DNA from: Escherichia coli | Lineage (GTDB): Bacteria; Pseudomonadota; Gammaproteobacteria; Enterobacterales; Enterobacteriaceae | Assembly: GCF_048403405.1 (NCBI RefSeq) | Contig: NZ_CP183136.1 | Reading direction: 5' to 3' (one strand) | Length of the DNA stretch: 64,000 nt | Shown: one piece after another, positions 1-64,000 of the stretch | How the letters are laid out: each line of letters starts with the position of its first letter | Numbering within the stretch: position 1 is the stretch's first letter | The notes under the pieces: model-generated | Databases searched by the model: none | Told to the model about the DNA's origin: nothing | The model's input: the letters and a program-made list of their open reading frames with translations, nothing else | Translations under genes and position numbers: made by a program

Positions 1-17
1 CACCACGAGGCATCCCT

Positions 18-230
18 ATGTCTAGTCCACATCAGGATAGCCTCTTACCGCGCTTTGCGCAAGGAGAAGAAGGCCATGAAACTACCACGAAGTTCCCTTG
101 TCTGGTGTGTGTTGATCGTGTGTCTCACACTGTTGATATTCACTTATCTGACACGAAAATCGCTGTGCGAGATTCGTTACAGAGACGGACACAGGGAGGT
201 GGCGGCTTTCATGGCTTACGAATCCGGTAA
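18..230 (+). CDS. mok: Mok, overlapping frame required for hok translation
   Basis: 70-aa ORF that overlaps hok in another frame and ends just inside hok, as in hok/mok/sok loci. Confidence 0.55.
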
Positions 231-234
231 GTAG
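76..234 (+). CDS. hok: Hok-family type I toxin (52 aa)
   Basis: Translation [52 protein letters not shown] matches the Hok/FlmA family from recall. Confidence 0.85.
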
Positions 235-240
235 CAACCT

Positions 241-275
241 GGAGGCGGGCGCAGGCCCGCCTTTTCAGGGCTGAT
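241..275 (+). terminator. Rho-independent terminator, hok mRNA 3' end
   Basis: GC hairpin ggcgggcgcaggcccgcc followed by a T-run. Confidence 0.6.
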
Positions 276-599
276 GCTGGTCTGACTGCACTGAAGCGCC
301 TTTATAAAGGGGCTGCTGGTTCGCCGGTGGCCCCTTTCTCCTTGCTGGCATTGTACGGGCATGAACAACCAGACTGCCAGGAAGGCCGTTTCCCTTCGGG
401 AACGGGGATGAACGTGCGCCTGCGGCGCCCGTTCTTTTCCCCCGCCTTCTCTGTTTATGACTTACCAGAAATCACATCACCTTCCCTTTGATTATTCTCT
501 TTTTCTTCCTGCTCTGACTCTGACTACTGCTGCCCTGATTGTCCTGTCTGCCTGGTCGTACCTTCGGCTCCTAGCTGCCTGGCGGTATCCGGGCGTCAG

Positions 600-1128
600 G
601 CCCGACTCCGGCGGGGCGGGCTGCTGGCGCAACGGCCAGTCCAGCGAAGCTGTCTGCGCCCTGGTTTCGGGCTGTTGCCACGGTCCGCTGACGCAAAAAC
701 CCGGGTTTGCAGCGACCGGACCGGTCGCGCCGCCCTCTGTCGCGCCGTGGCCTGCGCTCCCGGCATCCCGGCAAAAGGCGCCGGGATGTAAGGCGCAACG
801 CCGTTTCGCGAACCGCGCTTCACGTCGTTGCGGCGGGTCCCTGCCCGTTGTTGTGTCCGGTGCCATTCACCTGTTTAAGCCCCTGTCGCCGGGGGCATAG
901 ACAGCCACAACCTGCCGCACTGACTGTCCAGGGTAAATGAACAGCCCACAAAATTTTTTACCCAAAACCCGGTAAAAACTTTTGCGGTCTGCCCAGGACA
1001 GGTGCGTTTCCGGCCGTGGCAGTGATGCCCCTTGCGGCGAAGGTTCTCAAACAGGTGATGGTGAATACCGGAGGGAACAAAAGGCAGGTCCCCGCAAAAC
1101 GTCAAAACCGCGGCTCCCGAAACTCAAC
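600..1128 (+). repeat. Frpo-like leading-region repeat, copy A
   Basis: About 530 bp of GC-rich sequence near-identical to 58066..58603 and 61376..61908, with internal inverted repeats; ends about 40 bp before the next gene. Confidence 0.7.
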
Positions 1129-1168
1129 AGATGATGGGGGCTGAAAACCAGATAGAGGAGGAAGCAGG

Positions 1169-1372
1169 ATGAGTACCCGAAATATCCACGTTAACACCGC
1201 GTCGTACACGCTATCTTGTTGCCGGGAAGAGAAAAACACAACCGGGGAAGAGTGGGACGTCCTGGAATTCAGGCAGATCCTGCACATCAGAGCTGACAAG
1301 ATATCGCAAAAGCCACCCGGAAAGGATGGCTCTATCAGGTCAATAATGAGCTACGCGACTCAGTCAGGGTAG
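1169..1372 (+). CDS. Hypothetical leading-region protein (67 aa)
   Basis: ORF directly after Frpo copy A with upstream gaggagg RBS; no recognisable family. Confidence 0.4.
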   Translation: MSTRNIHVNTASYTLSCCREEKNTTGEEWDVLEFRQILHIRADKISQKPPGKDGSIRSIMSYATQSG

Positions 1373-1612
1373 CCTGGATAAGCAGTACTCCGCCATATCA
1401 GAAACATTGCGGATGAGCCGATCGCTTCAAACAGTTCCTGCGTCAGATTCAAGCGTGCCGGCCTCGATATCCGGGCGATCTGCTGACCGGATGTGATGAA
1501 TACTCCCTCCTCGGAATTGTTGTCAATCTTGTTAATGGTAGATCGAGGGGGGATGATATTAAGCGGAAAAATTTTTTATTAAATTTATTCTTTCATAAAG
1601 GAGTTAGCTGTT

Positions 1613-2435
1613 ATGCGATTAGCTTCCCGTTTTGGTCGGTATAATTCCATCCGCCGTGAACGTCCTTTAACGGATGATGAATTAATGCAGTTCGTGCCTT
1701 CGGTATTTTCCGGTGATAAACATGAGTCCCGGAGTGAACGTTATACGTATATTCCAACAATCAATATCATCAATAAGTTACGTGATGAAGGTTTCCAGCC
1801 ATTCTTTGCCTGTCAGAGTCGGATTCGTGATTTGGGACGTCGCGAATACAGTAAACATATGTTACGTCTTCGCAGGGAAGGGCATATTAACGGGACAGGA
1901 AGTTCCTGAAATTATCCTGCTTAATTCACATGATGGTTCATCCAGTTATCAGATGATCCCCGGAATTTTTCGTTTTGTCTGCACAAATGGCCTGGTGTGT
2001 GGAAATAATTTTGGCGAAATCCGCGTTCCACATAAAGGTGATATTGTCGGGCAGGTTATCGAGGGAGCGTATGAAGTGCTCGGTGTCTTTGATAAGGTCA
2101 CTGATAATATGGAGGCGATGAAAGAAATTCATCTTAACAGTGACGAGCAACATTTATTTGGCAGAGCTGCACTGATGGTCAGGTATGAAGATGAAAATAA
2201 AACGCCAGTGACACCTGAACAGATAATTACTCCCCGTCGTCGGGAAGACAAACAGAACGATCTCTGGACAACCTGGCAGCGGGTTCAGGAGAATATGATA
2301 AAAGGTGGATTATCGGGGCGAAGTGCCTCCGGGAAAAATACCAGGACAAGAGCCATTACAGGTATTGATGGTGATATAAGAATCAACAAGGCGTTATGGG
2401 TGATTGCCGAACAGTTCAGAAAGTGGAAGTCATGA
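1613..2435 (+). pseudogene. yubP: Leading-region DUF932-like protein (orf273/yubP), frameshifted
   Basis: ORFs 1613..1909 and 1713..2435 are in different frames and together span 823 nt, one base more than 273 codons plus stop; break near 1870. Confidence 0.6.
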
Positions 2436-2440
2436 TAATA

Positions 2441-2480
2441 TAAGTAAAGCCCCGAAAAAATTTTCGGGGCTTTACTTATA
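2441..2480 (+). terminator. Rho-independent terminator after yubP
   Basis: Hairpin aaagccccgaaaa/ttttcggggcttt. Confidence 0.6.
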
Positions 2481-2796
2481 TTATCATTTTGCGGCATTGC
2501 TGTGTCGTCTGATATACCTCAATTTCATCAACCGGCTTTCCGGTTGTCTGTAAATATTGTGCCCGCGAAAAATGGTCTGGCAGGAGGCTGCACAGTTACC
2601 GGGTATATATAAGATGGGTTCCCGCTTCGCGGGGCTTCGGCCAGTCAGCATTATCACTCATATGATATTTTTGTGTGTGGCCTTCCATGCCGCTGTCGCG
2701 GCATAACCGGTATTTGACAATGTCTATAAGATTAATTGTTCTGCACACTGTTAATTTGCGGAAAGTGATTTCTTCGTGGTCGGAAGCCGGATGCCT

Positions 2797-3243
2797 TTAC
2801 TGCTTTTTATCCCAGGTATAAATCCGGTAAACCTCTGATGCGTAGGCAAGACGTCTCTGGTTCTGGCGTTCGGTCTTCCTGAATCCGGCATTGTATGCAC
2901 CAACGGCCTCCCAGGTGACGCCCCATTTTTTAAAGGCTATTGCCAGATAATAAGCACCGGTATAAATGTTCATACAGGGATCTGTTGTCAGATGTTCCGG
3001 CTTAATTCCATAGCGGGCCAGTTCGTTAAAATGCTGGGAATCTACCTGCATCAGTCCGCTGCCATATCCCGTTACCGGATTAATACCGATGGCATTAACC
3101 CGGTAACGGGATTCTTGCCATGATATCGCTCTCAGTAAATCCGGGTCTATTTTGTAATCCCGACCTGCAAGATCAAAGCAATCAGTGGCTTCGCAGATCT
3201 CATTTATAAACATCAGGCAGATTGTTAACATCCATTTTTTCAT
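2797..3243 (-). CDS. Lytic transglycosylase (gene X / orf169)
   Basis: SLT-domain-like sequence ([16 protein letters not shown]...GAYNAG); start [10 protein letters not shown] preceded by gaggtgg RBS; N-terminal signal peptide. Confidence 0.85.
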
Positions 3244-3289
3244 TTTTCCACCTCTGGTGACTTTATCCGTAAATAATTTAACCCACTCC

Positions 3290-3660
3290 ACAAAAAGGCT
3301 CAACAGGTTGGTGGTTCTCACCACCAAAAGCACCACACCCTACGCAAAAACAAGTTTTTGCTGATTTTTCTTTAATATCATAGAGTAGTATATGAAAAAT
3401 TAGTATTGTCTTAACTCTCTTTATGATATTTAAAAAAGCGGTCGTCGACGCAGCTACAGCAACGCGCCGACACCGCTTTGTAGGGGTGGTACTGACTATT
3501 TTTATAAAAAACATTATTTTATATTAGGGGTGCTGCTAGCGGCGCGGTGTGTTTTTTTATAGGATACCGTCTAGGGGCGCTGCTAGCGGTGCGTCCCTGT
3601 TTGCACTATGAATTCTAGTGTTTCGAAATTAACTTTGTTTTATGTTTAAAAAAGGTAATA
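3290..3660 (-). other. oriT: oriT, R100-type; nic on minus strand at about 3334/3335
   Basis: Minus strand reads tttttgcgtagggtgtggtgcttttggtggtgagaaccaccaacctgttgagcc, matching the F/R100 nic region from recall; direct repeats taggggtgctgctagcggcgcg and ctaggggcgctgctagcggtgcg (likely TraM sites) upstream of traM. Confidence 0.8.
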
Positions 3661-3664
3661 TCTA

Positions 3665-4048
3665 ATGGCTAAGGTGAATCTGTATATCAGCAATGATGCT
3701 TATGAAAAAATAAACGCGATTATTGAAAAACGTCGACAGGAAGGGGCAAGAGAAAAAGATGTCAGTTTTTCAGCAACGGCTTCAATGCTTCTTGAACTGG
3801 GTCTTCGTGTATATGAGGCTCAGATGGAGCGCAAAGAGTCTGCATTTAATCAGGCCGAGTTTAATAAACTACTTCTTGAATGCGTTGTAAAAACACAGTC
3901 ATCAGTAGCGAAAATTTTGGGTATTGAGTCTCTCAGTCCTCATGTCTCAGGAAATCCAAAGTTTGAATATGCCAATATGGTTGAAGATATCAGAGAGAAG
4001 GTGTCGGCTGAGATGGAAAGGTTCTTTCCAAAAAATGATGATGAATAA
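3665..4048 (+). CDS. traM: TraM, relaxosome accessory protein
   Basis: 127-aa ORF MAKVNLYISNDAYEKINAIIEKRRQEG..., first gene after oriT. Confidence 0.9.
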   Translation: MAKVNLYISNDAYEKINAIIEKRRQEGAREKDVSFSATASMLLELGLRVYEAQMERKESAFNQAEFNKLLLECVVKTQSSVAKILGIESLSPHVSGNPKFEYANMVEDIREKVSAEMERFFPKNDDE

Positions 4049-4164
4049 AGGGAAATAAATTTTGACTTTGTTCAAATATCAGACTTTTTAATGGTTCAAA
4101 CTGATGACAATAATCGAGAGATAATTAGTATATTAATTACGTGGTTAATGCCACGTTAAAATTT

Positions 4165-4245
4165 GAACTTGAAAATCGCCGATGCAGGGAGCTTGTCCCT
4201 CCCTGCATCGACTGTCCATAGAATCCTTTGTGAGGAGGTTCCTAT
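4165..4245 (-). ncRNA. finP: FinP antisense RNA (approximate bounds)
   Basis: Perfect stem-loop cgatgcagggag-cttgtc-ctccctgcatcg at 4180..4210 in the traJ leader, plus a second hairpin over the traJ RBS and start; bounds inferred. Confidence 0.5.
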
Positions 4246-4938
4246 GTATCCGATGGATCGTATTCAACAAAAACATGCTCGTCAAATCAGATCTGCTGGA
4301 AAATCTGACGGCAGTTATTCAGGATTATCCAAATCCAGCCTGTATCAGGGACGAAACTGGAAAATTTATTTTTTGCAATACGCTGTTTCATGAGTCATTT
4401 CTTACACATAGATCAAAGTGCTGAAAAATGGCTTCTGTCGCAGAGAGATTTTTGTGAATTGATCTCTGTCACAGAGATGGAAGCATACAGGAATGAGCAT
4501 ACGCATCTTAATCTTGTAGAGGATGTTTTTATTCAGAACAGATTCTGGACAATATCTGTCCAGTCATTTCTTAATGGACACAGAAATATTATTACTGGTG
4601 GCAATTTTATGATGCTGCTCATGTTCGTCATAAAGACAGTTATAATCAAAAAACGATTGTCAGTGATGATATCAGAAATATAATCAGAAGAATGAGTGAT
4701 GATTCTTCTGTATCATCATATGTAAATGATGTCTTTTACTTATATAGCACCGGAATCAGTCATAATGCTATAGCAAGAATATTAAATATATCCATCTCCA
4801 CATCAAAGATAACACGCATCTCTGATATGCGACTACTTCTCTGTTTCTAATAAAGATGAGTTAATTATCTTACTCTACAATAAAAAGTTTATTTATTATT
4901 TATACGAGAAGGCTATGTGTATCATAAATACGCGTTAA
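4244..4938 (+). pseudogene. traJ: TraJ transfer activator, multiply frameshifted
   Basis: ORFs 4163..4393, 4182..4424 and 4390..4683 in three frames carry consecutive TraJ-like segments (MYPMDRIQQKHARQI / DLLENLTAVIQDYPNPACIRDETGKF / DQSAEKWLLSQRDFCELISVTEMEAYRNEH). Confidence 0.7.
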
Positions 4939-5030
4939 TAAGGTGTTGATAAAATATAGACTTTCCGTCTATTTACCTTTTCTGATTATTCTGTAAACAT
5001 AAGTGGTAACCAGAAGATAAACAGCGGGAG

Positions 5031-5441
5031 GTGTTATTGAAAAGATTTGGTACACGTTCTGCAACAGGTAAGATGGTAAAACTAAAATTACCTGTAGATG
5101 TGGAAAGTCTATTAATTGAGGCAAGTAACAGAAGCGGAAGAAGTCGATCGTTTGAGGCAGTAATAAGACTTAAAGATCATCTTCACCGCTATCCAAAGTT
5201 TAACAGGGCAGGGAATATCTATGGTAAGTCGCTGGTTAAGTATCTGACAATGCGTCTGGATGATGAAACTAACCAGCTACTTACTTGCAGCCAAAAATCG
5301 TAGTGGATGGTGTAAAACAGATGAGGCATGCAGACAGAGTTATTGATCATTTGATCAAGTTATCCTGATTTTTATAACTCGGAGAAATATTCAGGGAGGC
5401 AGATAGAAGAGGAACGATATCAACATTTAAATACACTCTAG
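5031..5441 (+). pseudogene. traY: TraY (ribbon-helix-helix), apparent frameshift at the 3' end
   Basis: GTG-start ORF MLLKRFGTRSATGKMVKLKLPVDVESLLIEASNRSGRSRSFEAVIRL stops at 5303 while TraY-like coding continues in another frame. Confidence 0.6.
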
Positions 5442-5477
5442 TTTTATTCATTTATCCGTATTAATTAGAGGTAATCT

Positions 5478-5849
5478 TATGAATGCTGTTTTAAGTGTTC
5501 AGGGTGCTTCTGCGCCCGTCGAAAAGAAGTCGTTTTTTTCTAAATTCACTCGTCTGAATATGCTTCGCCTGGCTCGCGCAGTGATCCCGGCTGCTGTTCT
5601 GATGATGTTCTTCCCTGCAGCTGGCGATGGCCGCTGGCAGCAATGGTCACGGACCTGATGGCTAAGCGGTCAGGACCACGGTTAAGGCGACCTTCGGTAA
5701 GGACTCCAGTATCGTTAAATGGGTTGTTCTGGCTGAAGTTCTGGTCGGTGCAGTCATGTACATGATGACCAAAAACGTCAAGTTCCTGGTCGGCTTTGCC
5801 ATACATCTCTGTATTTATTGCTGTGGGTATGGCCGTCGTTGGCTTCTGA
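5478..5849 (+). pseudogene. traA: TraA propilin, frameshifted
   Basis: MNAVLSVQGASAPVEKKSFFSKFTRLNMLRLARAVIPAAVLMMFFP then a frame break; pilin C-terminus ([34 protein letters not shown]) continues in other frames into ORF 5756.. Confidence 0.65.
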
Positions 5850-5863
5850 CAGGAAATAAAACG

Positions 5864-6175
5864 ATGTCGGGAGACGAGAATAAACTTAAGAAATATCGTT
5901 TCCCGGAAACACTGACCAACCAGAGCCGCTGGTTTGGCCTGCCACTGGATGAACTGATCCCCGCAGCAATCTGTATTGGCTGGGGTATCACAACATCGAA
6001 ATATCTGTTCGGTATTGGTGCAGCGGTTCTGGTTTATTTCGGGATTAAAAAACTGAAAAAAGGGCGGGGCAGTTCCTGGTTACGTGACCTGATTTACTGG
6101 TATATGCCAACAGCCCTGCTGCGCGGTATTTTTCATAATGTTCCCGATTCGTGTTTCCGGCAGTGGATTAAATAG
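5864..6175 (+). CDS. traL: TraL, pilus assembly
   Basis: [33 protein letters not shown]..., internal start within ORF 5756..6175. Confidence 0.85.
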
Positions 6176-6196
6176 AACTGATACCAGGATTGTTAT

Positions 6197-6763
6197 ATGG
6201 AACACGGTGCCCGTTTAAGTACCAGTCGTGTAATGGCCATCGCCTTTATATTTATGTCAGTGCTTATTGTTCTCAGCCTCTCTGTTAACGTCATTCAGGG
6301 GGTGAATAACTACCGTCTTCAGAATGAGCAACGCACTGCCGTGACGCCAATGGCATTTAATGCCCCCTTTGCCGTGTCACAGAACAGTGCCGACGCCTCT
6401 TATTTACAGCAGATGGCGCTGTCATTTATTGCCCTCCGTCTGAATGTTTCATCAGAAACCGTCGATGCCTCACATCAGGCGCTTCTGCAATATATCCGCC
6501 CGGGCGCACAGAACCAGATGAAAGTTATTCTGGCTGAAGAAGCGAAGCGTATTAAAAACGATAACGTGAACTCAGCCTTTTTCCAGACCAGTGTTCGTGT
6601 CTGGCCTCAGTATGGCCGTGTGGAAATTCGAGGTGTGCTTAAAACCTGGATTGGTGATTCAAAACCTTTCACTGATATCAAACATTACATCCTTATTCTG
6701 AAGCGGGAAAACGGGGTGACCTGGCTGGATAATTTCGGGGAAACAGACGATGAGAAAAAATAA
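6197..6763 (+). CDS. traE: TraE, pilus assembly
   Basis: 188-aa ORF with N-terminal membrane anchor, position in tra operon. Confidence 0.85.
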
Positions 6764-7478
6764 TACGGCAATAATATTCGGCAGCCTGTTTTTTTCCTGC
6801 AGCGTGATGGCCGCAAACGGTACGCTGGCCCCCACCGTGGTGCCAATGGTGAACGGTGGTCAGGCCAGTATTGCCATCAGCAATACCAGCCCGAATCTGT
6901 TTACCGTTCCCGGTGACCGGATTATCGCCGTGAACAGTCTGGATGGTGCCCTGACCAATAATGAGCAGACCGCCTCCGGCGGTGTGGTGGTTGCCACCGT
7001 CAACAAAAAGCCCTTTACGTTCATTCTGGAAACAGAACGTGGTCTGAATCTTTCCATTCAGGCCGTTCCCCGTGAAGGCGCGGGGCGTACCATTCAGCTG
7101 GTCAGTGACCTGCGCGGAACCGGAGAAGAAGCCGGTGCGTGGGAAACGTCCACGCCTTACGAATCCCTGCTTGTGACCATCAGCCAGGCCGTCCGTGGCG
7201 GAAAATTACCCGCAGGCTGGTATCAGGTCCCAGTGACAAAGGAAACCCTGCAGGCCCCGGCGGGGCTGTCTTCAGTGGCAGATGCCGTATGGACGGGGAA
7301 TCACCTGAAGATGGTCCGCTTTGCCGTGGAAAATAAAACGCTGTCTGCCCTGAATATCCGGGAAAGTGACTTCTGGCAGCCGGGAACCCGTGCCGTGATG
7401 TTCAGCCAGCCTGCCAGCCAGTTACTGGCAGGTGCGCGCATGGATGTGTATGTCATCCGTGACGGGGAGGGCAACTGA
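6750..7478 (+). CDS. traK: TraK, secretin-like
   Basis: 242-aa ORF with signal peptide, overlaps traE stop and traB start. Confidence 0.85.
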
Positions 7479-8905
7479 TGGCCAGTATCAATACCATTGT
7501 GAAACGCAAGCAGTACCTGTGGCTGGGGATTGTGGTTGTCGGTACAGCCTCCGCGATTGGTGGGGCACTGTATCTGTCTGATGTGGACATGTCCGGTAAC
7601 GGTGAAACCGTGGCTGAACAGGAGCCTGTGCCGGATATGACCGGTGTGGTGGATACGACCTTTGATGACAAGGTGCGTCAGCATGCCACCACCGAGATGC
7701 AGGTGACGGCAGCGCAGATGCAGAAGCAGTATGAGGAAATCCGTCGTGAGCTGGATGTTCTGAACAAACAGCGCGGTGATGACCAGCGTCGTATTGAAAA
7801 GTTGGGACAGGACAATGCCGCCCTGGCAGAGCAGGTAAAAGCCCTGGGTGCTAATCCCGTCACGGCGACCGGTGAGCCTGTACCGCAGATGCCTGCCTCA
7901 CCGCCCGGCCCGGAAGGCGAACCACAGCCAGGAAACACCCCCGTATCCTTCCCGCCGCAGGGCAGCGTTGCTGTTCCACCGCCGACGGCGTTTTATCCCG
8001 GGAATGGTGTCACGCCACCACCACAGGTGACGTACCAGTCTGTGCCGGTGCCTAACCGGATACAGCGTAAGGTGTTTACCCGTAATGAGGGAAAACAGGG
8101 ACCATCACTGCCGTACATTCCGTCAGGAAGTTTTGCGAAAGCCATGCTGATTGAAGGGGCGGATGCCAATGCCTCTGTCACCGGTAATGAATCCACGGTG
8201 CCGATGCAGCTGCGTATCACCGGCCTGGTGGAAATGCCGAACAGCAAGACGTATGACGCAACGGGATGTTTTGTGGGTCTGGAAGCCTGGGGGGATGTGT
8301 CCAGTGAGCGTGCCATTGTACGCACCCGCAATATCAGTTGCCTGAAGGACGGCAAAACTATTGATATGCCGATTAAGGGGCATGTCAGCTTCCGGGGTAA
8401 AAACGGTATCAAGGGCGAAGTGGTGATGCGTAACGGCAAAATCCTCGGCTGGGCATGGGGCGCGGGATTTGTTGACGGTATCGGTCAGGGAATGGAGCGC
8501 GCCTCCCAGCCGGCTGTCGGGCTGGGTGCCACAGCCGCTTACGGGGCTGGTGATGTCCTGAAAATGGGTATCGGTGGCGGCGCATCGAAAGCCGCACAGA
8601 CGCTCAGTGACTACTACATCAAACGTGCCGAACAGTATCACCCGGTGATACCGATTGGTGCGGGCAACGAAGTGACCGTGGTGTTCCAGGACGGCTTCCA
8701 GCTGAAAACCGTGGAAGAGATGGCGCTGGAACGCACGCAGAGCAGAGCGGAAGAAGACAATCCGGAAAGTCCGGTTCCTGTTCCGCCATCGGCTGAAAGT
8801 CATCTTAACGGCTTTAATACTGACCAGATGCTGAAGCAGCTGGGCAACCTGAATCCGCAGCAGTTTATGTCCGGCAGCCAGGGAGGGGGCAACGATGGCA
8901 AATAA
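7478..8905 (+). CDS. traB: TraB, VirB10-like
   Basis: 475-aa ORF with coiled-coil and proline-rich region typical of TraB. Confidence 0.9.
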   Translation: MASINTIVKRKQYLWLGIVVVGTASAIGGALYLSDVDMSGNGETVAEQEPVPDMTGVVDTTFDDKVRQHATTEMQVTAAQMQKQYEEIRRELDVLNKQRGDDQRRIEKLGQDNAALAEQVKALGANPVTATGEPVPQMPASPPGPEGEPQPGNTPVSFPPQGSVAVPPPTAFYPGNGVTPPPQVTYQSVPVPNRIQRKVFTRNEGKQGPSLPYIPSGSFAKAMLIEGADANASVTGNESTVPMQLRITGLVEMPNSKTYDATGCFVGLEAWGDVSSERAIVRTRNISCLKDGKTIDMPIKGHVSFRGKNGIKGEVVMRNGKILGWAWGAGFVDGIGQGMERASQPAVGLGATAAYGAGDVLKMGIGGGASKAAQTLSDYYIKRAEQYHPVIPIGAGNEVTVVFQDGFQLKTVEEMALERTQSRAEEDNPESPVPVPPSAESHLNGFNTDQMLKQLGNLNPQQFMSGSQGGGNDGK

Positions 8906-9485
8906 TATGTCGTCCCGTCAGGCGTGCCATGCCGCCCGGTATGTTGTCGCCCGGGTTCTGCGAGGACTGTTCTGGTGTCTGAAGTACACCGTCATTCTGC
9001 CACTGGCCACAATGGCCCTGATGGCTCTGTTTGTTTTATGGAAGGACAACACCACGCCGGGGAAATTACTGGTTAAGGAGATTAACTTCGTAAGACAAAC
9101 AGCACCTGCCGGACAGTTCCCGGTCAGTGAATGCTGGTTTTCTTCCTCTGATTCTTCAGGCAGATCAGAAATACAGGATATCTGCCATTACCGCGCGGCT
9201 GATGCTGCAGATTATGTCAGGGAGACTGACCGGTCACTGATGCAACTGGTCACCGCATTATGGGCAACACTGGCACTGATGTATGTCTCGCTGGCAGCGA
9301 TCACCGGGAAATATCCGGTGCGACCAGGAAAAATGAAATGTATCCGGGTGGTAACCGCAGATGAACATCTGAAGGAAGTTTATACGGAAGACGCTTCCCT
9401 GCCGGGAAAAATCAGGAAATGCCCTGTTTATCTTCCTGATGACAGAACAAACAGAAACAACGGAGATAAAAATGAACATGCGTAA
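8895..9485 (+). CDS. traP: TraP
   Basis: 196-aa membrane protein after traB. Confidence 0.75.
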   Translation: MANNMSSRQACHAARYVVARVLRGLFWCLKYTVILPLATMALMALFVLWKDNTTPGKLLVKEINFVRQTAPAGQFPVSECWFSSSDSSGRSEIQDICHYRAADAADYVRETDRSLMQLVTALWATLALMYVSLAAITGKYPVRPGKMKCIRVVTADEHLKEVYTEDASLPGKIRKCPVYLPDDRTNRNNGDKNEHA

Positions 9486-9669
9486 TATTAATGTTATTAC
9501 AGCCCTCTCTGTGCCGGGTAAAACCGTGTCAGATGATTTTATGCATGCTGTTCTCAGTAACTGCGCCACAAGAATCGTACTTCCTGCACCGGAGAAATTC
9601 GGTTCTGAGTCATTGCCGGACAATTTTAATATGACTGCTGTCGGTGTGATGAAGAATTCAGAAATATAA
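9472..9669 (+). CDS. trbD: TrbD
   Basis: Small ORF MNMRNINVITALSVPGKTV... between traP and trbG. Confidence 0.6.
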   Translation: MNMRNINVITALSVPGKTVSDDFMHAVLSNCATRIVLPAPEKFGSESLPDNFNMTAVGVMKNSEI

Positions 9670-9680
9670 GGAACCCTTCG

Positions 9681-9932
9681 ATGAATAAGCTGGTTTCTGA
9701 TGGCAGCGTCAAAAAAATAAATTATCCGGTGCTGTATGAGTCCGGAATAACACCTCCGTTATGTGAAGTCAGTGCACCAGAACCTGATGCGGGTGGGAAA
9801 CGCATTGTGGCATATGTTTATAAATCATCACGGAGTACGGTTTTTGAAAATCCTGACATTGTAAAAACCTGTACGGTCAGGGATTTGAAGAAGGATTTTG
9901 TGAACTGCGATGAGAAAGGTGAGGGACAATGA
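9681..9932 (+). CDS. trbG: TrbG
   Basis: 83-aa ORF before traV, gene order. Confidence 0.65.
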   Translation: MNKLVSDGSVKKINYPVLYESGITPPLCEVSAPEPDAGGKRIVAYVYKSSRSTVFENPDIVKTCTVRDLKKDFVNCDEKGEGQ

Positions 9933-10444
9933 AACAGATTTCTTTCTTTATTCCTCTGCTGGGGACCTTATTACTTTCCGGCTGTGCCGGAACCAGTACG
10001 GAATTTGAGTGTAACGCCACCACATCCGATACCTGTATGACGATGGAGCAGGCCAATGAGAAGGCCAAAAAACTGGAGCAGTCCTCAGAAGCAAAGCCGG
10101 TTGCGGCATCACTGCCGCGCCTGGCTGAAGGGAACTTCCGGACAATGCCGGTGCAGACCGTCACCGCGACCACTCCGTCCGGCAGCAGACCTGCGGTGAC
10201 AGCACATCCGGAGCAGAAACTGCTGGCACCTCGCCCGCTGTTTACCGCTGCCCGGGAAGTGAAAACGGTTGTTCCGGTCAGTTCAGTTACGCCGGTAACA
10301 CCTCCTCGTCCGCTAAGAACGGGTGAGCAGACGGCAGCATTATGGATAGCGCCTTATATTGATAACCAGGATGTTTATCATCAGCCATCCAGCGTGTTTT
10401 TTGTTATTAAACCGTCTGCGTGGGGAAAACCACGTATTAATTAA
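9929..10444 (+). CDS. traV: TraV lipoprotein
   Basis: Lipobox LLLSGC, 171 aa, proline-rich. Confidence 0.85.
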   Translation: MKQISFFIPLLGTLLLSGCAGTSTEFECNATTSDTCMTMEQANEKAKKLEQSSEAKPVAASLPRLAEGNFRTMPVQTVTATTPSGSRPAVTAHPEQKLLAPRPLFTAAREVKTVVPVSSVTPVTPPRPLRTGEQTAALWIAPYIDNQDVYHQPSSVFFVIKPSAWGKPRIN

Positions 10445-10578
10445 CTGGCCCTGAAGTTGTATATCAGCCGGCAATGCCGGCGGGCTTTCTGTATTCAAAA
10501 TCCGCCTGTAAAACGAGTGCCCTGTGCGTGAAAAGGGATGGGCGGTAGCGTGTCAGAACATGTCGGGAGGAATATTCC

Positions 10579-10800
10579 GTGAGTGATGAAGCCGATGAAG
10601 CATATTCAGTGACAGAACAACTGACCATGACAGGAATAAACCGGATACGCCAGAAAATAAATGCTCATGGTATTCCTGTTTATCTCTGTGAAGCATGCGG
10701 AAATCCTATTCCGGAAGCCCGGCGGAAAATATTTCCCGGTGTGACGTTGTGCGTTGAATGTCAGGCGTATCAGGAAAGACAGAGAAAACATTATGCATAA
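10579..10800 (+). CDS. traR: TraR, DksA-like zinc-finger protein
   Basis: 73 aa with CEACGNPIP...CVECQ zinc-finger motif. Confidence 0.85.
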   Translation: MSDEADEAYSVTEQLTMTGINRIRQKINAHGIPVYLCEACGNPIPEARRKIFPGVTLCVECQAYQERQRKHYA

Positions 10801-10959
10801 GTCAGTCGCAGAACATAGTGATTTAATTCCGGATGAACATGAGTGGATATTCAGAAAACAGAAATCTTTGTATATGCGCCGGGAAATGGCGCGTTAATTA
10901 CAGGTATTCCCTTCATGGCTACCGCATTTCTCGCTTTATTTTTCAACTAAGGAATTCAT

Positions 10960-13587
10960 GTGAATAACCCACTTGAGGCCGTCACTCAGGCGGTTAACTC
11001 CCTCGTCACAGCACTGAAACTGCCTGACGAATCCGCAAAGGCCAATGAAGTTCTGGGCGAAATGAGCTTCCCGCAGTTCAGCCGTCTGCTGCCGTACCGT
11101 GATTACAACCAGGAATCCGGTCTGTTCATGAATGACACCACGATGGGCTTTATGCTGGAAGCCATCCCCATCAATGGGGCGAATGAGTCCATTGTGGAGG
11201 CCCTCGATCACATGCTGCGCACCAAACTGCCGCGCGGTATTCCGTTGTGTATCCATCTGATGTCCAGTCAGCTGGTTGGTGACAGGATTGAATACGGGCT
11301 GCGTGAGTTCTCCTGGTCAGGTGAACAGGCTGAACGGTTTAACGCCATTACCCGGGCCTATTATATGAAAGCGGCAGCGACACAGTTTCCGCTGCCGGAG
11401 GGGATGAATCTGCCCCTGACCCTGCGCCATTACCGGGTGTTTATCTCGTACTGTTCTCCTTCGAAGAAAAAAAGCCGGGCCGACATTCTGGAAATGGAAA
11501 ACCTGGTGAAAATCATCCGGGCGTCGTTACAGGGGGCCAGTATCACCACACAGACGGTGGATGCACAGGCCTTTATCGATATTGTCGGGGAGATGATTAA
11601 CCATAACCCGGACTCCCTGTACCCGAAAAGACGTCAGCTGGACCCGTATTCTGATCTGAATTATCAGTGTGTGGAGGACAGTTTTGATCTGAAAGTCCGG
11701 GCTGATTACCTGACGCTGGGCCTGCGTGAGAACGGCAGGAACAGCACGGCCCGCATCCTGAATTTCCATCTGGCCCGTAACCCGGAAATCGCCTTCCTGT
11801 GGAACGTGGCCGACAACTACAGCAACCTGCTGAACCCGGAACTGTCCATCTCCTGTCCGTTCATCCTGACGCTGACTCTGGTGGTGGAAGACCAGGTGAA
11901 AACCCACAGCGAAGCCAACCTGAAGTACATGGACCTGGAGAAAAAGTCGAAGACCTCCTATGCCAAATGGTTTCCGTCCGTGGAGAAAGAGGCGAAGGAG
12001 TGGGGGGAACTGCGTCAGCGGCTGGGCTCCGGTCAGTCCTCCGTGGTGTCCTACTTCCTCAACATCACAGCATTCTGCAAGGACAATAATGAAACGGCGC
12101 TGGAAGTGGAGCAGGACATCCTGAACAGCTTTCGTAAAAACGGTTTTGAGCTGATTTCACCGCGCTTTAACCACATGCGCAATTTCCTGACCTGCCTGCC
12201 CTTTATGGCCGGGAAAGGGCTGTTTAAACAGTTGAAAGAGGCCGGAGTGGTTCAGCGCGCAGAGAGCTTTAATGTTGCCAACCTGATGCCGTTAGTGGCG
12301 GATAACCCCCTGACACCGGCAGGTCTGCTGGCACCCACCTACCGTAACCAGCTGGCGTTTATCGATATTTTCTTCCGGGGGATGAATAACACCAACTACA
12401 ACATGGCGGTCTGTGGCACCTCCGGGGCCGGTAAAACCGGGCTGATACAGCCACTTATCCGCAGCGTGCTGGACTCCGGAGGCTTTGCCGTGGTGTTCGA
12501 CATGGGGGATGGATACAAGTCCCTGTGTGAGAACATGGGCGGGGTGTATCTGGACGGTGAAACCCTGCGTTTTAACCCGTTTGCGAACATCACCGATATT
12601 GACCAGTCAGCGGAGCGTGTCCGTGACCAGTTGTCAGTGATGGCCAGCCCCAACGGTAACCTGGATGAAGTGCATGAAGGTCTGCTGTTGCAGGCGGTCA
12701 GAGCCTCCTGGCTGGCCAAAGAGAACAGAGCACGTATTGATGACGTGGTGGATTTCCTGAAAAACGCCAGTGACAGCGAGCAGTATGCCGAGTCACCGAC
12801 TATCCGCAGCCGTCTGGACGAAATGATTGTGCTGCTTGACCAGTACACTGCCAACGGCACTTACGGCCAGTATTTTAACTCTGATGAGCCGTCCCTGCGG
12901 GATGACGCAAAAATGGTGGTGCTGGAGCTGGGCGGACTGGAAGACCGTCCGTCACTGCTGGTTGCGGTGATGTTCTCCCTGATTATCTACATCGAGAACA
13001 GGATGTACCGCACGCCGCGTAACCTCAAGAAACTGAACGTTATTGATGAAGGCTGGCGTCTGCTGGACTTCAAAAATCACAAGGTCGGTGAATTTATTGA
13101 GAAAGGCTACCGTACGGCCCGCCGTCATACCGGTGCCTATATCACCATCACACAGAACATCGTCGACTTTGACTCTGATAAGGCCTCCAGTGCTGCCCGC
13201 GCGGCATGGGGTAACTCCTCCTACAAAATTATCCTCAAACAGAGTGCGAAGGAGTTCGCGAAATACAACCAACTGTATCCGGACCAGTTCCTGCCACTGC
13301 AGCGCGACATGATTGGTAAGTTTGGTGCGGCCAAAGACCAGTGGTTCAGTTCCTTCCTGCTGCAGGTGGAAAACCATTCCTCCTGGCACCGTCTGTTTGT
13401 GGACCCGTTAAGCCGCGCCATGTACAGCTCTGACGGCCCGGATTTTGAGTTTGTGCAGCAGAAGCGTAAAGAGGGGCTGAGTATTCATGAGGCAGTGTGG
13501 CAGCTGGCGTGGAAGAAGTCAGGGCCGGAAATGGCTTCGCTGGAAGCCTGGCTGGAAGAACATGAGAAATACAGGAGTGTGGCATGA
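10960..13587 (+). CDS. traC: TraC, VirB4-like ATPase
   Basis: 875-aa ORF with Walker A GTSGAGKTG. Confidence 0.95.
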   Translation: MNNPLEAVTQAVNSLVTALKLPDESAKANEVLGEMSFPQFSRLLPYRDYNQESGLFMNDTTMGFMLEAIPINGANESIVEALDHMLRTKLPRGIPLCIHLMSSQLVGDRIEYGLREFSWSGEQAERFNAITRAYYMKAAATQFPLPEGMNLPLTLRHYRVFISYCSPSKKKSRADILEMENLVKIIRASLQGASITTQTVDAQAFIDIVGEMINHNPDSLYPKRRQLDPYSDLNYQCVEDSFDLKVRADYLTLGLRENGRNSTARILNFHLARNPEIAFLWNVADNYSNLLNPELSISCPFILTLTLVVEDQVKTHSEANLKYMDLEKKSKTSYAKWFPSVEKEAKEWGELRQRLGSGQSSVVSYFLNITAFCKDNNETALEVEQDILNSFRKNGFELISPRFNHMRNFLTCLPFMAGKGLFKQLKEAGVVQRAESFNVANLMPLVADNPLTPAGLLAPTYRNQLAFIDIFFRGMNNTNYNMAVCGTSGAGKTGLIQPLIRSVLDSGGFAVVFDMGDGYKSLCENMGGVYLDGETLRFNPFANITDIDQSAERVRDQLSVMASPNGNLDEVHEGLLLQAVRASWLAKENRARIDDVVDFLKNASDSEQYAESPTIRSRLDEMIVLLDQYTANGTYGQYFNSDEPSLRDDAKMVVLELGGLEDRPSLLVAVMFSLIIYIENRMYRTPRNLKKLNVIDEGWRLLDFKNHKVGEFIEKGYRTARRHTGAYITITQNIVDFDSDKASSAARAAWGNSSYKIILKQSAKEFAKYNQLYPDQFLPLQRDMIGKFGAAKDQWFSSFLLQVENHSSWHRLFVDPLSRAMYSSDGPDFEFVQQKRKEGLSIHEAVWQLAWKKSGPEMASLEAWLEEHEKYRSVA

Positions 13588-13970
13588 GTTCAACGCAGAA
13601 ACCCGCCGACGTCATGGCAGAACGACGCAGCCACTGGTGGTGGACGGTGCCGGGATGCCTGGCAATGGTGTTACTGAACGCAGCCGTCAGTTACGGCATT
13701 GTCAGACTGAACGCACCGGTGACTGTCGCCTTCAACATGAAACAGACCGTGGATGCGTTTTTTGACAGAGCCAGTCAGAAACAACTGTCAGAAGCGCAGT
13801 CAAAAGCCCTTTCAGCGCGTTTTAACACGGCACTGGAAGCCAGCCTGCAGGCGTGGCAGCAGAAACACCACGCGGTCATTCTGGTGTCGCCTGCTGTGGT
13901 ACAGGGGGCACCGGATATCACCCGGGAAATCCAGCAGGATATTGCCCGGCGAATGAGGGCGGAACCATGA
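13584..13970 (+). CDS. trbI: TrbI
   Basis: 128-aa ORF overlapping traC stop. Confidence 0.8.
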   Translation: MSSTQKPADVMAERRSHWWWTVPGCLAMVLLNAAVSYGIVRLNAPVTVAFNMKQTVDAFFDRASQKQLSEAQSKALSARFNTALEASLQAWQQKHHAVILVSPAVVQGAPDITREIQQDIARRMRAEP

Positions 13971-14599
13971 GATGCCGGGGGCTGATTGCCCTGCTGATAT
14001 GGGGGCAGAGTGTGGCCGCCGCCGATCTTGGTACCTGGGGCGATCTGTGGCCGGTAAAGGAGCCGGACATGCTGACGGTGATCATGCAGCGCCTGACGGC
14101 ACTGGAGCAGTCCGGTGAGATGGGCCGGAAAATGGATGCCTTTAAGGAGCGGGTGATCCGCAACAGTCTGCGGCCCCCTGCCGTGCCCGGTATCGGACGC
14201 ACGGAGAAATACGGCAGCCGGTTGTTTGACCCGTCCGTCAGACTGGCTGCGGATATCCGGGATAACGAAGGGCGGGTGTTTGCCCGTCAGGGTGAAGTGA
14301 TGAATCCGCTGCAGTATGTTCCTTTTAACCAGACGCTGTATTTCATCAATGGCGATGATCCGGCGCAGGTGGCCTGGATGAAACGCCAGACGCCGCCCAC
14401 ACTGGAGAGCAAAATTATCCTCGTGCAGGGCAGTATCCCGGAGATGCAGAAGTCTCTGGACAGCCGTGTTTACTTTGACCAGAACGGTGTGCTCTGCCAG
14501 CGCCTCGGCATTGATCAGGTCCCGGCACGGGTGAGCGCCGTTCCCGGCGATCGCTTCCTGAAGGTGGAATTTATTCCGGCAGAGGAGGGCAGAAAATGA
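13967..14599 (+). CDS. traW: TraW
   Basis: MRCRGLIALLIWGQSVAAADLG signal peptide; internal start of ORF 13853..14599. Confidence 0.85.
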   Translation: MRCRGLIALLIWGQSVAAADLGTWGDLWPVKEPDMLTVIMQRLTALEQSGEMGRKMDAFKERVIRNSLRPPAVPGIGRTEKYGSRLFDPSVRLAADIRDNEGRVFARQGEVMNPLQYVPFNQTLYFINGDDPAQVAWMKRQTPPTLESKIILVQGSIPEMQKSLDSRVYFDQNGVLCQRLGIDQVPARVSAVPGDRFLKVEFIPAEEGRK

Positions 14600-15588
14600 A
14601 GCGAAGGCTGTGGCTGCTGATGTTATTCCTTTTCGCCGGTCATGTCCCTGCGGCGTCTGCGGATTCTGCCTGTGAGGGGCGTTTTGTAAACCCGATCACA
14701 GATATCTGCTGGAGCTGTATTTTCCCGCTCTCGCTGGGCAGTATCAAAGTCAGTCAGGGGAAGGTCCCCGACACGGCGAACCCGTCGATGCCCATTCAGA
14801 TTTGTCCGGCACTGCCGCCGCTGTTCAGGCGTATCGGGCTGGCCATTGGTTACTGGGAGCCGATGGCGTTGACGGACGTCACCCGGTCACCGGGATGCAT
14901 GGTGAACCTGGGCTTCAGCCTGCCGGCTTTTGGTAAAACGGCACAGGGAACGGCGAAAAAGGATGAGAAGCAGGTAAATGGGGCGTTCTATCACGTTCAC
15001 TGGTACAAATACCCGCTGACGTACTGGCTGAACATCATCACATCGCTGGGCTGTCTGGAAGGTGGTGACCTGGATATCGCTTATCTTTCTGAAATCGACC
15101 CCACCTGGACGGACAGCAGCCTGACCACCATTCTCAATCCGGAAGCTGTCATCTTTGCCAATCCGATAGCACAGGGAGCCTGCGCAGCAGATGCGATTGC
15201 CAGCGCCTTTAATATGCCTCTCGATGTTCTGTTCTGGTGTGCCGGTTCGCAGGGAAGTATGTACCCGTTCAATGGCTGGGTGAGTAATGAGTCCAGTCCG
15301 TTGCAGTCCTCCCTGCTGGTCAGTGAACGCATGGCGTTCAAGCTGCACCGTCAGGGCATGATTATGGAAACCATCGGGAAAAATAACGCCGTCTGTAATG
15401 AATATCCATCCCCAATCCTGCCCAAAGAACGCTGGCGTTACCAGATGGTGAATATGTACCCGGACAGCGGACAGTGCCACCCGTTCGGGCGCAGTGTGAC
15501 CCGCTGGGAAACCGGGAAAAATCCGCCCAATACAAAGAAAAACTTCGGCTACCTGATGTGGCGTAAACGTAACTGTGTCTTCCTGTGA
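14596..15588 (+). CDS. traU: TraU
   Basis: 330-aa ORF with signal peptide, gene order. Confidence 0.9.
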   Translation: MKRRLWLLMLFLFAGHVPAASADSACEGRFVNPITDICWSCIFPLSLGSIKVSQGKVPDTANPSMPIQICPALPPLFRRIGLAIGYWEPMALTDVTRSPGCMVNLGFSLPAFGKTAQGTAKKDEKQVNGAFYHVHWYKYPLTYWLNIITSLGCLEGGDLDIAYLSEIDPTWTDSSLTTILNPEAVIFANPIAQGACAADAIASAFNMPLDVLFWCAGSQGSMYPFNGWVSNESSPLQSSLLVSERMAFKLHRQGMIMETIGKNNAVCNEYPSPILPKERWRYQMVNMYPDSGQCHPFGRSVTRWETGKNPPNTKKNFGYLMWRKRNCVFL

Positions 15589-15593
15589 GGTGA

Positions 15594-16235
15594 ATGATGA
15601 AGCTGAGTATGAAATCTCTGGCAGCACTGCTGATGATGCTGAACGGGGCGGTTATGGCGTCAGAAAACGTGAACACTCCTGAAAACCGCCAGTTCCTGAA
15701 GCAGCAGGAAAATTTAAGCAGACAACTGCGTGAAAAACCTGACCATCAGCTGAAAGCCTGGGCGGAGAAGCAGGTGCTGGAAACCCCCCTTCAGCGTTCA
15801 GATAACCATTTCCTGGATGAGCTGGTTCGTAAACAGCAGGCTTCGCAGGACGGGAAACCCCGGCAGGGTGCCCTGTATTTTGTGTCGTTTTCCATTCCCG
15901 AAGAGGGGCTGAAACGAATGCTGGGCGAAACCCGGCACTACGGTATACCCGCCACACTGCGGGGCATGGTGAACAATGACCTGAAGACCACCGCTGAAGC
16001 CGTGCTGTCCCTGGTGAAAGACGGCGCGACTGATGGTGTTCAGATCGACCCGACGCTGTTTTCACAGTACGGCATTCGCAGTGTACCGGCACTGGTGGTG
16101 TTCTGCAGTCAGGGATACGACATCATCCGGGGAAACCTGCGGGTCGGCCAGGCGCTGGAGAAAGTGGCCGCCACGGGTGACTGCCGGCAGGTGGCTCATG
16201 ATTTACTGGCAGGGAAAGGAGATTCCGGGAAATGA
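15594..16235 (+). CDS. trbC: TrbC
   Basis: 213-aa ORF with signal peptide. Confidence 0.85.
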   Translation: MMKLSMKSLAALLMMLNGAVMASENVNTPENRQFLKQQENLSRQLREKPDHQLKAWAEKQVLETPLQRSDNHFLDELVRKQQASQDGKPRQGALYFVSFSIPEEGLKRMLGETRHYGIPATLRGMVNNDLKTTAEAVLSLVKDGATDGVQIDPTLFSQYGIRSVPALVVFCSQGYDIIRGNLRVGQALEKVAATGDCRQVAHDLLAGKGDSGK

Positions 16236-18040
16236 AACGTATTTTACCTCTGATACTGGCTCTGGTTGCCGGCATGGCACAGGCTGACAGCAACAGTGAT
16301 TACCGGGCCGGCTCTGATTTTGCTCACCAGATCAAAGGGCAGGGAAGCAGCAGTATTCAGGGCTTTAAGCCACAGGAGAGTATCCCCGGCTATAACGCGA
16401 ATCCGGACGAGACAAAATATTACGGTGGCGTGACTGCCGGCGGGGATGGCGGCCTGAAAAATGACGGCACCACGGAATGGGCGACCGGTGAAACCGGAAA
16501 AACCATCACAGAGTCATTCATGAACAAGCCGAAAGACATTCTTTCACCGGATGCACCGTTTATCCAGACCGGCAGGGATGTGGTGAACCGGGCTGACAGC
16601 ATTGTGGGAAACACCGGGCAGCAGTGCAGTGCGCAGGAGATTAGCCGGAGTGAATACACGAATTACACCTGTGAGAGGGATTTACAGGTGGAGCAGTACT
16701 GCACACGAACTGCCCGTATGGAGCTGCAGGGGAGTACCACATGGGAAACCCGGACGCTGGAGTATGAAATGAGTCAGCTACCTGCACGTGAAGTGAATGG
16801 TCAGTATGTTGTCTCCATTACCTCTCCCGTTACCGGTGAAATTGTCGATGCGCATTACAGCTGGAGTCGTACTTACCTGCAGAAGAGTGTACCTATGACA
16901 ATTACAGTACTGGGAACCCCACTGAGCTGGAATGCCAAATACTCAGCAGATGCCTCATTTACACCAGTACAGAAAACACTGACTGCCGGTGTTGCTTTTA
17001 CGTCATCTCACCCCGTCCGGGTCGGGAATACAAAATTCAAACGTCATACGGCAATGAAGCTGCGTCTGGTTGTCAGGGTAAAAAAAGCCTCGTACACCCC
17101 GTATGTTGTCTGGTCTGAAAGCTGCCCGTTCAGCAAGGAGCTGGGGAAACTGACAAAAACAGAATGTACGGAGGCTGGCGGGAACAGGACGCTGGTGAAA
17201 GACGGTCAGTCATACAGCATGTACCAGAGCTGCTGGGCATACCGGGACACGTATGTCACGCAGTCAGCAGACAAGGGAACCTGTCAGACCTACACCGACA
17301 ATCCTGCCTGTACCCTGGTGTCACACCAGTGTGCCTTTTACTCCGAAGAAGGTGCCTGTCTGCATGAATATGCCACGTACTCCTGTGAGTCAAAAACATC
17401 CGGGAAAGTGATGGTCTGTGGGGGAGACGTCTTCTGTCTCGATGGCGAATGCGATAAGGCTCAGAGCGGGCAGAGTAATGATTTTGCCGAAGCCGTTTCT
17501 CAGCTGGCGGCACTGGCCGCAGCAGGTAAGGATGTTGCGGCGCTGAACGGGGTGGATGTCCGTGCTTTCACCGGTCAGGCGAAATTTTGTAAGAAGGCTG
17601 CAGCCGGATACAGCAACTGCTGTAAGGACAGCGGCTGGGGACAGGATATCGGGCTGGCCAAATGCAGCAGTGATGAAAAGGCCCTGGCTAAAGCAAAATC
17701 AAACAAACTGACCGTCAGCGTCGGGGAGTTCTGTTCGAAGAAAGTGCTGGGTGTCTGTCTGGAGAAAAAACGCAGCTACTGTCAGTTTGATTCGAAGCTG
17801 GCGCAGATAGTCCAGCAGCAGGGGCGCAACGGTCAGTTGCGTATCAGTTTTGGTAGTGCGAAGCATCCTGACTGTCGGGGGATTACGGTTGATGAGCTGC
17901 AGAAAATTCAGTTCAACAGACTGGATTTCACTAACTTCTACGAAGACCTGATGAATAACCAGAAAATCCCGGACAGTGGCGTTCTGACGCAGAAAGTGAA
18001 AGAGCAGATTGCTGACCAGCTGAAACAGGCAGGACAGTAA
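16232..18040 (+). CDS. traN: TraN, mating-pair stabilisation protein
   Basis: 602 aa, cysteine-rich, signal peptide. Confidence 0.9.
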   Translation: MKRILPLILALVAGMAQADSNSDYRAGSDFAHQIKGQGSSSIQGFKPQESIPGYNANPDETKYYGGVTAGGDGGLKNDGTTEWATGETGKTITESFMNKPKDILSPDAPFIQTGRDVVNRADSIVGNTGQQCSAQEISRSEYTNYTCERDLQVEQYCTRTARMELQGSTTWETRTLEYEMSQLPAREVNGQYVVSITSPVTGEIVDAHYSWSRTYLQKSVPMTITVLGTPLSWNAKYSADASFTPVQKTLTAGVAFTSSHPVRVGNTKFKRHTAMKLRLVVRVKKASYTPYVVWSESCPFSKELGKLTKTECTEAGGNRTLVKDGQSYSMYQSCWAYRDTYVTQSADKGTCQTYTDNPACTLVSHQCAFYSEEGACLHEYATYSCESKTSGKVMVCGGDVFCLDGECDKAQSGQSNDFAEAVSQLAALAAAGKDVAALNGVDVRAFTGQAKFCKKAAAGYSNCCKDSGWGQDIGLAKCSSDEKALAKAKSNKLTVSVGEFCSKKVLGVCLEKKRSYCQFDSKLAQIVQQQGRNGQLRISFGSAKHPDCRGITVDELQKIQFNRLDFTNFYEDLMNNQKIPDSGVLTQKVKEQIADQLKQAGQ

Positions 18041-18063
18041 GGTATGGGAAATAACCGGGGGAA

Positions 18064-18324
18064 ATGATGAAAGTCATATTCACGTCGAACCGTTTTATTG
18101 ATTTTCTTATCCGGCTTTTGATTACAGCGATTGTCATTTCTCTGGTAATTATCTGGTCGTGGGATACGGTAAAAGAAACCACGGCAGACGGGATGCTTGC
18201 CGCTGCTTTCGTTATCCTTTACTCCGGTGTGCTCCTGTTTATTCTGTATTTTTGTTTTTCTGCCCTGACTGACCTGCAGAAACCTGATGAAAGAAAAAGT
18301 GATGAAAGGAATGAAGATGAATAA
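18064..18324 (+). CDS. trbE: TrbE
   Basis: 86-aa membrane protein after traN. Confidence 0.75.
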   Translation: MMKVIFTSNRFIDFLIRLLITAIVISLVIIWSWDTVKETTADGMLAAAFVILYSGVLLFILYFCFSALTDLQKPDERKSDERNEDE

Positions 18325-19060
18325 AGCATTACTGCCACTGTTACTCTGCTGCTTTATTTTTCCGGCGTCAGGAAAAGATGCAGGCTGGCAGTGGTATAAC
18401 GAGAAAATAAATCCGAAGGAAAAAGAAAATAAACCTGTACCTGCAGCCCCCCGTCAGGAACCGGATATTATGCAGAAACTGGCCGCACTGCAGACGGCAA
18501 CAAAGCGGGCGCTGTACGAAGCCATTCTGTATCCCGGCGTGGATAATTTTGTGAAATATTTCCGGCTGCAAAATTACTGGACTCAGCAGGCCGGGCTTTT
18601 CACCATGAGCGCCAGAAAGGCCATGCTGGCACATCCTGAACTGGACTATAACCTGCAGTACAGCCATTACAACGGCACGGTACGGAACCAGCTGGCAGCA
18701 GACCAGGCGCAGCAGCGACAGGCCATTGCGAAACTGGCTGAACACTACGGCATCATGTTTTTTTACCGGGGGCAGGACCCCATCGACGGGCAGCTGGCGC
18801 AGGTCATTAATGGCTTCCGGGATACCTATGGTCTGAGTGTTATTCCCGTTTCCGTGGATGGCGTGATTAATCCGCTGTTGCCGGATTCCCGGACTGACCA
18901 GGGGCAGGCGCAGCGCCTCGGCGTGAAATATTTCCCGGCCATGATGCTGGTTGACCCGAAACAGGGTAGTGTTCGTCCGTTATCATACGGTTTTATTTCG
19001 CAGGACGACCTGGCAAAACAGTTCCTGAATGTCTCTGAGGATTTTAAACCGAATTTTTAA
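18317..19060 (+). CDS. traF: TraF, thioredoxin-fold pilus assembly protein
   Basis: MNKALLPLLLCCFIFPASG signal peptide; internal start of ORF 18287..19060. Confidence 0.85.
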   Translation: MNKALLPLLLCCFIFPASGKDAGWQWYNEKINPKEKENKPVPAAPRQEPDIMQKLAALQTATKRALYEAILYPGVDNFVKYFRLQNYWTQQAGLFTMSARKAMLAHPELDYNLQYSHYNGTVRNQLAADQAQQRQAIAKLAEHYGIMFFYRGQDPIDGQLAQVINGFRDTYGLSVIPVSVDGVINPLLPDSRTDQGQAQRLGVKYFPAMMLVDPKQGSVRPLSYGFISQDDLAKQFLNVSEDFKPNF

Positions 19061-19073
19061 CCAAAGGATATAT

Positions 19074-19415
19074 ATGCATACAGGGGATTTGTGTTTTTTT
19101 ACAGGTGCCAGCCTGTTTATCGTGGGGGTTGTTGGTTATTTCTTTACAGGACTAAATAATAAAGGAGTTTATCTACTGAGCTCGTTTGTCTTCTTTGTAG
19201 TAAATGTCATAAGTGTATGTATGCTGCCAGATAATTTCTTGTTTCTTTGTGGTGCGGTTATGAATCAGTGTGCCGTACCGGTTGTTTCAATGGCAGTCAG
19301 CACCATGCCGATTATCACGAAGTTTGACAGTTTCAGAAGGATGTTTATTTGTATTATGTTGTCAGCCATATGGTCTGGAGTGATGTGGTTTTTTATTATT
19401 TCATTAGTGAAATGA
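19074..19415 (+). CDS. trbA: TrbA-like membrane protein
   Basis: Hydrophobic ORF after traF, RBS aaagga before ATG at 19074. Confidence 0.55.
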   Translation: MHTGDLCFFTGASLFIVGVVGYFFTGLNNKGVYLLSSFVFFVVNVISVCMLPDNFLFLCGAVMNQCAVPVVSMAVSTMPIITKFDSFRRMFICIMLSAIWSGVMWFFIISLVK

Positions 19416-19731
19416 CTGGTGCTAATTTGTCATAAATGCCAAATCCAATAGTGAGGTTGATTACCACAGACCAGAGGATAAACCAGACTGCTATCCAGTG
19501 ACTTCTGAATAAATCACAAAAATAAACATAGATGATTAGAAATAGCCATATCACAACAGCGATAATTGCTATAAATAACAGTATCGTCACAAATAAATCA
19601 GCAAAGGTTTTAATGGGGAGAGTGTGCAATAATGAATACACCAGTAAAGCAAAAGCCGCATTACCTGATAATGACTCTCTTATGATGTTTCTCACTATTT
19701 CCAGTTTTTCTTTAAAAGATCGCTTTTCCAT
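19396..19731 (-). CDS. artA: ArtA-like membrane protein, antisense to the tra operon
   Basis: 111-aa hydrophobic ORF on the opposite strand between trbA and traQ, as in F. Confidence 0.5.
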   Translation of the reverse strand: MEKRSFKEKLEIVRNIIRESLSGNAAFALLVYSLLHTLPIKTFADLFVTILLFIAIIAVVIWLFLIIYVYFCDLFRSHWIAVWFILWSVVINLTIGFGIYDKLAPVISLMK

Positions 19732-19811
19732 TTGTACCTCTGACTAATATCACACAAACGCGAATATTACAGACATGAATACTCTCATGTAAATAATAAC
19801 CGGAGTTTAAC

Positions 19812-20096
19812 ATGATAAGTAAACGCAGATTCTCTTTACCCCGGCTTGATATTACGGGAATGTGGGTATTTTCCCTGGGCGTCTGGTTTCATATCGTCGC
19901 CCGTCTTGTTCACAGCAAACCCTGGATGGCTTTTTTTCTGGCGGAGCTGATTGCGGCCATCCTTGTGCTGTTCGGCGCATACCAGGTGCTGGATGCATGG
20001 ATTGCCCGTGTCAGCCGGGAAGAGCGTGAGGCACTGGAAGCCAGGCAACAGGCCATGATGGCAGAGCAGCAGGAGGGCGGACATGTCTCTCACTAA
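19812..20096 (+). CDS. traQ: TraQ, pilin chaperone
   Basis: 94-aa ORF MISKRRFSLPRLDITGMWVF... Confidence 0.85.
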   Translation: MISKRRFSLPRLDITGMWVFSLGVWFHIVARLVHSKPWMAFFLAELIAAILVLFGAYQVLDAWIARVSREEREALEARQQAMMAEQQEGGHVSH

Positions 20097-20637
20097 ATTA
20101 CTGCCGGTTATTCTGTTGATGATGGCCACAGGTGTGCAGGCCTCCACCCGGGATGAAATTGAACGACTCTGGCATCCGCAGGGTATGGCTGCGCAGCCTG
20201 CACAACCGGCAGCAGACACGCCAGCCAGGACAGACAAGACAGAAAAGCCGGCTCCCCGCTGGTTCCGCCTCAGCAACGGCAGGCAGGTTAACCTGGCCGA
20301 CTGGAAGGTGGTGCTGTTTATGCAGGGGCATTGCCCTTACTGTCACCAGTTTGACCCGGTACTGAAGCAGCTGGCACAGCAGTACGGCTTTTCCGTTTTT
20401 CCCTACACTCTGGATGGTCAGGGGGATATGGCCTTTCCGGAAGCATTACCGGTGCCACCGGACGTGATGCAGACCTTCTTCCCGAATATCCCGGTGGCCA
20501 CACCGACCACCTTCCTGGTCAACGTCAACACGCTTGAGGCATTACCGCTTTTACAGGGGGCAACGGATGCCGCCGGTTTTATGGCGCGGATGGATACCGT
20601 TCTGCAGATGTACGGAGGGAAAAAAGGTGCGAAATAA
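20083..20637 (+). CDS. trbB: TrbB, thioredoxin-like disulfide isomerase
   Basis: CPYC motif, signal peptide, 184 aa. Confidence 0.85.
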   Translation: MSLTKLLPVILLMMATGVQASTRDEIERLWHPQGMAAQPAQPAADTPARTDKTEKPAPRWFRLSNGRQVNLADWKVVLFMQGHCPYCHQFDPVLKQLAQQYGFSVFPYTLDGQGDMAFPEALPVPPDVMQTFFPNIPVATPTTFLVNVNTLEALPLLQGATDAAGFMARMDTVLQMYGGKKGAK

Positions 20638-20941
20638 GCAGGTGGTGTTACTCATTGCCGGAATATCCGGCATCGCGACGGGAATAATCGTCAGCCTGAA
20701 TATTCCCTTTATCCGTCAGGGGCTTTTTTATCCCGCCAGTCCTGTAGAAATAGTCGTTTCGCTGTGTCTTACCTTTTCTGTTTCTGTTGTGTTTTTTGTG
20801 GGGGCAATTGTGGGATGGATTTCGGTGTCTGAAATATATTACAGCCGCATGACCGGTCTGAATGAATCATCAGTAATATCAGAGGAAACTTATAATGACA
20901 AAAAACAAAAAGAATCAGGAATTCAAAATCAGAAAAATTAG
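20627..20941 (+). CDS. trbJ: TrbJ
   Basis: GTG start after ggaggg RBS; small membrane protein. Confidence 0.6.
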   Translation: MRNKQVVLLIAGISGIATGIIVSLNIPFIRQGLFYPASPVEIVVSLCLTFSVSVVFFVGAIVGWISVSEIYYSRMTGLNESSVISEETYNDKKQKESGIQNQKN

Positions 20942-21287
20942 ACGGAATATTGAGTATAGTTTCAGAGGTTCTGACAGATATTTTTATTTGTTTATTGTTT
21001 TCCTTGTTGCCGGAATTGTTTTATGGGCTGTTATGCACGTTATTTTCGATGTCTGTATTGATTCGTGGATGGCCGACCCGAAATTACTTAATTTCCAGTA
21101 TATGTGGAATGTTCTGATGAAAGTCATTCCGTTTACGTTATGGGCGCTGGCAGCAAGGTTTCTTGTTACATTTTTTCTGTCCCCAATGTGCGAATTAATA
21201 TTCGGAAATATCATGATATTCCTGCTGAAACGCCGTATGCGCCGGGAGAACACATTAAGGGAGGGCAAGAATGATGCCACGCATTAA
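20895..21287 (+). CDS. trbF: TrbF
   Basis: 130-aa membrane protein before traH. Confidence 0.65.
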   Translation: MTKNKKNQEFKIRKIRRNIEYSFRGSDRYFYLFIVFLVAGIVLWAVMHVIFDVCIDSWMADPKLLNFQYMWNVLMKVIPFTLWALAARFLVTFFLSPMCELIFGNIMIFLLKRRMRRENTLREGKNDATH

Positions 21288-22660
21288 ACCTCTTCTGGTT
21301 CTTTGTGCTGCTTTACTGACGGTCACACCCGCAGCGTCAGCGGATGTGAACAGCGACATGAATCAGTTCTTTAACAAGCTGGGCTTCGCCTCCAATACCA
21401 CCCAGCCGGGCGTCTGGCAGGGGCAGGCCGCCGGCTATGCTTACGGTGGCTCCCTGTATGCCCGTACTCAGGTTAAAAATGTTCATCTGATTTCCATGAC
21501 GCTGCCGGATATCAATGCCGGATGTGGCGGCATCGACGCCTATCTCGGCTCGTTCAGCTTTATTAATAGCGAGCAGTTGCAGCGTTTTGTTAAGCAGATT
21601 ATGAGCAATGCTGCCGGTTACTTCTTTGACCTTGCCCTGCAGACAACGGTGCCGGAAATCAAAACCGCAAAAGACTTCCTGCAGAAAATGGCAAGCGACA
21701 TTAACAGTATGAACCTCAGTTCCTGCCAGGCGGCACAGGGGATTATCGGCGGGCTTTTCCCCCGGACGCAGGTGTCCCAGCAGAAAGTCTGTCAGGACAT
21801 TGCCGGTGAGAGCAATATTTTTGCTGACTGGGCTGCTTCCCGGCAGGGATGTACCGTTGGCGGGAAATCTCGACAGCGTCAGGGATAAAGCCAGCGACAA
21901 GGATAAGGAGCGGGTGACCGAAAAACATCAACATCATGTGGAATGCGCTTTCCAAAAACAGAATGTTTGACGGCAACAAAGAGCTGAAAGAGTTTGTGAT
22001 GACGCTGACCGGCTCACTGGTGTTTGGTCCCAGACGGCGAAATCACACCGCTATCGGCGCAGAACCACTGACCGCTCATATTATCCGGGCCATGATGGAA
22101 GGCGGTACAGCAAAAATTTATCACTGCAACGATTCTGACAAATGCCTGAAAGTGGTGGCAGACACACCGGTGACCATCAGCCCGGGATAATGCACTGAAG
22201 TCTCAGATTACTAAACTTCTGGCCAGCATTCAGAACAAGGCTGTCAGTGACACGCCTCTGGATGACAAGGAAAAAGGCTTTATTTCCAGTACCACCATCC
22301 CCGTCTTCAAATACCTGGTTGACCCGCAGATGCTCGGTGTTTCCAACAGTATGATTTACCAGCTGACGGACTATATCGGTTACGACATCCTGCTGCAGTA
22401 CATTCAGGAGCTGATACAGCAGGCCCGGGCGATGGTGGCCACCGGGAAATTATCGACGAAGCAGTTATCGAACAGTATTAACTGGACAATATGAATGATG
22501 CCACCGCGGCAGATTGCGGCGTTTCCAGTCACAGGTACAGGTGCAGCAGGATGCGCTGCTGGTCGTCGACCGTCAGATGAGCTACATGCGTCAGCAGCTT
22601 TCCGCCCGCATGCTCAGTCGTTACCAGAACAACTATCACTTCGGAGGGAGCACGCTGTGA
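21271..22660 (+). pseudogene. traH: TraH, frameshifted
   Basis: N-terminal 205 aa in ORF 21271..21888; later TraH-like segments (MWNALSKNRMFDGNKELKEF..., NDSDKCLKVVADTPVTIS) lie in other frames; total span is not a multiple of 3. Confidence 0.7.
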
Positions 22661-25348
22661 ATGAAGTTTATGTGATTGCCGGTGGTGAATGGTTGCGGAA
22701 TAACCTGAACGCCATTGCCGCCTTTATGGGAACCAGGACGTGGGATTCCATTGAAAAAATTGCTCTCACCCTGTCTGTTGTTGCGGTGGCCTTTATGTGG
22801 GTACAGCGGCACAACGTGATGGATTTGCTGGGCTGGGCGGCGGTGTTTGTGCTTATCAGCCTGCTGGTTAATATCCGTACGTCGGTGCAGATTATTGATA
22901 ACAGTGACCTGGTCAAAGTCCATCGGGTGGATAATGTGCCGGTCGGACTGGCGATGCCACTTTCACTGACGACCCGTATCGGGCATGCAATGGTGGCCAG
23001 TTACGAGATGATCTACACGCAACCGGACAGTTTCACCTACAGCAAAACGGGGATGCTGTTTGGCGCAGAACCTGGTATGCAAAAAGCACCGACTTTTTGT
23101 CCCGCAATCCGGAAATCGCCAATCTTTTTCAGGATTATGTGCAGAACTGTGTGATGGGGGATATTTACCTGAACCACAAATACACGCTGGAGGAGCTGAT
23201 GGCCTCCGCTGATCCCTACACGCTGATTTTTTCCCGCCCCAGTCCGCTGCGGGGCGTTTATGACAGCAATAATAATTTCGTGACCTGTAAGGACGCGTCG
23301 GTTTCGCTGAAAGACAAGCTGAATCTGGACACACAGACGTGGCGGCAAAACCTGGCATTATTATGTGCAGCAGATATTTGGCGGTCAGCCCGGATCCGGA
23401 CCTGTTATTCAGTGCAACTGGTTGAGTGACAGTTACCGTTATTTCTACGGCTCCAGCCAGTCTGCCAGTCAGATCATGCGCCAGAACGTCACCATGAATG
23501 CGCTGAAGGAGGGTATCACCAGTTATGCAGCCCGTAACGGTGACTACCGCCAGCCTGGTGAATCTGGCCACCACGTCATCGATGGAGAAGCAACGTCTGG
23601 CACATGTCTCCATTGGTCATGTGGCTGATGCGAAACACTGCCGATGGCGCAGACCATTCTGGTGGGCATTACCATCGGTATTTTCCCGCTCCTGGTACTG
23701 GCGGCTGTCTTCAACAAACTGACGCTGTCTGTTCTGAGAGGCTATGTGTTTGCCCTGATGTGGTTGCAGTCATGGCCAATGTTGTATGCCATTCTGAACA
23801 GCGCCATGACATTTTATGCGAAGCAGAATGGTGCACCGGTGGTGCTCTCGGAAATTTCACAGATACAGCTGAAATACTCCGATCTGGCTTCCACTGCCGG
23901 GTATCTTTCCATGATGATACCCGCCATTATCCTGGATGATGGTCAGAGGCCTTGGCGCCGGTTTTTCCAGCGTGTACAGCCATTTCGCTTCCTCTGCTAT
24001 CAGCCCGACTGCCAGTGCGGCAGGCAGTGTGGTTGACGGTAATTACTCCTACGGCAACATGCAGACGGAAAACGTGAACGGCTTCAGCTGGAGCACCAAC
24101 AGCACCACGTCGTTTGGTCAGATGATGTACCAGACCGGCAGTGGCGCAACTGCCACACAGACCCGTGACGGTAATATGGTGATGGATGCAAGCGGAGCGA
24201 TGTCCCGTTTACCGGTTGGTATCAATGCAACGCGTCAGATTGCAGCGGCACAACAGGAAATGGCCCGGGAGGCGTCGAACAGAGCAGAAAGCGCCCTGCA
24301 TGGTTTCAGCAGCAGTATTGCCAGTGCCTGGAACACGCTCAGTCAGTTTGGTTCTAACCGGGGGAGCAGTGATTCTGTCACCGGTGGCGCTGACAGCACC
24401 ATGAGTGCACAGGACTCCATGATGGCCAGCCGTATGCGCAGTGCAGTGGAAAGCTATGCGAAGGCGCATAATATCAGTAATGAGCAGGCGACTCAGGAAC
24501 TGGCATCAACAGGTTCTAGGTTCTCGTCTGGCGGAATGTATGCAGATGCTCATGCTGAATGGGGGATTAAACCTGAAATTCTTGGTGTTGGTGGTGGGGT
24601 TGGTGTCAGAGGCGGGTTTAAGGGAAGTCTTGGATGCGAACGGATGATGACTCACATTCTGCAAGTAGTGGCAGCAGAGCTACCCATGATGCTCGCCATG
24701 ATATTGACGCTAAAGCCAGTACAGGACTTTAAAGAAGCCAGCGATTACTTTACCAGTCGCAAGGTCAGTGAGTCCGGCAGCCATACTGACAATAATGCTG
24801 ACTCCCGGGTGGACCAGTTGTCTGCAGCCCTGAACTCAGCGAAACAGAGTTACGACCAATACACGACGAATATGACCCGCAGCCATGAATATGCGGAAAT
24901 GGCCTCCCGTACTGAAAGCATGAGCGGGCAGATGAGTGAAGACCTGTCGCAACAGTTTGCACAGTATGTGATGAAACGCGCACCGCAGGATGCAGAAGCT
25001 ATTCTGACAAATACCAGTTCGCCGGAGATTGCAGAACGTCGTCGGGCGATGGCATGGTCTTTTGTGCAGGAACAGGTACAGCCTGGTGTTGATAATGCCT
25101 GGCGGGAATCCCGTGGCGATATTGGTAAAGGAATGGAGAGCGTACCTTCGGGTGGTGGCAGTCAGGATATTATTGCTGACCATCAGGGACATCAGGCCAT
25201 TATTGAGCAAAGAACGCAGAACAGTAATATCCGTAATGATGTAAAACATCAGGTTGATAATATGGTCACAGAATATCGTGGCAATATCGGAGATACTCAG
25301 AACAGTATCCGTGGCGAGGAAAATATTGTAAGACGGGCAGTATTCTGA
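22657..25348 (+). pseudogene. traG: TraG, mating-pair stabilisation / entry exclusion, multiply frameshifted
   Basis: Starts at GTG (VNEVYVIAGGEWLRNNLNAIAAF); successive segments in ORFs 22495..23154, 23097..23429, 23365..23628, 23644..24036 and 23936..25348 in different frames. Confidence 0.7.
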
Positions 25349-25502
25349 ACTGCAAAATCATCATAAAACAGGAGGCATTATCTACAGAATAATAAATATA
25401 ATGAAGAGCAAGAAACGTCAGAAGATTAATACCTGACGCCATCAGAAGAGGCTGTGAAAACAGATGGTGGATGATAAGAAGGATACGACTGAAGGGGCCA
25501 TT

Positions 25503-25911
25503 ATGATCACTCACTATGATATAAAAACGGAGACACAGAAACTAAAGGATGTACTCTCTGTAGAGGGAGTTAATATTCCGCCATTATTACAAGTCATAAA
25601 GCCAGGGAACTGTATGTGTTTTTATGGGTTTTATTATGGCCAACTTTTCTGCGTTTAGCTATCAGTTAAAAGTTGATGTCCGGGATGCTGGCTTTGATAT
25701 ATGTGCTAGTGGCATGATGGGGTTCCTCCTTTTTGTGGCCATTACAAATGGAATGATGTTATACCTTGCGATTCCTGATAGTTTCAGAAATGAGTCGAAA
25801 ATAATAACTTTTATGTATGATAAGAACAAAACTTATATCTTGTCGTTTGTGATTGTTTTTTCTATGGTTTCCTTTGCTGCATACGTATCTTATTTGGGTT
25901 TTTGCATCTAA
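25503..25911 (+). pseudogene. traS: TraS-like entry exclusion protein, possible frameshift
   Basis: Hydrophobic ORFs 25464..25658 and 25624..25911 in two frames between traG and traT; identification by position only. Confidence 0.4.
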
Positions 25912-26036
25912 TGATTACTATTCGTAATTATTTCTCTTGGTGTATACCATAGATATAAATCGTTATAATCTCTCTGCAATAGTCTCAGTAATAGGTCTGT
26001 TCAAAAAAGAGTCTGTTAGTTAAAAGGATATTCTGG

Positions 26037-26768
26037 ATGAAAACAAAAAAATTGATGATGGTTGCACTGGTCAGTTCCACTCTGGCCCTTTCAGGGTGTG
26101 GTGCGATGAGCACAGCAATCAAGAAGCGTAACCTTGAGGTGAAGACTCAGATGAGTGAGACCATCTGGCTTAAACCCGCCAGCGAACGCACGGTATTTCT
26201 GCAGATCAAAAACACGTCTGATAAAGACATGAGTGGGCTGCAGGGCAAAATTGCTGATGCTGTGAAAGCAAAAGGATATCAGGTGGTGACTTCTCCGGAT
26301 GCAGCCTACTACTGGATTCAGGCGAATGTGCTGAAGGCCGATAAGATGGATCTGCGGGAGTCTCAGGGATGGCTGAACCGTGGTTATGAAGGCGCAGCTG
26401 TTGGTGCAGCGTTAGGTGCCGGTATTACCGGCTATAACTCAAATTCTGCCGGTGCCACACTCGGTGTAGGCCTTGCTGCTGGTCTGGTGGGTATGGCTGC
26501 AGATGCGATGGTGGAAGATGTGAACTATACCATGATCACGGATGTGCAGATTGCAGAGCGTACTAAGGCAACGGTGACAACGGATAATGTTGCCGCCCTG
26601 CGTCAGGGCACATCAGGTGCGAAAATTCAGACCAGTACTGAAACAGGTAACCAGCATAAATACCAGACCCGTGTGGTCTCAAATGCGAACAAGGTTAACC
26701 TGAAATTTGAAGAGGCGAAGCCTGTTCTCGAAGACCAGCTGGCCAAATCAATCGCAAATATTCTCTGA
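26037..26768 (+). CDS. traT: TraT, surface exclusion / serum-resistance lipoprotein
   Basis: 243 aa, lipobox LALSGC, matches TraT from recall. Confidence 0.9.
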
Positions 26769-27032
26769 TTATCTTCCGGAGGCTGGTCTGACCGGCCTCC
26801 TGACTGACGCCTCGCTTTGCTCGTTGTCCAACCCCGGAAAGAAATAAAATAAATTTTATTTCTCCCCGGCGTTTCCGAAATAAATATGAAAACACTGAGC
26901 GGTTGTGCAAATTCTTTGTGCGACCGTGAAGTGTTGCCGGCGAAGCCCGGAATTCTGAACGTGATTATTGAATCTTATTGCGATACGATGTGAATAATCA
27001 GTCCGACTGACTTTTTTCTTCGGAATATCATC

Positions 27033-29367
27033 ATGAGTTTTAACGCAAAGGATATGACCCAGGGCGGTCAGATTGCGTCCATGCGTATCCGCATGTTCAG
27101 CCAGATCGCCAATATCATGCTTTACTGCCTGTTTATTTTTTTCTGGATACTCGTTGGTCTGGTTTTATGGGTAAAAATAAGCTGGCAGACGTTTGTGAAC
27201 GGCTGTATTTACTGGTGGTGTACCACGCTGGAAGGCATGCGGGATTTAATCAAGTCCCAGCCGGTATATGAGATCCAGTATTACGGCAAAACCTTCCGGA
27301 TGAACGCTGCTCAGGTACTGCATGATAAATATATGATTTGGTGCGGAGAGCAGCTATGGTCCGCATTCGTTCTGGCCACAGTTGTGGCACTGGTTATTTG
27401 CCTGATTACCTTCTTTGTTGTCTCCTGGATTCTGGGGCGTCAGGGTAAACAACAGAGCGAAAATGAAGTCACAGGTGGTCGTCAGCTGACAGACAATCCG
27501 AAAGACGTTGCCCGGATGCTGAAAAAAGACGGCAAGGACTCCGATATCCGGATTGGCGACCTGCCGATTATCCGGGATTCCGAAATCCAGAACTTCTGTC
27601 TGCACGGCACGGTCGGGGCCGGTAAGTCGGAGGTTATCCGTCGTCTGGCCAACTACGCCCGTCAGCGCGGTGATATGGTGGTGATTTATGACCGTTCAGG
27701 GGAATTTGTTAAAAGTTACTATGATCCCTCCATCGATAAAATCCTGAATCCGCTGGATGCCCGCTGTGCCGCATGGGATTTGTGGAAGGAGTGCCTGACA
27801 CAGCCGGATTTTGATAATACCGCAAATACTCTGATCCCGATGGGTACAAAAGAGGACCCGTTCTGGCAGGGTTCAGGACGTACCATTTTTGCGGAAGCGG
27901 CGTACCTGATGCGTAATGACCCCAACCGCAGCTACAGCAAACTGGTGGACACACTGCTTTCCATCAAAATCGAAAAACTGCGTACCTTCCTGCGTAATTC
28001 ACCGGCGGCCAACCTGGTGGAAGAGAAAATCGAGAAAACGGCGATTTCCATCCGTGCTGTGCTGACCAACTACGTGAAAGCCATCCGTTACCTGCAGGGG
28101 ATTGAGCATAACGGTGAGCCCTTCACCATCCGTGACTGGATGCGTGGTGTCCGGGAAGATCAGAAAAACGGCTGGCTGTTTATCTCATCGAACGCCGACA
28201 CCCATGCCTCCCTGAAGCCGGTGATCTCCATGTGGCTGTCCATTGCCATTCGTGGTCTGCTGGCAATGGGAGAAAACCGTAAACGTCGTGTGTGGTTTTT
28301 CTGTGACGAGTTACCCACGTTACACAAACTGCCGGATCTGGTGGAGATCCTGCCGGAAGCCCGTAAGTTCGGTGGCTGTTATGTGTTTGGTATCCAGTCC
28401 TATGCCCAGCTGGAAGATATCTACGGTGAGAAAGCGGCGGCCACGCTGTTTGACGTCATGAACACCCGTGCTTTTTTCCGTTCTCCCGAGCCATAAGATT
28501 GCAGAGTTCGCTGCCGGTGAGATTGGTGAGAAAGAGCACCTGAAAGCCAGCGAGCAGTATTCCTACGGTGCTGATCCGGTACGTGACGGGGTATCGACCG
28601 GTAAGGATATGGAGCGTCAGACGCTGGTCAGTTATTCCGACATTCAGTCTCTGCCGGATCTGACCTGCTATGTCACTCTGCCCGGACCGTATCCGGCAGT
28701 AAAACTCTCTCTGAAATATCAGGCACGACCGAAGGTCGCTCCGGAGTTTATTCCGCGTGACATCAACCCGGAAATGGAGAACCGTCTGAGTGCCGTACTT
28801 GCCGCAAGGGAAGCAGAAGGTCGTCAGATGGCCAGCCTCTTCGAACCGGAGGTTGCCTCCGGAGAAGATGTGACTCAGGCTGAACAGCCACAACAGCCAC
28901 AACAGCCACAACAGCCACAACAGCCACAACAGTCACAACAGCCACAACAGCCACAACAGCCACAACAGCCACAACAGCCACAACAGCCACAACAGCCACA
29001 ACAGCCACAACAGCCACAACAGCCACAACAGCCACAACAGCCACAACAGCCACAACAGCCACAACAGCCACAACAGCCACAACAGCCAGTGTCTCCTGCC
29101 ATCAACGATAAGAAGTCAGATGCAGGTGTGAGTGTTCCGGCAGGGGGGATCGAGCAGGAGCTGAAAATGAAACCGGAAGAAGAGATGGAACAGCAACTGC
29201 CACCCGGGATCAGTGAATCCGGTGAAGTGGTGGATATGGCCGCTTATGAGGCATGGCAACAGGAAAATCATCCGGACACCCAGCAGCAGATGCAGCGTCG
29301 TGAAGAGGTGAACATTAATGTGCACCGGGAGCGCGGGGAGGATGTTGAGCCGGGAGATGATTTCTGA
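27033..29367 (+). pseudogene. traD: TraD coupling protein, one frameshift near 28480
   Basis: ORF 27033..28496 (Walker A GTVGAGKS) and ORF 28468..29367 (continuing ...[23 protein letters not shown]) are adjacent TraD segments in different frames; contains the QQP repeat. Confidence 0.75.
28885..29086 (+). repeat. 9-bp tandem repeat (cagccacaa), about 22 units, encoding the TraD C-terminal QQP tract
   Basis: Directly visible periodicity, with one variant unit cagtcacaa. Confidence 0.9.
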
Positions 29368-32300
29368 TGTTGAGTTTCAGCGTTGGTTAAATCGGCAGGC
29401 AGTGCCGGAAACTATTACACCGACAAGGATAATTACTATGTGCTGGGCAGCATGGGAGAACGCTGGGCTGGTCAGGGGGGCTGAACAGCTTGGGACTGCA
29501 GGGCAGCGTCGATAAGGATGTTTTTACCCGTCTTCTGGAGGGCAGGCTGCCGGACGGAGCGGATTTAAGCCGCATGCAGGATGGCAGTAATAAGCATCGT
29601 CCCGGCTACGACCTGACCTTCTCCGCCCCCAAAAGTGTCTCCATGATGGCCATGCTCGGGGGCGATAAACGCCTGATTGATGCACATAACCAGGCCGTGG
29701 ATTTTGCTGTCCGTCAGGTGGAGGCGCTGGCTTCCACACGGGTGATGACGGACGGACAGTCAGAAACGGTGCTGACCGGTAATCTGGTGATGGCACTGTT
29801 TAACCATGACACCAGTCGCGATCAGGACCCACAGTTACACACGCATGTAGTGGTGGCTAATGTCACGCAGCATAACGGCGAGTGGAAGACACTGAGCAGT
29901 GACAAAGTGGGGAAAACCGGATTTATCCGAGAACGTGCTACGCGAACCGGATTGCGTTCGGGAAGATCTATCAGAGTGAGTTACTGTCAGCGCAGGTTGA
30001 GGCGCTGGGTTATGAAACCGAAGTGGTCGGTAAGCACGGTATGTGGGAGATGCCGGGCGTACCGGTGGAGGCCTTTTCCAGTCGTTCACAGGCTATCAGG
30101 GAGGCCGTCGGTGAAGACGCCTCGCTGAAATCCCGGGATGTGGCGGCACTGGATACGCGAAAATCCAAACAGCACGTCGATCCGGAAATCAGAATGGCTG
30201 AATGGATGCAGACGCTGAAGGAAACCGGGTTCGACATCCGGGCATATCGTGACGCGGCGGATCAGCGTGCGGAGACCCGCACGCAGGCGCCCGGGGCTGT
30301 TTCACAGGAGGGGCCGGATGTGCAGCAGGCGGTGACACAGGCCATTGCCGGATTAAGTGAACGAAAAGTGCAGTTTACGTACACGGACGTGCTGGCCAGA
30401 ACGGTCGGTATACTGCCGCCGGAAAATGGTGTGATTGAACGGGCACGCGCCGGTATCGATGAGGCCATCAGTCGTGAGCAGCTTATCCCCCTCGACCGTG
30501 AGAAGGGGCTGTTCACATCAGGAATTCATGTGCTCGATGAGCTGTCCGTCCGGGCACTCAGTCGTGACATCATGAAACAGAACCGGGTGACCGTACATCC
30601 GGAGAAAAGTGTCCCCCGGACGGCTGGTTACAGCGATGCGGTCAGTGTTCTGGCACAGGACCGTCCGTCGCTGGCCATTGTGTCCGGGCAGGGCGGTGCA
30701 GCCGGGCAGCGTGAGCGGGTGGCTGAACTGGTCATGATGGCCCGGGAGCAGGGGCGGGAGGTGCAGATTATCGCTGCTGACCGTCGCTCGCAGATGAACC
30801 TGAAGCAGGATGAACGGCTGTCCGGTGAGCTGATAACCGGACGTCGTCAGCTGCAGGAGGGCATGGTCTTCACGCCGGGCAGTACTGTTATCGTCGACCA
30901 GGGCGAAAAACTCTCCCTGAAAGAGACGTTAACCCTGCTGGACGGTGCCGCACGTCATAACGTACAGGTCCTGATAACCGACAGCGGGCAGCGAACCGGT
31001 ACAGGCAGTGCGCTGATGGCCATGAAGGATGCCGGGGTGAACACGTATCGCTGGCAGGGCGGAGAACAGCGACCGGCAACCATCATCAGTGAACCGGACC
31101 GGAATGTCCGCTATGACCGGCTGGCCGGAGATTTTGCGGCCAGCGTGAAAGCCGGAGAAGAGAGCGTGGCACAGGTCAGCGGGGTACGGGAACAGGCCAT
31201 ACTGACACAGGCCATTCGCAGTGAGCTGAAAACACAGGGCGTGCTCGGACACCCGGAGGTGACCATGACCGCCCTGTCACCGGTCTGGCTGGACAGCCGG
31301 AGCCGTTATCTGCGGGATATGTACCGACCGGGGATGGTGATGGAGCAGTGGAACCCGGAGACACGCAGTCATGACCGCTATGTTATCGACCGGGTGACGG
31401 CGCAGAGTCACAGCCTGACCCTGCGGGATGCGCAGGGCGAAACGCAGGTGGTGCGTATTTCCTCCCTGGACAGCAGCTGGTCGCTGTTCCGGCCGGAAAA
31501 AATGCCGGTGGCAGACGGCGAGCGACTGAGGGTGACAGGGAAAATTCCCGGACTCCGCGTCTCCGGCGGTGACCGCCTGCAGGTGGCATCCGTCAGTGAA
31601 GATGCGATGACGGTTGTTGTGCCGGGGCGGGCTGAACCGGCCACCCTGCCTGTGGCTGATTCACCGTTCACGGCACTGAAGCTGGAGAACGGCTGGGTGG
31701 AAACGCCCGGGCATTCCGTCAGTGACAGTGCGACGGTGTTTGCCTCCGTCACACAGATGGCAATGGACAACGCCACCCTGAACGGTCTGGCCCGCAGCGG
31801 TCGTGATGTCCGGCTGTATTCCTCACTGGATGAAACCCGTACTGCGGAAAAACTTGCCCGCCATCCCTCCTTTACGGTGGTTTCTGAGCAGATAAAGGCG
31901 CGGGCCGGTGAGACATCGCTGGAAACCGCTATCAGTCTGCAGAAAACCGGGCTGCACACGCCGGCACAGCAGGCCATTCATCTGGCCCTTCCTGTGCTGG
32001 AAAGTAAAAACCTGGCCTTCAGCATGGTGGACCTGCTGACAGAGGCGAAGTCGTTTGCTGCAGAAGGAACCGGTTTTACTGAACTGGGAGGGGAAATCAA
32101 TGCGCAGATAAAACGCGGTGACTTACTGTATGTGGATGTGGCAAAAGGCTATGGCACAGGCCTGCTGGTTTCTCGTGCGTCGTATGAGGCAGAAAAAAGT
32201 ATTCTTCGCCATATTCTCGAAGGTAAGGAGGCGGTCACGCCGCTGATGGAGAGAGTACCCGGCGAACTCATGGAGACGTTAACGTCGGGACAGCGTGCCG

Positions 32301-34645
32301 CCACCCGTATGATACTGGAAACGTCCGACCGTTTCACGGTGGTACAGGGTTATGCCGGTGTGGGTAAGACCACACAGTTCCGGGCGGTGATGTCAGCCGT
32401 GAACATGCTGCCGGCGAGTGAGCGTCCCCGAGTTGTGGGGCTGGGGCCCACGCACCGTGCGGTCGGTGAGATGCGCAGCGCCGGCGTGGATGCACAGACG
32501 CTGGCGTCCTTTCTGCATGACACGCAGCTGCAGCAGCGCAGCGGAGAAACGCCGGATTTCAGCAACACGCTGTTCCTGCTCGATGAGAGCTCAATGGTGG
32601 GCAATACCGACATGGCACGGGCATACGCCCTGATTGCGGCCGGTGGCGGTCGTGCCGTGGCCAGTGGTGACACGGACCAGCTGCAGGCCATCGCGCCCGG
32701 TCAGCCTTTCCGTCTCCAGCAGACGCGCAGTGCTGCCGATGTGGTCATCATGAAGGAGATTGTGCGTCAGACGCCGGAACTGCGGGAGGCGGTATACAGC
32801 CTGATTAACCGGGATGTGGAAAAGGCACTGTCCGGGCTTGAGAGTGTGAAACCGTCTCAGGTGCCACGTCTGGAGGGCGCATGGGCACCGGAGCACTCCG
32901 TGACGGAGTTCAGTCACAGCCAGGAAGCGAAACTGGCAGAAGCGCAGCAGAAGGCGATGCTGAAAGGTGAGACTTTTCCGGATGTCCCCATGACACTGTA
33001 TGAAGCCATTGTCCGCGACTATACCGGCAGGACACCGGAAGCACGGGAGCAGACGCTGATTGTCACGCACCTGAATGAGGACCGGCGCGTACTGAACAGC
33101 ATGATTCATGATGCACGGGAAAAGGCCGGTGAGCTGGGGCAGGAGCAGGTCATGGTGCCTGTCCTGAACACAGCGAATATACGTGACGGGGAGCTGCGTC
33201 GTCTCTCCACCTGGGAGAATAACCCGGATGCCCTTGCCCTGGTGGATAGTGTGTATCACCGGATTGCCGGTATCAGCAAGGATGACGGGCTGATAACCCT
33301 GGAGGATGCGGAAGGTAACACGCGGCTGATTTCGCCCCGGGAGGCGGTGGCTGAAGGTGTCACACTGTACACCCCGGACAAAATCCGGGTGGGGACCGGC
33401 GACCGGATGCGCTTCACGAAGAGTGACCGGGAGCGCGGTTATGTGGCCAACAGCGTCTGGACGGTGACAGCGGTTTCCGGTGACAGTGTCACGCTGTCAG
33501 ACGGACAGCAGACCCGGGTGATTCGCCCCGGCCAGGAGCGGGCAGAGCAACATATTGACCTGGCTTATGCCATCACCGCCCACGGTGCGCAGGGGGCGAG
33601 TGAAACCTTTGCCATCGCGCTTGAAGGCACGGAAGGTAACCGGAAACTGATGGCCGGCTTTGAGTCAGCCTACGTGGCCCTGTCGCGTATGAAGCAGCAT
33701 GTGCAGGTGTACACCGATAACCGTCAGGGCTGGACGGATGCCATTAACAATGCCGTACAGAAAGGAACTGCCCACGATGTGCTGGAGCCGAAACCGGACC
33801 GGGAGGTCATGAATGCGCAGCGGCTGTTCAGTACGGCACGGGAACTGCGGGACGTGGCGGCAGGCCGTGCCGTTCTCCGTCAGGCAGGGCTGGCCGGGGG
33901 AGACAGCCCTGCACGGTTTATTGCACCGGGACGTAAATATCCGCAGCCGTATGTGGCACTGCCGGCGTTTGACCGTAACGGCAAGTCAGCTGGTATCTGG
34001 CTGAACCCACTGACCACGGATGACGGAAACGGGCTGCGGGGATTCAGTGGTGAAGGACGGGTGAAAGGCAGCGGGGATGCGCAGTTCGTGGCCCTGCAGG
34101 GCAGCCGTAACGGAGAGAGCCTGCTGGCTGATAATATGCAGGATGGCGTCCGGATTGCCCGTGATAATCCTGACAGCGGTGTGGTGGTGAGAATTGCCGG
34201 TGAAGGTCGTCCGTGGAATCCCGGTGCCATCACCGGTGGCCGCGTGTGGGGGGATATCCCGGATAACAGCGTCCAGCCGGGGGCCGGAAATGGCGAACCG
34301 GTCACGGCAGAGGTACTGGCACAGCGGCAGGCTGAAGAGGCCATCCGCCGTGAAACGGAACGCCGCGCAGATGAAATTGTCAGGAAAATGGCAGAGAACA
34401 AACCTGACTTGCCGGACGGCAAAACAGAGCTGGCTGTCAGGGATATTGCCGGGCAGGAACGTGACCGGACTGCCACTTCTGAACGGGAAACCGCACTGCC
34501 GGAGAGTGTGCTGCGTGAATCACAACGGGAGCGGGAAGCGGTCCGGGAGGTTGCCCGGGAAAATCTGCTGCAGGAGCGTCTGCAGCAGATGGAGCGGGAT
34601 ATGGTTCGTGACCTGCAGAAAGAGAAAACCCTGGGCGGAGACTGA
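29367..34645 (+). pseudogene. traI: TraI relaxase-helicase; 5' relaxase-domain region frameshifted, remainder intact
   Basis: ORF 30023..34645 (1540 aa) is the intact C-terminal part; ORF 29490..30128 carries relaxase-domain sequence (…HDTSRDQDPQLHTHVVVANV…) in another frame; the first ~40 codons are also broken. Confidence 0.8.
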
Positions 34646-34664
34646 TACAGGAAGACAAACACTG

Positions 34665-35411
34665 ATGACAACGGATAACACGAACACGACACGTAACGAT
34701 TCACTGGCTGCACGGACCGATACCTGGTTGCAGTCGTTTCTGGTCTGGTCACCCGGACAGCGGGATATCATCAAAACGGTGGCGCTGGTGCTGATGGTAC
34801 TGGACCACATCAATCTGATATTCCAGCTGAAGCAGGAATGGATGTTTCTGGCCGGGCGAGGAGCCTTTCCGCTGTTTGCCCTGGTGTGGGGGCTGAATCT
34901 GTCCCGTCATGCGCATATCCGGCAACCGGCCATTAACCGGCTGTGGGGATGGGGAATTATTGCCCAGTTCGCATATTATCTGGCCGGCTTTCCCTGGCAT
35001 GAGGGGAATATCCTGTTTGCCTTTGCAGTGGCGGCACAGGTGCTGACGTGGTGTGAAACGCGCAGTGGGTGGCGTACAGCAGCGGCCATTCTTCTGATGG
35101 CCCTGTGGGGGCCTTTGTCCGGCACCAGTTACGGCATTGCCGGGCTGCTGATGCTGGCGGTCAGTTACCGACTGTACCGGGCGGAAGACAGAGCGGAACG
35201 TCTGGCGCTGCTTGCATGCCTGCTGGCCGTTATTCCGGCACTTAACCTTGCCTCCAGTGATGCAGCGGCGGTGGCCGGTCTTGTAATGACGGTGCTGACC
35301 GTTGGTCTGGTGTCGTGTGCAGGAAAATCATTACCCCGTTTCTGGCCCGGGGATTTTTTCCCGGTATTCTACGCCTGTCATCTGGCTGTGCTGGGCGTTC
35401 TGGCGTTGTGA
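34665..35411 (+). CDS. traX: TraX, pilin N-acetylase
   Basis: 248-aa polytopic membrane protein after traI. Confidence 0.85.
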   Translation: MTTDNTNTTRNDSLAARTDTWLQSFLVWSPGQRDIIKTVALVLMVLDHINLIFQLKQEWMFLAGRGAFPLFALVWGLNLSRHAHIRQPAINRLWGWGIIAQFAYYLAGFPWHEGNILFAFAVAAQVLTWCETRSGWRTAAAILLMALWGPLSGTSYGIAGLLMLAVSYRLYRAEDRAERLALLACLLAVIPALNLASSDAAAVAGLVMTVLTVGLVSCAGKSLPRFWPGDFFPVFYACHLAVLGVLAL

Positions 35412-35469
35412 CTGGTATGATACTGACGCTGATTCTGATTATTAATAAACAACATAACACAGGATATTT

Positions 35470-36330
35470 ATGAAAATTACGGATCACAAACTCTCTGAAG
35501 GTATTGCCCTGACATTTCGTGTTCCTGAAGGAAATATAAAACATCCTTTGATTATCTTATGCCATGGGTTTTGCGGTATCAGGAATGTTCTGCTCCCTTG
35601 CTTTGCGAATGCCTTCACAGAAGCAGGATTCGCAACGATTACTTTTGATTATCGAGGATTCGGTGAGAGTGATGGAGAACGAGGGCGTCTGGTTCCTGCA
35701 ATGCAGACCGAAGATATTATTTCAGTTATCAATTGGGCAGAAAAGCAGGAATGTATTGATAATCAGCGTATTGGGTTATGGGGAACATCGCTGGGAGGGG
35801 GGCATGTCTTCAGTGCAGCTGCGCAGGACCAACGCGTAAAATGTATTGTCAGCCAGCTGGCTTTTGCTGACGGTGATGTTCTGGTTACCGGAGAGATGAA
35901 TGAATCGGAGAGAGCGTCTTTTCTGTCCACGCTGAATAAAATGGCAGAGAAGAAGAAAAACACCGGGAAAGAGATGTTTGTGGGGGTTACCCGGGTACTG
36001 AGTGATAATGAATCAAAGGTATTCTTCGAGAAGGTAAAAGGTCAGTATCCTGAAATGGATATAAAAATACCTTTCCTTACGGTTATGGAGACGTTGCAAT
36101 ATAAACCGGCAGAGAGCGCAGCCAAAGTACAGTGCCCAGTTTTGATTGTTATTGCCGGCCAGGATAGTGTTAATCCACCAGAACAGGGAAAAGCCTTATA
36201 TGATGCTGTTGCTTCTGGTACTAAGGAATTATACGAGGAAGCTGACGCATGCCATTATGATATTTATGAAGGCGCGTTTTTTGAACGTGTGGCGGCAGTA
36301 CAGACGCAATGGTTTAAAAAACATCTTTAA
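35470..36330 (+). CDS. Alpha/beta-fold hydrolase
   Basis: HGFCG oxyanion-hole-like motif and GTSLGG nucleophile elbow. Confidence 0.7.
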   Translation: MKITDHKLSEGIALTFRVPEGNIKHPLIILCHGFCGIRNVLLPCFANAFTEAGFATITFDYRGFGESDGERGRLVPAMQTEDIISVINWAEKQECIDNQRIGLWGTSLGGGHVFSAAAQDQRVKCIVSQLAFADGDVLVTGEMNESERASFLSTLNKMAEKKKNTGKEMFVGVTRVLSDNESKVFFEKVKGQYPEMDIKIPFLTVMETLQYKPAESAAKVQCPVLIVIAGQDSVNPPEQGKALYDAVASGTKELYEEADACHYDIYEGAFFERVAAVQTQWFKKHL

Positions 36331-36432
36331 TTGTCGGTATTAATATGTCAGAGGTCGTTGAGGTCAGCTTAATATCATAGTGAGTAGTTTCAACGACCTG
36401 GAGGACATATTTTCACAAAGGTCAGGGCAATC

Positions 36433-36993
36433 ATGACAGAGCAGAAACGACCGGTACTGACACTGAAACGGAAAACGGAAGGGGAAACACCGACCCGGAG
36501 CCGGAAAACCATCATCAATGTCACCACGCCACCAAAATGGAAGGTGAAAAAGCAGAAACTGGCGGAGAAGGCTGCCCGGGAAGCAGAGCTGACAGCAAAA
36601 AAAGCGCAGGCCAGACAGGCGCTGTCCATTTATCTGAACCTGCCCTCGCTGGATGAGGCCGTGAACACCCTGAAACCCTGGTGGCCGGGATTATTTGACG
36701 GTGACACACCCCGACTTCTGGCCTGCGGTATCCGGGACGTGTTACTGGAAGACGTGGCGCAGCGGAATATCCCGCTCTCGCATAAAAAACTGCGCAGGGC
36801 GCTGAAGGCCATCACCCGTTCAGAAAGCTATCTGTGTGCCATGAAAGCCGGTGCCTGCCGGTATGACACGGAAGGGTATGTGACGGAGCATATTTCTCAG
36901 GAGGAAGAAGTGTATGCGGCAGAGCGTCTGGATAAAATCCGCCGCCAGAACCGGATAAAGGCAGAACTTCAGGCCGTGCTTGATGAACAATAA
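36433..36993 (+). CDS. finO: FinO fertility-inhibition RNA chaperone, apparently intact
   Basis: 186 aa, basic N-terminus; matches FinO from recall. Confidence 0.85.
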
Positions 36994-36994
36994 A

Positions 36995-37025
36995 AAAGCC
37001 TCCTTCACACTAAAGGAGGCGGAAA
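36995..37025 (+). terminator. Rho-independent terminator after finO
   Basis: Hairpin gcctcctt...aaggaggc. Confidence 0.6.
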
Positions 37026-37577
37026 AATAAGGCTTCTCTGAAACCTTCTTCCATACCCGGCAGAAGAAGGTTATAAAAATTTATAACACATTCACCGGCC
37101 TGGATTAAAGGGGGAAGGAAAATGAACGGAACAGGGCGTGATTCGCAAAACTCCGGGGTATGGCGCTACCGGCAGGTCGGACGCCGGGCTGTCCGGCTGG
37201 AAGTCAGGGGGACTGGCCGGGAGCCGCTGAGGCATGGCTACGGGCTGCGCAGTCTGCTCCCCGGACAGACTGGCAGCAGTTTGCCCGAAAAAGGGCTGAA
37301 CACTGCCACCGGCGCTGCCGGGGAAGGGTGTAACGAAAAAGCAGCCTTCATTACTCCAGGGATTCAGAAGGCTGAATAATGCATGAGATTTGCTTTTTTT
37401 AATATCCGGTCGGAAAGTATGACCGGACAGTTCTGAGTAGCACAGAGTTTTTTCCATATTAAGTCGTGATTTTATATTTTGTGATTAATTTCACAAAATA
37501 AGGTGTTATTCAGTGTGTGCTGCGATATTCAGGATTACCTGAAATACAGGTGCCATTTATCTGATATGGAGAATAAC

Positions 37578-38039
37578 ATGAGGAAATATATTCCACTGGT
37601 ATTATTTATCTTTTCATGGCCGGTATTGTGTGCAGATATTCATGGACGGGTTGTTCGTGTACTGGACGGTGATACCATCGAGGTCATGGACTCACGGAAG
37701 GCAGTGCGGATCAGGCTGATAAATATTGATGCACCGGAAAAGAAACAGGATTATGGCCGGTGGTCAACGGACATGATGAAATCACTGGTTGCAGGAAAAA
37801 CGGTTACCGTCACATATTTTCAGCGAGATCGTTATGGTCGTATTCTCGGGCAGGTTTATGCACCAGACGGAATGAATGTTAATCAGTTTATGGTCCGGGC
37901 CGGGGCTGCCTGGGTATATGAGCAGTACAACACAGATCCCGTGCTGCCTGTCCTTCAGAACGAAGCCAGACAACAAAAACGTGGGCTCTGGTCAGATGCT
38001 GATCCGGTTCCCCCCTGGATATGGAGACACCGTAAATAA
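37578..38039 (+). CDS. Secreted thermonuclease (micrococcal-nuclease family)
   Basis: Signal peptide MRKYIPLVLFIFSWPVLCA and SNase-like motifs (VLDGDTIEV, RLINIDAPE). Confidence 0.75.
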   Translation: MRKYIPLVLFIFSWPVLCADIHGRVVRVLDGDTIEVMDSRKAVRIRLINIDAPEKKQDYGRWSTDMMKSLVAGKTVTVTYFQRDRYGRILGQVYAPDGMNVNQFMVRAGAAWVYEQYNTDPVLPVLQNEARQQKRGLWSDADPVPPWIWRHRK

Positions 38040-38084
38040 AGCGATGGCAATCTTATCATTCATCTGTTCTCAGCGGGAATAAAA

Positions 38085-38294
38085 ATGGCGAAAACAAAAC
38101 AGGAATGGCTGTATCAGTTACGGCGATGTTCATCAGTCAATACGCTGGAAAAAATTATTCATAAAAACAGAGACAGTTTATTAAACAGTGAACGTGAATC
38201 ATTTAATTCAGCAGCAGACCACCGGTTAGCGGAATTAATCACCGGAAAGTTATATGACAGGATACCAAAAGAGATATGGAAATATGTAAGGTAA
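38085..38294 (+). CDS. Hypothetical protein (69 aa)
   Basis: ORF only. Confidence 0.3.
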   Translation: MAKTKQEWLYQLRRCSSVNTLEKIIHKNRDSLLNSERESFNSAADHRLAELITGKLYDRIPKEIWKYVR

Positions 38295-38331
38295 TAATTC
38301 AGAATAATTAATTACCAGGAGCAGATAAACA

Positions 38332-38922
38332 ATGAAGCTGATTATTTTTATTCTCATTGTTCTGATTATTGCAGCGTTACTTATCCGGATTATCCTCAAA
38401 AGTGTAAATCAGCATTCTCCTTTGCTGATGCAGTTGCATGCGGCAGGTATACGGACCGGTGATGCAGAGCGAATACTGTCCGGCGGTGAATACTGGCAAC
38501 GTCAGAAGACGCTGCTGACAGAAAGGGAAGTCAGTTTTATGAAAGGACTGTTCAGAATTGTGGATATGAAGCGGTGGTATCTGTGTCCGCAGGTACGGGT
38601 CGCGGATATCGTCCAGCTGAACGGGAATATCCGGCCACGATCACGCCAGTGGTGGCAGTTATTCAGGATGGTGTCTCAGTGGCATGTTGATGTGGTTATC
38701 GTTGAGCGGCGTTCGTTCAGTATTGTTGCAGCAGTAGAGCTGGATGATGCCAGCCATTTACGACCGGAACGCAGACGCCGGGATATTCTTCTGGAAGAGG
38801 TTCTGAGGCAGGCTGGTATTCCGTTGCTCAGAAGCCACGATGCCAGAAAACTGCTGCAGATGACCGGAGAATGGCTGAATACAACAGGAACTGATCAGCA
38901 ATCACCGGAACATCGTAGCTGA
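38332..38922 (+). CDS. DUF2726-like protein with N-terminal transmembrane helix
   Basis: 196-aa ORF with hydrophobic N-terminus; family assignment from recall. Confidence 0.55.
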   Translation: MKLIIFILIVLIIAALLIRIILKSVNQHSPLLMQLHAAGIRTGDAERILSGGEYWQRQKTLLTEREVSFMKGLFRIVDMKRWYLCPQVRVADIVQLNGNIRPRSRQWWQLFRMVSQWHVDVVIVERRSFSIVAAVELDDASHLRPERRRRDILLEEVLRQAGIPLLRSHDARKLLQMTGEWLNTTGTDQQSPEHRS

Positions 38923-39161
38923 CGCCTTCGCGTTGCTCAGTTGTCCAACCCCGGAAACGGGAAAAAGCAAGTTTTCCCCGCTCCCGGCGTTTCCATAACT
39001 GAAAACCATACTATTTCACAGTTTAAATCACATTAAACGACAGTAATCCCCGTTGATTTGTGCGCCAACACAGATCTTCGTCACAATTCTCAAGTCGCTG
39101 ATTTCAAAAAACTGTAGTATCCTCTGCGAAACGATCCCTGTTTGAGTATTGAGGAGGCGAG

Positions 39162-39419
39162 ATGTCGCAGACAGAAAATGCAGTGACTTCCTCATCTGGC
39201 GCAAAACGAGCATACAGAAAGGGTAAACCTTTGAGTGAAGCAGAACGACAGAGAGCAGCTTCTGCGCGCAAACGATCTGTATGTAAAGAGATCAAGGTTT
39301 TCGTCAGACCAGAACTGAAAAACTACCTTACCAGTCTGTGTGCAGAGGAAGGGGTAACTCAGGCAGAGTTGATAGAAAGGCTTATCGAGAAAGAGGCCTG
39401 TCACAGGAACATGATGTGA
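39162..39419 (+). CDS. copB: CopB (RepA2) replication repressor
   Basis: 85-aa ORF MSQTENAVTSSSGAKRAYRKGKPLSEAERQRA..., IncFII CopB from recall. Confidence 0.85.
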   Translation: MSQTENAVTSSSGAKRAYRKGKPLSEAERQRAASARKRSVCKEIKVFVRPELKNYLTSLCAEEGVTQAELIERLIEKEACHRNMM

Positions 39420-39469
39420 TGGGATCACATTCTTGCTAGTTTTTTCTGTCAGTGCTAGATTACTGATCG

Positions 39470-39570
39470 TTTAAGGAATTTTGTGGCTGGCCACGCCGTA
39501 AGGTGGCAGGGAACTGGTTCTGATGTGGATTTACAGGAGCCAGAAAAGTGAAAACCCCGATAATCTTCAG
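39470..39570 (-). ncRNA. copA: CopA antisense RNA (approximate)
   Basis: Position between copB and tap/repA1 in a RepFII replicon; bounds not resolved. Confidence 0.4.
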
Positions 39571-39654
39571 CAAGTTTGGCGACTAAGAAGAAGATTAACG
39601 GGGCTAACAAGAAACCGCATAGAAGCTGTTGCTCTATGCGGGGAGTATAGTTAT

Positions 39655-39729
39655 ATGCCCGGAAAAGTTCAAGACTTCTTTCTGTGCTCACTCCTTCTGT
39701 GCAACATAAGTGCAGGATGGTGTGACTGA
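39655..39729 (+). CDS. tap: Tap (RepA6) leader peptide
   Basis: 24-codon [27 protein letters not shown] whose stop overlaps the repA1 start. Confidence 0.7.
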
Positions 39730-40579
39730 TCTTCACCAAACGTATTACCGCCAGGTAAAGAACCCGAATCCGGTGTTTACACCCCGTAAAGGTGCCGGAA
39801 CGCTGAAGTTCTGCGAAAAACTGATGGAAAAGGCGGTGGGCTTCACCTCCCGTTTTGACTTCGCCATTCATGTGGCGCATGCCCGTTCGCGTGGTCTGCG
39901 TCGACGCATGCCACCGGTGCTGCGTCGACGGGCAATTGATGCGCTGCTGCAGGGGCTGTGTTTCCACTATGACCCGCTGGCCAACCGCGTCCAGTGCTCC
40001 ATCACCACACTGGCCATTGAGTGCGGACTGGCGACAGAGTCCGGTGCAGGAAAACTCTCCATCACCCGTGCCACCCGGGCCCTGACGTTCCTGTCAGAGC
40101 TGGGACTGATTACCTACCAGACGGAATATGACCCGCTTATCGGGTGCTACATTCCGACCGACATCACGTTCACACCGGCACTGTTTGCCGCTCTCGATGT
40201 GTCTGAGGTGGCGGTGGCTTCCGCACGCCGCAGTCGTGTGGAATGGGAAAACAGACAGCGCAAGAAGCAGGGACTGGATGCACTGGGCATGGATGAACTG
40301 ATAGCGAAAGCCTGGCGTTTTGTTCGTGAGCGTTTTCGCAGTTATCAGACAGAGCTTAAGTCCCGGGGAATAAAGCGTGCCCGTGCGCGTCGTGATGCGG
40401 ACAGGGAACGTCAGGATATTGTCACCCTGGTGAAACGGCAGCTGACGCGCGAAATCGCGGAAGGGCGCTTCACTGCCAATCGTGAGGCGGTAAAACGCGA
40501 AGTTGAGCGTCGTGTGAAGGAGCGCATGATTCTGTCACGTAACCGTAATTACAGCCGGCTGGCCACAGCTTCCCCCTGA
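39722..40579 (+). CDS. repA1: RepA1 replication initiator (IncFII)
   Basis: 285 codons from [29 protein letters not shown]..., matches R100/R1 RepA1 from recall. Confidence 0.9.
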
Positions 40580-40589
40580 AAGTGACCTC

Positions 40590-40850
40590 CTCTGAATAAT
40601 CCGGCCCGCGCTGGAGGCATTCGCACGCCTGAAGCCCGTCGATGCACAAAAAAACAGCACCACATACAAAAAACAACCTCATCATCCAGCTTCTGGTGCA
40701 TCCGGCCCCCCCTGTTTTCGATACAAAACACGCCTCACAGACGGGGAATTTTGCTTATCCACATTAAACTGCAAGGGACTTCCCCATAAGGTTACAACCG
40801 TTCATGTCATAAAGCGCCAGCCGCCAGTCTTACAGGGTGCAATGTATCTT
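40590..40850 (+). other. oriR: oriR vegetative origin region
   Basis: Directly downstream of repA1; DnaA box ttatccaca at 40755..40763. Confidence 0.6.
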
Positions 40851-41298
40851 TTAAACACCTGTTTATATCTCCTTTAAACTACTTAATTACATTCATTTAA
40901 AAAGAAAACCTATTCACTGCCTGTCCTGTGGACAGACAGATATGCACCTCCCACCGCAAGCGGCGGGCCCCGACCGGAGCCATTTTAGTTACAACACTCA
41001 AATACAAGCACCGGGAAAACCCCAGTCCAGCGCAGAACTGAAACCACAAAGCCCCTCCTCATAACTGAAAAGCGGCCCCGCCCCGGCCCGAAGGGCCGGA
41101 ACAGAGTCGCTTTTAATTATGAATGTTGTAACTACATCATCATCGCTGTCAGTCTTCTGGCTGGAAGTTCTCAGTACACGCTCGTAAGCGGCCCTGACGG
41201 CCCGCTAACGCGGAGATACGCCCCGACTTCGGGTAAACCCTCGTCGGGACCACTCCGACCGCGCACAGAAGCTCTCTCATAGCTGAAAACGGGTATAG

Positions 41299-41430
41299 TC
41301 TGGCAGGGCAAGGGATGGGTAAGGTGAAATCTATCAATCAGTACCGGCTTACGCCGGGCTTCGGCGGTTTTACTCCGGTATCACATGTAACCACAGCGTG
41401 CCGCCTTCCATGCCGCTGGCGCGGCATAAG
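41299..41430 (+). repeat. Conserved motif, copy 2 of 3 (gggtaaggtgaaatctatcaatcagtaccggcttacgccgg ... gccttccatgccgctggcgcggcataa)
   Basis: Shares blocks with 49934..50050 and 2620..2710. Confidence 0.5.
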
Positions 41431-41645
41431 CATATGTTGGTGGCTGTGTCTGAAAGGTTATATACTCTGCATAAAACCTGACAACACGCAGATTGCCAGG
41501 CAAATGAGCATTATGCATCCGGTTATCGCCTGCCTGTGAAACAATATCACCGGGGCGAATATCGATACTCTGACTCGTTATACCCATGCGTGCGGCATCA
41601 AAAAACCTGCAATTGCCCTTTATTGAATGAAAGGGGGAGTCAATT

Positions 41646-41909
41646 ATGAATAGCACCACACATTACGAAAACGCCAATTTCCTGCGCGAGCTGGCCGAAA
41701 GCCTGCCTCGTATTTTTCCAGAAGGCAGTACAGACAAGTCTGCACTATTGCAACGCCTCGCTAATGAAGAACTGGCACGGGCGGAATACGACGAACAGAT
41801 CCGAGCGAAAGTTGCCGCTGCCCGCGCCGATAAGCGGCCGGGAATGAGTTCCGCGCAACTGCGCCAGCAACTACAGGGACGTTATCAGGAACTGCGCAAT
41901 GAGTTATGA
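41646..41909 (+). CDS. yacA: Antitoxin (YacA-like)
   Basis: 87-aa ORF overlapping the toxin start. Confidence 0.65.
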   Translation: MNSTTHYENANFLRELAESLPRIFPEGSTDKSALLQRLANEELARAEYDEQIRAKVAAARADKRPGMSSAQLRQQLQGRYQELRNEL

Positions 41910-42198
41910 AATAGAATGGCGACCAGGTGCGATTGAGGATATAACGGCGTTGTTTGAATATCTGGTCGAGAATGCATCTCTTTGGGATGCAAGGAACGTG
42001 ACAGAGCGTCTGATCACTGCAACCGATCGCCTGGCTGATTACCCCAGGCTGTATGAAACGGATGAACGCTATGGTGAAGGGGTTCGCCGTATTAGCTTAC
42101 TTGGACAGCATGTACTTTATGAAGTGAATGATGAGGCCAGTCGTGTCAATATCCTGGCGGTTGTAGGCCAGCGTCAGAATCCCCGATTCATTCTTTGA
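41899..42198 (+). CDS. yacB: RelE/ParE-family toxin (YacB-like)
   Basis: 99-aa ORF overlapping the antitoxin stop; RelE/ParE-like size and C-terminus. Confidence 0.7.
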   Translation: MSYEIEWRPGAIEDITALFEYLVENASLWDARNVTERLITATDRLADYPRLYETDERYGEGVRRISLLGQHVLYEVNDEASRVNILAVVGQRQNPRFIL

Positions 42199-42233
42199 GT
42201 GTCCGGCTTGGAACTCCATCTTCAGAGAATCGA

Positions 42234-42899
42234 TCAACGTTCTTTAGCTCCTTCCACTAACAGCCGACCTATCTCAAACACCGCAGCTGACCGTCCCGAC
42301 TTCACCGCTTCGGCTTTCTGTCCCTCAACAAACCAGTTATTACCGTCCGTTCGGACCAACTCAAACATCCATGACATATCGTAAACGTGTTCCGGGATCA
42401 GCGACCCTTCTCCGGCCAGAATACCCGCCGTTATGGAGTGGTTGCCCCCGTGCACAAAGCCAATACGCCAGGGCAACCACAGGTCAACATAGTGGTTGTT
42501 TTTATCTTGCTTCCACGGCTTCCCCTTATGGGTTCCAATGCGTGAAACGTTATCGATATAGCGTGGTAGGCTCCAAGGCCACGGCAGCACTATGTCGCTT
42601 GCCAGCGACAACGGATAATCAGCGCCGTTCATCTCACACTCTTTCATCTTTTCGTAAGATTGTATTTGGGTAAGTCCCTTAAAGAAGAACTCCTGCGGGG
42701 TCATATCCGGGCGGGCATCTGTTCCCTCCTCAGCTACCGCCAGCAAGAAATCACTCTGTACTGGCCGCACGATAGCGCGAATGAGATCTGGTAGCGCCTT
42801 AACGGGTAGTTTCTCTGCCACAGAAAGCAGATGATTGAAGCGTTTTTTTTCATTGGCTATAGTTGCTTTATCTTTCTTGTTTCGGTTCCAGAACATCAC
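42234..42899 (-). CDS. Hypothetical protein (221 aa)
   Basis: Long ORF; no family recognised. Confidence 0.5.
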   Translation of the reverse strand: MMFWNRNKKDKATIANEKKRFNHLLSVAEKLPVKALPDLIRAIVRPVQSDFLLAVAEEGTDARPDMTPQEFFFKGLTQIQSYEKMKECEMNGADYPLSLASDIVLPWPWSLPRYIDNVSRIGTHKGKPWKQDKNNHYVDLWLPWRIGFVHGGNHSITAGILAGEGSLIPEHVYDMSWMFELVRTDGNNWFVEGQKAEAVKSGRSAAVFEIGRLLVEGAKER

Positions 42900-43468
42900 T
42901 GTCTGTAGCCCTCCTTATCGTGATCAGGATGATGGTTTTCATTCTAATGGTGTAGTAGTTTCACGTCACGCGCACGTGCATATTCTTCGAAAGCTTCGGC
43001 GTTAGCCGGTCAACCAGGGGGTTGAGGCCCAACCGTACGAGATCGTACGCTAAGTTCATTTTTTGAGCAGAAGAGGTGAGTAAAGAAAACGAGGGTTTTG
43101 TTTACTCTTCCCGTCAATGCCAGTAGCCATGCGGTTTCAGGGACTTTCAGTGTTAATAAACTCGGTAATCAAATCAACGTAAACCTGCCTAACAACGCCA
43201 CGACTTTATTGACTTAAAATCATATAGTTAGCTTCTTAGCGTACGTTTCCGCTCCATTGGGCTTCAAACCCCACACCCAATGACATGAGAAAAGCTGGAT
43301 CTGATTCTCAAAATGCTGGGATACCCATCGAGATGGAGAACTCAGTCAATGTTCCATTCTTTCTGAAATATGTGTGGGGACACTGATCTGTCGGGAGCCG
43401 GATGCGGTAGTTCCGCAGGTCCGGTTCTGAGGAGGGGCCCGTCCGGGCAACCGGCGGGTCTACTCACC

Positions 43469-44032
43469 TCATCCCCCTACAACCACTCCCATTCGTTTAA
43501 GTATTTTTAAACCTGCTTCCTGTGGTATCTTTATAGATAAGATCCTGTTTATCTCAGGATTTATATCGAGACCTTCTGTCATTGAAAAATCACAGTGAGA
43601 CAAATCAGAATGTCTGAACTCTGTATTATTAAACTCCGAACCAGTAAAATCAGATTTACGAAGGTCTGTTTCCTCAAATAAACAATCACGGAAGCGACTG
43701 GATAAAAAAATAGATTTCTGTAACCGTAAACTAATAAAATCAACAAATCTCAAATCACAATTTACAAGAGAAAAAGTACAGGGAAACATAATGTCTGCTG
43801 CATTTACTCCTTGTAATAAACAATCTTTGAATTCACAGTCAATAAGTTTAAAAAAATTAAGTTTTAAATTCTTTATTGAGCAGTTTACGAAGCGACATTT
43901 TTCGAACTCACAATCGCGAAAGTTAAAGTTGTCAAGCTGTATTCGTTCAAATATACAATTGTAATAATTTACACCTGATAATTCACTTTCACTGAGGTGT
44001 CGTTTTGTGATTCTTTTTTCTATTATATCCAT
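43469..44032 (-). CDS. mcbG: McbG, pentapeptide-repeat microcin B17 immunity protein
   Basis: 187 aa with pentapeptide repeats; last gene of the mcb operon. Confidence 0.85.
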   Translation of the reverse strand: MDIIEKRITKRHLSESELSGVNYYNCIFERIQLDNFNFRDCEFEKCRFVNCSIKNLKLNFFKLIDCEFKDCLLQGVNAADIMFPCTFSLVNCDLRFVDFISLRLQKSIFLSSRFRDCLFEETDLRKSDFTGSEFNNTEFRHSDLSHCDFSMTEGLDINPEINRILSIKIPQEAGLKILKRMGVVVGG

Positions 44033-44035
44033 GTG

Positions 44036-44767
44036 TCAGTCTCCTGTTCCCATAACTTCTTTAATAAATGCCTTTTCTGGAGTTGTTTCATTATTGGATT
44101 GAATAAAATCACTCATATCAGAATAACGATTTATACTATTTTTTGAAAGCATATAGAAGGGGATTTTATCTCTTGTTAATTCATCAAAAATATGAGTTGA
44201 GAAAAATACAGTTTTCCCGTCAGCGGTGATCTTATTTATCAGTTCCCATAACATCATTCTGTACTGAATATCAATGCCTACAGTTGGTTCATCCAGTAAA
44301 AATAAACGGGCATTTTTGCAAAGCGTTAGCATCAAAGATATGATAAGCCAACGCTTCTCTCCATAACTTACCGTGTAAGTCCTTTTACGTCTTATTTTAT
44401 CATAGCGAATGAAAAAATTATCATTCCATTTATGATTAAGCTCTGTCCATGCCTGTTTTTTAGTTAACTTATTGAAGCAGCAAATCAAATCAAGAACCTC
44501 CTCATTCCTTAGTGTACCTGAAAGATTTATGACTTGAGGTAGACTTACTAATTCTCCATCAGAGAAATTTCGCTTGAGGGTCCCTTCATAATTACTGACT
44601 CCGCCCCTGATAAGGTTAAAAAGAGTGGTCTTCCCGGCTCCATTTTCTCCAAGCAGACCTATCAACTCTCCCTGCTCAATCTTAAGCGACAGATTATTGA
44701 AAACAGGGGGTAAATTTACTTTATATGAAAAGCTCAGAGAGTTGATTTCTAAAAGAGGTATGGTCAT
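44036..44767 (-). CDS. mcbF: McbF, ABC transporter ATP-binding subunit
   Basis: Walker A GENGAGKTT, ABC signature. Confidence 0.85.
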   Translation of the reverse strand: MTIPLLEINSLSFSYKVNLPPVFNNLSLKIEQGELIGLLGENGAGKTTLFNLIRGGVSNYEGTLKRNFSDGELVSLPQVINLSGTLRNEEVLDLICCFNKLTKKQAWTELNHKWNDNFFIRYDKIRRKRTYTVSYGEKRWLIISLMLTLCKNARLFLLDEPTVGIDIQYRMMLWELINKITADGKTVFFSTHIFDELTRDKIPFYMLSKNSINRYSDMSDFIQSNNETTPEKAFIKEVMGTGD

Positions 44768-45489
44768 TGAGAACTCCAGACTGGCTCAGTTTTGAAGGTT
44801 AGTGCTGAAATAATACTTATGATTAACATTATACTATAGAAAAATATCGTCATCAGAGACAACTCCTGATCTGACTGGAGTATTGTAGAATAGATGGCGA
44901 TAGGATTAACCTGATTTATCCAGTAAACGATCCCCTCATTATATTTTAATGATACAATTCCTGATACCATACAGACAGTTATTAATACAGAATAGATAGT
45001 GCTGGCTGTTTGGAATGTGACTCTGAACGATGCCATGAAAGTGAGTGAAACCATCATAAATGCATTTATGTATATCGATTTTAAAATAATCATTACTATT
45101 TGATAATCTGGACTTGCCTGGAATCCTGTTAGTACGACTAAAATGAAAAAAAACACATACAAAATAGACATGATAAGTGAGGCTATTAATTGAGAACGAA
45201 TAAATAATAGTCGACCATCCATATTATGCACGAAGGTAGCAATAAAACCACTTTCTCTTCTTCCGACCAGATACAGACAGTAATTAAACAGAACAACAGA
45301 AAAAGAAATGTAGCCTACAAACCATGATATTTGTTTTCCGAGCCATGCTGTATCACCATAATGAAGTTCAATTTCATTGAAATGAAGGAAAAAGAACAAC
45401 ACTGTAGGTGACATAATTGTCCATATTAAGCTGAAAGGGGTTCTGATTTGTTCCATCAGAAAAATTATCGCCATTTTTAATGTAACCAT
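44764..45489 (-). CDS. mcbE: McbE, ABC transporter permease
   Basis: 241-aa polytopic membrane protein. Confidence 0.8.
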   Translation of the reverse strand: MVTLKMAIIFLMEQIRTPFSLIWTIMSPTVLFFFLHFNEIELHYGDTAWLGKQISWFVGYISFSVVLFNYCLYLVGRRESGFIATFVHNMDGRLLFIRSQLIASLIMSILYVFFFILVVLTGFQASPDYQIVMIILKSIYINAFMMVSLTFMASFRVTFQTASTIYSVLITVCMVSGIVSLKYNEGIVYWINQVNPIAIYSTILQSDQELSLMTIFFYSIMLIISIISALTFKTEPVWSSQ

Positions 45490-45498
45490 TTGTTATCC

Positions 45499-46689
45499 TT
45501 ATGGGAATGGTACCATCTTTGATTCTCTGACTTTAATACCGTCCCCGGTATGGTAAATTTTATTATTAATGTTTATTGCACCTGAGTTATTCATATGAAG
45601 GAAAAAATCAGGGCTTACTATTTTTGTGTACCAGACAAGGCTGTTACTTACTCTTTCCCTGGCATAGTAAACAAAAATATTATCAGAAATTTGTTGAAGA
45701 TAGTTTAATAAATTTGTGTCTGACGTAATATTTTCCTCAAGCGTTAACTTGACATCATCAGACAGTAGTACCGTATTTTCACACAAATCCGTAAACGACT
45801 CGTACTTGTTGCATGACATAAAGTGACGCTGGTAACTATCAATGATGTCATCATCAGTATAACCGCCAATAAGAAAGTTGTGCAGGCATATATACGATTG
45901 CCACAATTCCACTACGGATTTACAAAGTGCTTTTTTCAGACTATTAGCATAGGATAATCCGGTACTGTATTTTATTCGACTGATTTTGTTTTTTGTGCCA
46001 TACAGGGTTAGTACTGCGTGTCCAGGAGCTCCGGGCAGGGTGATATCGAAAATCCTGATATCTCCTTCTGACCTGAGAGCCAGTAAAATCTCATCTATAT
46101 GATTTATGCCTGTTACTATTTCACTGGATATTTCAGTATTGGCTTTTCCCTGTAACCAGTAAAGAAGGAGGGACTGTCTCTCCATAAATTCACACAAGGA
46201 ACCTTCTATGGCATCGTTCAAACTACCATGAAAGCTACATCCGCATGTATCTCTGTCAGGATAAAATTTCAGATCATCTGCAGCGGTTATATTGTCGAGT
46301 GCAATTATGACTGCAGGTATTTCTTGTTGTTCAAGGCTAAACAGATTAAAGGCTCTGACCGTTTTAAATTTATGGGTTATGATTTCATCGCGGGTCAGTG
46401 ATGAGATCTGAAAAAATGCTTCGGTAAAAGCCTTTGCAGCAGATGGAGGCATCATCTCATATAATGTTTTCTGACCACCGGTGACTATCTCATTAAAAAA
46501 ATGACGGCGTTCAAAATATTCACCTATTGCCCCCTGAATTGACTTCAGAGTTTCACCGGCCGCGCTGGCTGGTGTAATACGCTCATAGTCCCATATCTGA
46601 GAAAACGTTGGCATATTTCTGTTCAGTTTTGGACTCATGGCCATTGTGGCCGGCCATGCGGACATAAGGTTACTGTAGACATTTATCAT
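45499..46689 (-). CDS. mcbD: McbD, YcaO-type cyclodehydratase
   Basis: 396 aa, operon position. Confidence 0.85.
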   Translation of the reverse strand: MINVYSNLMSAWPATMAMSPKLNRNMPTFSQIWDYERITPASAAGETLKSIQGAIGEYFERRHFFNEIVTGGQKTLYEMMPPSAAKAFTEAFFQISSLTRDEIITHKFKTVRAFNLFSLEQQEIPAVIIALDNITAADDLKFYPDRDTCGCSFHGSLNDAIEGSLCEFMERQSLLLYWLQGKANTEISSEIVTGINHIDEILLALRSEGDIRIFDITLPGAPGHAVLTLYGTKNKISRIKYSTGLSYANSLKKALCKSVVELWQSYICLHNFLIGGYTDDDIIDSYQRHFMSCNKYESFTDLCENTVLLSDDVKLTLEENITSDTNLLNYLQQISDNIFVYYARERVSNSLVWYTKIVSPDFFLHMNNSGAININNKIYHTGDGIKVRESKMVPFP

Positions 46690-47488
46690 CGTTTACATCT
46701 CCAAAAAACTGAACGATCAGTGGCGCTACAGTCCTCTGATCCAGATTCATTGTTTTTGCTACGTATGAATCGGTATATCCCGCCCATACCCGGTTTTTCA
46801 GTCCTATTTGATCTGCAACCAATACTGCGTTCTGATACATCGAACCTGTTTCCATTAAGGCCATCCGGTATCCTCTGTAGCGATATTTGAACAAAGCTTT
46901 TTCAAAAATAATGCAATAGACGAGAGCAAAATGGGGTTTACCAAGACGTTCCGAATCCCCACCGGACAGGCTTCGGTAGAGTGACTGAGTATTACATGTA
47001 GCAACAGGTTCCAGTGCCTGACTTAGCGGCAGGTAGTGATAAACATTAGTTCCTGCCTGCCAGTTTTCTGTATTTTCAGATAATCTGCATAAAAAAACTT
47101 CAATCGGGTACAATGCCCCCCCAGAAGGATAAGGTCTTCTTACAGAGCCAGGATCAGGTGAGCTGAATGCATTGACTAATAACTTTTCAATAGTACGAAT
47201 GGAAAGTTTATTTTTGTCGCAAAAGTTTATTCCTGATGGGAGCCTTTCACGACTAAAATTATGTGATGAGGATATGTTTATTACGGAGCTGAAACCTGGC
47301 CTGAAGAGAACTTCTTTATTTTCAAATTTCTCCAGATGGGCAAGAGGTACCGCGGACACGAAAGTTCGTTCAGCAAATTCGGGGAGGGAAGCAAAGTTAC
47401 CTCTGACATGAAAATCTTTAACAATGGCCAGAACTTCAGGATCTGTGTAATGCGTTACTTCCACTAAAGAGAGTTCGTGTTTTGACAT
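46670..47488 (-). CDS. mcbC: McbC, FMN-dependent dehydrogenase
   Basis: 272 aa, operon position. Confidence 0.85.
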   Translation of the reverse strand: MSKHELSLVEVTHYTDPEVLAIVKDFHVRGNFASLPEFAERTFVSAVPLAHLEKFENKEVLFRPGFSSVINISSSHNFSRERLPSGINFCDKNKLSIRTIEKLLVNAFSSPDPGSVRRPYPSGGALYPIEVFLCRLSENTENWQAGTNVYHYLPLSQALEPVATCNTQSLYRSLSGGDSERLGKPHFALVYCIIFEKALFKYRYRGYRMALMETGSMYQNAVLVADQIGLKNRVWAGYTDSYVAKTMNLDQRTVAPLIVQFFGDVNDDKCLQ

Positions 47489-47489
47489 G

Positions 47490-48277
47490 TTATCTCTCCA
47501 GACAGCTGCAAGCCTGCCAGTGAATTACCGGCTCTTTACATAAAATACAGGTGATTAAATCAGCGCTAACAGATGACATAAAGTTATCGACATGACTTTT
47601 AACCAGTGAAGTACCTGTCAACTCCTGAAGTCGCCGTTTTATTAAATGATAGCTGAATCCTCTTTCTGATTCGCCTAAAGCCAATGCTGGTAGTGTCATT
47701 TGGTATTTTTTCAGTAACTGAAGTAAGTTTGCCCAGGACATTTCGTTACGTCTGAAGCTTTTTTCTTCCCTGCTCAGCCATCTATCTATATGACAAAAAT
47801 GGCAGGGAGTACCAAGATCAGGTGAATATACTCCATCTATCCTGAATGACTCCTTTAGGTAGTAGCTTTGGATGAAGGCAACACCAGGGTTACTTTCAAA
47901 TTTTGAATAGATTCTTTTTACAATGTCTGAATGATAGTTTTCGAGATGTAACCAGATTAGTGTTGAATCGCTCACATTAATATTATTATCTTTTATATCA
48001 ATGATATGAGAAACAAAAACACCATCAGATTTCCATTGTTCCCGGGCATTACTGAAAAGATGTGGAACATCGCTTATTATGACTGAGTTTACCCAGAGAG
48101 GTGATGTTTTCGTTTTATTTATCACGCCTGTGGTAATAAGAAACTCTTTGCCCTTGTCTTTATCAATAAGCGATTCGTCCAGTAGTTTATCAAGGAGGTA
48201 TTCAGAAATAATACCCTGTTTGGATCGTAGGCTTTCGAGTACTTTTTTCATTCCCTCATGTGTAATGTCTACTGAAG
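47490..48277 (-). pseudogene. mcbB: mcbB 3' fragment, interrupted by IS903
   Basis: Reading frame continues upstream of the ORF's first Met to the IS903 boundary; rejoins the 5' fragment exactly when IS903 and one copy of the 9-bp duplication are removed. Confidence 0.8.
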
Positions 48278-48286
48278 AAATGTAGG

Positions 48287-49343
48287 GGCTTTGTTGAATA
48301 AATCGAACTTTTGCTGAGTTGAAGGATCAGATCACGCATCTTCCCGACAACGCAGACCGTTCCGTGGCAAAGCAAAAGTTCAAAATAACCAACTGGCCCA
48401 CCTACAATAAAGCCCTCATCAACCGTGGCTCCATAACTTTCTGGCTGGATGATGAAGCTATTCAGGCCTGGTATGAGTCAGCAACACCTTCTTCACGAGG
48501 CAGACCTCAGCGCTATTCTGACCTTGCCATCACGACTGTGCTGGTCATTAAACGCGTATTCAGGCTGACCCTGCGCGCTGCGCAGGGCTTTATTGATTCC
48601 ATTTTTTCTCTGATGAACGTTCCGCTACGCTGCCCGGATTACAGCTGTGTCAGCAGGCGGGCAAAGTCGGTTAATATCAGTTTCAAAACGCCCACCCGGG
48701 GTGAAATCGCACACCTGGTAATTGATTCCACCGGGCTGAAGGTCTTCGGTGAAGGCGAGTGGAAAGTCAAAAAGCATGGTCAGGAACGCCGCCGTATCTG
48801 GCGTAAGCTGCATCTGGCAGTTGACAGCAACACACATGAAATCATCTGTGCAGACCTGTCGCTGAACAATGTGACGGACTCAGAAGCCTTCCCGGGTCTT
48901 ATCCGGCAGACTCACAGAAAAATCAGGGCAGCATCGGCAGACGGCGCTTACGACACCCGGCTCTGTCACGATGAACTGCGGCGTAAGAAAATCAGCGCGC
49001 TTATCCCACCCCGAAAAGGCGCGGGTTACTGGCCCGGTGAATATGCAGACCGTAACCGTGCTGTTGCGAATCAGCGAATGACCGGGAGTAATGCGCGGTG
49101 GAAATGGACAACAGATTACAACCGTCGCTCGATAGCGGAAACGGCGATGTACCGGGTAAAACAGCTGTTCGGGGGTTCACTGACGCTGCGTGACTACGAT
49201 GGTCAGGTTGCGGAGGCTATGGCCCTGGTACGAGCGCTGAACAAAATGACGAAAGCAGGTATGCCTGAAAGCGTGCGTATTGCCTGAAAACACAACCCGC
49301 TACGGGGGAGACTTACCCGAAATCTGATTTATTCAACAAAGCC
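48287..49343 (+). mobile_element. IS903 (IS5 family), 1057 bp, 18-bp terminal inverted repeats, 9-bp target duplication AAATGTAGG
   Basis: IR ggctttgttgaataaatc at 48287 and its reverse complement ending 49343; identical aaatgtagg at 48278..48286 and 49344..49352. Confidence 0.9.
48319..49287 (+). CDS. IS903 transposase
   Basis: 322-aa ORF filling the element; IS903/IS102 transposase from recall. Confidence 0.9.
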   Translation: MKDQITHLPDNADRSVAKQKFKITNWPTYNKALINRGSITFWLDDEAIQAWYESATPSSRGRPQRYSDLAITTVLVIKRVFRLTLRAAQGFIDSIFSLMNVPLRCPDYSCVSRRAKSVNISFKTPTRGEIAHLVIDSTGLKVFGEGEWKVKKHGQERRRIWRKLHLAVDSNTHEIICADLSLNNVTDSEAFPGLIRQTHRKIRAASADGAYDTRLCHDELRRKKISALIPPRKGAGYWPGEYADRNRAVANQRMTGSNARWKWTTDYNRRSIAETAMYRVKQLFGGSLTLRDYDGQVAEAMALVRALNKMTKAGMPESVRIA

Positions 49344-49410
49344 AAATGTAGGTAATAAGCAGGGTCTTTGTATTTCTGGAAATTATCTCAAACGGCAGAA
49401 TATTGATCAT
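49344..49410 (-). pseudogene. mcbB: mcbB 5' fragment (first 22 codons, MINILPFEIISRNTKTLLITYI)
   Basis: Minus-strand ATG at 49410 with RBS; coding continues to the IS903 junction. Confidence 0.75.
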
Positions 49411-49469
49411 ATCTTTTCCTTTTTTAATATCAGGGAGCACCATGCTCCCTGAACGGTTAATTCAACGTA

Positions 49470-49679
49470 TCAGATATGTGAACCACTTCCGCCGCTGCCA
49501 CCGTTTCCACCACTACAACCGTTGCTGCAACCACCACAACCGCCACCTTGACCACCGCAGCTACCGCCGCCGCCGCCGCCGCCACCACCACCAATGCCAA
49601 CACCTAATGGAGACTGGCGTGATAATTTAAGAGCATCAACGGACAAAACTACACCAAATTCACTCGCTTTTAATTCCAT
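49470..49679 (-). CDS. mcbA: McbA, microcin B17 precursor
   Basis: 69-aa translation with leader MELKASEFGVVLSVDALKLSRQSPLG and Gly/Ser/Cys-rich core, matches McbA. Confidence 0.95.
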   Translation of the reverse strand: MELKASEFGVVLSVDALKLSRQSPLGVGIGGGGGGGGGGSCGGQGGGCGGCSNGCSGGNGGSGGSGSHI

Positions 49680-49900
49680 AAGGACTCCTTTTTTAAGGGA
49701 AATTAATGCTTATGACATCTGAATAGTATGTTGGCCAACACTAGTTACTTGCCGTAATTAACTATATTTTGCAATGATAATTTGAACTAAATTTGTACGC
49801 TTGTTAAATATTTAATAATAATATCAGTTGGTTATGTTTATGCTGTTATTGTTTTTTTACAAAAATTAATATTGTGTTTACATTTTGCTTTCAGTTGCTG
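49680..49900 (-). promoter_or_regulatory. AT-rich mcb promoter region
   Basis: AT-rich sequence directly upstream of mcbA; inferred from position. Confidence 0.4.
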
Positions 49901-49933
49901 TCAGGATGTCACACTACCCCTTTAAGCCCCCAC

Positions 49934-50050
49934 TGGTCTGGCAGGGCCGGGGGTGGGTAAGGTGAAACCTGTCAATCAGTACCGGCTTACGCCGGTATCA
50001 TATGCAACAACTGAGTGCCGCCTTCCATATCATATCATTTGCCCGTTTCC
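49934..50050 (+). repeat. Conserved motif, copy 3 of 3
   Basis: tctggcagggccgggggtgggtaaggtgaaacctgtcaatcagtaccggcttacgccgg ... tgccgccttccata, similar to 41299..41430. Confidence 0.5.
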
Positions 50051-50208
50051 CGCCGTGCAGATCCGGTTTCCGGCTGAAGTGGATCCAGACCTGATTTGTT
50101 GCTGAGTATCGGTAAAAGAGCGGCTTATAATCTATTCTGAAACATGGCAAGTGAATCTGGGCTGTATAATTCCGGCAAGTGTCATCTGTATTTAAAGGTC
50201 GTGTGAGT

Positions 50209-50661
50209 ATGAAATTTATGGAATGTGCTGTCCGGGATGTGATTTATGGGACCAATGTCCGTATTGTCAAACCGGTCAACATTTATGAATGTGAACTCAG
50301 GGACAATGTGTTTGTCGGCCCCTTCGTTGAGATACAGAAAGGCTGTGTCATTGGTAGTGGAAGCCGGATACAGTCGCACACGTTTATTTGTGAGAACGTA
50401 ACACTGGGGGAGAACTGCTTCATTGGTCATAACGTGACGTTCGCCAACGATCTGTTTCGTTCAGGAGCACCAGATCCGTCACCGGATAACTGGATCAGCA
50501 TTACCCTGGGGGATTCGGTTACTGTTGGCAGTGGAGCCATTATTCTGTCTCCGTATATATGCAGCGGAGCTGTTATTGGTGCGGGGGCAGTTGTAGTAAA
50601 ACCGATTGAGAACAAAGGCATTTATGCAGGAAACCCGGCAAGACTGATCAGAATATTATGA
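50209..50661 (+). CDS. Hexapeptide-repeat acyl/acetyltransferase
   Basis: Left-handed beta-helix hexapeptide repeats; start at MKFMECAVRD is inferred. Confidence 0.65.
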   Translation: MKFMECAVRDVIYGTNVRIVKPVNIYECELRDNVFVGPFVEIQKGCVIGSGSRIQSHTFICENVTLGENCFIGHNVTFANDLFRSGAPDPSPDNWISITLGDSVTVGSGAIILSPYICSGAVIGAGAVVVKPIENKGIYAGNPARLIRIL

Positions 50662-50665
50662 AAAA

Positions 50666-50696
50666 GAAAAGGGCCGTTACTGGCCCTTTTTATCAG
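50666..50696 (+). terminator. Rho-independent terminator
   Basis: Hairpin gggccgttactggccc flanked by A and T runs. Confidence 0.6.
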
Positions 50697-51063
50697 AGGT
50701 AGGTCTGTGAATACGGCAGGTGTACAGAAATCGACTGCCGGGGATCGATTTCCAGGGCCGCCCGGTATTCTGCGTCAGTGATATCACCTTTTTTCAGTAA
50801 ATAACCGAGAGCATCGTTTCCCAGCCCTGACAGTATGCGTATTCTGGCGATCCGGACTGGCAAATAACCCATCAAAAACGTTATTGCCAGACATTGCGAA
50901 CTCACCAATTTTGATTATTGGAGCCACTTTTTCATAAGTTCCGTGAAATTATTTCATAATAACGACCCTGTTTATTTTATGTAATGACTGGCAATAAAAT
51001 AACTTGATTAAGTTCCCTTTATCCAGCCTGATAGTGGATAAAGGAAACTCAATCATAATTTAA

Positions 51064-51417
51064 TTAGTTTATTAACTTCATCGCATTCTTTTTTGTCTCC
51101 TCATCACTTTTTTGCTCCGATTGTGAAGAGGACTGAATGATTGTTGAAGAATTTAAATCGGCCATCTCTTTTGGAAATAGCGATCTCAATATATTCACGA
51201 TATCTGAAAATGTGGTTTCTTTCGTCAGCAGTTCACATAAAAGGAAAGGGGCCCTGGGATCTTGTCTGTATAAGGCCAGACCTGCCGTCAGTGCAGCCCG
51301 GTTAAGGCGGCTGCGTTCCCCTTGCGGGATACTGTCCAGTGTATCACAAACAATTTTATCTGTTTGATTTACATCTGGATTTAGCTTAAAGGCAATGGTT
51401 CTGCGCTTGTCCATCAT
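51064..51417 (-). CDS. parR: ParR (StbB) centromere-binding protein
   Basis: 117-aa ORF downstream of parM. Confidence 0.8.
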   Translation of the reverse strand: MMDKRRTIAFKLNPDVNQTDKIVCDTLDSIPQGERSRLNRAALTAGLALYRQDPRAPFLLCELLTKETTFSDIVNILRSLFPKEMADLNSSTIIQSSSQSEQKSDEETKKNAMKLIN

Positions 51418-52379
51418 TAATTACCTATGAGATACATACCGTTAACTAAATCATATTGAGAGTTATTGGTTTTAAAAAAACGTTCATCACGAATCTGTGT
51501 GTGTTTTTTTACTGCATCGCATATTAATTCTGCGCCACCACCTATAACCATAACATGAGTATAACCAGAAAATTCATTGAGTGTATTTAATACACGTTGC
51601 TCAAGTTTACGAAGTGCTTCATTCATTGCTTCGGTGACTATTGATATTTTGTTCTCATCATTAATTCGTTGCTTCAGATAGTTATTATCTTTTCTGTGAA
51701 TAATTATATCATCAGCAAGATAGCTACTTCCTTTTGTTCTCGCAAGAGAAAGGGCATCTTTTACTGCAGATGTGACCAGAGATACACCAAGAGATGAGTC
51801 TCCGTATATTTTACTGATCCCCGATAATTTCCCCATTACCTGAGAAATATCTAATGTGGTGCCCCCGAGATCTATAATTAATAAAGAATCTAACTCATCC
51901 AGTTCTTGTAGAACTTCATAACCTGCCGGTATAGATTCAGGCATGACTTTTACATCTTTTATTGTGAATGTATCCCCACCATTTAATGTAATTTTTTTCC
52001 GGAAGTTTGCTTTCTTACGCTCAATATTTTCCGTATTGGGTTGGTTATTCCTGTCGTAATACTCTGTCAGAGGAAGTGTGCAAACAATATCCACTTCGCT
52101 TACCGGCAGACCACTGGTCAGTAAGGCGTGGTGCACCGCAACGACATTAACGTCGCTGTATTGCCATGCGATATTGGTTGTGACTACAGCATCCGGGCTG
52201 ATTGGATCAAATGAATACTGTTCGCCGTTCAGTGTGTAGTTAAAGACCTTTTTATCACCAAAAGAAACTGCCCACTCGCGTTTGAAGCTGTTCGGGCTAA
52301 TGTGCTGTTTAATTGTTCCGTCGCTTTCCTGCCACTGTAGTTTGATGTTTGTTGAACCGTCATCAATGAATACCAACAT
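51417..52379 (-). CDS. parM: ParM (StbA) actin-like partition ATPase
   Basis: 320 aa, [16 protein letters not shown]... with actin-fold phosphate motifs ([16 protein letters not shown]). Confidence 0.9.
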
Positions 52380-52384
52380 TTATA

Positions 52385-52560
52385 AAACTCCTTATGGTGT
52401 TTTTTTGGTGTTTGTTTGGGTGTGTTTTGGGCTTTAAATGGGTTTATTTGTCAAGTTTACCCCATTTTAACTATCAATCAATGATTATTTGTCTTGTTTT
52501 GGTGTTTTGTTGGGCTTGGTATGGGTTGTTTTTGGGTTTTGTTTGGCGGATAACAAAAGA
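52385..52560 (-). other. parC: parC centromere
   Basis: Tandem short iterons (ggtgtttgtttgg variants) directly upstream of parM. Confidence 0.65.
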
Positions 52561-52870
52561 TGTCGCCGGGCTCCTCTTTTTACTGCGCCGGCTGACGCGG
52601 CGCGGCATAAACGCTGCCTGTGGTCAGTGTCCCGCGTCCGGTGGGCACGGGACGGGCGCTTTTACCGCTCCCGGCTGGCGTCGGTGACAGTGTACGCCAG
52701 CCTGTCGCCCTTTTCTGATGAACGCCCTTCAAGCCGCTTTCGCGGCATAGCCTTGCCGTCAGAAAGACGACGGCTGCGGTATTCCACGGTCGGCCTGACC
52801 CGTTACCGGACGCGGTGAACAGCCCACAGGCAGCGGGGAACGGGCGCCACAGGGGCGCCCTCCCGATGCT
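52555..52870 (+). repeat. About 320-bp leading-region repeat, family 2, copy 1
   Basis: Near-identical to 53855..54185; GC-rich; ends at the start codon of the downstream gene. Confidence 0.8.
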
Positions 52871-52873
52871 CCT

Positions 52874-53815
52874 GTGAGGATAATTCCCATGCCAAACTGG
52901 TGCTCGAATCGTATGTATTTTTCTGGTGAACCGGCACAGATCGCTGAGATTAAACGACTGGCCAGCGGTGCAGTCACACCGCTTTATCGCCGCGCCACAA
53001 ATGAAGGTATTCAGCTGTTTCTGGCCGGAAGTGCCGGACTTCTGCAGATCACTGAAAATATCCGCTCTGAGCAGTGCCCCGGAGTGACGGCTGCCGGACG
53101 TGGTGCTGTATCACTGGAAAATATCGCGTTCACCCGCTGGCTGACACACCTGCAGAACGGTGTACTGCTGGATGAGCAAAACTGCCTGATGCTGCATGAA
53201 CTCTGGCTGCAGAGCGGTACTGGACAGCGTCGCTGGGAAGGGTTACCGGATGATGTCAGGGAAACTATCACTGTGCATTTCACCGCAAAAAGAGGTGACT
53301 GGTGTGACATCTGGGGTAACGAGGATGTATCGGTGTGGTGGAACCGTCTGTGTGACAACGTACTGCCGGAAAAAACCATGCCGTTTGACCTGCTGACGGT
53401 TTTGCCGACCCGCCTGGATATTGAAGTGAATGGCTTTAACGGCGGTGTTCTGAACGGTGTTCCTTCTGCATATCACTGGTATACAGAACGGTATGGCGTG
53501 AAGTGGCCTTGTGGGTATGACCTGAATATCAGCAGTCAGGGGGAAAACTTCATTCAGGTGGATTTCGACACGCCGTGGTGTCAGCCGGAAAGCGACGTTG
53601 TTGCAGAATTAAGCCGCCGTTTCGGCTGCACGCTGGAGCACTGGTACGCCGAACAGGGCTGCAATTTCTGTGGCTGGCAGTTGTATGAGCGCGGAGAGCT
53701 TGTTGATGTGCTGTGGGGGGAACTGGAATGGTCTTCCCCGACAGATGACGATGAGCTGCCGGAAGTCACCGGACCTGCGTGGATAGTCGACAATGTGACG
53801 CATTATGGCGGATGA
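52874..53815 (+). CDS. Hypothetical leading-region protein (313 aa)
   Basis: Long ORF bracketed by the family-2 repeats; no family recognised. Confidence 0.6.
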   Translation: MRIIPMPNWCSNRMYFSGEPAQIAEIKRLASGAVTPLYRRATNEGIQLFLAGSAGLLQITENIRSEQCPGVTAAGRGAVSLENIAFTRWLTHLQNGVLLDEQNCLMLHELWLQSGTGQRRWEGLPDDVRETITVHFTAKRGDWCDIWGNEDVSVWWNRLCDNVLPEKTMPFDLLTVLPTRLDIEVNGFNGGVLNGVPSAYHWYTERYGVKWPCGYDLNISSQGENFIQVDFDTPWCQPESDVVAELSRRFGCTLEHWYAEQGCNFCGWQLYERGELVDVLWGELEWSSPTDDDELPEVTGPAWIVDNVTHYGG

Positions 53816-53854
53816 AGTATGACGGAGACGGGCGGGCAACCGCCCGTTTCTTTT

Positions 53855-54185
53855 CCGACAAAGGATGTCGCCGTGCTCCTCTTTTTACTGCGCCGGCTGA
53901 CGCGGCGCGGCATAAACGCTGCCTGTGGTCAGTGTCCCGCGTCCGGCGGGCACGGGGCGGGCGCTTTTACCGCTCCCGGCTGGCGTCGGTGACAGTGTAC
54001 GCCAGCCCGTCGCCCTTTTCTGATGAACGCCCTTCAAGCCGCTTTCGCGGCATAACCTTGCCGTCAAAAAGACGACGGCTGCGGTATTCCACGGTCGGCC
54101 TGACCCGTTACCGGACGCGGTGAACAGCCCACAGGCAGCGGGGAACGGGCACCACAGGGGTGCCCTCCCGGTGCCCTCTGTAAGA
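53855..54185 (+). repeat. About 320-bp leading-region repeat, family 2, copy 2
   Basis: Near-identical to 52555..52870; abuts the methyltransferase start. Confidence 0.8.
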
Positions 54186-54198
54186 GAAGGAGTTTCGT

Positions 54199-54882
54199 AT
54201 GTCCCGTTTTGTCCTCGGTAACTGCATCGATGTTATGGCCCGTATTCCTGATAACGCCATTGATTTCATCCTCACCGACCCGCCATATCTCGTCGGTTTC
54301 CGTGACCGTTCCGGGCGCACCATCGCCGGCGATAAAACCGATGAGTGGCTGCAACCGGCCTGTAATGAAATGTTCCGCGTGCTGAAAAAAGACGCGTTAA
54401 TGGTGAGCTTCTACGGCTGGAACCGCGTCGATCGCTTTATGGCCGCCTGGAAAAATGCGGGATTCAGCGTTGTTGGTCACCTGGTCTTCACCAAAAACTA
54501 TACATCGAAGGCCGCATATGTGGGCTATCGCCACGAATGCGCCTACATCCTGGCAAAAGGCCGTCCACGTCTGCCACAAAACCCGCTGCCGGACGTGCTG
54601 GGCTGGAAATATTCGGGCAATCGCCATCACCCGACGGAAAAGCCCGTTACCAGCCTGCAACCGCTGATTGAGAGCTTCACACACCCGAACGCAATTGTGC
54701 TGGACCCGTTTGCAGGCAGCGGCTCAACCTGCGTCGCCGCCCTCCAGTCCGGACGCCGGTATATCGGTATCGAGCTGCTTGAGCAGTATCACCGTGCCGG
54801 GCAGCAACGCCTTGCCGCCGTGCAACGGGCCATGCAGCAGGGGGCCGCGAATGATAACTGGTTTATGCCGGAGGCTGCGTAA
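54199..54882 (+). CDS. Orphan DNA methyltransferase (beta-class amino-MTase, DPPY motif)
   Basis: Motifs ILTDPPY and VLDPFAGSGST; no adjacent restriction endonuclease. Confidence 0.8.
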   Translation: MSRFVLGNCIDVMARIPDNAIDFILTDPPYLVGFRDRSGRTIAGDKTDEWLQPACNEMFRVLKKDALMVSFYGWNRVDRFMAAWKNAGFSVVGHLVFTKNYTSKAAYVGYRHECAYILAKGRPRLPQNPLPDVLGWKYSGNRHHPTEKPVTSLQPLIESFTHPNAIVLDPFAGSGSTCVAALQSGRRYIGIELLEQYHRAGQQRLAAVQRAMQQGAANDNWFMPEAA

Positions 54883-55104
54883 ATGAACTATGCAGGACAC
54901 GAAAAACTGCGCGCCGAAGTGGCGGAGGTGGCCAATGCCATGTGCGACCTGCGTACAACCATGAATGAGATGGAGCAGCGGTACAGCTTTAATGCCGACA
55001 CCCTGCCGGAACGTCTGGTGCGTCAGACGCTGTTTCGCGCAAACCGCCTCCTGATGGAGGCATATACCGAAATTCTGGAACTGGATGCGTGCTTTAAAGA
55101 TTGA
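54883..55104 (+). CDS. Hypothetical protein (73 aa)
   Basis: ORF directly after the methyltransferase. Confidence 0.4.
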   Translation: MNYAGHEKLRAEVAEVANAMCDLRTTMNEMEQRYSFNADTLPERLVRQTLFRANRLLMEAYTEILELDACFKD

Positions 55105-55117
55105 GAAGGAGACGAGA

Positions 55118-55552
55118 ATGTACGGAACATGCGAAACGCTATGCCGGGAGCTGGCAGTAAAGTATCCGGGAGACATGCCGCTGATGCTGGTTATCTGGTC
55201 CCCGGAAGAGATTCAGGCCCTCGCTGACGGAATGGATATTTCCCTGTCCGATCATGAAATCAGAACCGTCCTGGCGCGCCTGGAGGACATCCCGGAAGAC
55301 CAGCGGACTGAATCCGGTATTTCTTCCGGCGTGGCGATGGAGATCATCAATAACGTGAGCGAAAACCGCCAGGTGACCGTCCCTGCTGAACTGCTGGCGT
55401 CCCTGATTCAGACCGCTGAACAGGCATTGTGGAAACGTGAATGGGCCGCCCGGGATCATGGCCTCGCCGTCCCGGAATGCGTCACCCGCCGTCAGGCGGT
55501 GATTAATCAGGCCCGCACCCTGCTGAAAAACAACAGACACGAAAACGACTGA
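55118..55552 (+). CDS. Hypothetical protein, paralogue of 57260..57679
   Basis: RBS ggagacgag before ATG; shares the RQVTVPA motif and N-terminal MY.T pattern with 57260..57679. Confidence 0.55.
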   Translation: MYGTCETLCRELAVKYPGDMPLMLVIWSPEEIQALADGMDISLSDHEIRTVLARLEDIPEDQRTESGISSGVAMEIINNVSENRQVTVPAELLASLIQTAEQALWKREWAARDHGLAVPECVTRRQAVINQARTLLKNNRHEND

Positions 55553-55597
55553 TGTTATCGCCGCCTCCGGGCGGCGATTCAGGGAGAACGATTAATC

Positions 55598-56374
55598 ATG
55601 AACGAAAACACAACGCTGAACGCACTGATTTGTCGCCACGCCCGTAACCTGCTGCTGGCGCAGGGCTGGCCGGAAGAGACGGATGTTGACCAGCGAAATC
55701 CGAACCATCCGGGCTGGATCAGCATTTACGTGCGGCTGGATGCGCCCCGGCTGGCGACGTTACTTATCAACCGTCACGGCGGCGTACTGCCGCCGGTCCT
55801 GGCGTCTGCCATGCAAAAACTGACCGGAACCGTGGCGGAACTTGTACTGTCCGGCAGCCAGTGGCAGGCGCTGCCGGTACTTCCGGCAGACGGAACGCAG
55901 GTGTTTTTCCCGTATGCCGGTGAATGGCTGACGGAGGAAGAAATCAGGGCAGTTCTTGATGCGGTGCGCAATGCAGTACGAAGCATCTGTTACCAGGTGG
56001 CAGACGATGCGCGGCGTATCCGGGCGGCGCTGACCACCACCGGTCAGACGTTGCTGACCCGGCAGACGCGCCGCTTTCGTCTGGTTGTGAAGGAAAGCGA
56101 TTACCCCTGCTGGCTTGATGAAGATGACGAAAATCTGCCCGTGGTGCTCGATGCCATTCTGAACCGTGGCGCCCGTTTTTCCTCTGTGGAAATGTACCTG
56201 GTCTGTGAGTGTGTGGAGCATATCCTGGCCAGTGGTCTGGTCTGTGATGTGCTGCGTATACCGGATGAACCGTCCCGTCGCTGGTTTGACAGGGATATTC
56301 TGCGGGAGGTTGTTCTGGAGGCACGGGATGAAATCCGCAGCATGGCGGATGCACTGGCGAAAATCAGGGGCTGA
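55598..56374 (+). CDS. Hypothetical protein (258 aa)
   Basis: Long ORF in the leading region. Confidence 0.55.
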
Positions 56375-56379
56375 TGATG

Positions 56380-56790
56380 GCGGGGAAAATCCCCGCCTTT
56401 TTCCTGCCGGTCCCCGGACAGAGCACAAAGGAAGTCGCCGCCGGCTCCGCTTTACCCGGCCATGCGGGGCATGGCCTTGTGGGGGTTCAGTTATGTGGCC
56501 TCAGCGTCGTGTGCGGGCTGTGCCGTGCCTCCATCGTAGCCGGGCTTCTGCGGGCGGGTTGCAAGGTAAGGTGAACCGCTGCGGTCACCCGGTCCCTCCT
56601 TCCCGTCTGCCGTGATTTTCCGGTCGTTCACCCGCTCAGATTTCGCGGTCTCACCCTCCAACTCCCGCCAGCCGTGTGCGTCAGGCTGCGGCTTCCCTTG
56701 CGCCCTTGCAACCCTGCAGGCCCGGCAAAGATGGAGGCACGGCACCGCCCGGTGTCGCGGAATATGTGAACAACGGAGGAAAACATCATG
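56380..56790 (+). promoter_or_regulatory. Structured GC-rich intergenic region upstream of the klcA homologue
   Basis: Long-range inverted repeats (tgccgtgcctccatc at 56519.. pairs with gatggaggcacggca at 56730..; ttgcaagg / ccttgcaa). Confidence 0.5.
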
Positions 56791-57213
56791 CAATATGCGA
56801 AACCTGTCACTCTGAACGTTGAAGAGTGTGACCGTCTCTCCTTTCTGCCTTACCTGTTTGGCAACGATTTTCTGTATGCCGAGGCGTATGTGTACGCGCT
56901 GGCGCAAAAAATGATGCCGGAATATCAGGGAGGCTTCTGGCATTTCATCCGCCTGCCGGACGGTGGCGGTTACATGATGCCGGATGGCGACCGTTTTCAT
57001 CTGGTCAACGGTGAAAACTGGTTTGACCGCACTGTGAGTGCTGATGCCGCAGGTATCATCCTGACTTCCCTTGTGATTAACCGCCAGTTGTGGCTGTACC
57101 ACGACAGCGGGGATGCGGGACTGACACACCTTTACCGGATGCGCGATGCGCAGTTGTGGCGTCACATCGAATTTCACCCCGAATGCAATGCGATTTACGC
57201 GGCACTGGACTGA
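56788..57213 (+). CDS. klcA: KlcA/ArdB-family anti-restriction protein homologue
   Basis: 141 aa, resembles KlcA/ArdB from recall (LSFLPYLFG...[15 protein letters not shown]...[12 protein letters not shown]). Confidence 0.7.
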
Positions 57214-57259
57214 TTAACGGACGGGGCGGCGATGCCGCCCCTGTAAAGGAGACGAGAAC

Positions 57260-57679
57260 ATGTACTGTACTGTTAAAGAAATTATCCGCGAAGTGCTGGA
57301 TACAGACGTGCCGGACAGTGAATGCGTTTTTGCCGTGGTGCTGACCCGTGGGGATGTGCGTCACATAGCCCAGGACTGGAGTCTGACAGACGATGAGCTG
57401 GAAACCGTCATGCAGCGGCTGGACGATGCCTTTGAGCATGGTGCTGATGTCAGCATTGTTCACGACGTTGTTTGTGAACTGATGGAAGAAAAGCGCGCCA
57501 GCCGTCAGGTGACAGTCCCGGCGGTGATGCTGGAAAAAGTGATGGCGCTGGCAGGCAGTGAAATGAAGCGCCTGTATGCCGTCGGGAGTGAGAACGGGGG
57601 CGACGGTGACGCATTTGTCAGGGAAGAACGTGAGATTATGCGGGTGATGCGTCAGGCGCTGGACGGGGAGAATGGGTAA
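57260..57679 (+). CDS. Hypothetical protein, paralogue of 55118..55552
   Basis: RBS aaggagacgag; shared RQVTVPA motif. Confidence 0.55.
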   Translation: MYCTVKEIIREVLDTDVPDSECVFAVVLTRGDVRHIAQDWSLTDDELETVMQRLDDAFEHGADVSIVHDVVCELMEEKRASRQVTVPAVMLEKVMALAGSEMKRLYAVGSENGGDGDAFVREEREIMRVMRQALDGENG

Positions 57680-57870
57680 TGAATATCAGCAAGGAAACCC
57701 GCGAAATTCTGCGTAATTACAGGGCCGTGATTAATGCGCGGCGTCGTGAAATGGGGCAGAAACCGCTCACCACCGCGCAGATTGTTGATGAAATATGTGA
57801 TTTTGTGGTGAATCAGCAGGCTGTTTTCCTCGGTGGTCACTACATCCTTCAGGGCAGCAGGCACAGGTGA
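57679..57870 (+). CDS. Hypothetical protein (63 aa)
   Basis: ORF overlapping the previous stop. Confidence 0.35.
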   Translation: MNISKETREILRNYRAVINARRREMGQKPLTTAQIVDEICDFVVNQQAVFLGGHYILQGSRHR

Positions 57871-58065
57871 TACAGGGCAGGCGGTGGAGGCCGCCTGTCA
57901 GCCCGCGCGAAAACCCCTGGCAGGCTGGCGCCTGCCGGAAGGGAAGCGGGCCACGCTGGCGCGTCGCCCGTTACCCTTCCCGTTTGTGATGTGTCCGGAA
58001 TGTTTTTTCCTGATGTTATGTTTCTGTGGTTACTGTTCTTCTTCTTCCTCTTCTTTCCGTTCCTC

Positions 58066-58603
58066 TCCTGTTTATGCCTTTTCCGGGCGTCCCCCTGGCG
58101 GGGCGGGCTGTCGTGAACGGAGCCAGCGGAGCTGTCTCCGCCCTGGCGGGCTTCCATCCCTGACGCAAAACCCCGGGTTTGCAGCGACCGGAACGGTCGC
58201 GCCACCCCTGTCGCGCCGTGGCCTGCGCTCCCGGCATCCCGGCAAAAAGACGCCGGGATGTAAGGAGCAACGCCGTTTCGCAAACCGCGCTTCACGTCGT
58301 TGCAGCGGGTCCCTGCTCATTGCCTGCCGGGTGCCACACACCCGTATGAGTCCCTGTCGCCGGGGGCTGATACAGCCACAACCTGCCGCACTGACTGTCC
58401 AGGGTAAATGAACAGCCCACAAAATTTTTTACCCAAAACCCGGTAAAAAATTTTGCGTTCTGCCCAGGACAGGTGCGTCAGGCCGTGGCAGTGATGCCCC
58501 TTGCGGCGAAGGTTCTCAAACGGGTGAAGTTCATACCACAGGGAATACAGCAGCAGGTTCCCGCGAAACGTCAAAACCGCGGCTCCCGAAACTCAACGGG
58601 TGA
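58066..58603 (+). repeat. Frpo-like leading-region repeat, copy B
   Basis: Near-identical to copy C at 61376..61908 and similar to copy A. Confidence 0.8.
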
Positions 58604-58837
58604 TGTTCTTTAAAAATCAGGATTTATTTCAGGCTCCGGCAATACGCATTTATGTGTTCTGTCAGTCATCCGGCTGGCAGGTAATGAAAACGCAGGAACA
58701 GAAGGAGGAAAACACCGGAAAGCGTCAGATGCAGATATGAAAAAAAGCAGGTCAGGGACCTGCTTAATCCACGCCGTAAGAATTGTGCGACCAATTTTGA
58801 CGGCATTGTTAACCAATTTGTCATAAGGAATCCATTT

Positions 58838-59068
58838 ATGACTGTAAGCATTGTTTCACCTTCCGCAGCGGCTGTAAAGCCCCGCCGTCATCCCCGTTTC
58901 AGACGCGAAGACATCCCCGCGCCGGAACTTGACCCCGTGCTGAAAGCCTTCGGGCGACACATTGCCCGGAGTTTTCGCCGGGGGCGTGGTGTACACATCC
59001 CCGCCATGAAAAACACGGCCTTCGGGCAGGTGCTCCGCACACTCGAACTGAAACGCGCTTTTAACTGA
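58838..59068 (+). CDS. Hypothetical basic protein (76 aa)
   Basis: ORF downstream of Frpo copy B. Confidence 0.4.
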   Translation: MTVSIVSPSAAAVKPRRHPRFRREDIPAPELDPVLKAFGRHIARSFRRGRGVHIPAMKNTAFGQVLRTLELKRAFN

Positions 59069-59119
59069 TGAGGTGAGCCGCCCCGCGAGGGGCGGCAACA
59101 GACGGAAGGAGAACATTTT

Positions 59120-60481
59120 ATGACATTAGCAGCAATCACCATGACCGCCCCGGAAGCCGCCAGCCCGGTGCAGATGTACCGCGCGACCTACTCACCGGAT
59201 GACAACAAACTGCGCCTGTATGCCGTGTCACGTCTTGACCCGGAGACGTATAAAAAAGTGCATGATGCCGGTTTTCGCTGGGCACCAGAACAGGCGCTGT
59301 TTGTGGCTCCAGCCTGGACACCGGGCCGGGAAGACGTGCTCCTCTCACTTGCCGGAGAGATTGAGGATGAAGACAGCACGCTCGCTGAACGTCAGGAAGC
59401 ACGGGCGGAGCGGTTTACCGGATACAGCGGAAAGCGGGCCAGTGAATCCGCACAGGCACTTGATGAAGTGGAAAGACTGGCCGCGATGATCCCGCCCGGT
59501 CAGCCCATTCTTGTGGGGCATCACAGCGAACGCCGCGCCCGTCGTGATGCGCAGCGTATTGAAAACGGCATGAAACGTGCCGTGATGCTCTTTGAACGTG
59601 CGGAATACTGGGAAGAACGTGCGCGGTCGGCACTGCTTCACGCGAAGTATAAAGAACGTCCGGACGTTCGCTGGCGTCGTATCAAAAAAATCGAAGCTGA
59701 TTTGCGCAAGGCTGAAAAGACCATCGCACAGTCGCAGAAATATCTGACGATGTGGCGGGCTGAATCGCTGGATCTGAATATGGCAAAACTCATCAGCAGT
59801 CATGACCATATCAGCGCCTGTTTCCCGCTGGATACGTATCCGCGCCCGGCAGAAAAAAGCCAGTATGAAGGAAGTCGATCGTTATGGTCGGCCCTGGATG
59901 ATGACATCATCACCACGGAGCAGGCCCGCGAAATTGCGATCCGCTGTCATGAACGGCAGATTCAGCATCAGCAACGCTGGGTTAACCACTATCAGAACCG
60001 CCTGATCTATGAGCGTGCCATGCTGGACGAAAGCGGCGGCGTGGTTACCCGGACACAGGATTTTGAGCCGGGCGGACAGGTTTTCAGCCGGGGCGAGTGG
60101 CTGACCATCATCCGCGTGAACAAAAGCAACGGGGCGGTGAGTTCAGTCACAACGCCGAATTACAGTTTTCTCGGGTACAGCGGCACGATGAAAGTGACGC
60201 CCGATCGCATCACGGACTACAAAGCACCATCGGCAGAAGAGGCTGCCGTCGCCAGCCAGGCCGCGAAGCGTCCGCCGGTAGTCAACTATCCGGGGGAAGG
60301 TTTCCGGGAAATGACAAAGGCGCAGTGGGCCGCCCTGCCCCGGGACTGTAAGGCCGTGCGCAGTGTGGCAGAGACAGAAGACCACGGGGCATACCGCTAC
60401 CGCCGCACAATGGACAATAATTTCCGCCTGGTGAATGTGTATATCACCGACATGAAAATCACGGAAATCCCGCAGAAATAA
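59120..60481 (+). CDS. Hypothetical leading-region protein (453 aa)
   Basis: Long ORF with RBS ggaaggag; no family recognised. Confidence 0.6.
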   Translation: MTLAAITMTAPEAASPVQMYRATYSPDDNKLRLYAVSRLDPETYKKVHDAGFRWAPEQALFVAPAWTPGREDVLLSLAGEIEDEDSTLAERQEARAERFTGYSGKRASESAQALDEVERLAAMIPPGQPILVGHHSERRARRDAQRIENGMKRAVMLFERAEYWEERARSALLHAKYKERPDVRWRRIKKIEADLRKAEKTIAQSQKYLTMWRAESLDLNMAKLISSHDHISACFPLDTYPRPAEKSQYEGSRSLWSALDDDIITTEQAREIAIRCHERQIQHQQRWVNHYQNRLIYERAMLDESGGVVTRTQDFEPGGQVFSRGEWLTIIRVNKSNGAVSSVTTPNYSFLGYSGTMKVTPDRITDYKAPSAEEAAVASQAAKRPPVVNYPGEGFREMTKAQWAALPRDCKAVRSVAETEDHGAYRYRRTMDNNFRLVNVYITDMKITEIPQK

Positions 60482-60527
60482 GGTATATCCCCCCGGGAAA
60501 TCCCCGGGGGATGACGGAGATAATGAT

Positions 60528-61091
60528 ATGCACAGTCAGTTAAAAGAACGTATCCGGCTGATGCGCGCAAGGCTGGATAACGCCGCGCCGGTTGCTGAAA
60601 TCCGGGCTGAATCTCAGCTTTTTGTGACTCCTGCCCCGGTCTGTGATCGCCTGGTGACGCTGGCGGAGATCAGCAACCGTGATCACATTCTGGAACCCTC
60701 TGCCGGCACCGGGGCCATACTGCGGGCGATTCGTCATGTCGCGCCGGGGGCCATGTGTGATGCGGTGGAGATTAACAGCGGGCTGGTCCGGTATCTGCGG
60801 GATAATTTTAACGGTGTCAGGGTTCAGTGTGGCGACTTCATGGAATGGCAGCCGGTGCAGTATTACAGCCGGATTATCATGAATCCGCCGTTCAGTCACG
60901 GGCAGGATATCCGGCATATCCTGCGGGCTTTTTCCCTGTTGCGTCCGGGTGGTGTGCTGGTTGCCGTCTGTCTGAACGGGCCGCGCCAGCAGGAGAAGCT
61001 GTTACCGTTTTCTGATGTCCGCGAGGTGCTGCCGTGCGGCACATTTGCTTATACCCGTGTTCCGACGATGATTATTCGTCTGCGTGCCTGA
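60528..61091 (+). CDS. Putative SAM-dependent methyltransferase (NPPF motif)
   Basis: Motifs EPSAGTGA and IIMNPPF. Confidence 0.65.
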   Translation: MHSQLKERIRLMRARLDNAAPVAEIRAESQLFVTPAPVCDRLVTLAEISNRDHILEPSAGTGAILRAIRHVAPGAMCDAVEINSGLVRYLRDNFNGVRVQCGDFMEWQPVQYYSRIIMNPPFSHGQDIRHILRAFSLLRPGGVLVAVCLNGPRQQEKLLPFSDVREVLPCGTFAYTRVPTMIIRLRA

Positions 61092-61270
61092 TGACTCCGG
61101 GCAGGCGGGAGGATAAATGCCCGTCTGCCCGCGCCGGGAAAAGACCGCGCGCCGGTGGCGCTGAAAGGGGCCGCGCTTACGCGCCGCCCCTTTCATTACG
61201 CGGACGTTCTGCTGTGGGCTTCTGTCTTTTCAGACCTGTCATTTGCTTGTTACTGATGATGTTGTTGTTC

Positions 61271-61327
61271 CTGCTACTGCTACTGCTACTGCTACTGCTA
61301 CTGCTACTGCTACTGCTACTGCTACTG
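61271..61327 (+). repeat. Hexanucleotide microsatellite (CTGCTA), about 9.5 units
   Basis: Directly visible perfect period-6 repeat. Confidence 0.95.
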
Positions 61328-61375
61328 TTCTTCTTTTTTCTGCTGCTCTGATTACTGTCTGTTTTGTTGTTCTCC

Positions 61376-61908
61376 TGCTTATGCCTTTTCCGGGCGTCCC
61401 CCTGGCGGGGCGGGCTGTCGTGAACGGAGCCAGCGGAGCTGTCTCCGCCCTGGCGGGCTTCCATCCCTGACGCAAAAACCCGGGTTTGCAGCGACCGGAA
61501 CGGTCGCGCCACCCTTGTCGCGCCGTGGCCTGCGCTCCCGGCATCCCGGCAAAAGACGCCGGGATGTAAGGAGCAACGCCGTTTCGCAAACCGCGCTTCA
61601 CGTCGTTGCGGCGGGTCCCTGCCCGTTGTTCTGTCCGGTGCCATTCACCTGTTTAAGCCCCTGTCGCCGGGGGCATAGACAGCCACAACCTGCCGCACTG
61701 ACTGTCCAGGGTAAATGAACAGCCCACAAAATTTTTTACCCAAAACCCGGTAAAAAATTTTGCGTTCTGCCCAGGACAGGTGCGTCAGGCCGTGGCAGTG
61801 ATGCCCCATGCGGCGAAGGTTCTCAAACAGGTGATGGTGAATACCGGAGGGAACAAAAGGCAGGTCCCCGCAAAACGTCAAAACCGCGGCTCCCGAAACT
61901 CAACAGAT
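61376..61908 (+). repeat. Frpo-like leading-region repeat, copy C, upstream of ssb
   Basis: Near-identical to copy B; ends about 40 bp before the ssb start. Confidence 0.8.
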
Positions 61909-61945
61909 GATGGGGGCTGAAAACATCAACAGAAGGAGACACATC

Positions 61946-62473
61946 ATGGCAGTTCGTGGCATTAACAAGGTCATTCTTGTCGGTCGTCTGGGAAAAGATC
62001 CGGAAGTCCGTTACATCCCCAACGGGGGCGCAGTGGCAAACCTGCAGGTGGCCACGTCAGAAACCTGGCGCGACAAACAGACGGGGGAAATGAAGGAGCA
62101 GACGGAATGGCACCGCGTGGTGCTGTTCGGCAAGCTCGCGGAAGTGGCAGGTGAATATCTGCGTAAGGGGGCGCAGGTCTACATTGAAGGCCAGCTTCGC
62201 ACCCGTAGCTGGGAAGATAACGGTATTACCCGTTACGTCACCGAAATCCTTGTTAAAACCACGGGCACCATGCAGATGCTGGGGAGTGCACCACAGCAGA
62301 ACGCTCAGGTGCAACCGCAGCCTCAGCAGAATGGTCAGTCACAGAGTGCTGACGCGACGAAAAAAGGGAGCGCGAAAACGAAAGGCCGTGGACGTAAGGC
62401 TGCGCAGCCGGAGCCTCAGCCGCAACCACCGGAGGGGGAGGATTACGGGTTTTCAGACGATATCCCGTTCTGA
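61946..62473 (+). CDS. ssb: Plasmid single-stranded DNA-binding protein
   Basis: [28 protein letters not shown]... OB fold and acidic tail DDIPF. Confidence 0.9.
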
Positions 62474-62491
62474 CTGGCCTGACTGTGATAA

Positions 62492-62764
<273 letters not shown>

Positions 62765-62823
62765 GAGAGGTGCCGGACGGGGATCACGTCCGGCAGACAT
62801 TAACTACACAATAAGGGGATAGT

Positions 62824-64000
62824 CATGTCAGTAACAAAGTCTGAACCAAAATCTACCCGTAAAGCAAGCCGTAAACCTGCAAAAACGCAGGAAACTGTCC
62901 TGTCTGCCCTGCTGGCGCAGACGGAGGAAGTGAGCGTGCCGCTGGCCTCGCTGATTAAGTCACCACTGAATGTGCGCACGGTGCCGTATTCTGCGGAGTC
63001 CGTCAGCGAACTGGCTGATTCCATTAAGGGGGTCGGCCTGCTGCAGAATCTGGTTGTTCATGCCCTGCCAGGTGACCGCCACGGTGTCGCCGCAGGTGGT
63101 CGCCGACTGGCAGCACTCAACATGCTGGCAGAGCGTGGCATCATTCCGGCTGACTGGCCTGTCCGCGTGAAAATTATTCCGCAGGAACTGGCGACGGCCG
63201 CATCGATGACCGAGAACGGTCATCGTCGGGATATGCACCCAGCCGAACAGATTGCCGGATTCTGTGCAATGGCGCAGGAAGGCAAAACACCTGCACAAAT
63301 CGGTGATTTGCTGGGCTATTCACCCCGCCACGTTCAGCGAATGCTGAAACTGGCTGACCTTGCGCCTGTCATCCTCGATGCGCTGGCAGAAGACCTCATC
63401 ACCACCGAGCACTGTCAGGCGCTGGCGCTGGAGAACGACACCGCGCGTCAGGTGCAGGTGTTTGAAGCCGCCTGTCAGTCGGGATGGGGCGGTAAACCGG
63501 AAGTACAGACCATTCGTCGTCTGGTGACCGAAAGTGAAGTGGCGGTGGCAGGGAACAGTAAATTCCGCTTCGTGGGGGCTGATGCCTTCTCGCCAGATGA
63601 ACTGCGCACTGACCTGTTCAGCGACGACGAGGGTGGCTATGTGGACTGCGTGGCGCTCGATGCCGCCCTGCTGGAAAAACTCCAGGCTGTTGCTGAACAC
63701 CTTCGGGAAGCCGAAGGCTGGGGATGGTGCGCCGGACGCATGGAGCCTGTCGGTGAGTGCCGTGAGGATGCCGGAACATACCGCTGTCTGCCGGAGCCGG
63801 AAGCGGTGCTGACGGAGGCGGAAGAAGAACGTCTGAACGAACTGATGACGCGTTACGACGCGCTGGAAAACCAGTGTGAGGAATCTGACCTGCTGGAAGC
63901 AGAAATGAAGCTGATGCGCTGCATGGCGAAGGTCAGGGCGTGGACGCCGGAGATGCGTGCCGGAAGCGGTGTGGTGGTGTCCTGGCGTTATGGCAACGTG
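62824..64000 (+). CDS. ParB-like nuclease-domain protein, 3' end beyond the window
   Basis: Open frame from ATG at 62824 to the window end; ParB N-terminal-like motif (VHALPGDRHGVAAGGRRLAAL) and HTH region. Confidence 0.7.

Follow-up and report, generated by a model that had tools for sequence, protein, structure and literature searches.

The interval that separates the transfer region from the replicon of this Escherichia coli plasmid (positions 35,470 to 38,922 of the window, by which we mean the whole stretch of 64,000 nucleotides that was analysed) is very probably a conserved piece of R100-type backbone, running from the end of the tra operon to the IncFII replicon and made up of three adjacent plus-strand units rather than of one system. 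The first unit would be the tail of the tra operon, with traX, a uilS-like hydrolase gene and finO; the second a small ANR-family ORF whose 3' end is overlapped by the antisense RNA AS-pc02; and the third a tight cluster of a nuclease gene, hha/rmoA and a DUF2726 gene, which is probably read as one transcript starting in the AT-rich stretch 37440-37577. The segment itself is already known and ordinary, and is annotated in thousands of records.

Conservation of the interval between traX and repA2

The left flank of the block is traX (34665..35411, plus strand; PF05857 TraX, E 6e-71), which encodes the pilin acetylase and is the last gene of the mating apparatus; its start follows relatives, in which the protein is annotated with 248 aa, and its product differs from that of R100 by one amino acid. 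On the right, repA2/copB (39162..39419, plus strand; PF10723, E 9e-34) marks the beginning of the IncFII replicon, and the RNA family search placed CopA RNA at 39637..39546 on the minus strand. Between these flanks, domain searches recovered the three genes listed by the initial annotation, all on the plus strand: an alpha/beta-hydrolase ORF at 35470-36330 (286 aa; Abhydrolase_1, E 2e-35), a nuclease gene (PF00565) and a DUF2726 gene (PF10881). The interval also holds a Hha-family gene, an ANR-family ORF and AS-pc02, which were missing from that annotation. At the DNA level the block is about 99.5% identical to R100 over 3.9 kb; R100 has exactly the same hydrolase, FinO and Hha proteins (100% identity), while the nuclease and the DUF2726 protein carry 1 and 2 substitutions, respectively. 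The traX-repA2 region of R100 (NC_002134) has the same gene order, and we take its contents to be, by name, orf286 (presumably our hydrolase gene), finO, an ANR-like ORF, the nuclease gene, rmoA/hha and the DUF2726 gene ('yihA'). The window departs from R100 in having five instead of six G residues in a homopolymer of the ANR ORF, hence a frameshift, and in carrying directly to the right of the block a different repA2 (copB) allele, of which 54 of 85 residues are identical, for all the closeness to R100 (about 99.5% identity) of the block that precedes it. Matches to the block occur in at least 5,000 plasmid records, and 1,379 of the matches listed cover at least 80% of it; 3,679 of the 5,426 complete E. 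coli genomes contain a match. More than 1,000 sequenced plasmids carry it whole and thousands carry it in part; in R100, as in over a thousand plasmids, the genes keep the same order and position. The published gene list of pEntH10407 is the same minus the hydrolase (PMC2762410).

These genes had at first been described as cargo, and one may wonder whether the block is a mobile cassette acquired by the plasmid. Such an origin would fit the GC content, which is about 0.60 for traI/traX but drops to 0.43-0.47 for the hydrolase gene and for the nuclease-to-DUF2726 genes, the mosaic content of the finO-repA2 slot among F-like plasmids (in which finO itself is constant), and a repA2 allele that differs from that of R100 when the block does not. 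However, flanking direct or inverted repeats and IS ends of the block were looked for and none was found, which argues for backbone; the order and position of the genes are constant in R100 and in the other plasmids that carry the whole block, and the centre of the block is taken up by a core regulator, finO. We therefore hold an acquired cassette to be very unlikely and abandon the word cargo. The idea that the uncharacterised genes are decaying passengers devoid of function is strongly disfavoured, to the point of being scarcely credible. It can call upon the ANR ORF, which is frameshifted in the window and whose dN/dS of 0.25-0.47 lies above those of the other genes of the block; yet purifying selection acts on all five intact genes, with dN/dS values of 0.10-0.25, and for the hydrolase, nuclease, hha and DUF2726 genes this range holds out to 56% amino-acid identity. 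Besides, the catalytic residues are invariant and intact copies number in the thousands.

The hydrolase gene and finO at the end of the tra operon

The first gene of the interval (35470..36330, plus strand) encodes a UilS-family alpha/beta hydrolase of 286 aa without signal peptide, a putative acyl-homoserine-lactone (AHL) lactonase. Its product reaches 508.9 bits against the NCBIfam equivalog model for UilS (NF047920), whose cut-off is 400 bits, and covers positions 1-285 of 285; RefSeq now gives the identical protein the name uilS, that of a quorum-quenching lactonase family. At the level of annotation, then, the role of this gene is no longer as poorly defined as had been stated. S107 (within GTSLGG), D232 and H262, together with an HGF motif, are invariant among 16 homologues of 64-88% identity, and the dN/dS of the gene is 0.14; the invariant triad and this low ratio suggest that the hydrolase protein itself, and not merely its DNA, is under selection. 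In Serratia marcescens, UilS is a urea-induced AHL lactonase that degrades AHLs both in Serratia and on expression in E. coli, where it removes C10-AHL (PMC11633161). The plasmid protein resembles it by way of the model that it passes, in length (286 aa against 285 model positions) and in its Ser-Asp-His alpha/beta-hydrolase fold. The Serratia gene, in contrast, is chromosomal, adjoins luxR and owes its induction by urea to CpxR, whereas the copy studied here comes after traX in a conjugative plasmid and has no luxR beside it, as judged from gene order and domain search. Given its family membership, the hydrolase is most likely a cytoplasmic Ser-Asp-His enzyme that would open the lactone ring of AHLs released by neighbouring species; it counts against this role that, to our knowledge, E. 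coli itself does not produce AHLs.

The next gene, finO (36433..36993, plus strand), encodes the RNA chaperone of FinOP fertility inhibition and is intact. Both domains are present (PF12602, E 7e-38; PF04352, E 1e-26), and the 186-aa product, identical to R100 FinO, matches NF010317 over its full length (1-186/186) with 361 bits; the finO of F itself is broken by IS3, and the copy of the window is not. We noticed no notable difference from the FinO of F-like plasmids, and the RNA family search found on the same plasmid both FinP RNA (4250..4172, 99.7 bits) and the traJ 5' UTR (traJ_5; 4139-4249, 124.4 bits). With FinO, FinP and the traJ leader each intact, the repressed transfer anticipated by the initial annotation is a fair prediction: by the mechanism established for the family, FinO would protect the antisense RNA FinP and promote its pairing with the traJ leader, keeping transfer repressed. 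The same annotation had placed an intact finO at the flank of the block; intact it is, but it lies inside the interval, between the hydrolase and nuclease genes. Likewise, the view that the block stands outside the transfer machinery holds for the hydrolase, nuclease and DUF2726 genes, but not for finO and the Hha-family gene, which act on transfer. Just past the finO stop, two hairpins occupy 36998..37047 on the minus strand, one at 37020..36998 (10 pairs, then TTTTTT) and the other at 37047..37029; since both are followed by T-runs on that strand, they resemble terminators of leftward (antisense) transcription, and we infer that they are candidates for this function.

The ANR-family ORF, AS-pc02 and the nuclease cluster

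In relatives, the ANR-family ORF extends over 37122..37333 on the plus strand and its 70-aa form obtains 40.1 bits against NF033650 (ANR), for which the cut-off is 32 bits. In the window, the ORF is disrupted by a one-base deletion in the homopolymer at 37207..37211 (plus strand), which is G5 here and G6 in most relatives (in every one that was aligned), this change of length being the cause of the frameshift. With a 91-nt query, 26 plasmid records are exact matches (G5), whereas about 1,060 match at 95-99% identity, the level to be expected from a G6 tract. The 85-aa ORF of the window (37122-37379) has no match to NF033650, and an alternative ORF of 57 aa (37160-37333), which retains the C-terminal part of ANR, stays under the cut-off with 28.5 bits. 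As a result of the frameshift, the copy of the window is probably inactive or altered at its N-terminus. Proteins of the ANR family, which includes Aar, bind AraC-type activators and H-NS (PMC4983702, PMC5570504). Where relatives have the ORF intact, at 70 aa, it passes the model of this family, whereas the window copy is frameshifted and has no AraC-type partner noted next to it, no activator of the AraC/XylS type having been seen between positions 33 and 42 kb of the window. On the minus strand, AS-pc02 (37413..37230; Rfam RF02876) was detected over its full length (1-185/185) with 229.5 bits (gathering threshold 40). It takes in the last third of the ANR ORF along with the region downstream, and folds at -64.3 kcal/mol (z -2.5). 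This antisense small RNA, described from plasmid pHK01, is also present in locus L011 (215.7 bits) and, more weakly, in locus L012 (53.5 bits).

The staphylococcal-nuclease-type (thermonuclease) gene occupies 37578..38039 on the plus strand and encodes 153 aa (PF00565, E 1.6e-30), its start being the ATG at 37578, in keeping with the annotation of relatives, and not the GTG at 37503 of the ORF list. The N-terminus, MRKYIPLVLFIFSWPVLCA followed by DIHG, is signal-peptide-like: judged from sequence and hydropathy, residues 5-18 form a hydrophobic core between an MRK n-region and an LCA/D junction, in line with the signal peptide proposed at the outset. In an alignment to S. aureus nuclease (E 2e-14), D21, R35, D40, E43, Y85 and R87 are conserved as D32, R46, D51, E54, Y86 and R88, and dN/dS is 0.14-0.17. 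Compared with S. aureus nuclease A, the SNase domain, all Ca2+-binding and catalytic residues and the export signal are present; the IncF nuclease is short (134 aa mature) and has no extra domains. RP4 ParB is another plasmid-borne SNase homologue. The protein is thus predicted to be a periplasmic Ca2+-dependent nuclease, which would be exported and degrade nucleic acid in the periplasm without sequence specificity. The AT-rich region upstream of the gene contains a perfect CRP-type core, TGTGA-N6-TCACA (37480..37495), the sole match in the 64-kb window, where 0.08 are expected and 8 of 100 shuffles gave at least one; one half-site of this candidate is retained in a divergent F-like plasmid, and promoter-like hexamers lie near it on both strands.

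The nuclease gene is followed by a gene for a Hha/YmoA-family H-NS co-modulator of 69 aa (38085..38294, plus strand; PF05321, E 4e-23, 81.8 bits against a cut-off of 25; NF008191, 95.7 bits against a cut-off of 90), identical to R100 WP_001298565. Members of the Hha/YmoA family are H-NS-binding partners, and this protein may pair with the H-NS of the host, tuning the silencing of plasmid genes including transfer genes; we take the gene to be the rmoA of R100, which, in the hands of Nieto et al. in 1998, reportedly affected conjugation. The last gene, named 'yihA' in one record, encodes a DUF2726 protein of 196 aa (38332..38922, plus strand; PF10881, 77.1 bits against a cut-off of 24.7). The N-terminal transmembrane helix noted initially is borne out by a hydrophobic helix that spans residues 3-21, with a Kyte-Doolittle mean of 3.45, and by a structure model with a helix at residues 2-27; owing to the charge bias across this helix, the positive-inside rule would place the DUF2726 domain in the cytoplasm. 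A conserved acidic/His motif of a putative active site, H118-x-D120 and E136-L-D138-D-A-S-H142, is invariant in 20 sequences, down to 54% identity, and the domain is a candidate for a Vsr/DUF559-like PD-(D/E)XK nuclease fold. The protein could accordingly be pictured as a putative Vsr-like nuclease tethered to the inner membrane and facing the cytoplasm. Within the cluster, the intergenic gaps measure 45 and 37 nt and no terminator-like site was found in them; such spacing suggests that the nuclease, hha and DUF2726 genes are probably cotranscribed.

Function of the block and its meaning for IncF plasmids

An active AHL lactonase on R100-type plasmids is more probable, and less novel, than a barrier built from two nucleases, and both proposals deserve to be weighed against what else the genes might do. 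It is quite possible, if not what we would expect, that the hydrolase is a general esterase without any part in quorum quenching and that its gene matters mainly in cis, as upstream sequence that raises the level of finO mRNA. The orf286 of R6-5 is said to have had this effect in the work of van Biesen and Frost in 1992. Moreover, the closest solved relatives of the hydrolase are generic and polyester hydrolases and E. coli YcjY (7qjm, E 4e-33; 5xb6), the chromosomal orthologues of Erwinia, Pantoea and Citrobacter have no clear LuxR/LuxI synteny in the three contexts inspected (a GerE-only regulator at most), plasmids with and without the hydrolase gene both occur with finO always directly downstream, and a literature search found no paper tying the IncF gene to AHLs. 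On the other hand, the cut-off of a curated UilS equivalog is exceeded by more than 100 bits, a triad that is invariant at a dN/dS of 0.14 speaks for a protein in use, and UilS expressed in E. coli does remove C10-AHL (PMC11633161). These points lead us to keep the lactonase as the preferred role of the hydrolase.

The initial annotation had suggested that the genes might serve to degrade incoming DNA or the eDNA of biofilms. A more novel but in our opinion unlikely reading makes of the exported nuclease and the membrane-tethered DUF2726 protein a two-compartment barrier against incoming DNA (rival plasmids, phage genomes or transforming DNA), with Hha as its regulator. Nuclease catalytic residues are kept in both proteins, which are both predicted to sit where DNA crosses the envelope, and a DUF2726 gene shares the finO-repA2 slot with a gene for a signal-peptide nuclease in three divergent F-like lineages in spite of a change in nuclease type, one lineage having an SNase and the other two an enzyme of the pKM101-Nuc (PLD) type; divergent F-like plasmids of Salmonella and Enterobacter carry close pKM101-Nuc homologues in this slot beside DUF2726. 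The Nuc of pKM101 (IncN; PDB 1BYR), a PLD-family periplasmic endonuclease, is likewise a small signal-peptide nuclease of a conjugative plasmid, but its PLD/HKD fold is unrelated to the OB-fold of the SNase of the window, which makes it a functional analogue and not a relative. A two-layer barrier would explain why a periplasmic nuclease plus DUF2726 has been retained despite the swap to an unrelated fold. Searched with the proteins of the block, PADLOC-DB 2.0 gave as its only match, at the level of the domain, the SNase to candidate model PDLC01096 (54.8 bits); there was no system-level match, and none at all for DUF2726, the hydrolase, Hha, ANR or FinO. The genes are, besides, separable, since the F-like locus L012 has the nuclease without Hha and DUF2726 and others have DUF2726 without SNase, and the SNase family is spread over many plasmid types devoid of DUF2726. 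We know of no reported exclusion phenotype for the nucleases that pKM101 and IncI plasmids send to the periplasm, which also counts against a barrier.

As it stands, a stretch of R100 backbone annotated so widely changes little. Its value is that of a reminder that, for several of the commonest genes of clinical IncF resistance plasmids, roles are so far predicted: those for a quorum-quenching lactonase, for an exported and a membrane-tethered (Vsr-like) nuclease, and for an ANR-like regulator, the last with an antisense RNA. If true, the barrier would be a new kind of plasmid-encoded exclusion or defence function, and nucleases acting on incoming DNA would bear on plasmid competition and on the barriers to transformation and phages in clinical Enterobacteriaceae. 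SdiA-mediated sensing of AHLs has been reported to repress the conjugation of another plasmid (reviewed in PMC7690428). Should the hydrolase be an active AHL lactonase, one of the commonest resistance-plasmid backbones would be a quorum-quenching element, and IncFII plasmids would change the sensing of AHLs by their hosts and by neighbouring bacteria.

The R100-type segment between traX and repA2

From domain searches, the annotation of near-identical records and Rfam, we reconstructed an interval in which traX (34665-35411) is followed by an alpha/beta hydrolase gene of 286 codons (35470-36330), finO (36433-36993), a small ORF of the AraC negative regulator (ANR) family (37122-37333, coordinates as in relatives), a nuclease gene of the staphylococcal-nuclease (SNase) type (37578-38039), an Hha-family gene (38085-38294), a DUF2726 gene (38332-38922) and repA2/copB (39162-39419), after which come the CopA RNA (Rfam) and repA1. 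Every gene call between 34.6 and 39.5 kb lies on the plus strand, and the antisense RNA AS-pc02 is placed by Rfam on the minus strand at 37413..37230. The Hha-family gene is presumably rmoA. The initial annotation had recognized a block of three genes at 35470-38922, encoding the hydrolase, the nuclease and the DUF2726 protein; these genes are real and the outer coordinates agree with gene calls, domain searches and the annotation of relatives. However, finO, described there as a flank of the block, lies inside it, between hydrolase and nuclease, and the Hha gene, the ANR ORF and AS-pc02 had been overlooked.

The same block had been called cargo, a label that we find misleading in view of its match to R100 (NC_002134), its wide distribution on plasmids and the lack of repeats or IS ends at its flanks, where both were looked for. 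The arrangement is identical in R100, in which the hydrolase, FinO and Hha proteins are 100% identical to ours, while the nuclease differs by one residue and the DUF2726 protein by two. At least 5,000 PLSDB plasmids match the 3.9-kb stretch; at least 80% of it is covered in 1,379 among the matches listed, and these matches come chiefly from Escherichia, Klebsiella, Shigella and Salmonella and are for the most part predicted conjugative. The stretch is likewise matched in 3,679 of 5,426 complete E. coli genomes, nearly always plasmid-borne. With neither repeats nor IS ends at the flanks, we also rejected the reading of the block as a mobile cassette. By these comparisons the block is backbone, yet the slot that it occupies is a mosaic when F-like plasmids are compared: finO is always there, the hydrolase is present or absent, and Hok/Gef, PIN or NYN genes stand in for the nuclease-hha-DUF2726 trio in other plasmids. 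The enterotoxin plasmid pEntH10407, published in 2009, carries the same genes without the hydrolase (PMC2762410).

Relatedness to R100 shifts sharply within 38995-39419, the identity of about 99.5% ending near 39.0 kb. Directly to the right of the block, repA2 is another allele than that of R100 (54 of 85 residues identical), and this contrast between a nearly identical block and a divergent RepA2/CopB implies that recombination joined the two somewhere between DUF2726 and repA2. Just past the replicon and the toxin-antitoxin-like ORFs at 41646-42198, the GC content falls to 0.30-0.37 over 43500-45000, a stretch that is probably an acquired insert.

Fertility inhibition, the hydrolase and the ANR ORF

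The FinO protein (186 aa, 361 bits against the family model) is intact and has the wild-type R100 sequence, and both FinP RNA and the traJ leader are present on the window; it is therefore a fair prediction, as had been proposed, that the transfer system is repressed. The hydrolase upstream of finO scores 508.9 bits over its full length against the NCBIfam equivalog model of UilS (cut-off 400), a Serratia acyl-homoserine-lactone (AHL) lactonase, and the identical protein carries the name uilS in current RefSeq records. In Serratia marcescens, deletion of UilS abolished the degradation of C10-AHL, complementation restored it, and UilS also removed C10-AHL when expressed in E. coli TOP10 (PMC11633161). 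Ser107 (in GTSLGG), Asp232, His262 and the HGF motif are invariant among 16 homologues of 64-88% identity. We accordingly assign the hydrolase by model score to the UilS family, as a putative AHL lactonase; among solved structures, those nearest to it belong to generic esterases. On chromosomes, orthologues 63-70% identical are found in Erwinia, Pantoea, Citrobacter, Enterobacter and elsewhere. No convincing LuxR/LuxI synteny was found in three of these chromosomal contexts, that of Pantoea holding only a GerE-only regulator, and the literature searched yielded no paper linking an AHL lactonase to IncF plasmids and none treating orf286 together with finO. In 1992 van Biesen and Frost reportedly linked an orf286 (the hydrolase gene) located upstream of finO with more finO mRNA and firmer repression. 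On a Pantoea agglomerans contig (L015, 3721-4861), an Hha-family gene 52% identical to that of the plasmid is followed after 74 nt by a chromosomal orthologue of the hydrolase (64% identical), so that the association of hha with the hydrolase is also met outside IncF plasmids.

The 70-aa ORF found after finO in relatives passes the ANR model (40.1 bits, cut-off 32). At 37207-37211 the window has five G residues, against six in all three aligned relatives, and only in this G5 form is the ORF frameshifted: the long ORF then encodes 85 aa and no longer matches the ANR model, and a 57-aa ORF from 37160 retains the C-terminal part only, at 28.5 bits, under the cut-off. With a 91-nt query, about 1,090 plasmid records matched: 26 have the exact G5 form, and about 1,060 lie at 95-99% identity, the band expected for the G6 tract. 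G5 could be a real but uncommon variant, a tract that switches in length, or an error in sequencing the homopolymer. ANR proteins have AraC-type activators and H-NS as binding partners (PMC4983702, PMC5570504). ANR-like ORFs directly follow finO on an F-type E. coli plasmid (L012, 1545-1748, 29 bits) and on a Salmonella F-like plasmid (L004, 404-646, 23.5 bits), both scoring below the cut-off of 32. The former plasmid also has an AS-pc02-like element, placed about 420 nt downstream of the ORF and not antisense to it. In the window, AS-pc02 matches its Rfam family, known from pHK01, over the full length. Two hairpins at 36998-37047, directly past the finO stop and 180-210 nt past the annotated 3' end of AS-pc02, have T-runs on the minus strand and look like terminators for antisense transcription from the AS-pc02 side. 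We considered the ANR ORF and AS-pc02 as a type I toxin pair and rejected this reading, the peptide being arginine-rich and not hydrophobic; a minus-strand ORF of 121 aa (37092-37457) was also dismissed as a gene, since it has no Pfam match, is missing in the G6 relatives and is a by-product of G5. Other antisense RNAs of the pHK01 set exceed the Rfam gathering score on the minus strand of the window, namely AS-traI (32224-32300), AS-traG (23379-23467) and AS-pc01 (58742-58843).

A nuclease predicted to be exported and its DUF2726 neighbor

The signal peptide noticed earlier in the nuclease begins at ATG 37578, which is preceded by GGAG and opens with MRKYIPLVLFIFSWPVLCA. We prefer this start to the GTG at 37503 of a mechanical ORF list, since the ATG has the Shine-Dalgarno sequence, opens the signal peptide and fits the annotation of relatives. 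In an alignment, the S. aureus nuclease residues D21, R35, D40, E43, Y85 and R87 are conserved in our protein as D32, R46, D51, E54, Y86 and R88. By tblastn the family is found on at least 5,000 plasmids; among the matches listed, about 2,370 have at least 90% identity and more than 2,200 lie under 60%, and 87% of the listed records are predicted conjugative. Two lower-identity records that we examined are an IncK2/Z plasmid and another IncF plasmid at 84% identity. Between the AS-pc02 region and the gene, a perfect CRP-type core TGTGA-N6-TCACA (TGTGATTAATTTCACA, 37480-37495) is the sole match in the 64-kb window, where 0.08 are expected. One half-site is retained in a divergent F-like plasmid, and promoter-like hexamers surround the core on both strands; we regard it as a putative site and as a lead only.

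The N-terminal helix previously ascribed to the DUF2726 protein spans residues 2-27 in the structure model (pLDDT 81.8) and is followed by an alpha/beta domain, and E66, D92, H118, D120, E136, D138 and H142 are invariant among 20 sequences. A sequence search against the PDB found no relative. In 18 of 19 full-length sequences the N-terminal flank holds 0-1 Lys/Arg and the 15 residues past the helix hold 3-6, the exception being the window copy with 1 and 1 (1 and 3 if R19, inside the hydrophobic window, is counted). Applied to these counts, the positive-inside rule predicts that the putative nuclease domain lies in the cytoplasm, tethered to the inner membrane.

F-like plasmids of Salmonella and Enterobacter carry a DUF2726 gene in the same finO-repA2 slot (75% and 56% identical, respectively). 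In the Enterobacter loci and in one of three Salmonella loci, it adjoins a signal-peptide nuclease that belongs to the PLD family and not to the SNase type (L006, 5729-6274; L007, 7027-7581; L008, 7049-7570); the Enterobacter copy, the sole one compared, is closely homologous to Nuc of pKM101 (1BYR, E 1.4e-57). That unrelated nucleases replace each other in one slot suggests that a periplasmic nuclease, of whatever family, is selected for. The same replacement is the main support for the idea that the exported nuclease and the DUF2726 nuclease cooperate against incoming DNA, which we nevertheless consider improbable, as the genes are separable among F-like plasmids and a PADLOC scan of the six block proteins detected no defence system. 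A PHROGs scan of the block returned generic esterase and nuclease families only.

Selection on the block and its place in IncFII plasmids

Nei-Gojobori dN/dS, computed against copies 94% to 56% identical, was 0.10 (hha), 0.13 (finO), 0.14 (hydrolase), 0.14-0.17 (nuclease), 0.11-0.25 (DUF2726) and 0.25-0.47 (ANR ORF); judged by these ratios, the genes of the block are functional. The initial observation was largely right and incomplete, and its interpretation holds in part. The interval is an ordinary backbone segment of R100-type IncFII plasmids for which annotation already existed, and to which our analysis adds the assignment of the hydrolase to the UilS family, the hha/rmoA gene, the ANR ORF and AS-pc02, the frameshift of the window copy, the predicted topology and fold of the DUF2726 protein, and the exchange of SNase for PLD nucleases among relatives.

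Follow-up and report, generated by a model that had tools for sequence, protein, structure and literature searches.

A FipA-family gene in the maintenance core of an IncFII microcin plasmid, and the mobile-element relics that separate it from the mcb module

FipA and Tir as inhibitors of IncP transfer

Among the described systems that stand closest to the locus considered here is FipA of plasmid pKM101 which, according to the genetic work cited in PMC5696584 (Santini & Stanisich 1998; Maindola 2014), inhibits the transfer of RP1/RP4 through TraG. The same source cites an inhibition of T-DNA transfer as well and, in its account of RP4 in the presence of FipA, plasmids that depend on the coupling protein of the helper are not mobilised, while CloDF13, which has its own, escapes. 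Carriers of homologues of FipA_pKM101 are given in Supplementary Table 2 of Getino et al. 2017 (PMC5696584), where R46 and pMUR050 appear together with some F-type, Enterococcus and Listeria plasmids. At the same locus of IncN2 (pJIE137 backbone), the gene was named fipA (PMC3490853). A second gene to be considered is tir of the IncFII plasmid R100, which inhibits RP4 transfer and sits after repA, beside pemIK (PMC4398462).

The ORF that is the subject of this study has been reported under another heading. In the paper describing the microcin plasmid pMccB17 it is labelled “gene_14, hypothetical protein”, placed between relE/parE and mcbG, the product of the latter being given as 187 aa; its connection to FipA is absent from that work (PMC10912980).

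A DUF6710 gene beside the IncFII replication region

The window, meaning the whole stretch of 64,000 nucleotides analysed (Escherichia coli, contig NZ_CP183136.1), is an IncFII replicon closely related to the prototype plasmid pMccB17. The ORF and its surroundings are arranged as follows.

39546-39637, CopA RNA (86 bits)
39710-40579, RepA of the IncFII replicon
41646-41909, plus strand, RelB/ParD-like antitoxin (weak PaaA2/RelB match), convergent with the fipA-like gene
41899-42198, plus strand, ParE toxin (Pfam ParE_toxin, E 9e-13), convergent with the fipA-like gene
42234..42899, minus strand, fipA-like gene of the DUF6710 family, GTG start, 221 aa, 25.2 kDa, soluble
43469..44032, minus strand, mcbG, pentapeptide-repeat immunity protein (Pfam Pentapeptide families), stop codon at 43469-43471

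The gene mcbG is the first one on this side of the AT-rich mcb module. Because the segment 41500-44100 recurs identically across plasmid records, the arrangement appears stable and widespread rather than an artefact of assembly: among the plasmid records listed, which are mostly from E. coli, identity reaches 100% in about 20, and at least 80% of the segment is covered in 61 plasmid records. An attempt to identify the toxin-antitoxin pair as yacAB was abandoned, no DNA similarity being found.

An earlier note on this DNA, made from the letters alone, had correctly described an ORF of 221 aa here, and had stated that it belonged to no family that could be placed. The latter statement has to be withdrawn. 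A profile search of the sort proposed in the note matched the ORF to Pfam DUF6710 (PF20457) with 166 bits (E 1e-48, cut-off 27) over profile positions 8-200 of 205, and the protein is clearly homologous to FipA, which has been characterised genetically; it shares 50% identity over 200 aa with R46 Fip in BLASTP (E 1e-76; 208 versus 221 aa). R46, from which pKM101 derives, carries its DUF6710 gene between nuc, encoding a phospholipase-D nuclease, and the MobF relaxase gene. Two UniRef entries with the name “Fip” pointed to the IncN gene fipA. The R46 protein is itself UniRef Q56054, “Fip”, and the pMUR050 copy is named “Fertility inhibition protein”; the name DUF6710 itself was not found in papers of the literature searched. 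Much closer relatives occur in IncN-type plasmids: the protein is 88% identical to the one in the fipA slot of L010 (p32B19001A_C_KPC), and a fipA remnant in p271A has 87% DNA identity to the window ORF. On the strength of the homologies to R46 Fip, to L010 and to IncN2 fipA, DUF6710 is the FipA fertility-inhibition family and the ORF a previously unlabelled member of it. This membership and the anatomy of the neighbouring spacer described below are, as a joint claim, held with near certainty.

Two positions, G152 and S155, do not vary in a set of 108 diverse members, and at least 90% of the set keep N135, H136, N153, H154, D174, E209 and R212; the ORF carries all of these family core residues. 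Comparison of coding sequences gave a dN/dS of 0.135 against the IncN-type copy and of 0.17-0.23 against the other homologues compared, values that point to purifying selection. Zero transmembrane segments are predicted, and the AlphaFold2 model reached a pLDDT of 97.2. A Foldseek search of this model against the PDB returned nothing significant, and searches of the ORF against NCBIfam, PADLOC models and PDB sequences gave zero matches. As the model is confident and has no relative among known structures, studies of the structure and mechanism of FipA are a sensible aim.

With respect to position, the gene is not at the distal end of an IncN relaxase operon (traI/nuc), being found instead in the IncFII maintenance core. 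Such a location is not needed for family membership, since Getino et al. include carriers other than IncN plasmids. A set of partial tblastn matches (aa 114-214, 57% identity) was considered as possible tir-like genes and then discarded, the one inspected (H96) being an IncN fipA truncated at IS26.

Capture from an IncN-type operon and the content of the spacer

Between the start of the ORF and the stop of mcbG lies a spacer of 569 bp (42900-43468), left blank in the RefSeq annotation of identical plasmids. The earlier note had pointed out that no ORF of 60 aa or more is present there, and indeed the longest has 56 aa. This absence is not statistically notable, for when the 569 bp were shuffled by mononucleotides 39% of the shuffles likewise contained none, and the interest of the spacer is in its content, not in its emptiness. 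The suggestion that gene remnants mark the boundary of the mcb module was borne out: the spacer holds what is left of a relaxase gene and of a group II intron, the latter being its 3' end, and between the two a Tn3-type miniature element. The traI and ltrA relics were matched by tblastn, a translated search such as the note had recommended. Two observations had been named there as jointly speaking against its reading; the first, homology of the ORF to a characterised protein, was obtained, and the second, a spacer free of remnants, was not. The part of the spacer next to the ORF contains the following features.

42991..42905, minus strand, traI relic, 29 decayed codons with an in-frame stop, from the 3' end of a MobF relaxase gene of the IncN2/N3 type
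42969..42941, minus strand, promoter-like site GTGACG-17 nt-TAGAAT, a consensus scan match only, inside the relaxase relic
42916..42909, minus strand, ribosome-binding site AAGGAGGG, read from the sequence, about 9 nt ahead of the GTG start

When the whole window was searched by tblastn, the relic aligned with the relaxases of L010 and p271A at 66-69% identity (E 9e-6 to 3e-5). At the DNA level the sequence is about 87% identical to L010 4912-5657 and p271A 26355-26676, the homology to both plasmids stopping near 42988-42991. The layout AAGGAGGG...GTGATG is shared by L010, the relaxase stop overlapping the fipA start, and by this comparison the ribosome-binding site AAGGAGGG is native to the IncN-type traI/fipA overlap. 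Since the truncated tail of a relaxase can only be understood as a relic, the fipA-like gene was taken from the end of an IncN2/N3-type transfer operon, with IncN2/N3-type plasmids (pJIE137/p271A backbone; L010) as the probable source lineage. The gene was captured together with its ribosome-binding site and 29 relaxase codons and is now part of a maintenance core made of repA, the ParDE-like toxin-antitoxin pair and the fipA-like gene itself. With the relaxase reduced to a 29-codon relic with a stop, transcription of the gene now has to be independent. As for the promoter-like site, matches of this kind are no commoner in the region than in shuffles (consensus scan), and its TAGAAT hexamer is GAGCAC in the IncN-type sequence.

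The fipA-like gene belongs to the plasmid backbone and is not cargo of the microcin module, because in pCEC15 the unit repA-antitoxin-ParE-DUF6710 is present without mcb genes and in a Klebsiella IncFIB plasmid the DUF6710 gene adjoins the RepB gene. The remainder of the spacer is composed of elements of another kind, listed here together with the end of mcbG.

42992..43016, junction sequence of 25 bp, with no match assigned, between the end of the L010/p271A homology and the miniature element
43017..43272, Tn3-type miniature element of 256 bp without transposase, left inverted repeat (IR) at 43017-43054 and right IR at 43235-43272
43273..43468, plus strand, 3' end of a group II intron, 196 bp, abutting the mcbG stop codon
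43274-43360, plus strand, ltrA C-terminal relic with a Trp-to-stop change
43393-43468, plus strand, probable intron domains V/VI
43469..43477, TCATCCCCC, intron 3' exon, a tip variant of the Tn3-family inverted repeat

The arms of the miniature element are 38 nt long, imperfect (76% complementary) and align to the Tn3 IR, the left tip in the window being GGGGGTTGA; they enclose a core of 180 bp, and the coding potential within the element does not exceed 39 aa. It is a common sequence, present in 194 plasmid records, full length in 182 of them, with variants at 81-86% in Klebsiella and Providencia. Copies with 99.6% identity are found in L002, beside a ProQ/FinO gene, and in L008, beside a recombinase pseudogene, contexts that differ from that of the window. 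Inspection by eye of two contexts, the window and L002, revealed no 5-bp target-site duplication, the flanks being different in each; rearrangement of the inspected copies since their insertion is possible. Identity with a 257-bp element published for p271A/pTR3 was considered and rejected, there being zero similarity in p271A and the match in length being a coincidence.

Next to the miniature element, the intron sequence is 93-94% identical to an intact intron in L001, and residues 414-442 of LtrA aligned with it in tblastn at 96.6% identity with one stop. The Rfam model Intron_gpII gave 34.4 bits, under its gathering score of 40, whereas the intact intron of L001 scores 39.9 bits on this model and 103 bits on group-II-D1D4-6. 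An intact reverse transcriptase/maturase and the 5' domains I-IV are missing, 29 ltrA codons with a stop being what remains, and the rest of the L001 intron region is unmatched in the whole window save for the flanking Tn3-type IR. The sequence at 43273-43468 is on these comparisons a relic and not an intron. Other Rfam matches in the region (Pinc, PK-repZ, plastid D5) were below threshold and taken as noise.

The 3' exon of the relic coincides with the end of mcbG: on the other strand TCATCCCCC is GGG GGA TGA, that is, the last two Gly codons and the stop of the gene. In L030, the intron lies just past blaTEM-1, 9 bp from the IR tip, and its two exons join into a canonical Tn3 right IR whose 3' exon is TCAGACCCC, while in L001 the intron splits the repeat of a related miniature element. 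The miniature element and the intron relic accompany mcbG in L003 and L008, and all mcbG copies among the matches listed from the E. coli collection keep at least part of the relic. Because the two elements stay with mcbG elsewhere, the junction between backbone and module can be placed, from sequence comparison, near 43013-43017. A compositional step lies further along, the GC content of 54% in the intron relic dropping at 43469 to the 31.9% of mcbG.

These arrangements suggest a Tn3-family inverted repeat as a former boundary of the mcb module, and a sequence of four events would fit the layout. The module would formerly have ended at such a repeat, adjoining the stop codon of mcbG, and the intron would have homed into it; another copy of the miniature element could later have inserted in the intron, and recombination between the two element copies may then have deleted the 5' part of the intron. 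The 569-bp spacer is the scar of the join between backbone and mcb module. It is an ordinary, though neatly resolved, mosaic of mobile-element relics, and its anatomy corrects the published claim that pMccB17 is without transposable-element sequences.

Probable function, alternatives and comparison with known systems

Taken as a whole, the explanation that the ORF encodes a FipA-type fertility inhibitor captured into an IncFII maintenance core, with the spacer as the scar, is considered likely. The specific function suggested by the homology, namely that the protein acts through the coupling protein TraG to keep IncP-type plasmids in the same cell from being transferred, is put forward with somewhat better than even confidence. 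In the proposed mechanism, cells with the IncFII plasmid would make a soluble, cytoplasmic FipA-family protein of 25 kDa. If a rival conjugative element of the IncP or VirB-VirD4 type is in the same cell, the protein would disturb its coupling protein of the TraG/VirD4 class, so that the DNA of the rival would not be passed to the secretion channel, and the F-type transfer system of the host plasmid itself (TraD) would be left alone. Expression, transfer inhibition and the TraG-like target are all extrapolated from genetics on the 50%-identical FipA of pKM101, and with only this level of identity the target range of the window allele could differ.

The wider distribution of the family bears on how far this function can be generalised. 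DUF6710 comprises 646 clusters at 50% identity, from several phyla, and its members are found in varied company. In a Pseudomonas ICE the homologue lies between T4SS genes and a TraG-type coupling protein gene, and in a Burkholderia plasmid it takes part in a maintenance core with the order Rep3-ParB-ParA-DUF6710-Phd/YoeB. A scan of species-representative genomes, run with 26 closer sequences, gave 27 loci, which fall into Firmicutes, Nitrospirae and more than one class of proteobacteria. Neighbours in this survey included integrases, TrbM, MobA/MobL, coupling proteins and Zeta toxin, with CBASS, PD-Lambda-5 and IetA as occasional defence neighbours, and a recurrent partner was not found among the 145 neighbouring ORFs. 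In other phyla TrbM, MobA/MobL, T4SS-DNA_transf and TraG-D_C are among the neighbours, and these contexts, like the ICE, are linked to conjugation and speak for the FipA reading. Because the neighbours are mixed and without recurrent partner, the DUF6710 gene is regarded as an accessory gene that stands alone, in regions that are mobile and variable. Many members are far from conjugation genes, and the role of the family may exceed fertility inhibition, a general role in defence being possible.

Carried to its full extent, this leads to the idea that the protein is a general single-gene defence factor against mobile elements, possibly an enzyme with a pocket formed by the conserved NH...GGNHS...D...E..R residues, inhibition of IncP being just one visible outcome of a protection of the host-plasmid pair from incoming or co-resident elements in general. 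The invariant and near-invariant residues of the family are mostly polar or glycine, and its breadth would suit such a role. In Pseudomonas, two divergent loci that differ in outer flanks and are oppositely oriented each have a homologue beside a type III CBASS operon. Others lie next to GAPS4 genes, immediately behind the gene of a BrxR/WYL regulator, or in the vicinity of a YobI-type ATPase. Models of PD-Lambda-5, IetA and CBASS also matched neighbours in the genome survey, but each defence family was met in at most two neighbours across 26 loci and mobile-element markers were at least as common, these being raw counts. Defence islands and mobile elements overlap heavily in any case, and PADLOC has no model matching the protein. 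A general defence function is judged unlikely. Equally speculative is the broader view of DUF6710/FipA as a widespread stand-alone effector against conjugation or mobile elements, with a previously unseen fold, a conserved NH/GGNHS/D/E-R pocket that may be catalytic, and a history of being traded among transfer operons, maintenance cores and chromosomal defence islands; if it were true, the IncFII copy would represent a plasmid domesticating the weapon of a rival.

A structural alternative supposes that FipA is Osa-like, its C-terminal alpha/beta domain being a divergent ParB/sulfiredoxin fold that would act on the DNA-relaxase substrate at the coupling protein. The ParB/Srx signature is GERRxRAA...IPAIV, with FTDGMTRS as the Osa version, and the invariant strand-to-helix motif FVxGGNHSIxAGIL...IPxxVYD of FipA resembles it. 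Osa is, moreover, a fertility inhibitor of solved ParB/Srx structure, but the profiles of FipA and Osa are unrelated according to Getino et al. (PMC5696584). The comparisons made here agree with that statement: aligned with the Osa family in hhalign, the FipA profile reached a probability of 0.3%, the ParB-type families of Pfam were matched by none of 108 members even when E values up to 10 were admitted, and a profile search of PDB sequences gave no relevant match. Homology of FipA to Osa/FiwA (Pfam PFIN) or to ParB/Srx proteins is consequently unsupported, and an Osa-like fold is regarded as improbable.

That the gene might have no function and simply be carried along, or might belong as third member to the ParDE-like toxin-antitoxin/stability module next to it, is very hard to credit, for although it lies 35 bp from the parE stop and DUF6710 genes adjoin toxin-antitoxin pairs in pCEC15 and in the Burkholderia plasmid, it is under purifying selection (dN/dS 0.13-0.23) and convergent, not co-oriented, with the pair, the partner families differ (ParE here versus YoeB in Burkholderia), and toxin-antitoxin genes are absent beside the copies on IncN and IncFIB(K) plasmids and on chromosomes.

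With the FipA-type fertility inhibitor as the preferred reading, gene_14, one of the 25 genes counted as unknown in pMccB17, the prototype of the microcin plasmids, gains a testable function, and it does so in a plasmid family (F2:A-:B-) that is common in clinical E. coli. If transfer of the IncP type is blocked, plasmids of this family would shape which others, resistance plasmids included, spread from their hosts. The biology is overall ordinary for plasmids, though overlooked in published annotation.

Compared with known systems, the intron relic is 93-94% identical to intact, ltrA-bearing group II introns of the Rfam group-II-D1D4-6 type, with the difference that 196 bp are left of it. The miniature element has the 38-nt Tn3-type ends, without transposase, of Tn3-derived miniature elements, and differs in that the 5-bp target duplication was not seen in two contexts. 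Regarding the protein, Osa/FiwA (ParB/Srx fold) and PifC are likewise plasmid-borne and act on a rival at the step of the TraG/VirD4/TrwB coupling protein (PMC5696584). With FipA of pKM101/R46 the window protein shares full-length homology, the DUF6710 family, a similar size and the core residues; it differs in the identity of 50% and in the location of its gene, which is in the IncFII replication and maintenance core and not between nuc and traI. The likeness is greatest to fipA of the IncN2/N3 type (pJIE137/p271A, L010), at 88% for the protein and about 87% for the DNA, and the homology runs into the 3' end of the relaxase gene and its stop/start overlap, the difference being that in the window the relaxase is cut to a 29-codon relic with an in-frame stop. 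Finally, with Tir of the IncFII plasmid R100 the window gene shares the IncFII slot just past repA/ori, beside a toxin-antitoxin pair. The reported phenotype of R100 Tir is inhibition of IncP transfer, and the window ORF would be expected to behave alike. A search for homology between the two gave a best BLASTP E of 3.3, and tir is annotated as a CPBP-family intramembrane endopeptidase; the two genes are thus best viewed as probable analogues in position and phenotype, not homologues. A fertility-inhibition gene has in this way moved from the transfer operon of one plasmid group into the maintenance core of another, in the slot that tir occupies in R100.

Transposon ends, a group II intron and the 3' end of mcbG

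Terminal inverted repeats (IRs) of the Tn3 family were found to hold a group II intron of the Rfam family group-II-D1D4-6, positioned 9 bp from the tip of the repeat. The locations concerned are the following:
L030:1677-3590, comparison locus with the intron
L001:2088-4198, comparison locus with an intact intron
window 43469-43477, IR tip at the end of mcbG

In L030, the joined intron exons correspond to the canonical Tn3 right IR, downstream of blaTEM-1, while in L001 the intron interrupts the IR of a miniature element. These insertion sites suggest that transposon ends are a homing target of this intron family.

In the window, the last two glycine codons of the immunity gene mcbG and its stop (GGG GGA TGA, 43469-43477) coincide with a Tn3-type IR tip, the sequences compared being GGGGTCTGA and GGGGGTTGA. 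A transposon end may have set the current mcbG terminus. The adjoining intron relic was kept at least partly in all mcbG copies listed from the E. coli collection. A 13-nt stretch of the neighbouring miniature element (GAAGAGGTGAGTA, window 43070-43082) is 92% complementary to TACTCACCTCATC (43461-43473), which forms the junction of the intron 3' end and the exon; this complementarity may be due to chance.

An insertion sequence in mcbB

The microcin operon carries a 1,057-bp insertion that splits mcbB and is flanked on both sides by the 9-bp duplication AAATGTAGG (window 48278-48286 and 49344-49352):
window 48287-49343, insertion sequence of 1,057 bp, DDE_Tnp_1 transposase, ends GGCTTTGTTGAATAAATC

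The ends are presumably of the IS903 type. The mcbA gene is intact (window 49679-49473), and microcin B17 synthesis has probably been lost in this plasmid, in contrast to pMccB17.

FipA and DUF6710 genes in other replicons

Many plasmids retain only the C-terminal half of the IncN fipA (matches H92-H105). In the one copy inspected (H96, L006:2807-4300) the gene is truncated at IS26, consistent with published remarks describing fipA as an insertion hot spot of IncN backbones. Two Pseudomonas chromosomes, divergent from one another, each have a type III CBASS operon directly next to a DUF6710 gene:
L014/L015:4724-8705, DUF6710 gene and type III CBASS operon
L025:7001-10800, DUF6710 gene and type III CBASS operon

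Both operons comprise SMODS, HORMA, TRIP13-like AAA and RNase_T exonuclease genes; the accompanying effector is Cap17-like, and the regulator found with it is of the BrxR/WYL type. The two loci differ in orientation (opposite) and in their outer flanks.

The fipA-like gene compared with R100 and pMccB17

Upstream of the fipA-like gene there is a -10-like TAGAAT (window 42941-42946), whose TAG doubles as an in-frame stop of the relaxase relic, whereas the matching site of the IncN-type relaxase gene reads GAGCAC. On one reading of this difference, a promoter could have been born following capture of the fipA-like gene.

Comparison of the slot after repA/ori (window 39710-42899; 43813-46946 in R100, L007) showed that R100 carries tir (CPBP-type) and pemIK where the window plasmid has the fipA-like gene and ParDE-like genes. 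The genes that the two IncFII lineages place in this slot, tir and the fipA-like gene, are unrelated; both are linked to inhibition of IncP transfer, and each lies next to a toxin-antitoxin pair. In the pMccB17 paper, ISfinder gave no transposable elements and gene_14 was annotated as hypothetical (PMC10912980). In the equivalent region here (window 42900-43468), the relic of a group II intron is present together with a miniature element of the Tn3 type. The gene_14 product is homologous to FipA.

What the first reader, a model, noticed from the sequence alone, without database searches (positions are those of the whole stretch)
47490..49410. IS903 inserted in mcbB with a perfect 9-bp target duplication, splitting the microcin B17 operon
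A 1057-bp IS903 copy with intact inverted repeats lies at 48287..49343, flanked by identical AAATGTAGG duplications. Removing it rejoins mcbB codons 1-22 with the rest of the gene in frame. The insertion sits between mcbA with its promoter and mcbBCDEFG, so it probably abolishes McbB and is polar on the downstream genes. Whether immunity and export are still expressed cannot be read from the sequence.
Basis: seen in the sequence. Interest (0 to 1): 0.65.

Follow-up and report, generated by a model that had tools for sequence, protein, structure and literature searches.

The report
IS903B insertion knocks out microcin gene mcbB
A common 1-kb jumping gene (IS903B) has landed in mcbB on a pMccB17-type plasmid, almost certainly stopping production of the antibiotic peptide microcin B17; it is a real but ordinary gene-disrupting insertion.

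Summary
A 1057-bp IS903-group element lies at 48287..49343, with perfect 18-bp inverted repeats and an intact transposase gene. It is flanked by a perfect 9-bp duplication, AAATGTAGG. Removing the element and one duplicate restores a 295-aa McbB that is 293/295 identical to the crystallised protein. It also restores a site 100% identical to uninterrupted pMccB17-like plasmids. The copy is identical to elements annotated IS903B and points opposite to the mcb operon. It splits mcbB after codon 33 of the 295-aa protein (codon 22 from NCBI's later start). That is inside the N-terminal domain that binds the McbA leader. mcbA and mcbC to mcbG are intact.

Loss of microcin B17 production follows almost directly. 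Polarity on mcbC to mcbG and residual immunity are inferred, not shown. The same allele occurs in two other public records, pCREC774-5 and CP184952.1, and in no paper found. In pCREC774-5 the annotation wrongly presents mcbB as an undisrupted 269-aa gene. Other mcb plasmids carry independent IS1 and IS2 insertions or deletions in the production genes, and every one examined keeps mcbG. This is an ordinary early step in bacteriocin-operon decay and of low interest.

The parts
48287..49343 (+). IS903B (IS5 family, IS903 group), complete 1057-bp copy
   Evidence: Length and ends. It is 100% identical to copies annotated IS903B.
48287..48304 (.). Left terminal inverted repeat, 18 bp
   Evidence: 18/18 complementary to the right end.
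49326..49343 (.). Right terminal inverted repeat, 18 bp
48319..49287 (+). Transposase ORF. It is 322 aa from the TTG that NCBI annotates. An in-frame GTG at 48364 would give 307 aa.
   Evidence: ORF. NCBIfam NF033579 (IS5 family transposase) scores 356 bits against a cut-off of 140. The same CDS is annotated in pCREC774-5.
48278..48286 (.). Target-site duplication, left copy (AAATGTAGG)
   Evidence: The intact plasmid has a single copy.
49344..49352 (.). Target-site duplication, right copy (AAATGTAGG)
49333..49443 (-). mcbB 5' fragment. It encodes McbB residues 1-33 plus the element-encoded WLC, then a stop inside the right inverted repeat (36 aa, or 25 aa from the ATG at 49410).
47490..48286 (-). 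mcbB 3' fragment. The first canonical in-frame start is the ATG at 48251, which is Met43 and would give 253 aa.
   Evidence: It matches profile positions 32-286 of 286 in TIGR04424 (McbB family).
49470..49679 (-). mcbA, the intact 69-aa microcin B17 precursor gene
   Evidence: NF041037 matches positions 1-69 of 69 at 132 bits against a cut-off of 70.
49430..49452 (-). 10-bp-stem hairpin in the mcbA-mcbB spacer. The ATG of the 295-aa McbB spans the last stem pair and the loop. No U-run follows.
   Evidence: dG -19.7 kcal/mol, z -2.95.
46670..47488 (-). mcbC, intact, 272 aa
   Evidence: Same length as in pMccB17.
45499..46689 (-). mcbD, intact, 396 aa
44764..45489 (-). mcbE, intact, 241 aa
44036..44767 (-). 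mcbF, intact, 243 aa
43469..44032 (-). mcbG, intact, 187 aa pentapeptide-repeat immunity gene

Best explanation
A complete and probably still mobile IS903B transposed into mcbB on a pMccB17-like IncFII conjugative plasmid. It made the usual 9-bp target duplication.

Shown:
- The insertion splits mcbB after codon 33 of 295.
- The upstream piece can encode only a 36-aa peptide.
- The downstream piece has no canonical start before Met43.

Inferred from the published structure: any restart product would lack the first 42 residues of the N-terminal winged-helix domain that binds the McbA leader. The McbBCD synthetase therefore cannot process McbA, and no active microcin B17 is made.

Inferred: transcripts from the promoter upstream of mcbA enter the element antisense to the transposase gene. 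They run untranslated for about 1 kb, so Rho-dependent termination should strongly reduce promoter-driven expression of mcbC to mcbG.

Inferred, partly from my memory of Genilloud et al. 1989: weak internal promoters leave basal expression of the intact immunity genes mcbE, mcbF and mcbG. The host would then be an immune or partly immune non-producer.
For: - Anatomy and empty site.
- Identity of the element.
- Rejoined McbB is 293/295 identical to PDB 6GOS.
- Products of the two fragments. The 3' fragment lacks profile positions 1-31 of the McbB family model.
- The McbB N-terminal domain is the leader-binding element. Leader residues 9-14 add a strand to its beta-sheet (PMC6395948; PMC6722960).
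- No promoter-like site faces outward on the minus strand at the element's left end, and no intrinsic terminator-like site lies on the minus strand inside the element.
- A C-rich, G-poor stretch on the antisense RNA at about 49290..49010 starts just after translation stops.
- mcbA and mcbC to mcbG are intact. Window 41546..48286, which covers mcbG to the mcbB 3' fragment, differs by only 2 mismatches in 6741 bp from an intact plasmid.
- The same junction occurs in independently deposited records: NZ_CP183140.1 and CP184952.1.
- Other plasmids show the same kind of decay, and each keeps mcbG.
Against: - No expression or phenotype data exist for this plasmid.
- Polarity is inferred. The C-over-G bias is modest, and no terminator was found.
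- The internal promoters are recalled from a 1989 paper that I could not read here. Promoter scans of mcbC to mcbG were at chance level (15 found against 14 expected).
- A 253-aa restart product from Met43 cannot be formally excluded. A GAGGG motif lies 1 nt before that ATG, which is too close for efficient initiation.
Confidence: 0.87

Rival explanations
1. The insertion is an assembly artefact. A repeat copy of IS903B was placed into mcbB by the assembler, and the real plasmid has an intact operon.
For: IS903B is highly repeated in Enterobacterales. At least 5000 PLSDB records and 2022 of 5426 E. coli genomes carry a match. The related record pCREC774-5 is incomplete and flagged linear.
Against: Both junctions are exact and carry a perfect 9-bp duplication of a sequence that is single-copy in intact plasmids. 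A misassembly would not create that. The identical junction is present in at least two other deposited sequences. One of them, pCREC774-5, differs from the window elsewhere by a homopolymer indel and about 450 bp of indels in the transfer region.
Confidence: 0.02
2. The insertion is not a null. A truncated McbB made from Met43, or from the ATT start inside the element that NCBI annotates, still assembles with McbC and McbD, and some microcin B17 is produced.
For: The reading frame is open from 48326 inside the element into mcbB. NCBI annotates a 269-aa 'McbB family protein' without a pseudogene flag. The zinc-binding C-terminal domain is intact.
Against: The product would lack at least the first 30 to 42 residues of the leader-binding domain, and leader binding is required for processing. 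There is no canonical start or well-spaced ribosome-binding site. No promoter-like site faces out of the element. The fragment lacks positions 1-31 of the family profile.
Confidence: 0.03
3. The element acts as a mobile promoter. Transcription reading out of its left end drives mcbB', mcbC and mcbD to mcbG constitutively, so immunity and export are increased rather than reduced.
For: Some insertion sequences do supply outward or hybrid promoters (general knowledge). The immunity genes are intact and lie directly downstream.
Against: The scan found no minus-strand promoter-like site between 48287 and about 48400. The transposase promoter at that end reads inward. I know of no report of an outward promoter in IS903, and the 13 papers returned by a literature search were not opened.
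Confidence: 0.05

Closest known systems
pMccB17 (GenBank ON989342), the prototype microcin B17 plasmid (PMC10912980)
   Same: It has the same IncFII, F-type conjugative backbone and the same mcbA to mcbG operon. The rejoined operon is 99.9% identical over 5435 bp. Protein lengths match: 69, 295, 272, 396, 241, 243 and 187 aa.
   Different: pMccB17 carries no insertion sequence at all. Here mcbB is split by IS903B.
pCREC774-5 (NZ_CP183140.1, E. coli 774, urine, Taiwan) and CP184952.1
   Same: Both have the identical IS903B junction and duplication. pCREC774-5 is 99.994% identical over 16.6 kb. CP184952.1 is 100% identical over 6.8 kb. This is the same allele, presumably from one ancestral event.
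   Different: pCREC774-5 is shorter and incomplete, and it differs by indels elsewhere. Its annotation shows mcbB as an undisrupted 269-aa gene starting at an ATT codon inside the element.
Independent IS1 and IS2 disruptions of mcb in other plasmids (NZ_OZ369165.1 and NZ_OZ369361.1, CP183492.1, NZ_CP112990.1, CP088799.1)
   Same: These are the same kind of event: an insertion sequence interrupts the production genes while mcbE to mcbG stay intact.
   Different: The elements and sites differ, given here in window-equivalent coordinates.
- IS1: 8-bp duplication at 49438..49445.
- IS2: 5-bp duplication at 48264..48268.
- IS2 replacing 46299..49422.
- IS2 in mcbC: duplication at 46975..46979.
IS903B insertional inactivation of mgrB in Klebsiella pneumoniae, which causes colistin resistance (recalled from memory, not tested here)
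   Same: The same element causes loss of function by simple insertion with a 9-bp duplication.
   Different: The target gene and the selective pressure differ. No selected phenotype is known for the mcbB insertion.

Membership tests
IS903 group of the IS5 family | Element of about 1057 bp with 18-bp terminal inverted repeats | tested here: met
   1057 bp, with 18/18 perfect repeats GGCTTTGTTGAATAAATC.
IS903 group of the IS5 family | 9-bp target-site duplication | tested here: met
   AAATGTAGG lies on both sides and is single-copy in the empty site.
IS903 group of the IS5 family | A single DDE transposase of the IS5 family | tested here: met
   NF033579 scores 356 bits against a cut-off of 140, and the ORF is uninterrupted. 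Pfam DDE_Tnp_1 is recorded on the identical gene in CP184952.1.
IS903 group of the IS5 family | Isoform IS903B rather than the canonical IS903 of Tn903 | tested here: inconclusive
   The copy is 100% identical to copies labelled IS903B or IS903.B by depositors and by NCBI. From memory, the Tn903 copy differs at several positions in the first 250 bp.
Microcin B17 (mcb) operon | McbA precursor gene | tested here: met
   NF041037 covers the full length at 132 bits against a cut-off of 70.
Microcin B17 (mcb) operon | Intact mcbB encoding the scaffold and leader-binding subunit | tested here: not met
   The gene is split by the element. The 3' fragment covers only profile positions 32-286 of TIGR04424. 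After in-silico removal of the element, the protein is 293/295 identical to PDB 6GOS.
Microcin B17 (mcb) operon | [quoted passage not shown] | tested here: met
   ORFs of 272, 396, 241, 243 and 187 aa lie in order on the minus strand. The lengths match pMccB17. Window 41546..48286, which covers these genes and the mcbB 3' fragment, has 2 mismatches in 6741 bp against an intact plasmid.
Microcin B17 (mcb) operon | Production of active microcin B17 and self-immunity | not testable with these tools
   This needs bioassay or mass spectrometry.

The most novel reading that the evidence does not exclude
The mcbA-mcbB boundary and the first ~40 codons of mcbB may be a recurrent target for insertion sequences. 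IS1, IS2 (twice, one with a deletion) and IS903B all have an end within about 125 bp of rejoined sequence, and one deletion ends inside the IS903B target itself. On this reading, pMccB17-like plasmids in clinical Enterobacterales are repeatedly converted, possibly under selection, into non-producers. These keep mcbE, mcbF and mcbG for protection against producers, and perhaps for the 2- to 8-fold quinolone tolerance reported for those genes (PMC6722960).
Probability: 0.15. Interest if true: 0.4.

Novelty: new member of a known kind. Interest (0 to 1): 0.15.

Why it matters
Practically, this plasmid should be scored as a microcin B17 non-producer even though automated annotation lists a complete-looking set of mcb genes. 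That matters for bacteriocin surveys and genome mining, which count gene presence. It also adds one dated example to a visible decay series of the mcb operon, in which production genes are lost and immunity genes are kept. It does not reveal a new mechanism.

Tried and rejected
- Structure prediction. A single-sequence AlphaFold2 model of the rejoined McbB was meant to locate the beta-sheet of the leader-binding domain. Mean pLDDT was 36, so it is unusable and was discarded.
- Promoter and terminator scans. Scans of 47400..50100 and 43000..47500 gave counts at chance level (6 against 5.0 expected, 15 against 14.0). They neither support nor exclude internal promoters.
- Primary literature. The papers on mcb transcription (Genilloud 1989, PMC209710; Garrido 1988, PMC457178) are not held. 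Four text searches found no paper stating where the internal promoters lie. What I say about them is from memory.
- Literature on this allele. No paper was found that mentions an insertion sequence in mcbB.
- Descent of the ERR7221540 deletion. I tested whether the deletion in this Logan assembly of run ERR7221540 (locus L013) descends from the IS903B allele. It differs from the window at 3 positions in 3 kb, whereas the window is identical to an intact plasmid there. Direct descent is therefore not supported.
- Source of the element. I looked for a donor IS903B copy in other replicons of strain 774. None appears among the 40 best E. coli records, all at 98.9% identity or higher.
- Provenance. 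CP184952.1 and CP183492.1 are not in the annotated collections, so their host organisms could not be read.

Full report
**Observation**

The stretch 48287..49343 is 1057 bp long. Its two ends are perfect 18-bp inverted repeats, GGCTTTGTTGAATAAATC. It is flanked by AAATGTAGG at 48278..48286 and 49344..49352, and the flank identity stops at exactly nine bases. One uninterrupted transposase ORF lies on the + strand at 48319..49287. It scores 356 bits on NCBIfam NF033579, the IS5 family transposase model, against a cut-off of 140.

The whole element is 100% identical to many copies that depositors and NCBI label IS903B. I could not compare it with ISfinder reference sequences.

**Proof that it is a simple insertion**

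Window 41546..48286 and 49344..58859 align to the uninterrupted plasmid NZ_AP022225.1 at subject positions 1..6741 and 6733..16241. The two alignments overlap by exactly the 9-bp target. A query made by deleting the element and one duplicate is 100% identical over 1000 bp to six complete E. coli plasmids, to a K. pneumoniae plasmid and to others. Over 5435 bp of the operon it is 99.9 to 100% identical to many plasmids, including the prototype pMccB17.

**What is disrupted**

The mcb operon lies on the minus strand:
- mcbA at 49470..49679
- mcbC at 46670..47488
- mcbD at 45499..46689
- mcbE at 44764..45489
- mcbF at 44036..44767
- mcbG at 43469..44032

All are intact and have the lengths reported for pMccB17.

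The rejoined mcbB encodes 295 aa and is 293/295 identical to the crystallised McbB (PDB 6GOS). One of the two differences, S117, is also found in the pMccB17 resequencing; the other is D198 where the crystallised protein has E.

The break follows codon 33 of this 295-aa protein.

The upstream piece can encode only 33 McbB residues plus WLC, with a stop at 49333, 11 nt inside the element. The downstream frame is open from 48326, but it has no ATG, GTG or TTG before Met43 at 48251. That 253-aa fragment matches only positions 32-286 of the 286-position McbB family profile.

The crystal-structure paper shows that the small N-terminal winged-helix domain of McbB is the main binding site for the McbA leader. 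Leader residues 9-14 add a strand to its beta-sheet (PMC6395948). Leader binding is required for processing (PMC6722960). Loss of microcin B17 synthesis follows almost directly.

**Consequences for the downstream genes (inferred)**

The element is oriented opposite to the operon. A transcript from the promoter upstream of mcbA would stop being translated at 49333. It would then run about 1 kb antisense to the transposase gene before reaching Met43.

- No intrinsic terminator-like site lies on that strand, and no promoter-like site faces out of the left end.
- A moderately C-rich, G-poor stretch at about 49290..49010 (C 30-36%, G 20-25%) begins just after the stop. This is compatible with Rho loading. 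The evidence is suggestive only.
- From memory, Genilloud et al. 1989 described a weak promoter inside mcbC. I could not read that paper here, and consensus scans were at chance level.

My best reading is strong but incomplete polarity, with basal expression of the intact immunity genes. I cannot show it.

**Distribution**

- Among 20,395 records of complete E. coli genomes, the junction occurs in only one: pCREC774-5 (NZ_CP183140.1, strain 774, urine, Taiwan). It occurs in none of the 72,556 PLSDB plasmids.
- The window is 99.994% identical to pCREC774-5 over 16.6 kb but is not the same sequence. It differs by a T5/T4 homopolymer at 53886 and by about 450 bp of indels in the transfer region, and it extends beyond the record's end.
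- An exact-protein look-up of the 253-aa fragment found a further record, CP184952.1 (68,257 bp). It is 100% identical to window 44490..51251, including the element.
- The allele is therefore real, is inherited, and has been deposited more than once. No paper mentioning it was found.

**Annotation artefact**

In pCREC774-5, NCBI's pipeline calls a 269-aa 'McbB family protein' that starts at an ATT codon 13 nt inside the element and carries no pseudogene flag. Gene-presence surveys would score that plasmid as having a full mcb set.

**Context: decay of the operon**

About 100 E. coli records (99 of 5426 genomes) and 127 PLSDB plasmids carry at least 80% of the operon. Sampling them, together with the exact-protein look-up, showed other independent lesions. 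Coordinates below are window-equivalent.

| Lesion | Position | Record(s) |
|---|---|---|
| IS1, 768 bp, 8-bp duplication | 49438..49445, in the apex of the mcbA-mcbB hairpin | two Belgian plasmids |
| IS2, 5-bp duplication | 48264..48268, 10 bp from the IS903B target | CP183492.1 |
| IS2 replacing operon DNA | 46299..49422 | NZ_CP112990.1 |
| IS2 in mcbC | 46975..46979 | CP088799.1 |
| Internal deletion | mcbB' to mcbE | NZ_CP046540.1 |
| Deletion of about 400 bp | from 49742 to inside the IS903B target (retained from 48280) | Logan assembly of run ERR7221540 (locus L013) |
| Immunity-only remnants | mcbE to mcbG, or mcbG alone | many large plasmids |

Every case examined keeps mcbG. The present insertion is the least-decayed stage of a recurrent trajectory.

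Several of these ends cluster near the start of mcbB. Two of my searches were biased toward that region, and the unbiased sample is tiny. I record the clustering but do not claim a hot spot. The ERR7221540 haplotype differs from the window at 3 of 3000 positions, so it does not descend directly from this allele.

**Verdict**

This is an ordinary insertional knock-out of a well-known gene by a very common element. It is useful mainly as an annotation caveat and as one data point on bacteriocin-operon decay.

Noticed in passing
L001 7504..8313 (NZ_CP183140.1 45413..46222); window 47490..48299: NCBI's annotation of the sister record calls a 269-aa 'McbB family protein' (WP_418507568.1) that starts at an ATT codon 13 nt inside IS903B. 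It has no pseudogene flag, so the disrupted gene looks intact in the public annotation.
   Followed up: yes
L005 (NZ_OZ369165.1; also NZ_OZ369361.1); window-equivalent 49438..49445: An independent 768-bp IS1 insertion with an 8-bp duplication lies between mcbA and mcbB. It sits at the apex of the spacer hairpin, over the ATG of the 295-aa McbB.
   Followed up: yes
L012 1640..2975 (CP183492.1); window-equivalent 48264..48268: An independent IS2 insertion in mcbB has a 5-bp duplication (ACATT) only 10 bp from the IS903B target. The mcbA in that record is 71 aa because of a longer glycine-codon run.
   Followed up: partly
L013 about 2855..2865 (Logan ERR7221540, seen in 3 samples); window-equivalent 49742 to 48281 deleted: A deletion of about 400 bp removes part of the promoter region, mcbA and the mcbB 5' end. 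Its downstream endpoint falls inside the 9-bp IS903B target, of which only TTT is retained, and no insertion sequence is present. The haplotype differs from the window at 3 of 3000 positions, so this is either coincidence or an independent event at the same site. It is unexplained.
   Followed up: partly
L006 (NZ_CP112990.1), L009 (CP088799.1), L010 (NZ_CP046540.1), L007 (NZ_CP172218.1), L008 (NZ_CP100531.1): These form a decay series of the mcb operon: IS2 with deletion of mcbB to mcbD', IS2 in mcbC, an internal deletion, remnants with mcbE to mcbG only, and remnants with mcbG only on large poultry and human plasmids. mcbG is retained in all of them.
   Followed up: partly
window 49430..49452 (- strand): A stable hairpin (10-bp stem, 3-nt loop, dG -19.7 kcal/mol, z -2.95) lies in the mcbA-mcbB spacer and holds the start codon of the 295-aa McbB at its apex. 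No U-run follows. It may set the mcbA:mcbB expression ratio or occlude that start codon.
   Followed up: partly
window 48287..49343 compared with public collections: Exact (100%) copies of this IS903B variant in PLSDB's top hits are all on Klebsiella or Enterobacter plasmids. Only 6 of 20,395 complete E. coli records hold an exact copy, and no other replicon of strain 774 appears among the 40 best records, all at 98.9% identity or higher. The element may have been picked up in another host genus. pMccB17-like plasmids with the empty site do occur in K. pneumoniae and E. cloacae.
   Followed up: partly
window 610..1148, 58064..58605, 61371..61924 (palindrome at 949..984, 58420..58455, 61727..61762): There are three copies of an approximately 540-bp repeat (88-94% identical). 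Each contains the palindrome CAAAATTTTTTACC-CAAAACCC-GGTAAAAAATTTTG that was described as a 149-bp repeat of unknown function in the IncF leading region of pMccB17.
   Followed up: partly
window 52553..52875 and 53858..54181: Two direct copies of a 324-bp sequence, 96% identical, lie in the region after parM/stbB. The only difference between the window and pCREC774-5 across 16.6 kb (T5 against T4 at 53886) lies in the second copy.
   Followed up: no
window 4139..4250, 23379..23467, 32224..32300, 37230..37413, 39546..39637, 58742..58843: Rfam gathering-score matches typical of an F-like IncFII plasmid: traJ 5' UTR and FinP, antisense RNAs to traG and traI, AS-pc02, CopA and AS-pc01. None lies in or near the mcb region.
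   Followed up: no

What the first reader, a model, noticed from the sequence alone, without database searches (positions are those of the whole stretch)
50209..50908. Hexapeptide acetyltransferase and an opposite-strand small ORF between the mcb promoter and parMR
The acetyltransferase is intact and has its own terminator. Its substrate and any link to microcin immunity or modification are unknown. The 71-aa minus-strand ORF at 50693..50908 may be a gene remnant.
Basis: inference. Interest (0 to 1): 0.3.

Follow-up and report, generated by a model that had tools for sequence, protein, structure and literature searches.

The report
Orphan acetyltransferase from decayed amino-sugar cluster
The acetyltransferase next to the microcin B17 genes has no link to the microcin: it is the only intact gene left from a six-gene, kanosamine-type amino-sugar cluster that related plasmids carry whole, and the small opposite-strand ORF is the cut-off end of that cluster's monooxygenase gene.

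Summary
A 150-aa hexapeptide-repeat acetyltransferase (AT) lies at 50209..50661 (+), a hairpin terminator at 50666..50691, and a 71-aa ORF at 50693..50908 (-).

The ORF is not a gene. Its last 53 codons are the 3' end of a 510-aa flavin monooxygenase (FMO) gene. Its first 18 codons are plasmid backbone read across a recombination joint at 50847-50856.

Window 50028..50856 is an 829-bp fragment of a cluster that is intact in sister IncF plasmids (pH1519-76, NZ_OX637966.1), an Erwinia megaplasmid and the Erwinia amylovora chromosome. The cluster is kabA/ntdA-, kabB/ntdB- and kabC-like genes, then SemiSWEET, then FMO, with the AT convergent.

No functional link to mcb is supported. The AT occurs in 342 PLSDB plasmids and is adjacent to mcb in only 88, all sharing one junction. 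mcb also occurs without the AT.

The AT family is under strong purifying selection (dN/dS 0.04-0.10) and often stands alone in chromosomes. Its nearest solved relatives are mostly 3-amino-sugar N-acetyltransferases.

Best reading (inferred): an acetyl-CoA-dependent N-acetyltransferase for kanosamine or a derivative, surviving here as an orphan protective or tailoring gene.

Interest is moderate. It lies mainly in the uncharacterised parent cluster, which encodes the crystallised E. coli SemiSWEET.

The parts
49934..50028 (.). Diverged partial copy of an IncF sequence whose other copy lies at window ~41300-41430, downstream of repA/ori. It ends at the left recombination joint (50028).
   Evidence: blastn and alignment. 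The mcb plasmid without the AT (L018) continues this sequence past 50028, whereas the window switches to AT-module sequence.
50028..50074 (.). 47 bp of flank from the ydfA side of IncI1/ColV-type plasmids, carried in with the AT fragment. This shows the fragment came second-hand from a plasmid where the cluster already sat beside ydeA/ydfA.
   Evidence: These 47 bp match at 100% in many plasmids that lack the AT. In IncI1 pECOH45 they lie 148 bp upstream of the ydfA-like gene.
50075..50208 (+). Native upstream region of the AT. It has a Shine-Dalgarno-like AAAGG about 8 nt before the ATG and a TATAAT at 50166-50171. The promoter is not established.
   Evidence: Sequence. The region is shared with ColV, E. 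albertii and ST131 plasmids. Only the ribosome-binding region is conserved across genera, and the consensus scan found no AT promoter.
50209..50661 (+). Intact 150-aa left-handed beta-helix (hexapeptide-repeat) acetyltransferase.
   Evidence: Pfam PF00132. It is 98% identical in protein to the AT of the intact cluster in L027. The family profile aligns over positions 8-146 with the acetyltransferase domain of 4MZU. dN/dS is 0.04-0.10.
50666..50691 (.). Bidirectional intrinsic terminator hairpin between the convergent AT and FMO genes.
50693..50856 (-). 3' remnant of the FMO-like monooxygenase gene: stop codon at 50693-50695 plus the last 53 codons. DNA homology runs to 50856.
   Evidence: 98% identical in DNA to L001 and L027 up to 50856. 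The 53 C-terminal residues are identical to the 510-aa FMO of L027. The FMO family is PF00743.
50847..50856 (.). Right recombination joint, with an imperfect 10-bp microhomology (GCGATCCGGA against GCGCTCCGGG).
   Evidence: The two blastn alignments overlap here, and the sequences are printed.
50693..50908 (-). The 71-aa ORF of the finding. It is a chimera of 18 junction/backbone codons and 53 FMO codons, and is not a gene.
   Evidence: No family hit passes a threshold. It is not annotated in RefSeq copies of the same sequence.
50857..51063 (.). IncF backbone downstream of parR. It holds the 5' part of a small backbone ORF that is itself degenerate here (stop at its third codon).
   Evidence: 92-95% identical to a Shigella dysenteriae plasmid, L002.
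51064..52379 (-). parR (51064..51417) and parM (51417..52379), given as context.
   Evidence: Pfam Plasmid_stab_B and the annotation of identical plasmids.

Best explanation
SHOWN. Window 50028..50856 is an 829-bp leftover of a six-gene accessory cluster. Intact copies read: DegT-type aminotransferase, HAD-IIB phosphatase, Gfo/Idh/MocA dehydrogenase, SemiSWEET and FMO on one strand, with the hexapeptide AT convergent on the other. The first three proteins are homologues, in the same order, of the kanosamine (3-amino-3-deoxy-D-glucose) pathway enzymes NtdA/KabA, NtdB/KabB and KabC of Bacillus. In the window lineage the mcb segment replaced everything left of 50028. A second joint at 50847-50856 removed the cluster from inside the FMO gene onward. 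That left the AT, its 134-bp upstream region, the shared terminator and 53 FMO codons. The 71-aa ORF is that stump read on into backbone DNA.

INFERRED. The AT is an acetyl-CoA-dependent N-acetyltransferase whose substrate is the 3-amino group of kanosamine or of the FMO-modified derivative. Because the same enzyme family persists under strong purifying selection as a lone gene in many genomes, it probably works alone by neutralising such an amino sugar. On this plasmid it would then be an orphan protective gene, comparable to an orphan bacteriocin immunity gene. It plays no part in microcin B17 synthesis, export or immunity.

The confidence given is for the whole statement. The SHOWN part alone is about 0.9. 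The substrate assignment is about 0.5. The protective (rather than purely tailoring) role is about 0.3.
For: Fragment limits and joints.

Intact clusters: E. coli ST131 plasmid NZ_OX637966.1; pH1519-76, in the same backbone slot between repA and parRM; Erwinia sp. E602 megaplasmid, where the AT is 75% identical; and the E. amylovora chromosome, where the AT is 80% identical.

Pathway identity: the aminotransferase matches KabA 7KZ3 (6e-91) and NtdA 4K2B (2e-88). The phosphatase matches NtdB 3GYG (5e-47). Against the B. thuringiensis kab cluster the proteins are 44%, 37% and 35% identical to KabA, KabB and KabC, full length and in the same order, with a transporter gene following in both clusters.

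AT relatives: the best solved matches are the acetyltransferase domain of WxcM-like 4MZU (profile positions 8-146), QdtC and WlbB. From my own knowledge, these acetylate the C3 amino group of nucleotide-linked sugars. The invariant N80-D81 of the AT family aligns with QdtC N159-D160.

Selection and stand-alone occurrence: dN/dS is 0.04-0.10. The AT is a lone gene in unrelated contexts.

Independence from mcb.

Decay of the cluster: 534 plasmids hold some part of it, only 59 hold >=80% of it, and 337 hold a full AT.
Against: No biochemical or expression data exist for this AT, and no promoter was identified.

Similarity to characterised amino-sugar N-acetyltransferases is distant (E about 1e-10 to 1e-13), and no NCBIfam model reaches its cut-off. 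Those relatives use nucleotide-linked sugars, whereas the Kab/Ntd route makes a free or 6-phosphorylated sugar. LpxD and DapH score nearly as well.

In E. amylovora the kabABC-like genes and SemiSWEET are intact, but the FMO is frameshifted and the AT has a stop at codon 131. This argues that the AT is not needed for self-protection there. It fits better with the AT and FMO being a tailoring pair.

Many ColV plasmids keep the FMO/SemiSWEET fragment without the AT, so retention of the AT may reflect lineage expansion rather than selection.

The structure model was mediocre (pLDDT 68), and the fold search gave no significant hit.
Confidence: 0.55

Rival explanations
1. The AT is purely a tailoring enzyme that works with the FMO on the cluster's product, for example N-oxygenation followed by acetylation of the 3-amino group. 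Without the pathway it has no substrate, so in this window it is an inert passenger that has not yet decayed.
For: The AT and FMO are adjacent in every intact cluster. In E. amylovora both are inactivated while kabABC-like genes and SemiSWEET stay intact. Plasmid copies differ by too few substitutions to show selection within the plasmid lineage (dN/dS 0.2-0.46 on 3-5 changes).
Against: The AT is transcribed convergently, not within the operon. Homologues at 69-91% identity stand alone in unrelated chromosomal neighbourhoods under strong purifying selection. That needs a substrate which does not depend on a neighbouring cluster. At least five different truncation end-points spare the AT ORF.
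Confidence: 0.27
2. The AT is a general sugar or xenobiotic acetyltransferase unrelated to the amino-sugar cluster, and its position beside the cluster is a historical accident.
For: Most homologues examined are lone genes with no kab-like neighbours. Weak matches to Maa/LacA, CatB and Vat families also exist.
Against: The convergent AT-FMO arrangement, separated by about 30 bp (a hairpin terminator in the E. coli copies), is kept from E. coli plasmids to Salmonella (88% nt), Erwinia sp. E602 (75% aa) and E. amylovora (80% aa). Matches to xenobiotic acetyltransferase models score 27-29 bits against cut-offs of 300-450.
Confidence: 0.12
3. One reading: the AT modifies microcin B17 or contributes to immunity against it.
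For: It lies 530 bp from mcbA, divergently oriented. 88 of about 105 E. coli-type mcb plasmids carry it.
Against: All 88 share one junction, so this is one historical event. 254 of 342 AT plasmids and 91 chromosomal copies lack adjacent mcb. mcb occurs without the AT. The AT clearly belongs to another cluster. From established knowledge, mcbABCDEFG alone give production, export and immunity.
Confidence: 0.02
4. The 71-aa minus-strand ORF encodes a functional small protein.
For: It is an open frame of 71 codons with a TTG start.
Against: It spans a recombination joint. Its first 18 codons are backbone DNA in an arbitrary frame and its last 53 are the tail of a 510-aa enzyme. It has no family match and is not annotated in RefSeq copies.
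Confidence: 0.03

Closest known systems
Nucleotide-sugar 3-amino-sugar N-acetyltransferases of the left-handed beta-helix class: the FdtD/WxcM-like acetyltransferase domain (PDB 4MZU), QdtC (3FS8) and WlbB (3MQG)
   Same: Hexapeptide-repeat fold family. The family profile aligns nearly end to end with the 4MZU acetyltransferase domain (positions 8-146 to 8-146). It shares the F-(T/A)-N-D motif and the C-terminal G-A-G-(A/S)-V-V...G-N-P-A-R segment. From my own knowledge, these enzymes acetylate a C3 amino group of a hexose.
   Different: Similarity is only distant (E 1e-10 to 1e-13). No NCBIfam model passes its cut-off. At 150 aa the AT has no extra nucleotide-binding or isomerase domain. Its cluster contains no nucleotidyltransferase or dehydratase, so the substrate is probably a free or 6-phosphorylated sugar rather than a dTDP/UDP-sugar.
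Kanosamine pathway operons ntdABC-glcP (Bacillus subtilis) and kabABC-MFS (B. cereus group)
   Same: The parent cluster has homologues of all three enzymes in the same A-B-C order, followed by a sugar-type transporter.
   Different: Identity is only 35-44%. The transporter is a SemiSWEET rather than an MFS protein. An FMO and a convergent hexapeptide AT are added. The LacI-type regulator annotated next to the Bacillus kab cluster is not seen beside the enterobacterial one. None of these genes except the AT survives in the window.
Orphan bacteriocin immunity genes on colicin/microcin plasmids (functional analogy only)
   Same: A protective gene kept after loss of the producer genes, sitting among bacteriocin loci (colicin Ia, ColV, mcb).
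   Different: No protective activity has been shown. The AT would act enzymatically on a small molecule rather than by binding a protein toxin.
Xenobiotic acetyltransferases (CatB, Vat)
   Same: Same fold superfamily. These are also stand-alone, horizontally mobile resistance enzymes.
   Different: Scores are 27-29 bits against cut-offs of 300-450. They are O-acetyltransferases with a different loop architecture.

Membership tests
Hexapeptide-repeat (left-handed beta-helix) acyltransferase superfamily | Tandem hexapeptide repeats detected by Pfam PF00132 above the gathering score | tested here: met
   57 bits against a cut-off of 27, with three matched stretches.
Hexapeptide-repeat (left-handed beta-helix) acyltransferase superfamily | Left-handed parallel beta-helix fold forming a trimer | tested here: inconclusive
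   The AF2 monomer model has pLDDT 68, with short strands in a repeating pattern for residues 10-80. Foldseek against the PDB gave no hit at E<=0.001. A trimer was not modelled.
3-amino-sugar N-acetyltransferases (QdtC / FdtC-FdtD / WlbB class) | Significant full-length sequence similarity to characterised members | tested here: inconclusive
   These are the best PDB matches, but at only 3e-13 to 6e-12, with LpxD interleaved. No NCBIfam equivalog passes.
3-amino-sugar N-acetyltransferases (QdtC / FdtC-FdtD / WlbB class) | Conserved Asn-Asp pair that positions the sugar amino group (QdtC N159-D160; the residues' role is from my own knowledge) | tested here: met
   AT N80-D81 align with QdtC residues 159-160 and are invariant in 34 family members.
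3-amino-sugar N-acetyltransferases (QdtC / FdtC-FdtD / WlbB class) | Genomic association with a nucleotide-sugar pathway (nucleotidyltransferase, 4,6-dehydratase, ketoisomerase) | tested here: not met
   Intact clusters contain only Kab/Ntd-type genes, SemiSWEET and FMO.
3-amino-sugar N-acetyltransferases (QdtC / FdtC-FdtD / WlbB class) | Acetyl-CoA-dependent N-acetylation of a 3-amino sugar | not testable with these tools
   This needs an enzyme assay.
Kanosamine biosynthesis cluster (NtdABC / KabABC type), as the parent of the fragment | Homologues of the aminotransferase, phosphatase and dehydrogenase, co-linear | tested here: met
   Met in L027, L028, L031 and L032. None of the three genes is present in the window itself.
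Kanosamine biosynthesis cluster (NtdABC / KabABC type), as the parent of the fragment | Production of kanosamine | not testable with these tools
   This needs metabolite analysis of a strain with the intact cluster.
Microcin B17 system (mcbABCDEFG) | Obligate co-occurrence with the mcb operon | tested here: not met
   88 of 342 AT plasmids have mcb adjacent, and mcb occurs without the AT.
Xenobiotic acetyltransferases (CatB / Vat) | Score above the NCBIfam cut-off | tested here: not met
   26.8-28.9 bits against cut-offs of 300-450.

The most novel reading that the evidence does not exclude
E. coli IncF/ColV virulence plasmids, Salmonella plasmids and Erwinia carry an uncharacterised small-molecule antagonism module. 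It would comprise a kanosamine-type pathway, an FMO that oxygenates the amino sugar, a SemiSWEET exporter (the crystallised EcSemiSWEET, whose natural substrate is unknown), and a convergent hexapeptide N-acetyltransferase that serves as the resistance determinant. The AT in this window, and the many lone copies in other Enterobacterales and Vibrionaceae, would then be orphan resistance genes against that amino-sugar antibiotic or against Bacillus kanosamine. That would be a new enzymatic resistance class, sitting among colicin and microcin genes.
Probability: 0.25. Interest if true: 0.65.

Novelty: new member of a known kind. Interest (0 to 1): 0.4.

Why it matters
For this window the result removes a false lead. 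The acetyltransferase is not a hidden eighth microcin B17 gene, and the small ORF is debris from recombination.

The wider value is the parent cluster. A kanosamine-like pathway with an added monooxygenase, a SemiSWEET transporter and this acetyltransferase occurs in whole or in pieces in 534 sequenced plasmids, and the AT in about 7-8% of complete E. coli genomes. In the literature I could search it has only a passing annotation-level mention at most: ntdABC genes noted on one E. coli plasmid, not checked to be this cluster.

The cluster also encodes the exact protein crystallised as E. coli SemiSWEET. The authors of that structure doubted that sucrose is its real substrate. The gene context gives a concrete candidate, kanosamine or a derivative.

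It also gives a concrete assay for the acetyltransferase, which could turn out to be a mobile resistance enzyme.

Tried and rejected
- **NCBIfam** scan of the AT: 53 weak matches, none near its cut-off, so no name can be transferred.
- **PADLOC** defence models: no match for the AT.
- **Rfam** scan of 49650-51100 for a leader or riboswitch: only two chance-level matches.
- **Promoter scan and cross-genus alignment** of the AT upstream region: no conserved promoter, only the ribosome-binding region.
- **AlphaFold2 model** of the AT from a 34-sequence alignment: pLDDT 68, with a disordered C-terminus. **Foldseek** against the PDB gave no hit at E<=0.001, and the top hits were pentapeptide-repeat proteins at chance level. 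The structure route was abandoned.
- **Conserved partner genes** next to lone AT homologues: small ORFs flank it in Salmonella, Brenneria and Photobacterium, but they are unrelated to one another.
- **Simple deletion from an L027-type plasmid** as the origin of the right joint: rejected, because window 50857-51048 is absent from L027 and matches another IncF backbone variant.
- **Literature searches** for PDB entry 8ODW (the best FMO match) and for an Erwinia or E. coli kanosamine cluster. Nothing was found beyond a passing mention of ntdABC genes on an enteroaggregative E. coli plasmid (PMC5320562).
- **Functional meaning of the adjacency to bacteriocin genes**: considered and judged unproven. 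Adjacency to colicin Ia follows from insertion next to the backbone genes ydeA/ydfA. The mcb adjacency is one secondary event.

Full report
**1. What is in the sequence**

The ORF list shows a + strand ORF ending at 50661. Its ATG at 50209 gives a 150-aa protein. A 71-aa minus-strand ORF lies at 50693..50908. To the left is mcbA (49470..49679, minus strand). Beyond it is the rest of the mcb operon, with mcbB split by a 1057-bp IS903-type element at 48287..49343. To the right are parR (51064..51417; Pfam Plasmid_stab_B) and parM.

The 150-aa protein matches Pfam Hexapep at 57 bits against a cut-off of 27. No NCBIfam model reaches its cut-off. A 10-bp GC-rich hairpin at 50666..50691 folds at -16 kcal/mol on the + strand (z -3.1) and -14.4 kcal/mol on the - strand (z -3.5). 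U-runs follow it on both strands, so it is a bidirectional terminator between two convergent genes.

**2. The small ORF is a stump read across a recombination joint**

blastn against related plasmids splits the region cleanly:

- Window 50028..50856 (829 bp) is 98% identical to an Escherichia albertii plasmid and an E. coli ST131 plasmid.
- From 50847 rightward the window matches IncF backbone downstream of parR.
- The two alignments overlap by an imperfect 10-bp microhomology.

In the other plasmids the AT is followed by a convergent 510-aa gene of the flavin-containing monooxygenase family (FMO; PF00743). The last 53 residues of the 71-aa ORF are identical to the C-terminus of that enzyme. 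The first 18 residues are backbone DNA read in an arbitrary frame. RefSeq copies of the same sequence annotate nothing there. 'Gene remnant' is right, but the ORF as such is not a gene.

**3. The left joint**

Homology to AT-bearing plasmids starts at exactly 50028 in every comparison. Left of it, 49934..50028 is a diverged partial copy of a sequence that also lies near 41300-41430, downstream of the IncFII origin.

An mcb plasmid without the AT (pFHI_NMBU_10_01) shares the window's sequence up to 50028. It then continues with the rest of that repeated element, a CPBP protease gene, pemIK and parRM.

The first 47 bp of the fragment (50028..50074) are not native to the AT. They match at 100% in many plasmids that lack the AT. 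In IncI1 pECOH45 they lie 148 bp upstream of the ydfA-like backbone gene. The fragment therefore came second-hand from a plasmid where the AT already sat next to ydeA/ydfA. pH1519-76 and NZ_OX637966.1 have that arrangement.

**4. The parent cluster**

In NZ_OX637966.1 the AT is convergent with a five-gene operon: DegT-type aminotransferase, HAD-IIB hydrolase, Gfo/Idh/MocA oxidoreductase, SemiSWEET and FMO. The cluster sits in the same cargo slot, between repA/yacAB and parRM, that mcb plus the AT stump occupy in the window.

| Cluster protein | Best evidence |
|---|---|
| Aminotransferase | KabA 7KZ3, 6e-91; NtdA 4K2B, 2e-88 |
| Hydrolase | NtdB 3GYG, 5e-47 |
| All three enzymes vs the kab cluster of a Bacillus thuringiensis plasmid | 44%, 37% and 35% identical to KabA, KabB, KabC, full length, same order |

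A transporter gene follows the three enzymes in both clusters: MFS in Bacillus, SemiSWEET here. From established knowledge (Vetter et al. 2013, cited in PMC5320562), these three enzymes convert glucose-6-phosphate to kanosamine.

The same six-gene architecture, including the convergent AT, occurs in two more places:

- An Erwinia sp. E602 megaplasmid, where the AT is 75% identical.
- The Erwinia amylovora chromosome, where the AT is 80% identical.

The AT's association with this cluster therefore long predates its arrival next to mcb.

**5. Distribution, and the proposed link to mcb**

| Feature counted | Number |
|---|---|
| PLSDB plasmids with the AT CDS | 342 (337 full length) |
| Plasmids with E. 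coli-type mcbA plus promoter | about 105 |
| Plasmids with mcbA and the AT contiguous | 88, all >=99.7% identical with the same junction |
| Plasmids with colicin Ia immunity-ydeA-ydfA-AT | 123 |
| Plasmids with AT-(FMO stump)-SemiSWEET-cvi-cvaC | 114 |
| Plasmids holding >=80% of the 5.35-kb cluster | 59 |
| Plasmids holding any part of the cluster | 534 |
| Complete E. coli genomes with the AT | 392-424 of 5,426 |
| AT places on plasmids / on chromosomes | 365 / 91 |

Among the chromosomal copies, one examined lies in an island beside tRNA-Phe.

The AT is thus neither a backbone gene nor an mcb gene. The mcb adjacency is one historical recombination event that spread with one plasmid lineage. 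From established knowledge, mcbABCDEFG alone suffice for MccB17 production, export and immunity. The microcin link is not supported.

**6. What the AT most likely does (inferred)**

The AT family is large and tightly conserved. Thousands of homologues exist, and every close one examined is 150 aa with no indels. dN/dS against homologues at 65-88% nucleotide identity is 0.04-0.10 where dS is not saturated.

Outside the cluster the gene stands alone in unrelated neighbourhoods:

- After an ATP synthase operon in Brenneria.
- Between prs and ychH in a Klebsiella species.
- Downstream of secDF and a Fic-domain gene in Photobacterium.
- In other varied contexts in Mixta, Edwardsiella, Enterobacter, Rouxiella and Salmonella.

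Flanking small ORFs in these genomes are unrelated to each other. Species carrying lone copies do not appear among the named relatives of the cluster's aminotransferase. Only about a quarter of those hits carry names, so this point is suggestive only.

A self-sufficient, mobile, strongly constrained single enzyme is the pattern expected of a detoxifying or resistance activity.

The best solved relatives are the acetyltransferase domain of the WxcM-like protein 4MZU (profile positions 8-146 aligned to residues 8-146), QdtC and WlbB. LpxD, VioB and DapH follow close behind. From my own knowledge, the first three acetylate the C3 amino group of nucleotide-linked hexoses. Kanosamine carries its amino group at C3. 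The family-invariant N80-D81 aligns with QdtC N159-D160.

I therefore propose N-acetylation of kanosamine or of the FMO's product. According to a review (PMC9272926), kanosamine is taken up by the glucose transport system and phosphorylated. The 6-phosphate then inhibits glucosamine-6-phosphate synthase. N-acetylation would plausibly block this.

**7. Evidence that cuts the other way**

- In E. amylovora the three pathway genes and SemiSWEET are intact, but the FMO is frameshifted and the AT has a stop at codon 131. That fits the AT and FMO being a tailoring pair better than the AT being an essential self-immunity gene.
- Many ColV plasmids keep an FMO-SemiSWEET fragment without the AT. Survival of the AT on plasmids may reflect lineage history rather than selection.
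- The characterised relatives use nucleotide sugars, and the cluster has no nucleotidyltransferase.
- No promoter was identified, and there are no expression data.
- The structure route failed: pLDDT 68 and no significant Foldseek hit.

I therefore hold two parts at different confidence. That the AT is a cluster remnant unrelated to mcb is near certain. That its substrate is a kanosamine-type sugar is about even odds. Protective orphan against inert tailoring gene remains open.

**8. Comparison with what is known, and novelty**

The AT is an uncharacterised member of the hexapeptide-repeat N-acetyltransferases. It cannot be filed as a QdtC/FdtC/WlbB-type enzyme, because its genomic context is not a nucleotide-sugar pathway. 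It probably works like one.

The parent cluster is a variant of the Bacillus kanosamine operons, extended by a SemiSWEET, an FMO and the AT. In the searchable literature I found only a passing note of 'ntdABC' genes on an enteroaggregative E. coli plasmid (PMC5320562). I did not check whether that is this cluster, and I found nothing on the AT.

Its SemiSWEET is 89/89 identical to the crystallised E. coli SemiSWEET (4X5M/4X5N). [quoted passage not shown]

**9. Verdict**

In this window the feature is ordinary plasmid mosaicism: one intact orphan gene plus a gene stump. Interest is moderate. The orphan points to an unstudied amino-sugar cluster on E. coli plasmids, including ColV/ColBM types, and to testable substrates for both the acetyltransferase and EcSemiSWEET.

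Noticed in passing
L027 7014-7283 (not in the window; the SemiSWEET gene of the parent cluster): The cluster's SemiSWEET is 89/89 identical to the crystallised E. coli SemiSWEET (PDB 4X5M/4X5N). The structure paper doubted that sucrose is its physiological substrate. Its operon context (kabABC-like genes upstream, FMO downstream) suggests kanosamine or a derivative instead.
   Followed up: partly
window 48287-49343: A 1057-bp IS903/IS102-type insertion sequence (transposase ORF 48319..49287, inverted repeats GGCTTTGTTGAATA, 9-bp target duplication AAATGTAGG) splits mcbB. This copy of the mcb operon probably cannot make mature microcin B17.
   Followed up: partly
window 49934-50028 and window ~41300-41430: A diverged direct repeat of about 95-130 bp. 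One copy lies downstream of the IncFII repA/origin region and one abuts the mcb promoter region. Further copies flank cargo modules in ColV plasmids (L004 1396-1511 and 13510-13625). It may be a recurrent recombination site or a remnant of a second replicon region.
   Followed up: partly
L031 11338-13409 (Erwinia amylovora chromosome): E. amylovora carries the whole six-gene cluster chromosomally, and the aminotransferase is indexed in several hundred assembly blocks. In the strain examined the FMO is frameshifted (47 + 481 aa) and the AT has a premature stop at codon 131, while the kabABC-like genes and SemiSWEET are intact.
   Followed up: partly
window 42234-42899 (-): A DUF6710 gene lies between the RelE/ParE toxin-antitoxin pair and mcbG. 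It is found in the same place in other mcb plasmids (L012, L018), so it may travel with the mcb segment.
   Followed up: no
window 52489-52818 and 53779-54123: Two similar stretches of about 330 bp give near-identical artefactual ORFs (109 and 114 aa). They flank the DUF1281 gene just beyond parM, forming a direct repeat in the leading-region side of the plasmid.
   Followed up: no
L004 7454-7564 (ColV plasmid pG749_1): In ColV-type plasmids the FMO gene is deleted from immediately after the AT stop codon. The 111 bp at the deletion point match IS200/IS605-associated sequence, which is also found on pO157-like and Yersinia plasmids.
   Followed up: no

Follow-up and report, generated by a model that had tools for sequence, protein, structure and literature searches.

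The closest described relatives of the elements considered here are the single-stranded DNA (ssDNA) promoters of conjugative plasmids. Wen et al. (NAR 2025; PMC12672017) profiled the transcription of pESBL and F in fresh transconjugants, and reported that six operons were induced, the transferred (T) strand forming a hairpin ahead of each one; starts were mapped by 5' RACE. Three promoter classes are distinguished there: class 1, consisting of Frpo and ssi1-3; class 2, found upstream of klcA and ardA; and class 3, found 5' of M.EcoGIX, the hairpin of which differs from all others and is conserved in F. For class 3 of pESBL and F, they report zygotic induction as well as a start mapped by 5' RACE. 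Class 3 bears the name ssp3 in Fraikin et al. (bioRxiv 2026), who used it as an ssDNA promoter equal in strength to ssp2; ssp2 is also a replication roadblock, whereas ssp3 was reported to be without roadblock activity and served them solely to replace a promoter. Fomenkov et al. (2020) had already assumed that ecoGIXM is preceded by an ssDNA promoter. M.EcoGIX itself, the pESBL methylase, is an ssDNA-specific m6A methylase.

The DNA analyzed here (the window, 64,000 nt) comprises most of an IncFII F-like conjugative plasmid, with FinP/traJ, traM, the tra operon, and CopA/repA, and over the queried region it is identical to ~70-kb plasmids of E. coli and Klebsiella. A microcin B17 cluster is also present on this plasmid. 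The traM and traJ genes lie at ~3.6-4.2 kb, and the tra genes occupy the + strand from ~3.6 kb; the leading region extends over 52.5-64 kb plus 1-3.5 kb, with its genes between 52.9 and 64 kb on the + strand. From this gene orientation and the position of oriT and tra, the minus strand is the one transferred and also serves as template. NC_002483 served as the F plasmid reference. The features around the two repeats, termed copies A and B, are as follows.

51417-52379, minus strand: parM, left of copy A, with parR and parC
52386..52550, no strand assigned: parC-type centromere and divergent parMR operon promoter, with 11-bp iterons in two clusters; borders copy A on the left
52553..52868, functional strand minus: copy A, probable class 3 (ssp3-type) module between the parC iterons and the DUF1281 gene
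52889..53815, + strand: DUF1281 gene, 308 aa, called yccB in the R100 style; flanked by copies A and B
53824..53851, + strand: intrinsic-terminator-like stem-loop followed by UUUCUUUU, 3' of the DUF1281 gene
53858..54173, functional strand minus: copy B, probable class 3 (ssp3-type) module 5' of the M.EcoGIX-type methylase; orthologue of the pESBL/F element
54199..54882, + strand: beta-class N6-adenine DNA methylase, 227 aa, with a DPPY motif; 95% identical to M.EcoGIX (pESBL)

Identity of the two repeats

Copies A and B are direct repeats of 316 nt each, identical at 306 of 316 positions (96.8%). The core found by the repeat search and by blastn/nhmmer spans 52553-52852 in copy A and 53858-54157 in copy B at 97% identity, and is extendable to the full 316 nt. 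A sensitive search of the window with the repeat yielded no third or diverged copy, and the near-identical pair of the initial annotation is thus confirmed as a single family of two copies. Its description as GC-rich with inverted repeats also stands: GC content is 66.1% in both copies, compared with 50.9% for the window, and inside each copy lies an imperfect inverted repeat of 30-31 nt (52612-52642/52805-52835 in copy A and 53917-53946/54111-54140 in copy B). The repeats had been said to end directly at two gene starts. They do occupy the promoter position, but copy A stops ~20 nt before the ATG at 52889 and copy B ~25 nt before the ATG at 54199. The upstream gene, originally read as 313 codons from a GTG at 52874, most likely starts at ATG 52889 and encodes a 308-residue DUF1281 protein, given the annotation in identical plasmids and the alignments with F and pESBL. 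The strong stem-loop at 53824..53851, which is retained in F and pESBL and splits the two transcription units, was not flagged by a simple terminator scan but was evident on folding.

Copy B shares at least 95% identity with the sequence lying directly 5' of M.EcoGIX in the IncI1 plasmid pESBL-EA11 and with its counterpart directly 5' of the F methylase, and copy A also aligns at no less than 95% with both of these upstream regions. In nhmmer searches (E = 1e-96 for pESBL and 3e-90 for F), both window copies were recovered. The mining criterion of Wen et al. (PMC12672017), i.e., 300-nt windows of the T strand folded with DNA parameters to below -75 kcal/mol, was rerun on both plasmids. In pESBL, it returned exactly six regions, reproducing the published set. 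One of them adjoins M.EcoGIX on its 5' side; the sequence before DUF1281 in pESBL was not picked (-70.5 kcal/mol), and it is this outcome, M.EcoGIX upstream returned and DUF1281 upstream not, that equates class 3 with the repeat element. In the window, the same criterion returned copy A (-93.6 kcal/mol) and copy B (-95.6 kcal/mol), together with one class 2 hairpin and three class 1 regions. Copy B has the same position and strand as the class 3 element of pESBL and F and satisfies the same energy threshold. By homology, by energy below -75 kcal/mol, and by a leading-region site with the T strand as template, both repeats are very probably copies of the class 3 (ssp3) ssDNA promoter of F-like and I1-like plasmids. 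The initial annotation had proposed a separate family of single-strand promoters on the transferred minus strand, mirroring Frpo in arrangement; that interpretation is supported, but the family was already known. The sole new point is the second copy before the DUF1281 gene: pESBL and F carry one class 3 copy, whereas the window lineage carries two, the second of which is predicted to drive DUF1281 beside parC.

The class 1 elements, Frpo and ssi1-3, are reportedly treated by Masai and Arai in 1997, Bates et al. in 1999, and Couturier et al. in 2023. They share with class 3 a T-strand hairpin upstream of leading genes and activity confined to ssDNA. Three Frpo-type copies are present in the window (~519-1148, ~58019-58617, and ~61326-61924), and no sequence relation between them and the repeats was detected there: a class 1 query matched 519-1148, 58025-58615, and 61326-61924 but had no match in 52553-54198, and the reciprocal search was also negative, which places the repeats outside class 1. 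Relative to class 1, class 3 is more GC-rich, has a three-way junction instead of an AT-rich apex, and is without canonical hexamers. Class 2 (ssp2 or "Frpo3", upstream of klcA/ardB and ardA) has the same role as class 3 and shares with it AAGGATGTCGC and a small hairpin at the upstream end, as well as TGTRAG before the ribosome-binding site, but its core sequence differs. A class 2 copy lies in the window at about 56425-56790, the hairpin that the energy criterion returned at 56440-56809; the class 2 query missed the repeats, with only the terminal motif of ~27 nt in common, and the repeats are likewise not members of class 2. Inspection by eye of the Frpo candidate list of Samuel et al. revealed class 1-like and class 2-like elements, which have the terminal motif in common; no class 3 element was seen in it.

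Alternatively, the modules might be primarily single-strand initiation signals that prime complementary-strand synthesis, transcription being secondary. The transcripts of class 1 Frpo prime DNA synthesis in vitro, and Fraikin et al. report the same in vivo; in class 3, moreover, the side arm (nearly invariant) and the terminal hairpin loop show more conservation than seems necessary for promoter function only. The published class 3 data (Wen et al., PMC12672017) are nevertheless of mRNA induction and start sites, and Fraikin et al. found ssp3 to lack roadblock activity and to serve purely as a promoter replacement. We consider a mainly priming role unlikely, although priming and promoter roles are of course not mutually exclusive.

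The second copy and possible module exchange

Upstream of the DUF1281 gene, F and pESBL have another sequence of ~300 bp, one that aligns with the conserved blocks of class 2. This class-2-like region folds less well (-65.5 kcal/mol, z = -3.75) and misses the published threshold. In the window lineage, it has been replaced by class 3 copy A, the junction of the replacement being a short TGTGAG/TGTAAG motif just before the ribosome-binding site. Among PLSDB records, the junction of class 3 with DUF1281, as arranged in the window, was found in 364, the junction of the F-type upstream region with DUF1281 in 4060, and that of parC with class 3 in 1627. A constructed query joining parC to one copy and then to the methylase was matched by many plasmids in a single alignment without a break. 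Recombination between the two copies would be expected to yield this one-copy form, but it could equally be the ancestral state. The suggestion in the initial annotation that the pair could delete the intervening gene is consistent with such plasmids.

The existence of single-copy plasmids with parC, the element, and the methylase, and the small share of PLSDB records with the class 3-DUF1281 junction (364 versus 4060 of the F type), could be taken to mean that copy A is a passive by-product of recombination, relevant only as a substrate for deleting DUF1281. The nature of the differences between the copies speaks against this. Seventeen aligned columns differ, ten inside the repeat and seven in unrelated sequence past its end. 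Two of the ten constitute one compensatory pair (G-C to A-T) in the consensus fold of the T strand, two more keep a standard pair (G·T for G-C and A-T for G·T), and the other six are in unpaired columns, most of which also vary among other homologues. Copy A retains every invariant column of the class 3 family, and its distance to the ribosome-binding site is the same as that of copy B. From this pattern of differences in fold columns, copy A looks functional, and we regard its being a mere by-product as very improbable; its promoter activity and start site, like the start site of copy B, are predictions for the window plasmid.

Relative to pESBL and F, copies A and B have mosaic SNP patterns, which fit either origin of the single-copy plasmids. 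In Salmonella plasmids, a class-2-like module precedes the methylase; with class 3 before DUF1281 in one lineage and a class-2-like module before the methylase in another, promoter modules appear to have been exchanged between leading genes. Candidate ends for a shared cassette are AAGGATGTCGC with the small G·T hairpin at the upstream side and TGTRAG before the ribosome-binding site. We raise tentatively, as conjecture rather than expectation, that leading-region ssDNA promoters may be exchangeable cassettes with shared end motifs, recombination at which reassigns genes between classes, and, separately, that the class 3 -35 element may span a three-way DNA junction. If this were true, DUF1281 would have moved from a weak class-2-like promoter to a class 3 promoter in the window lineage, and a -35 across a three-way junction would be a promoter architecture not described for class 1.

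Fold and strand preference of the module

As ssDNA, the minus strand folds far better than shuffled sequences (z = -6.6 for copy A and -6.0 for copy B). Methylase homologues of 78-88% identity were gathered and their contigs searched for the upstream module, which was recognizable in Klebsiella-type, Serratia, Edwardsiella, and Pectobacterium plasmids and in one metagenome contig. An alignment of ten homologues, including Escherichia and with six of them diverged, gave a T-strand consensus fold of 90 pairs. At its gene-proximal end, the fold begins with a small hairpin. Next come a long imperfect stem, in which columns 52-82 pair with 247-278, and a 5-bp helix, which are followed by a three-way junction; of the two arms of this junction, the one at columns 89-158 is nearly invariant, and the other occupies columns 160-235, corresponding to 52654-52727 in copy A. 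A small terminal hairpin completes the fold. In the window, these elements are located as follows.

52612..52642, minus strand: copy A long stem, 3' arm on the T strand; the non-template arm in the model below, with the invariant mismatch bubble and the proposed -10
52805..52835, minus strand: copy A long stem, 5' arm on the T strand; template arm in the model, predicted start ~52828 (+ sense)
53917..53947, minus strand: copy B long stem, 3' arm; proposed -10 GACACT at 53936-53931
54110..54140, minus strand: copy B long stem, 5' (template) arm; predicted start ~54133 (+ sense)
52729..52798, minus strand: copy A nearly invariant junction side arm, columns 89-158; copy B equivalent at 54034-54103
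52837..52863 (A) and 54142-54168 (B), minus strand: small gene-proximal hairpin, in which A and B differ by the one compensatory G-C to A-T change
52555..52577 (A) and 53860-53882 (B), minus strand: small hairpin at the terminus, its 11-nt loop conserved and a G·T wobble in it invariant

The side arm of copy A holds TTGA (52732-52729) and, on the T strand, GCCGCGAAAGCGGC (52733-52746). The terminal hairpin contains, in + sense, the AAGGATGTCGC motif common to class 3 and class 2 modules. Within the long stem, the bubble sequence A.ACTG.C does not vary, nor does the CTGT opposite it, and the flanking stem pairs covary.

Of the 90 pairs, 21 have changed on both sides, as against 11.7 +/- 1.8 in shuffled alignments (none of 500 reached 21) and 0-4 in slid controls, but the ten sequences amount to about two clades, and the number of independent covariation events is thus few. 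Standard pairs occupy 97.4% of the cells of the consensus fold. The fold check proposed in the initial annotation therefore came out in favor of a stable structure, supported by covariation and preferring the minus strand.

Covariation alone fits a DNA fold or an antisense-RNA fold equally well, and it equally fits an RNA fold of the sense transcript. The structure could in that case act in mRNA, as a 5' leader affecting translation or stability, rather than in DNA, and the gene-proximal hairpin would indeed be inside the leader under the start-site model given below. The wobble pairs are asymmetric: on the T strand, there are 39 G·T cells versus 4 A·C. The energies concur, the consensus being -65.0 on the T strand versus -55.2 on the + strand, and the T strand was the more stable in all ten sequences, with a margin that is modest for some (0.2 kcal/mol in pESBL). 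These data favor a fold belonging to the T strand and not to the mRNA-sense strand. Rfam covariance models at the gathering score gave seven matches in the window but none in 52-55 kb, and the terminator just upstream of copy B makes read-through transcripts over the whole module unlikely. We give a role as an mRNA leader hardly any credence.

Even less can be said for the repeats being an IS, MITE, or transposon remnant, which the initial annotation had named as grounds for abandoning its proposal, or encoding the 103-aa hypothetical proteins that PGAP annotates across them, because the inverted repeats, although present, are internal and not terminal, and no transposase or other IS or transposon signature was detected. 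The window holds just two copies, both in promoter position, the element is syntenic with the methylase across genera and diverges in step with it, and the homologues differ by indels of 1, 2, and 11 nt that would disrupt any reading frame; the repeats accordingly belong to neither IS nor MITE families.

Predicted promoter elements and their significance

A plain sigma-70 consensus scan found no site on either strand of the module. Of the -35/-10 geometry that the initial annotation suggested looking for within a hairpin, what stands is a composite arrangement that we infer from the fold, in both copies. During conjugation, the minus strand would enter the recipient first, as ssDNA, and each module of ~316 nt would fold into a branched hairpin, its long imperfect stem closed by the three-way junction. 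Host RNA polymerase would then use the hairpin as a promoter with the transferred strand as template, transcribing outward from the junction to the stem base and on into the downstream gene. From column 96 down to column 52, the template strand would be unbroken, passing along the side-arm helix, then the 5-bp helix, and then the long stem. Complementary-strand synthesis would remove the hairpin and switch the promoter off; once the DNA is duplex and the promoter off, the methylase, and here DUF1281, would have been expressed only early and briefly.

The predicted -35 is a composite TTGACC, in which TTGA (columns 155-158) and CC (columns 238-239) would abut across the junction where two helices stack; in copy A, these parts would be at 52732-52729 and 52651-52650, respectively. 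The proposed -10, NA(C/G)ACT at columns 259-264, would lie 18 nt downstream of the -35 (19 in F) on the non-template arm and would read GACACT at 52631-52626 in copy A and 53936-53931 in copy B. It matches the consensus at only three of six positions. Along the long stem, only the stretch holding these columns is mismatched, with one T·T mismatch and another of 3 nt, and the critical bases of the hexamer, A at position 2 and T at position 6, are invariant. Transcription is predicted to start at ~52828 in copy A and ~54133 in copy B, giving leaders of ~61 and ~66 nt that would contain the small hairpin; the base at the predicted +1 is a purine in all homologues, and, in pESBL, its predicted counterpart is the A within ACAGGCAGCG on the gene-proximal arm. 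As a duplex, the region has the sequence (C/T)TGACC-17-(A/T)ACAG(C/G), and the loss of the critical final T of the -10 would explain silence in dsDNA. In class 1, the apex is AT-rich beside -35- and -10-like hexamers, which suggests that the same geometry may apply there.

A position-weight scan of the homologues ranked another T-strand -10 highest, TA(C/A)A(C/A)T in the loop of a small hairpin. This candidate was rejected on two grounds: its -35 lacks conservation, and a promoter directed into a hairpin loop would be without template opposite the start.

To the published account of class 3, the present comparison adds independent support for the fold, from covariation and strand asymmetry; a testable model of RNA polymerase binding and duplex silence; evidence suggesting promoter-module swaps between leading genes; and a natural two-copy/one-copy pair for studying recombinational loss of DUF1281. 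In its published role, class 3 switches on plasmid anti-defense genes while the incoming DNA is still single-stranded, and it governs the brief, early expression of an ssDNA-specific methylase, an enzyme that protects incoming plasmids from restriction. Because of that protection, class 3 bears on the establishment of resistance plasmids in new hosts.

Hairpin promoters and repeats in the window

The leading region of the window holds six hairpin-promoter regions, of which three belong to class 1 (Frpo-type), one to class 2 (ssp2) and two, copies A and B, to class 3 (ssp3). The class 1 and class 2 modules, together with the iterons that border copy A, are as follows.

519-1148: class 1 module
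58019-58617: class 1 module
61326-61924: class 1 module
56440-56809: class 2 hairpin (arms 56514-56545 and 56720-56751), 5' of the klcA-type antirestriction gene
52386-52550: 11-bp iterons in two clusters between parM and copy A, parC-type centromere/promoter-like

Copy A starts 3 nt past the last iteron. A CTG/CTA-type trinucleotide-like array (61248-61355) lies just 5' of the class 1 module preceding ssb, and the tra region contains a long 9-bp tandem array (28831-29133). Separately, a direct repeat of ~110 bp with 86-92% identity (41298-41411 and 49936-50028) flanks an interval in which the microcin B17 cluster lies; this pair could be the mark of a recombination module.

Motifs and reading frames within the modules

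The class 2 and class 3 modules have in common a motif at their upstream end, AAGGATGTCGC in the + sense, and the two class 3 copies share a second element, GCCGCGAAAGCGGC, in their invariant core.

52555-52577, + sense sequence: AAGGATGTCGC motif
53860-53882, + sense sequence: AAGGATGTCGC motif
56425-56453, + sense sequence: AAGGATGTCGC motif
52733-52746, T (transferred) strand: GCCGCGAAAGCGGC in the invariant core
54038-54051, T strand: GCCGCGAAAGCGGC in the invariant core

On the T strand, the upstream-end motif folds into a hairpin of 6 bp whose 11-nt loop is conserved; the G·T wobble within this hairpin is invariant in the ten class 3 homologues. Two candidate sequences in the list of Samuel et al., Frpo'4 and Frpo*3, both end in the same motif. 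It could mark the boundary of a cassette, act as a priming signal or be bound by a protein. As to GCCGCGAAAGCGGC in the invariant core, d(GCGAAAGC) is a known motif of unusually stable DNA mini-hairpins; in the class 3 side arm it is in competition with the consensus pairing.

Two ORFs run across the repeats (52489-52818 and 53779-54123), and the annotation of identical RefSeq plasmids lists them as hypothetical proteins. Both are probably spurious gene calls, because the class 3 homologues differ by indels of 1, 2 and 11 nt that break the reading frame over the repeats.

Upstream regions of the homologous genes in other plasmids

The regions compared lie 5' of DUF1281 or of methylase homologues.

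plasmid F (L002), 4560-4856: DUF1281 upstream region
pESBL (L004), 3184-3472: DUF1281 upstream region
Erwinia plasmid contigs (L010, L012), 2670-3000: methylase-upstream region
Salmonella plasmid contigs (L005, L006), 2719-2995: class-2-like module 5' of the methylase homologue

In F and pESBL, conserved blocks of the class 2 ssDNA promoters align with the DUF1281 upstream region, where the hairpin is shorter and, at -65.5 kcal/mol (z = -3.75), misses the published threshold of -75 kcal/mol (Wen et al. 2025, PMC12672017). This region may be an unrecognised ssDNA promoter, weak or decayed.

The Erwinia methylase-upstream region has a T-strand fold of ~-84 kcal/mol. Searching with the class 1-3 queries, nhmmer returned zero matches in L010, and its sole match in L012 was to class 2, short and weak (E = 0.002); the hairpin may represent an additional hairpin-promoter class. 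Before the Salmonella methylase homologues, the class-2-like module takes the place of class 3, a pattern that points to swapping of promoter modules among the leading genes.
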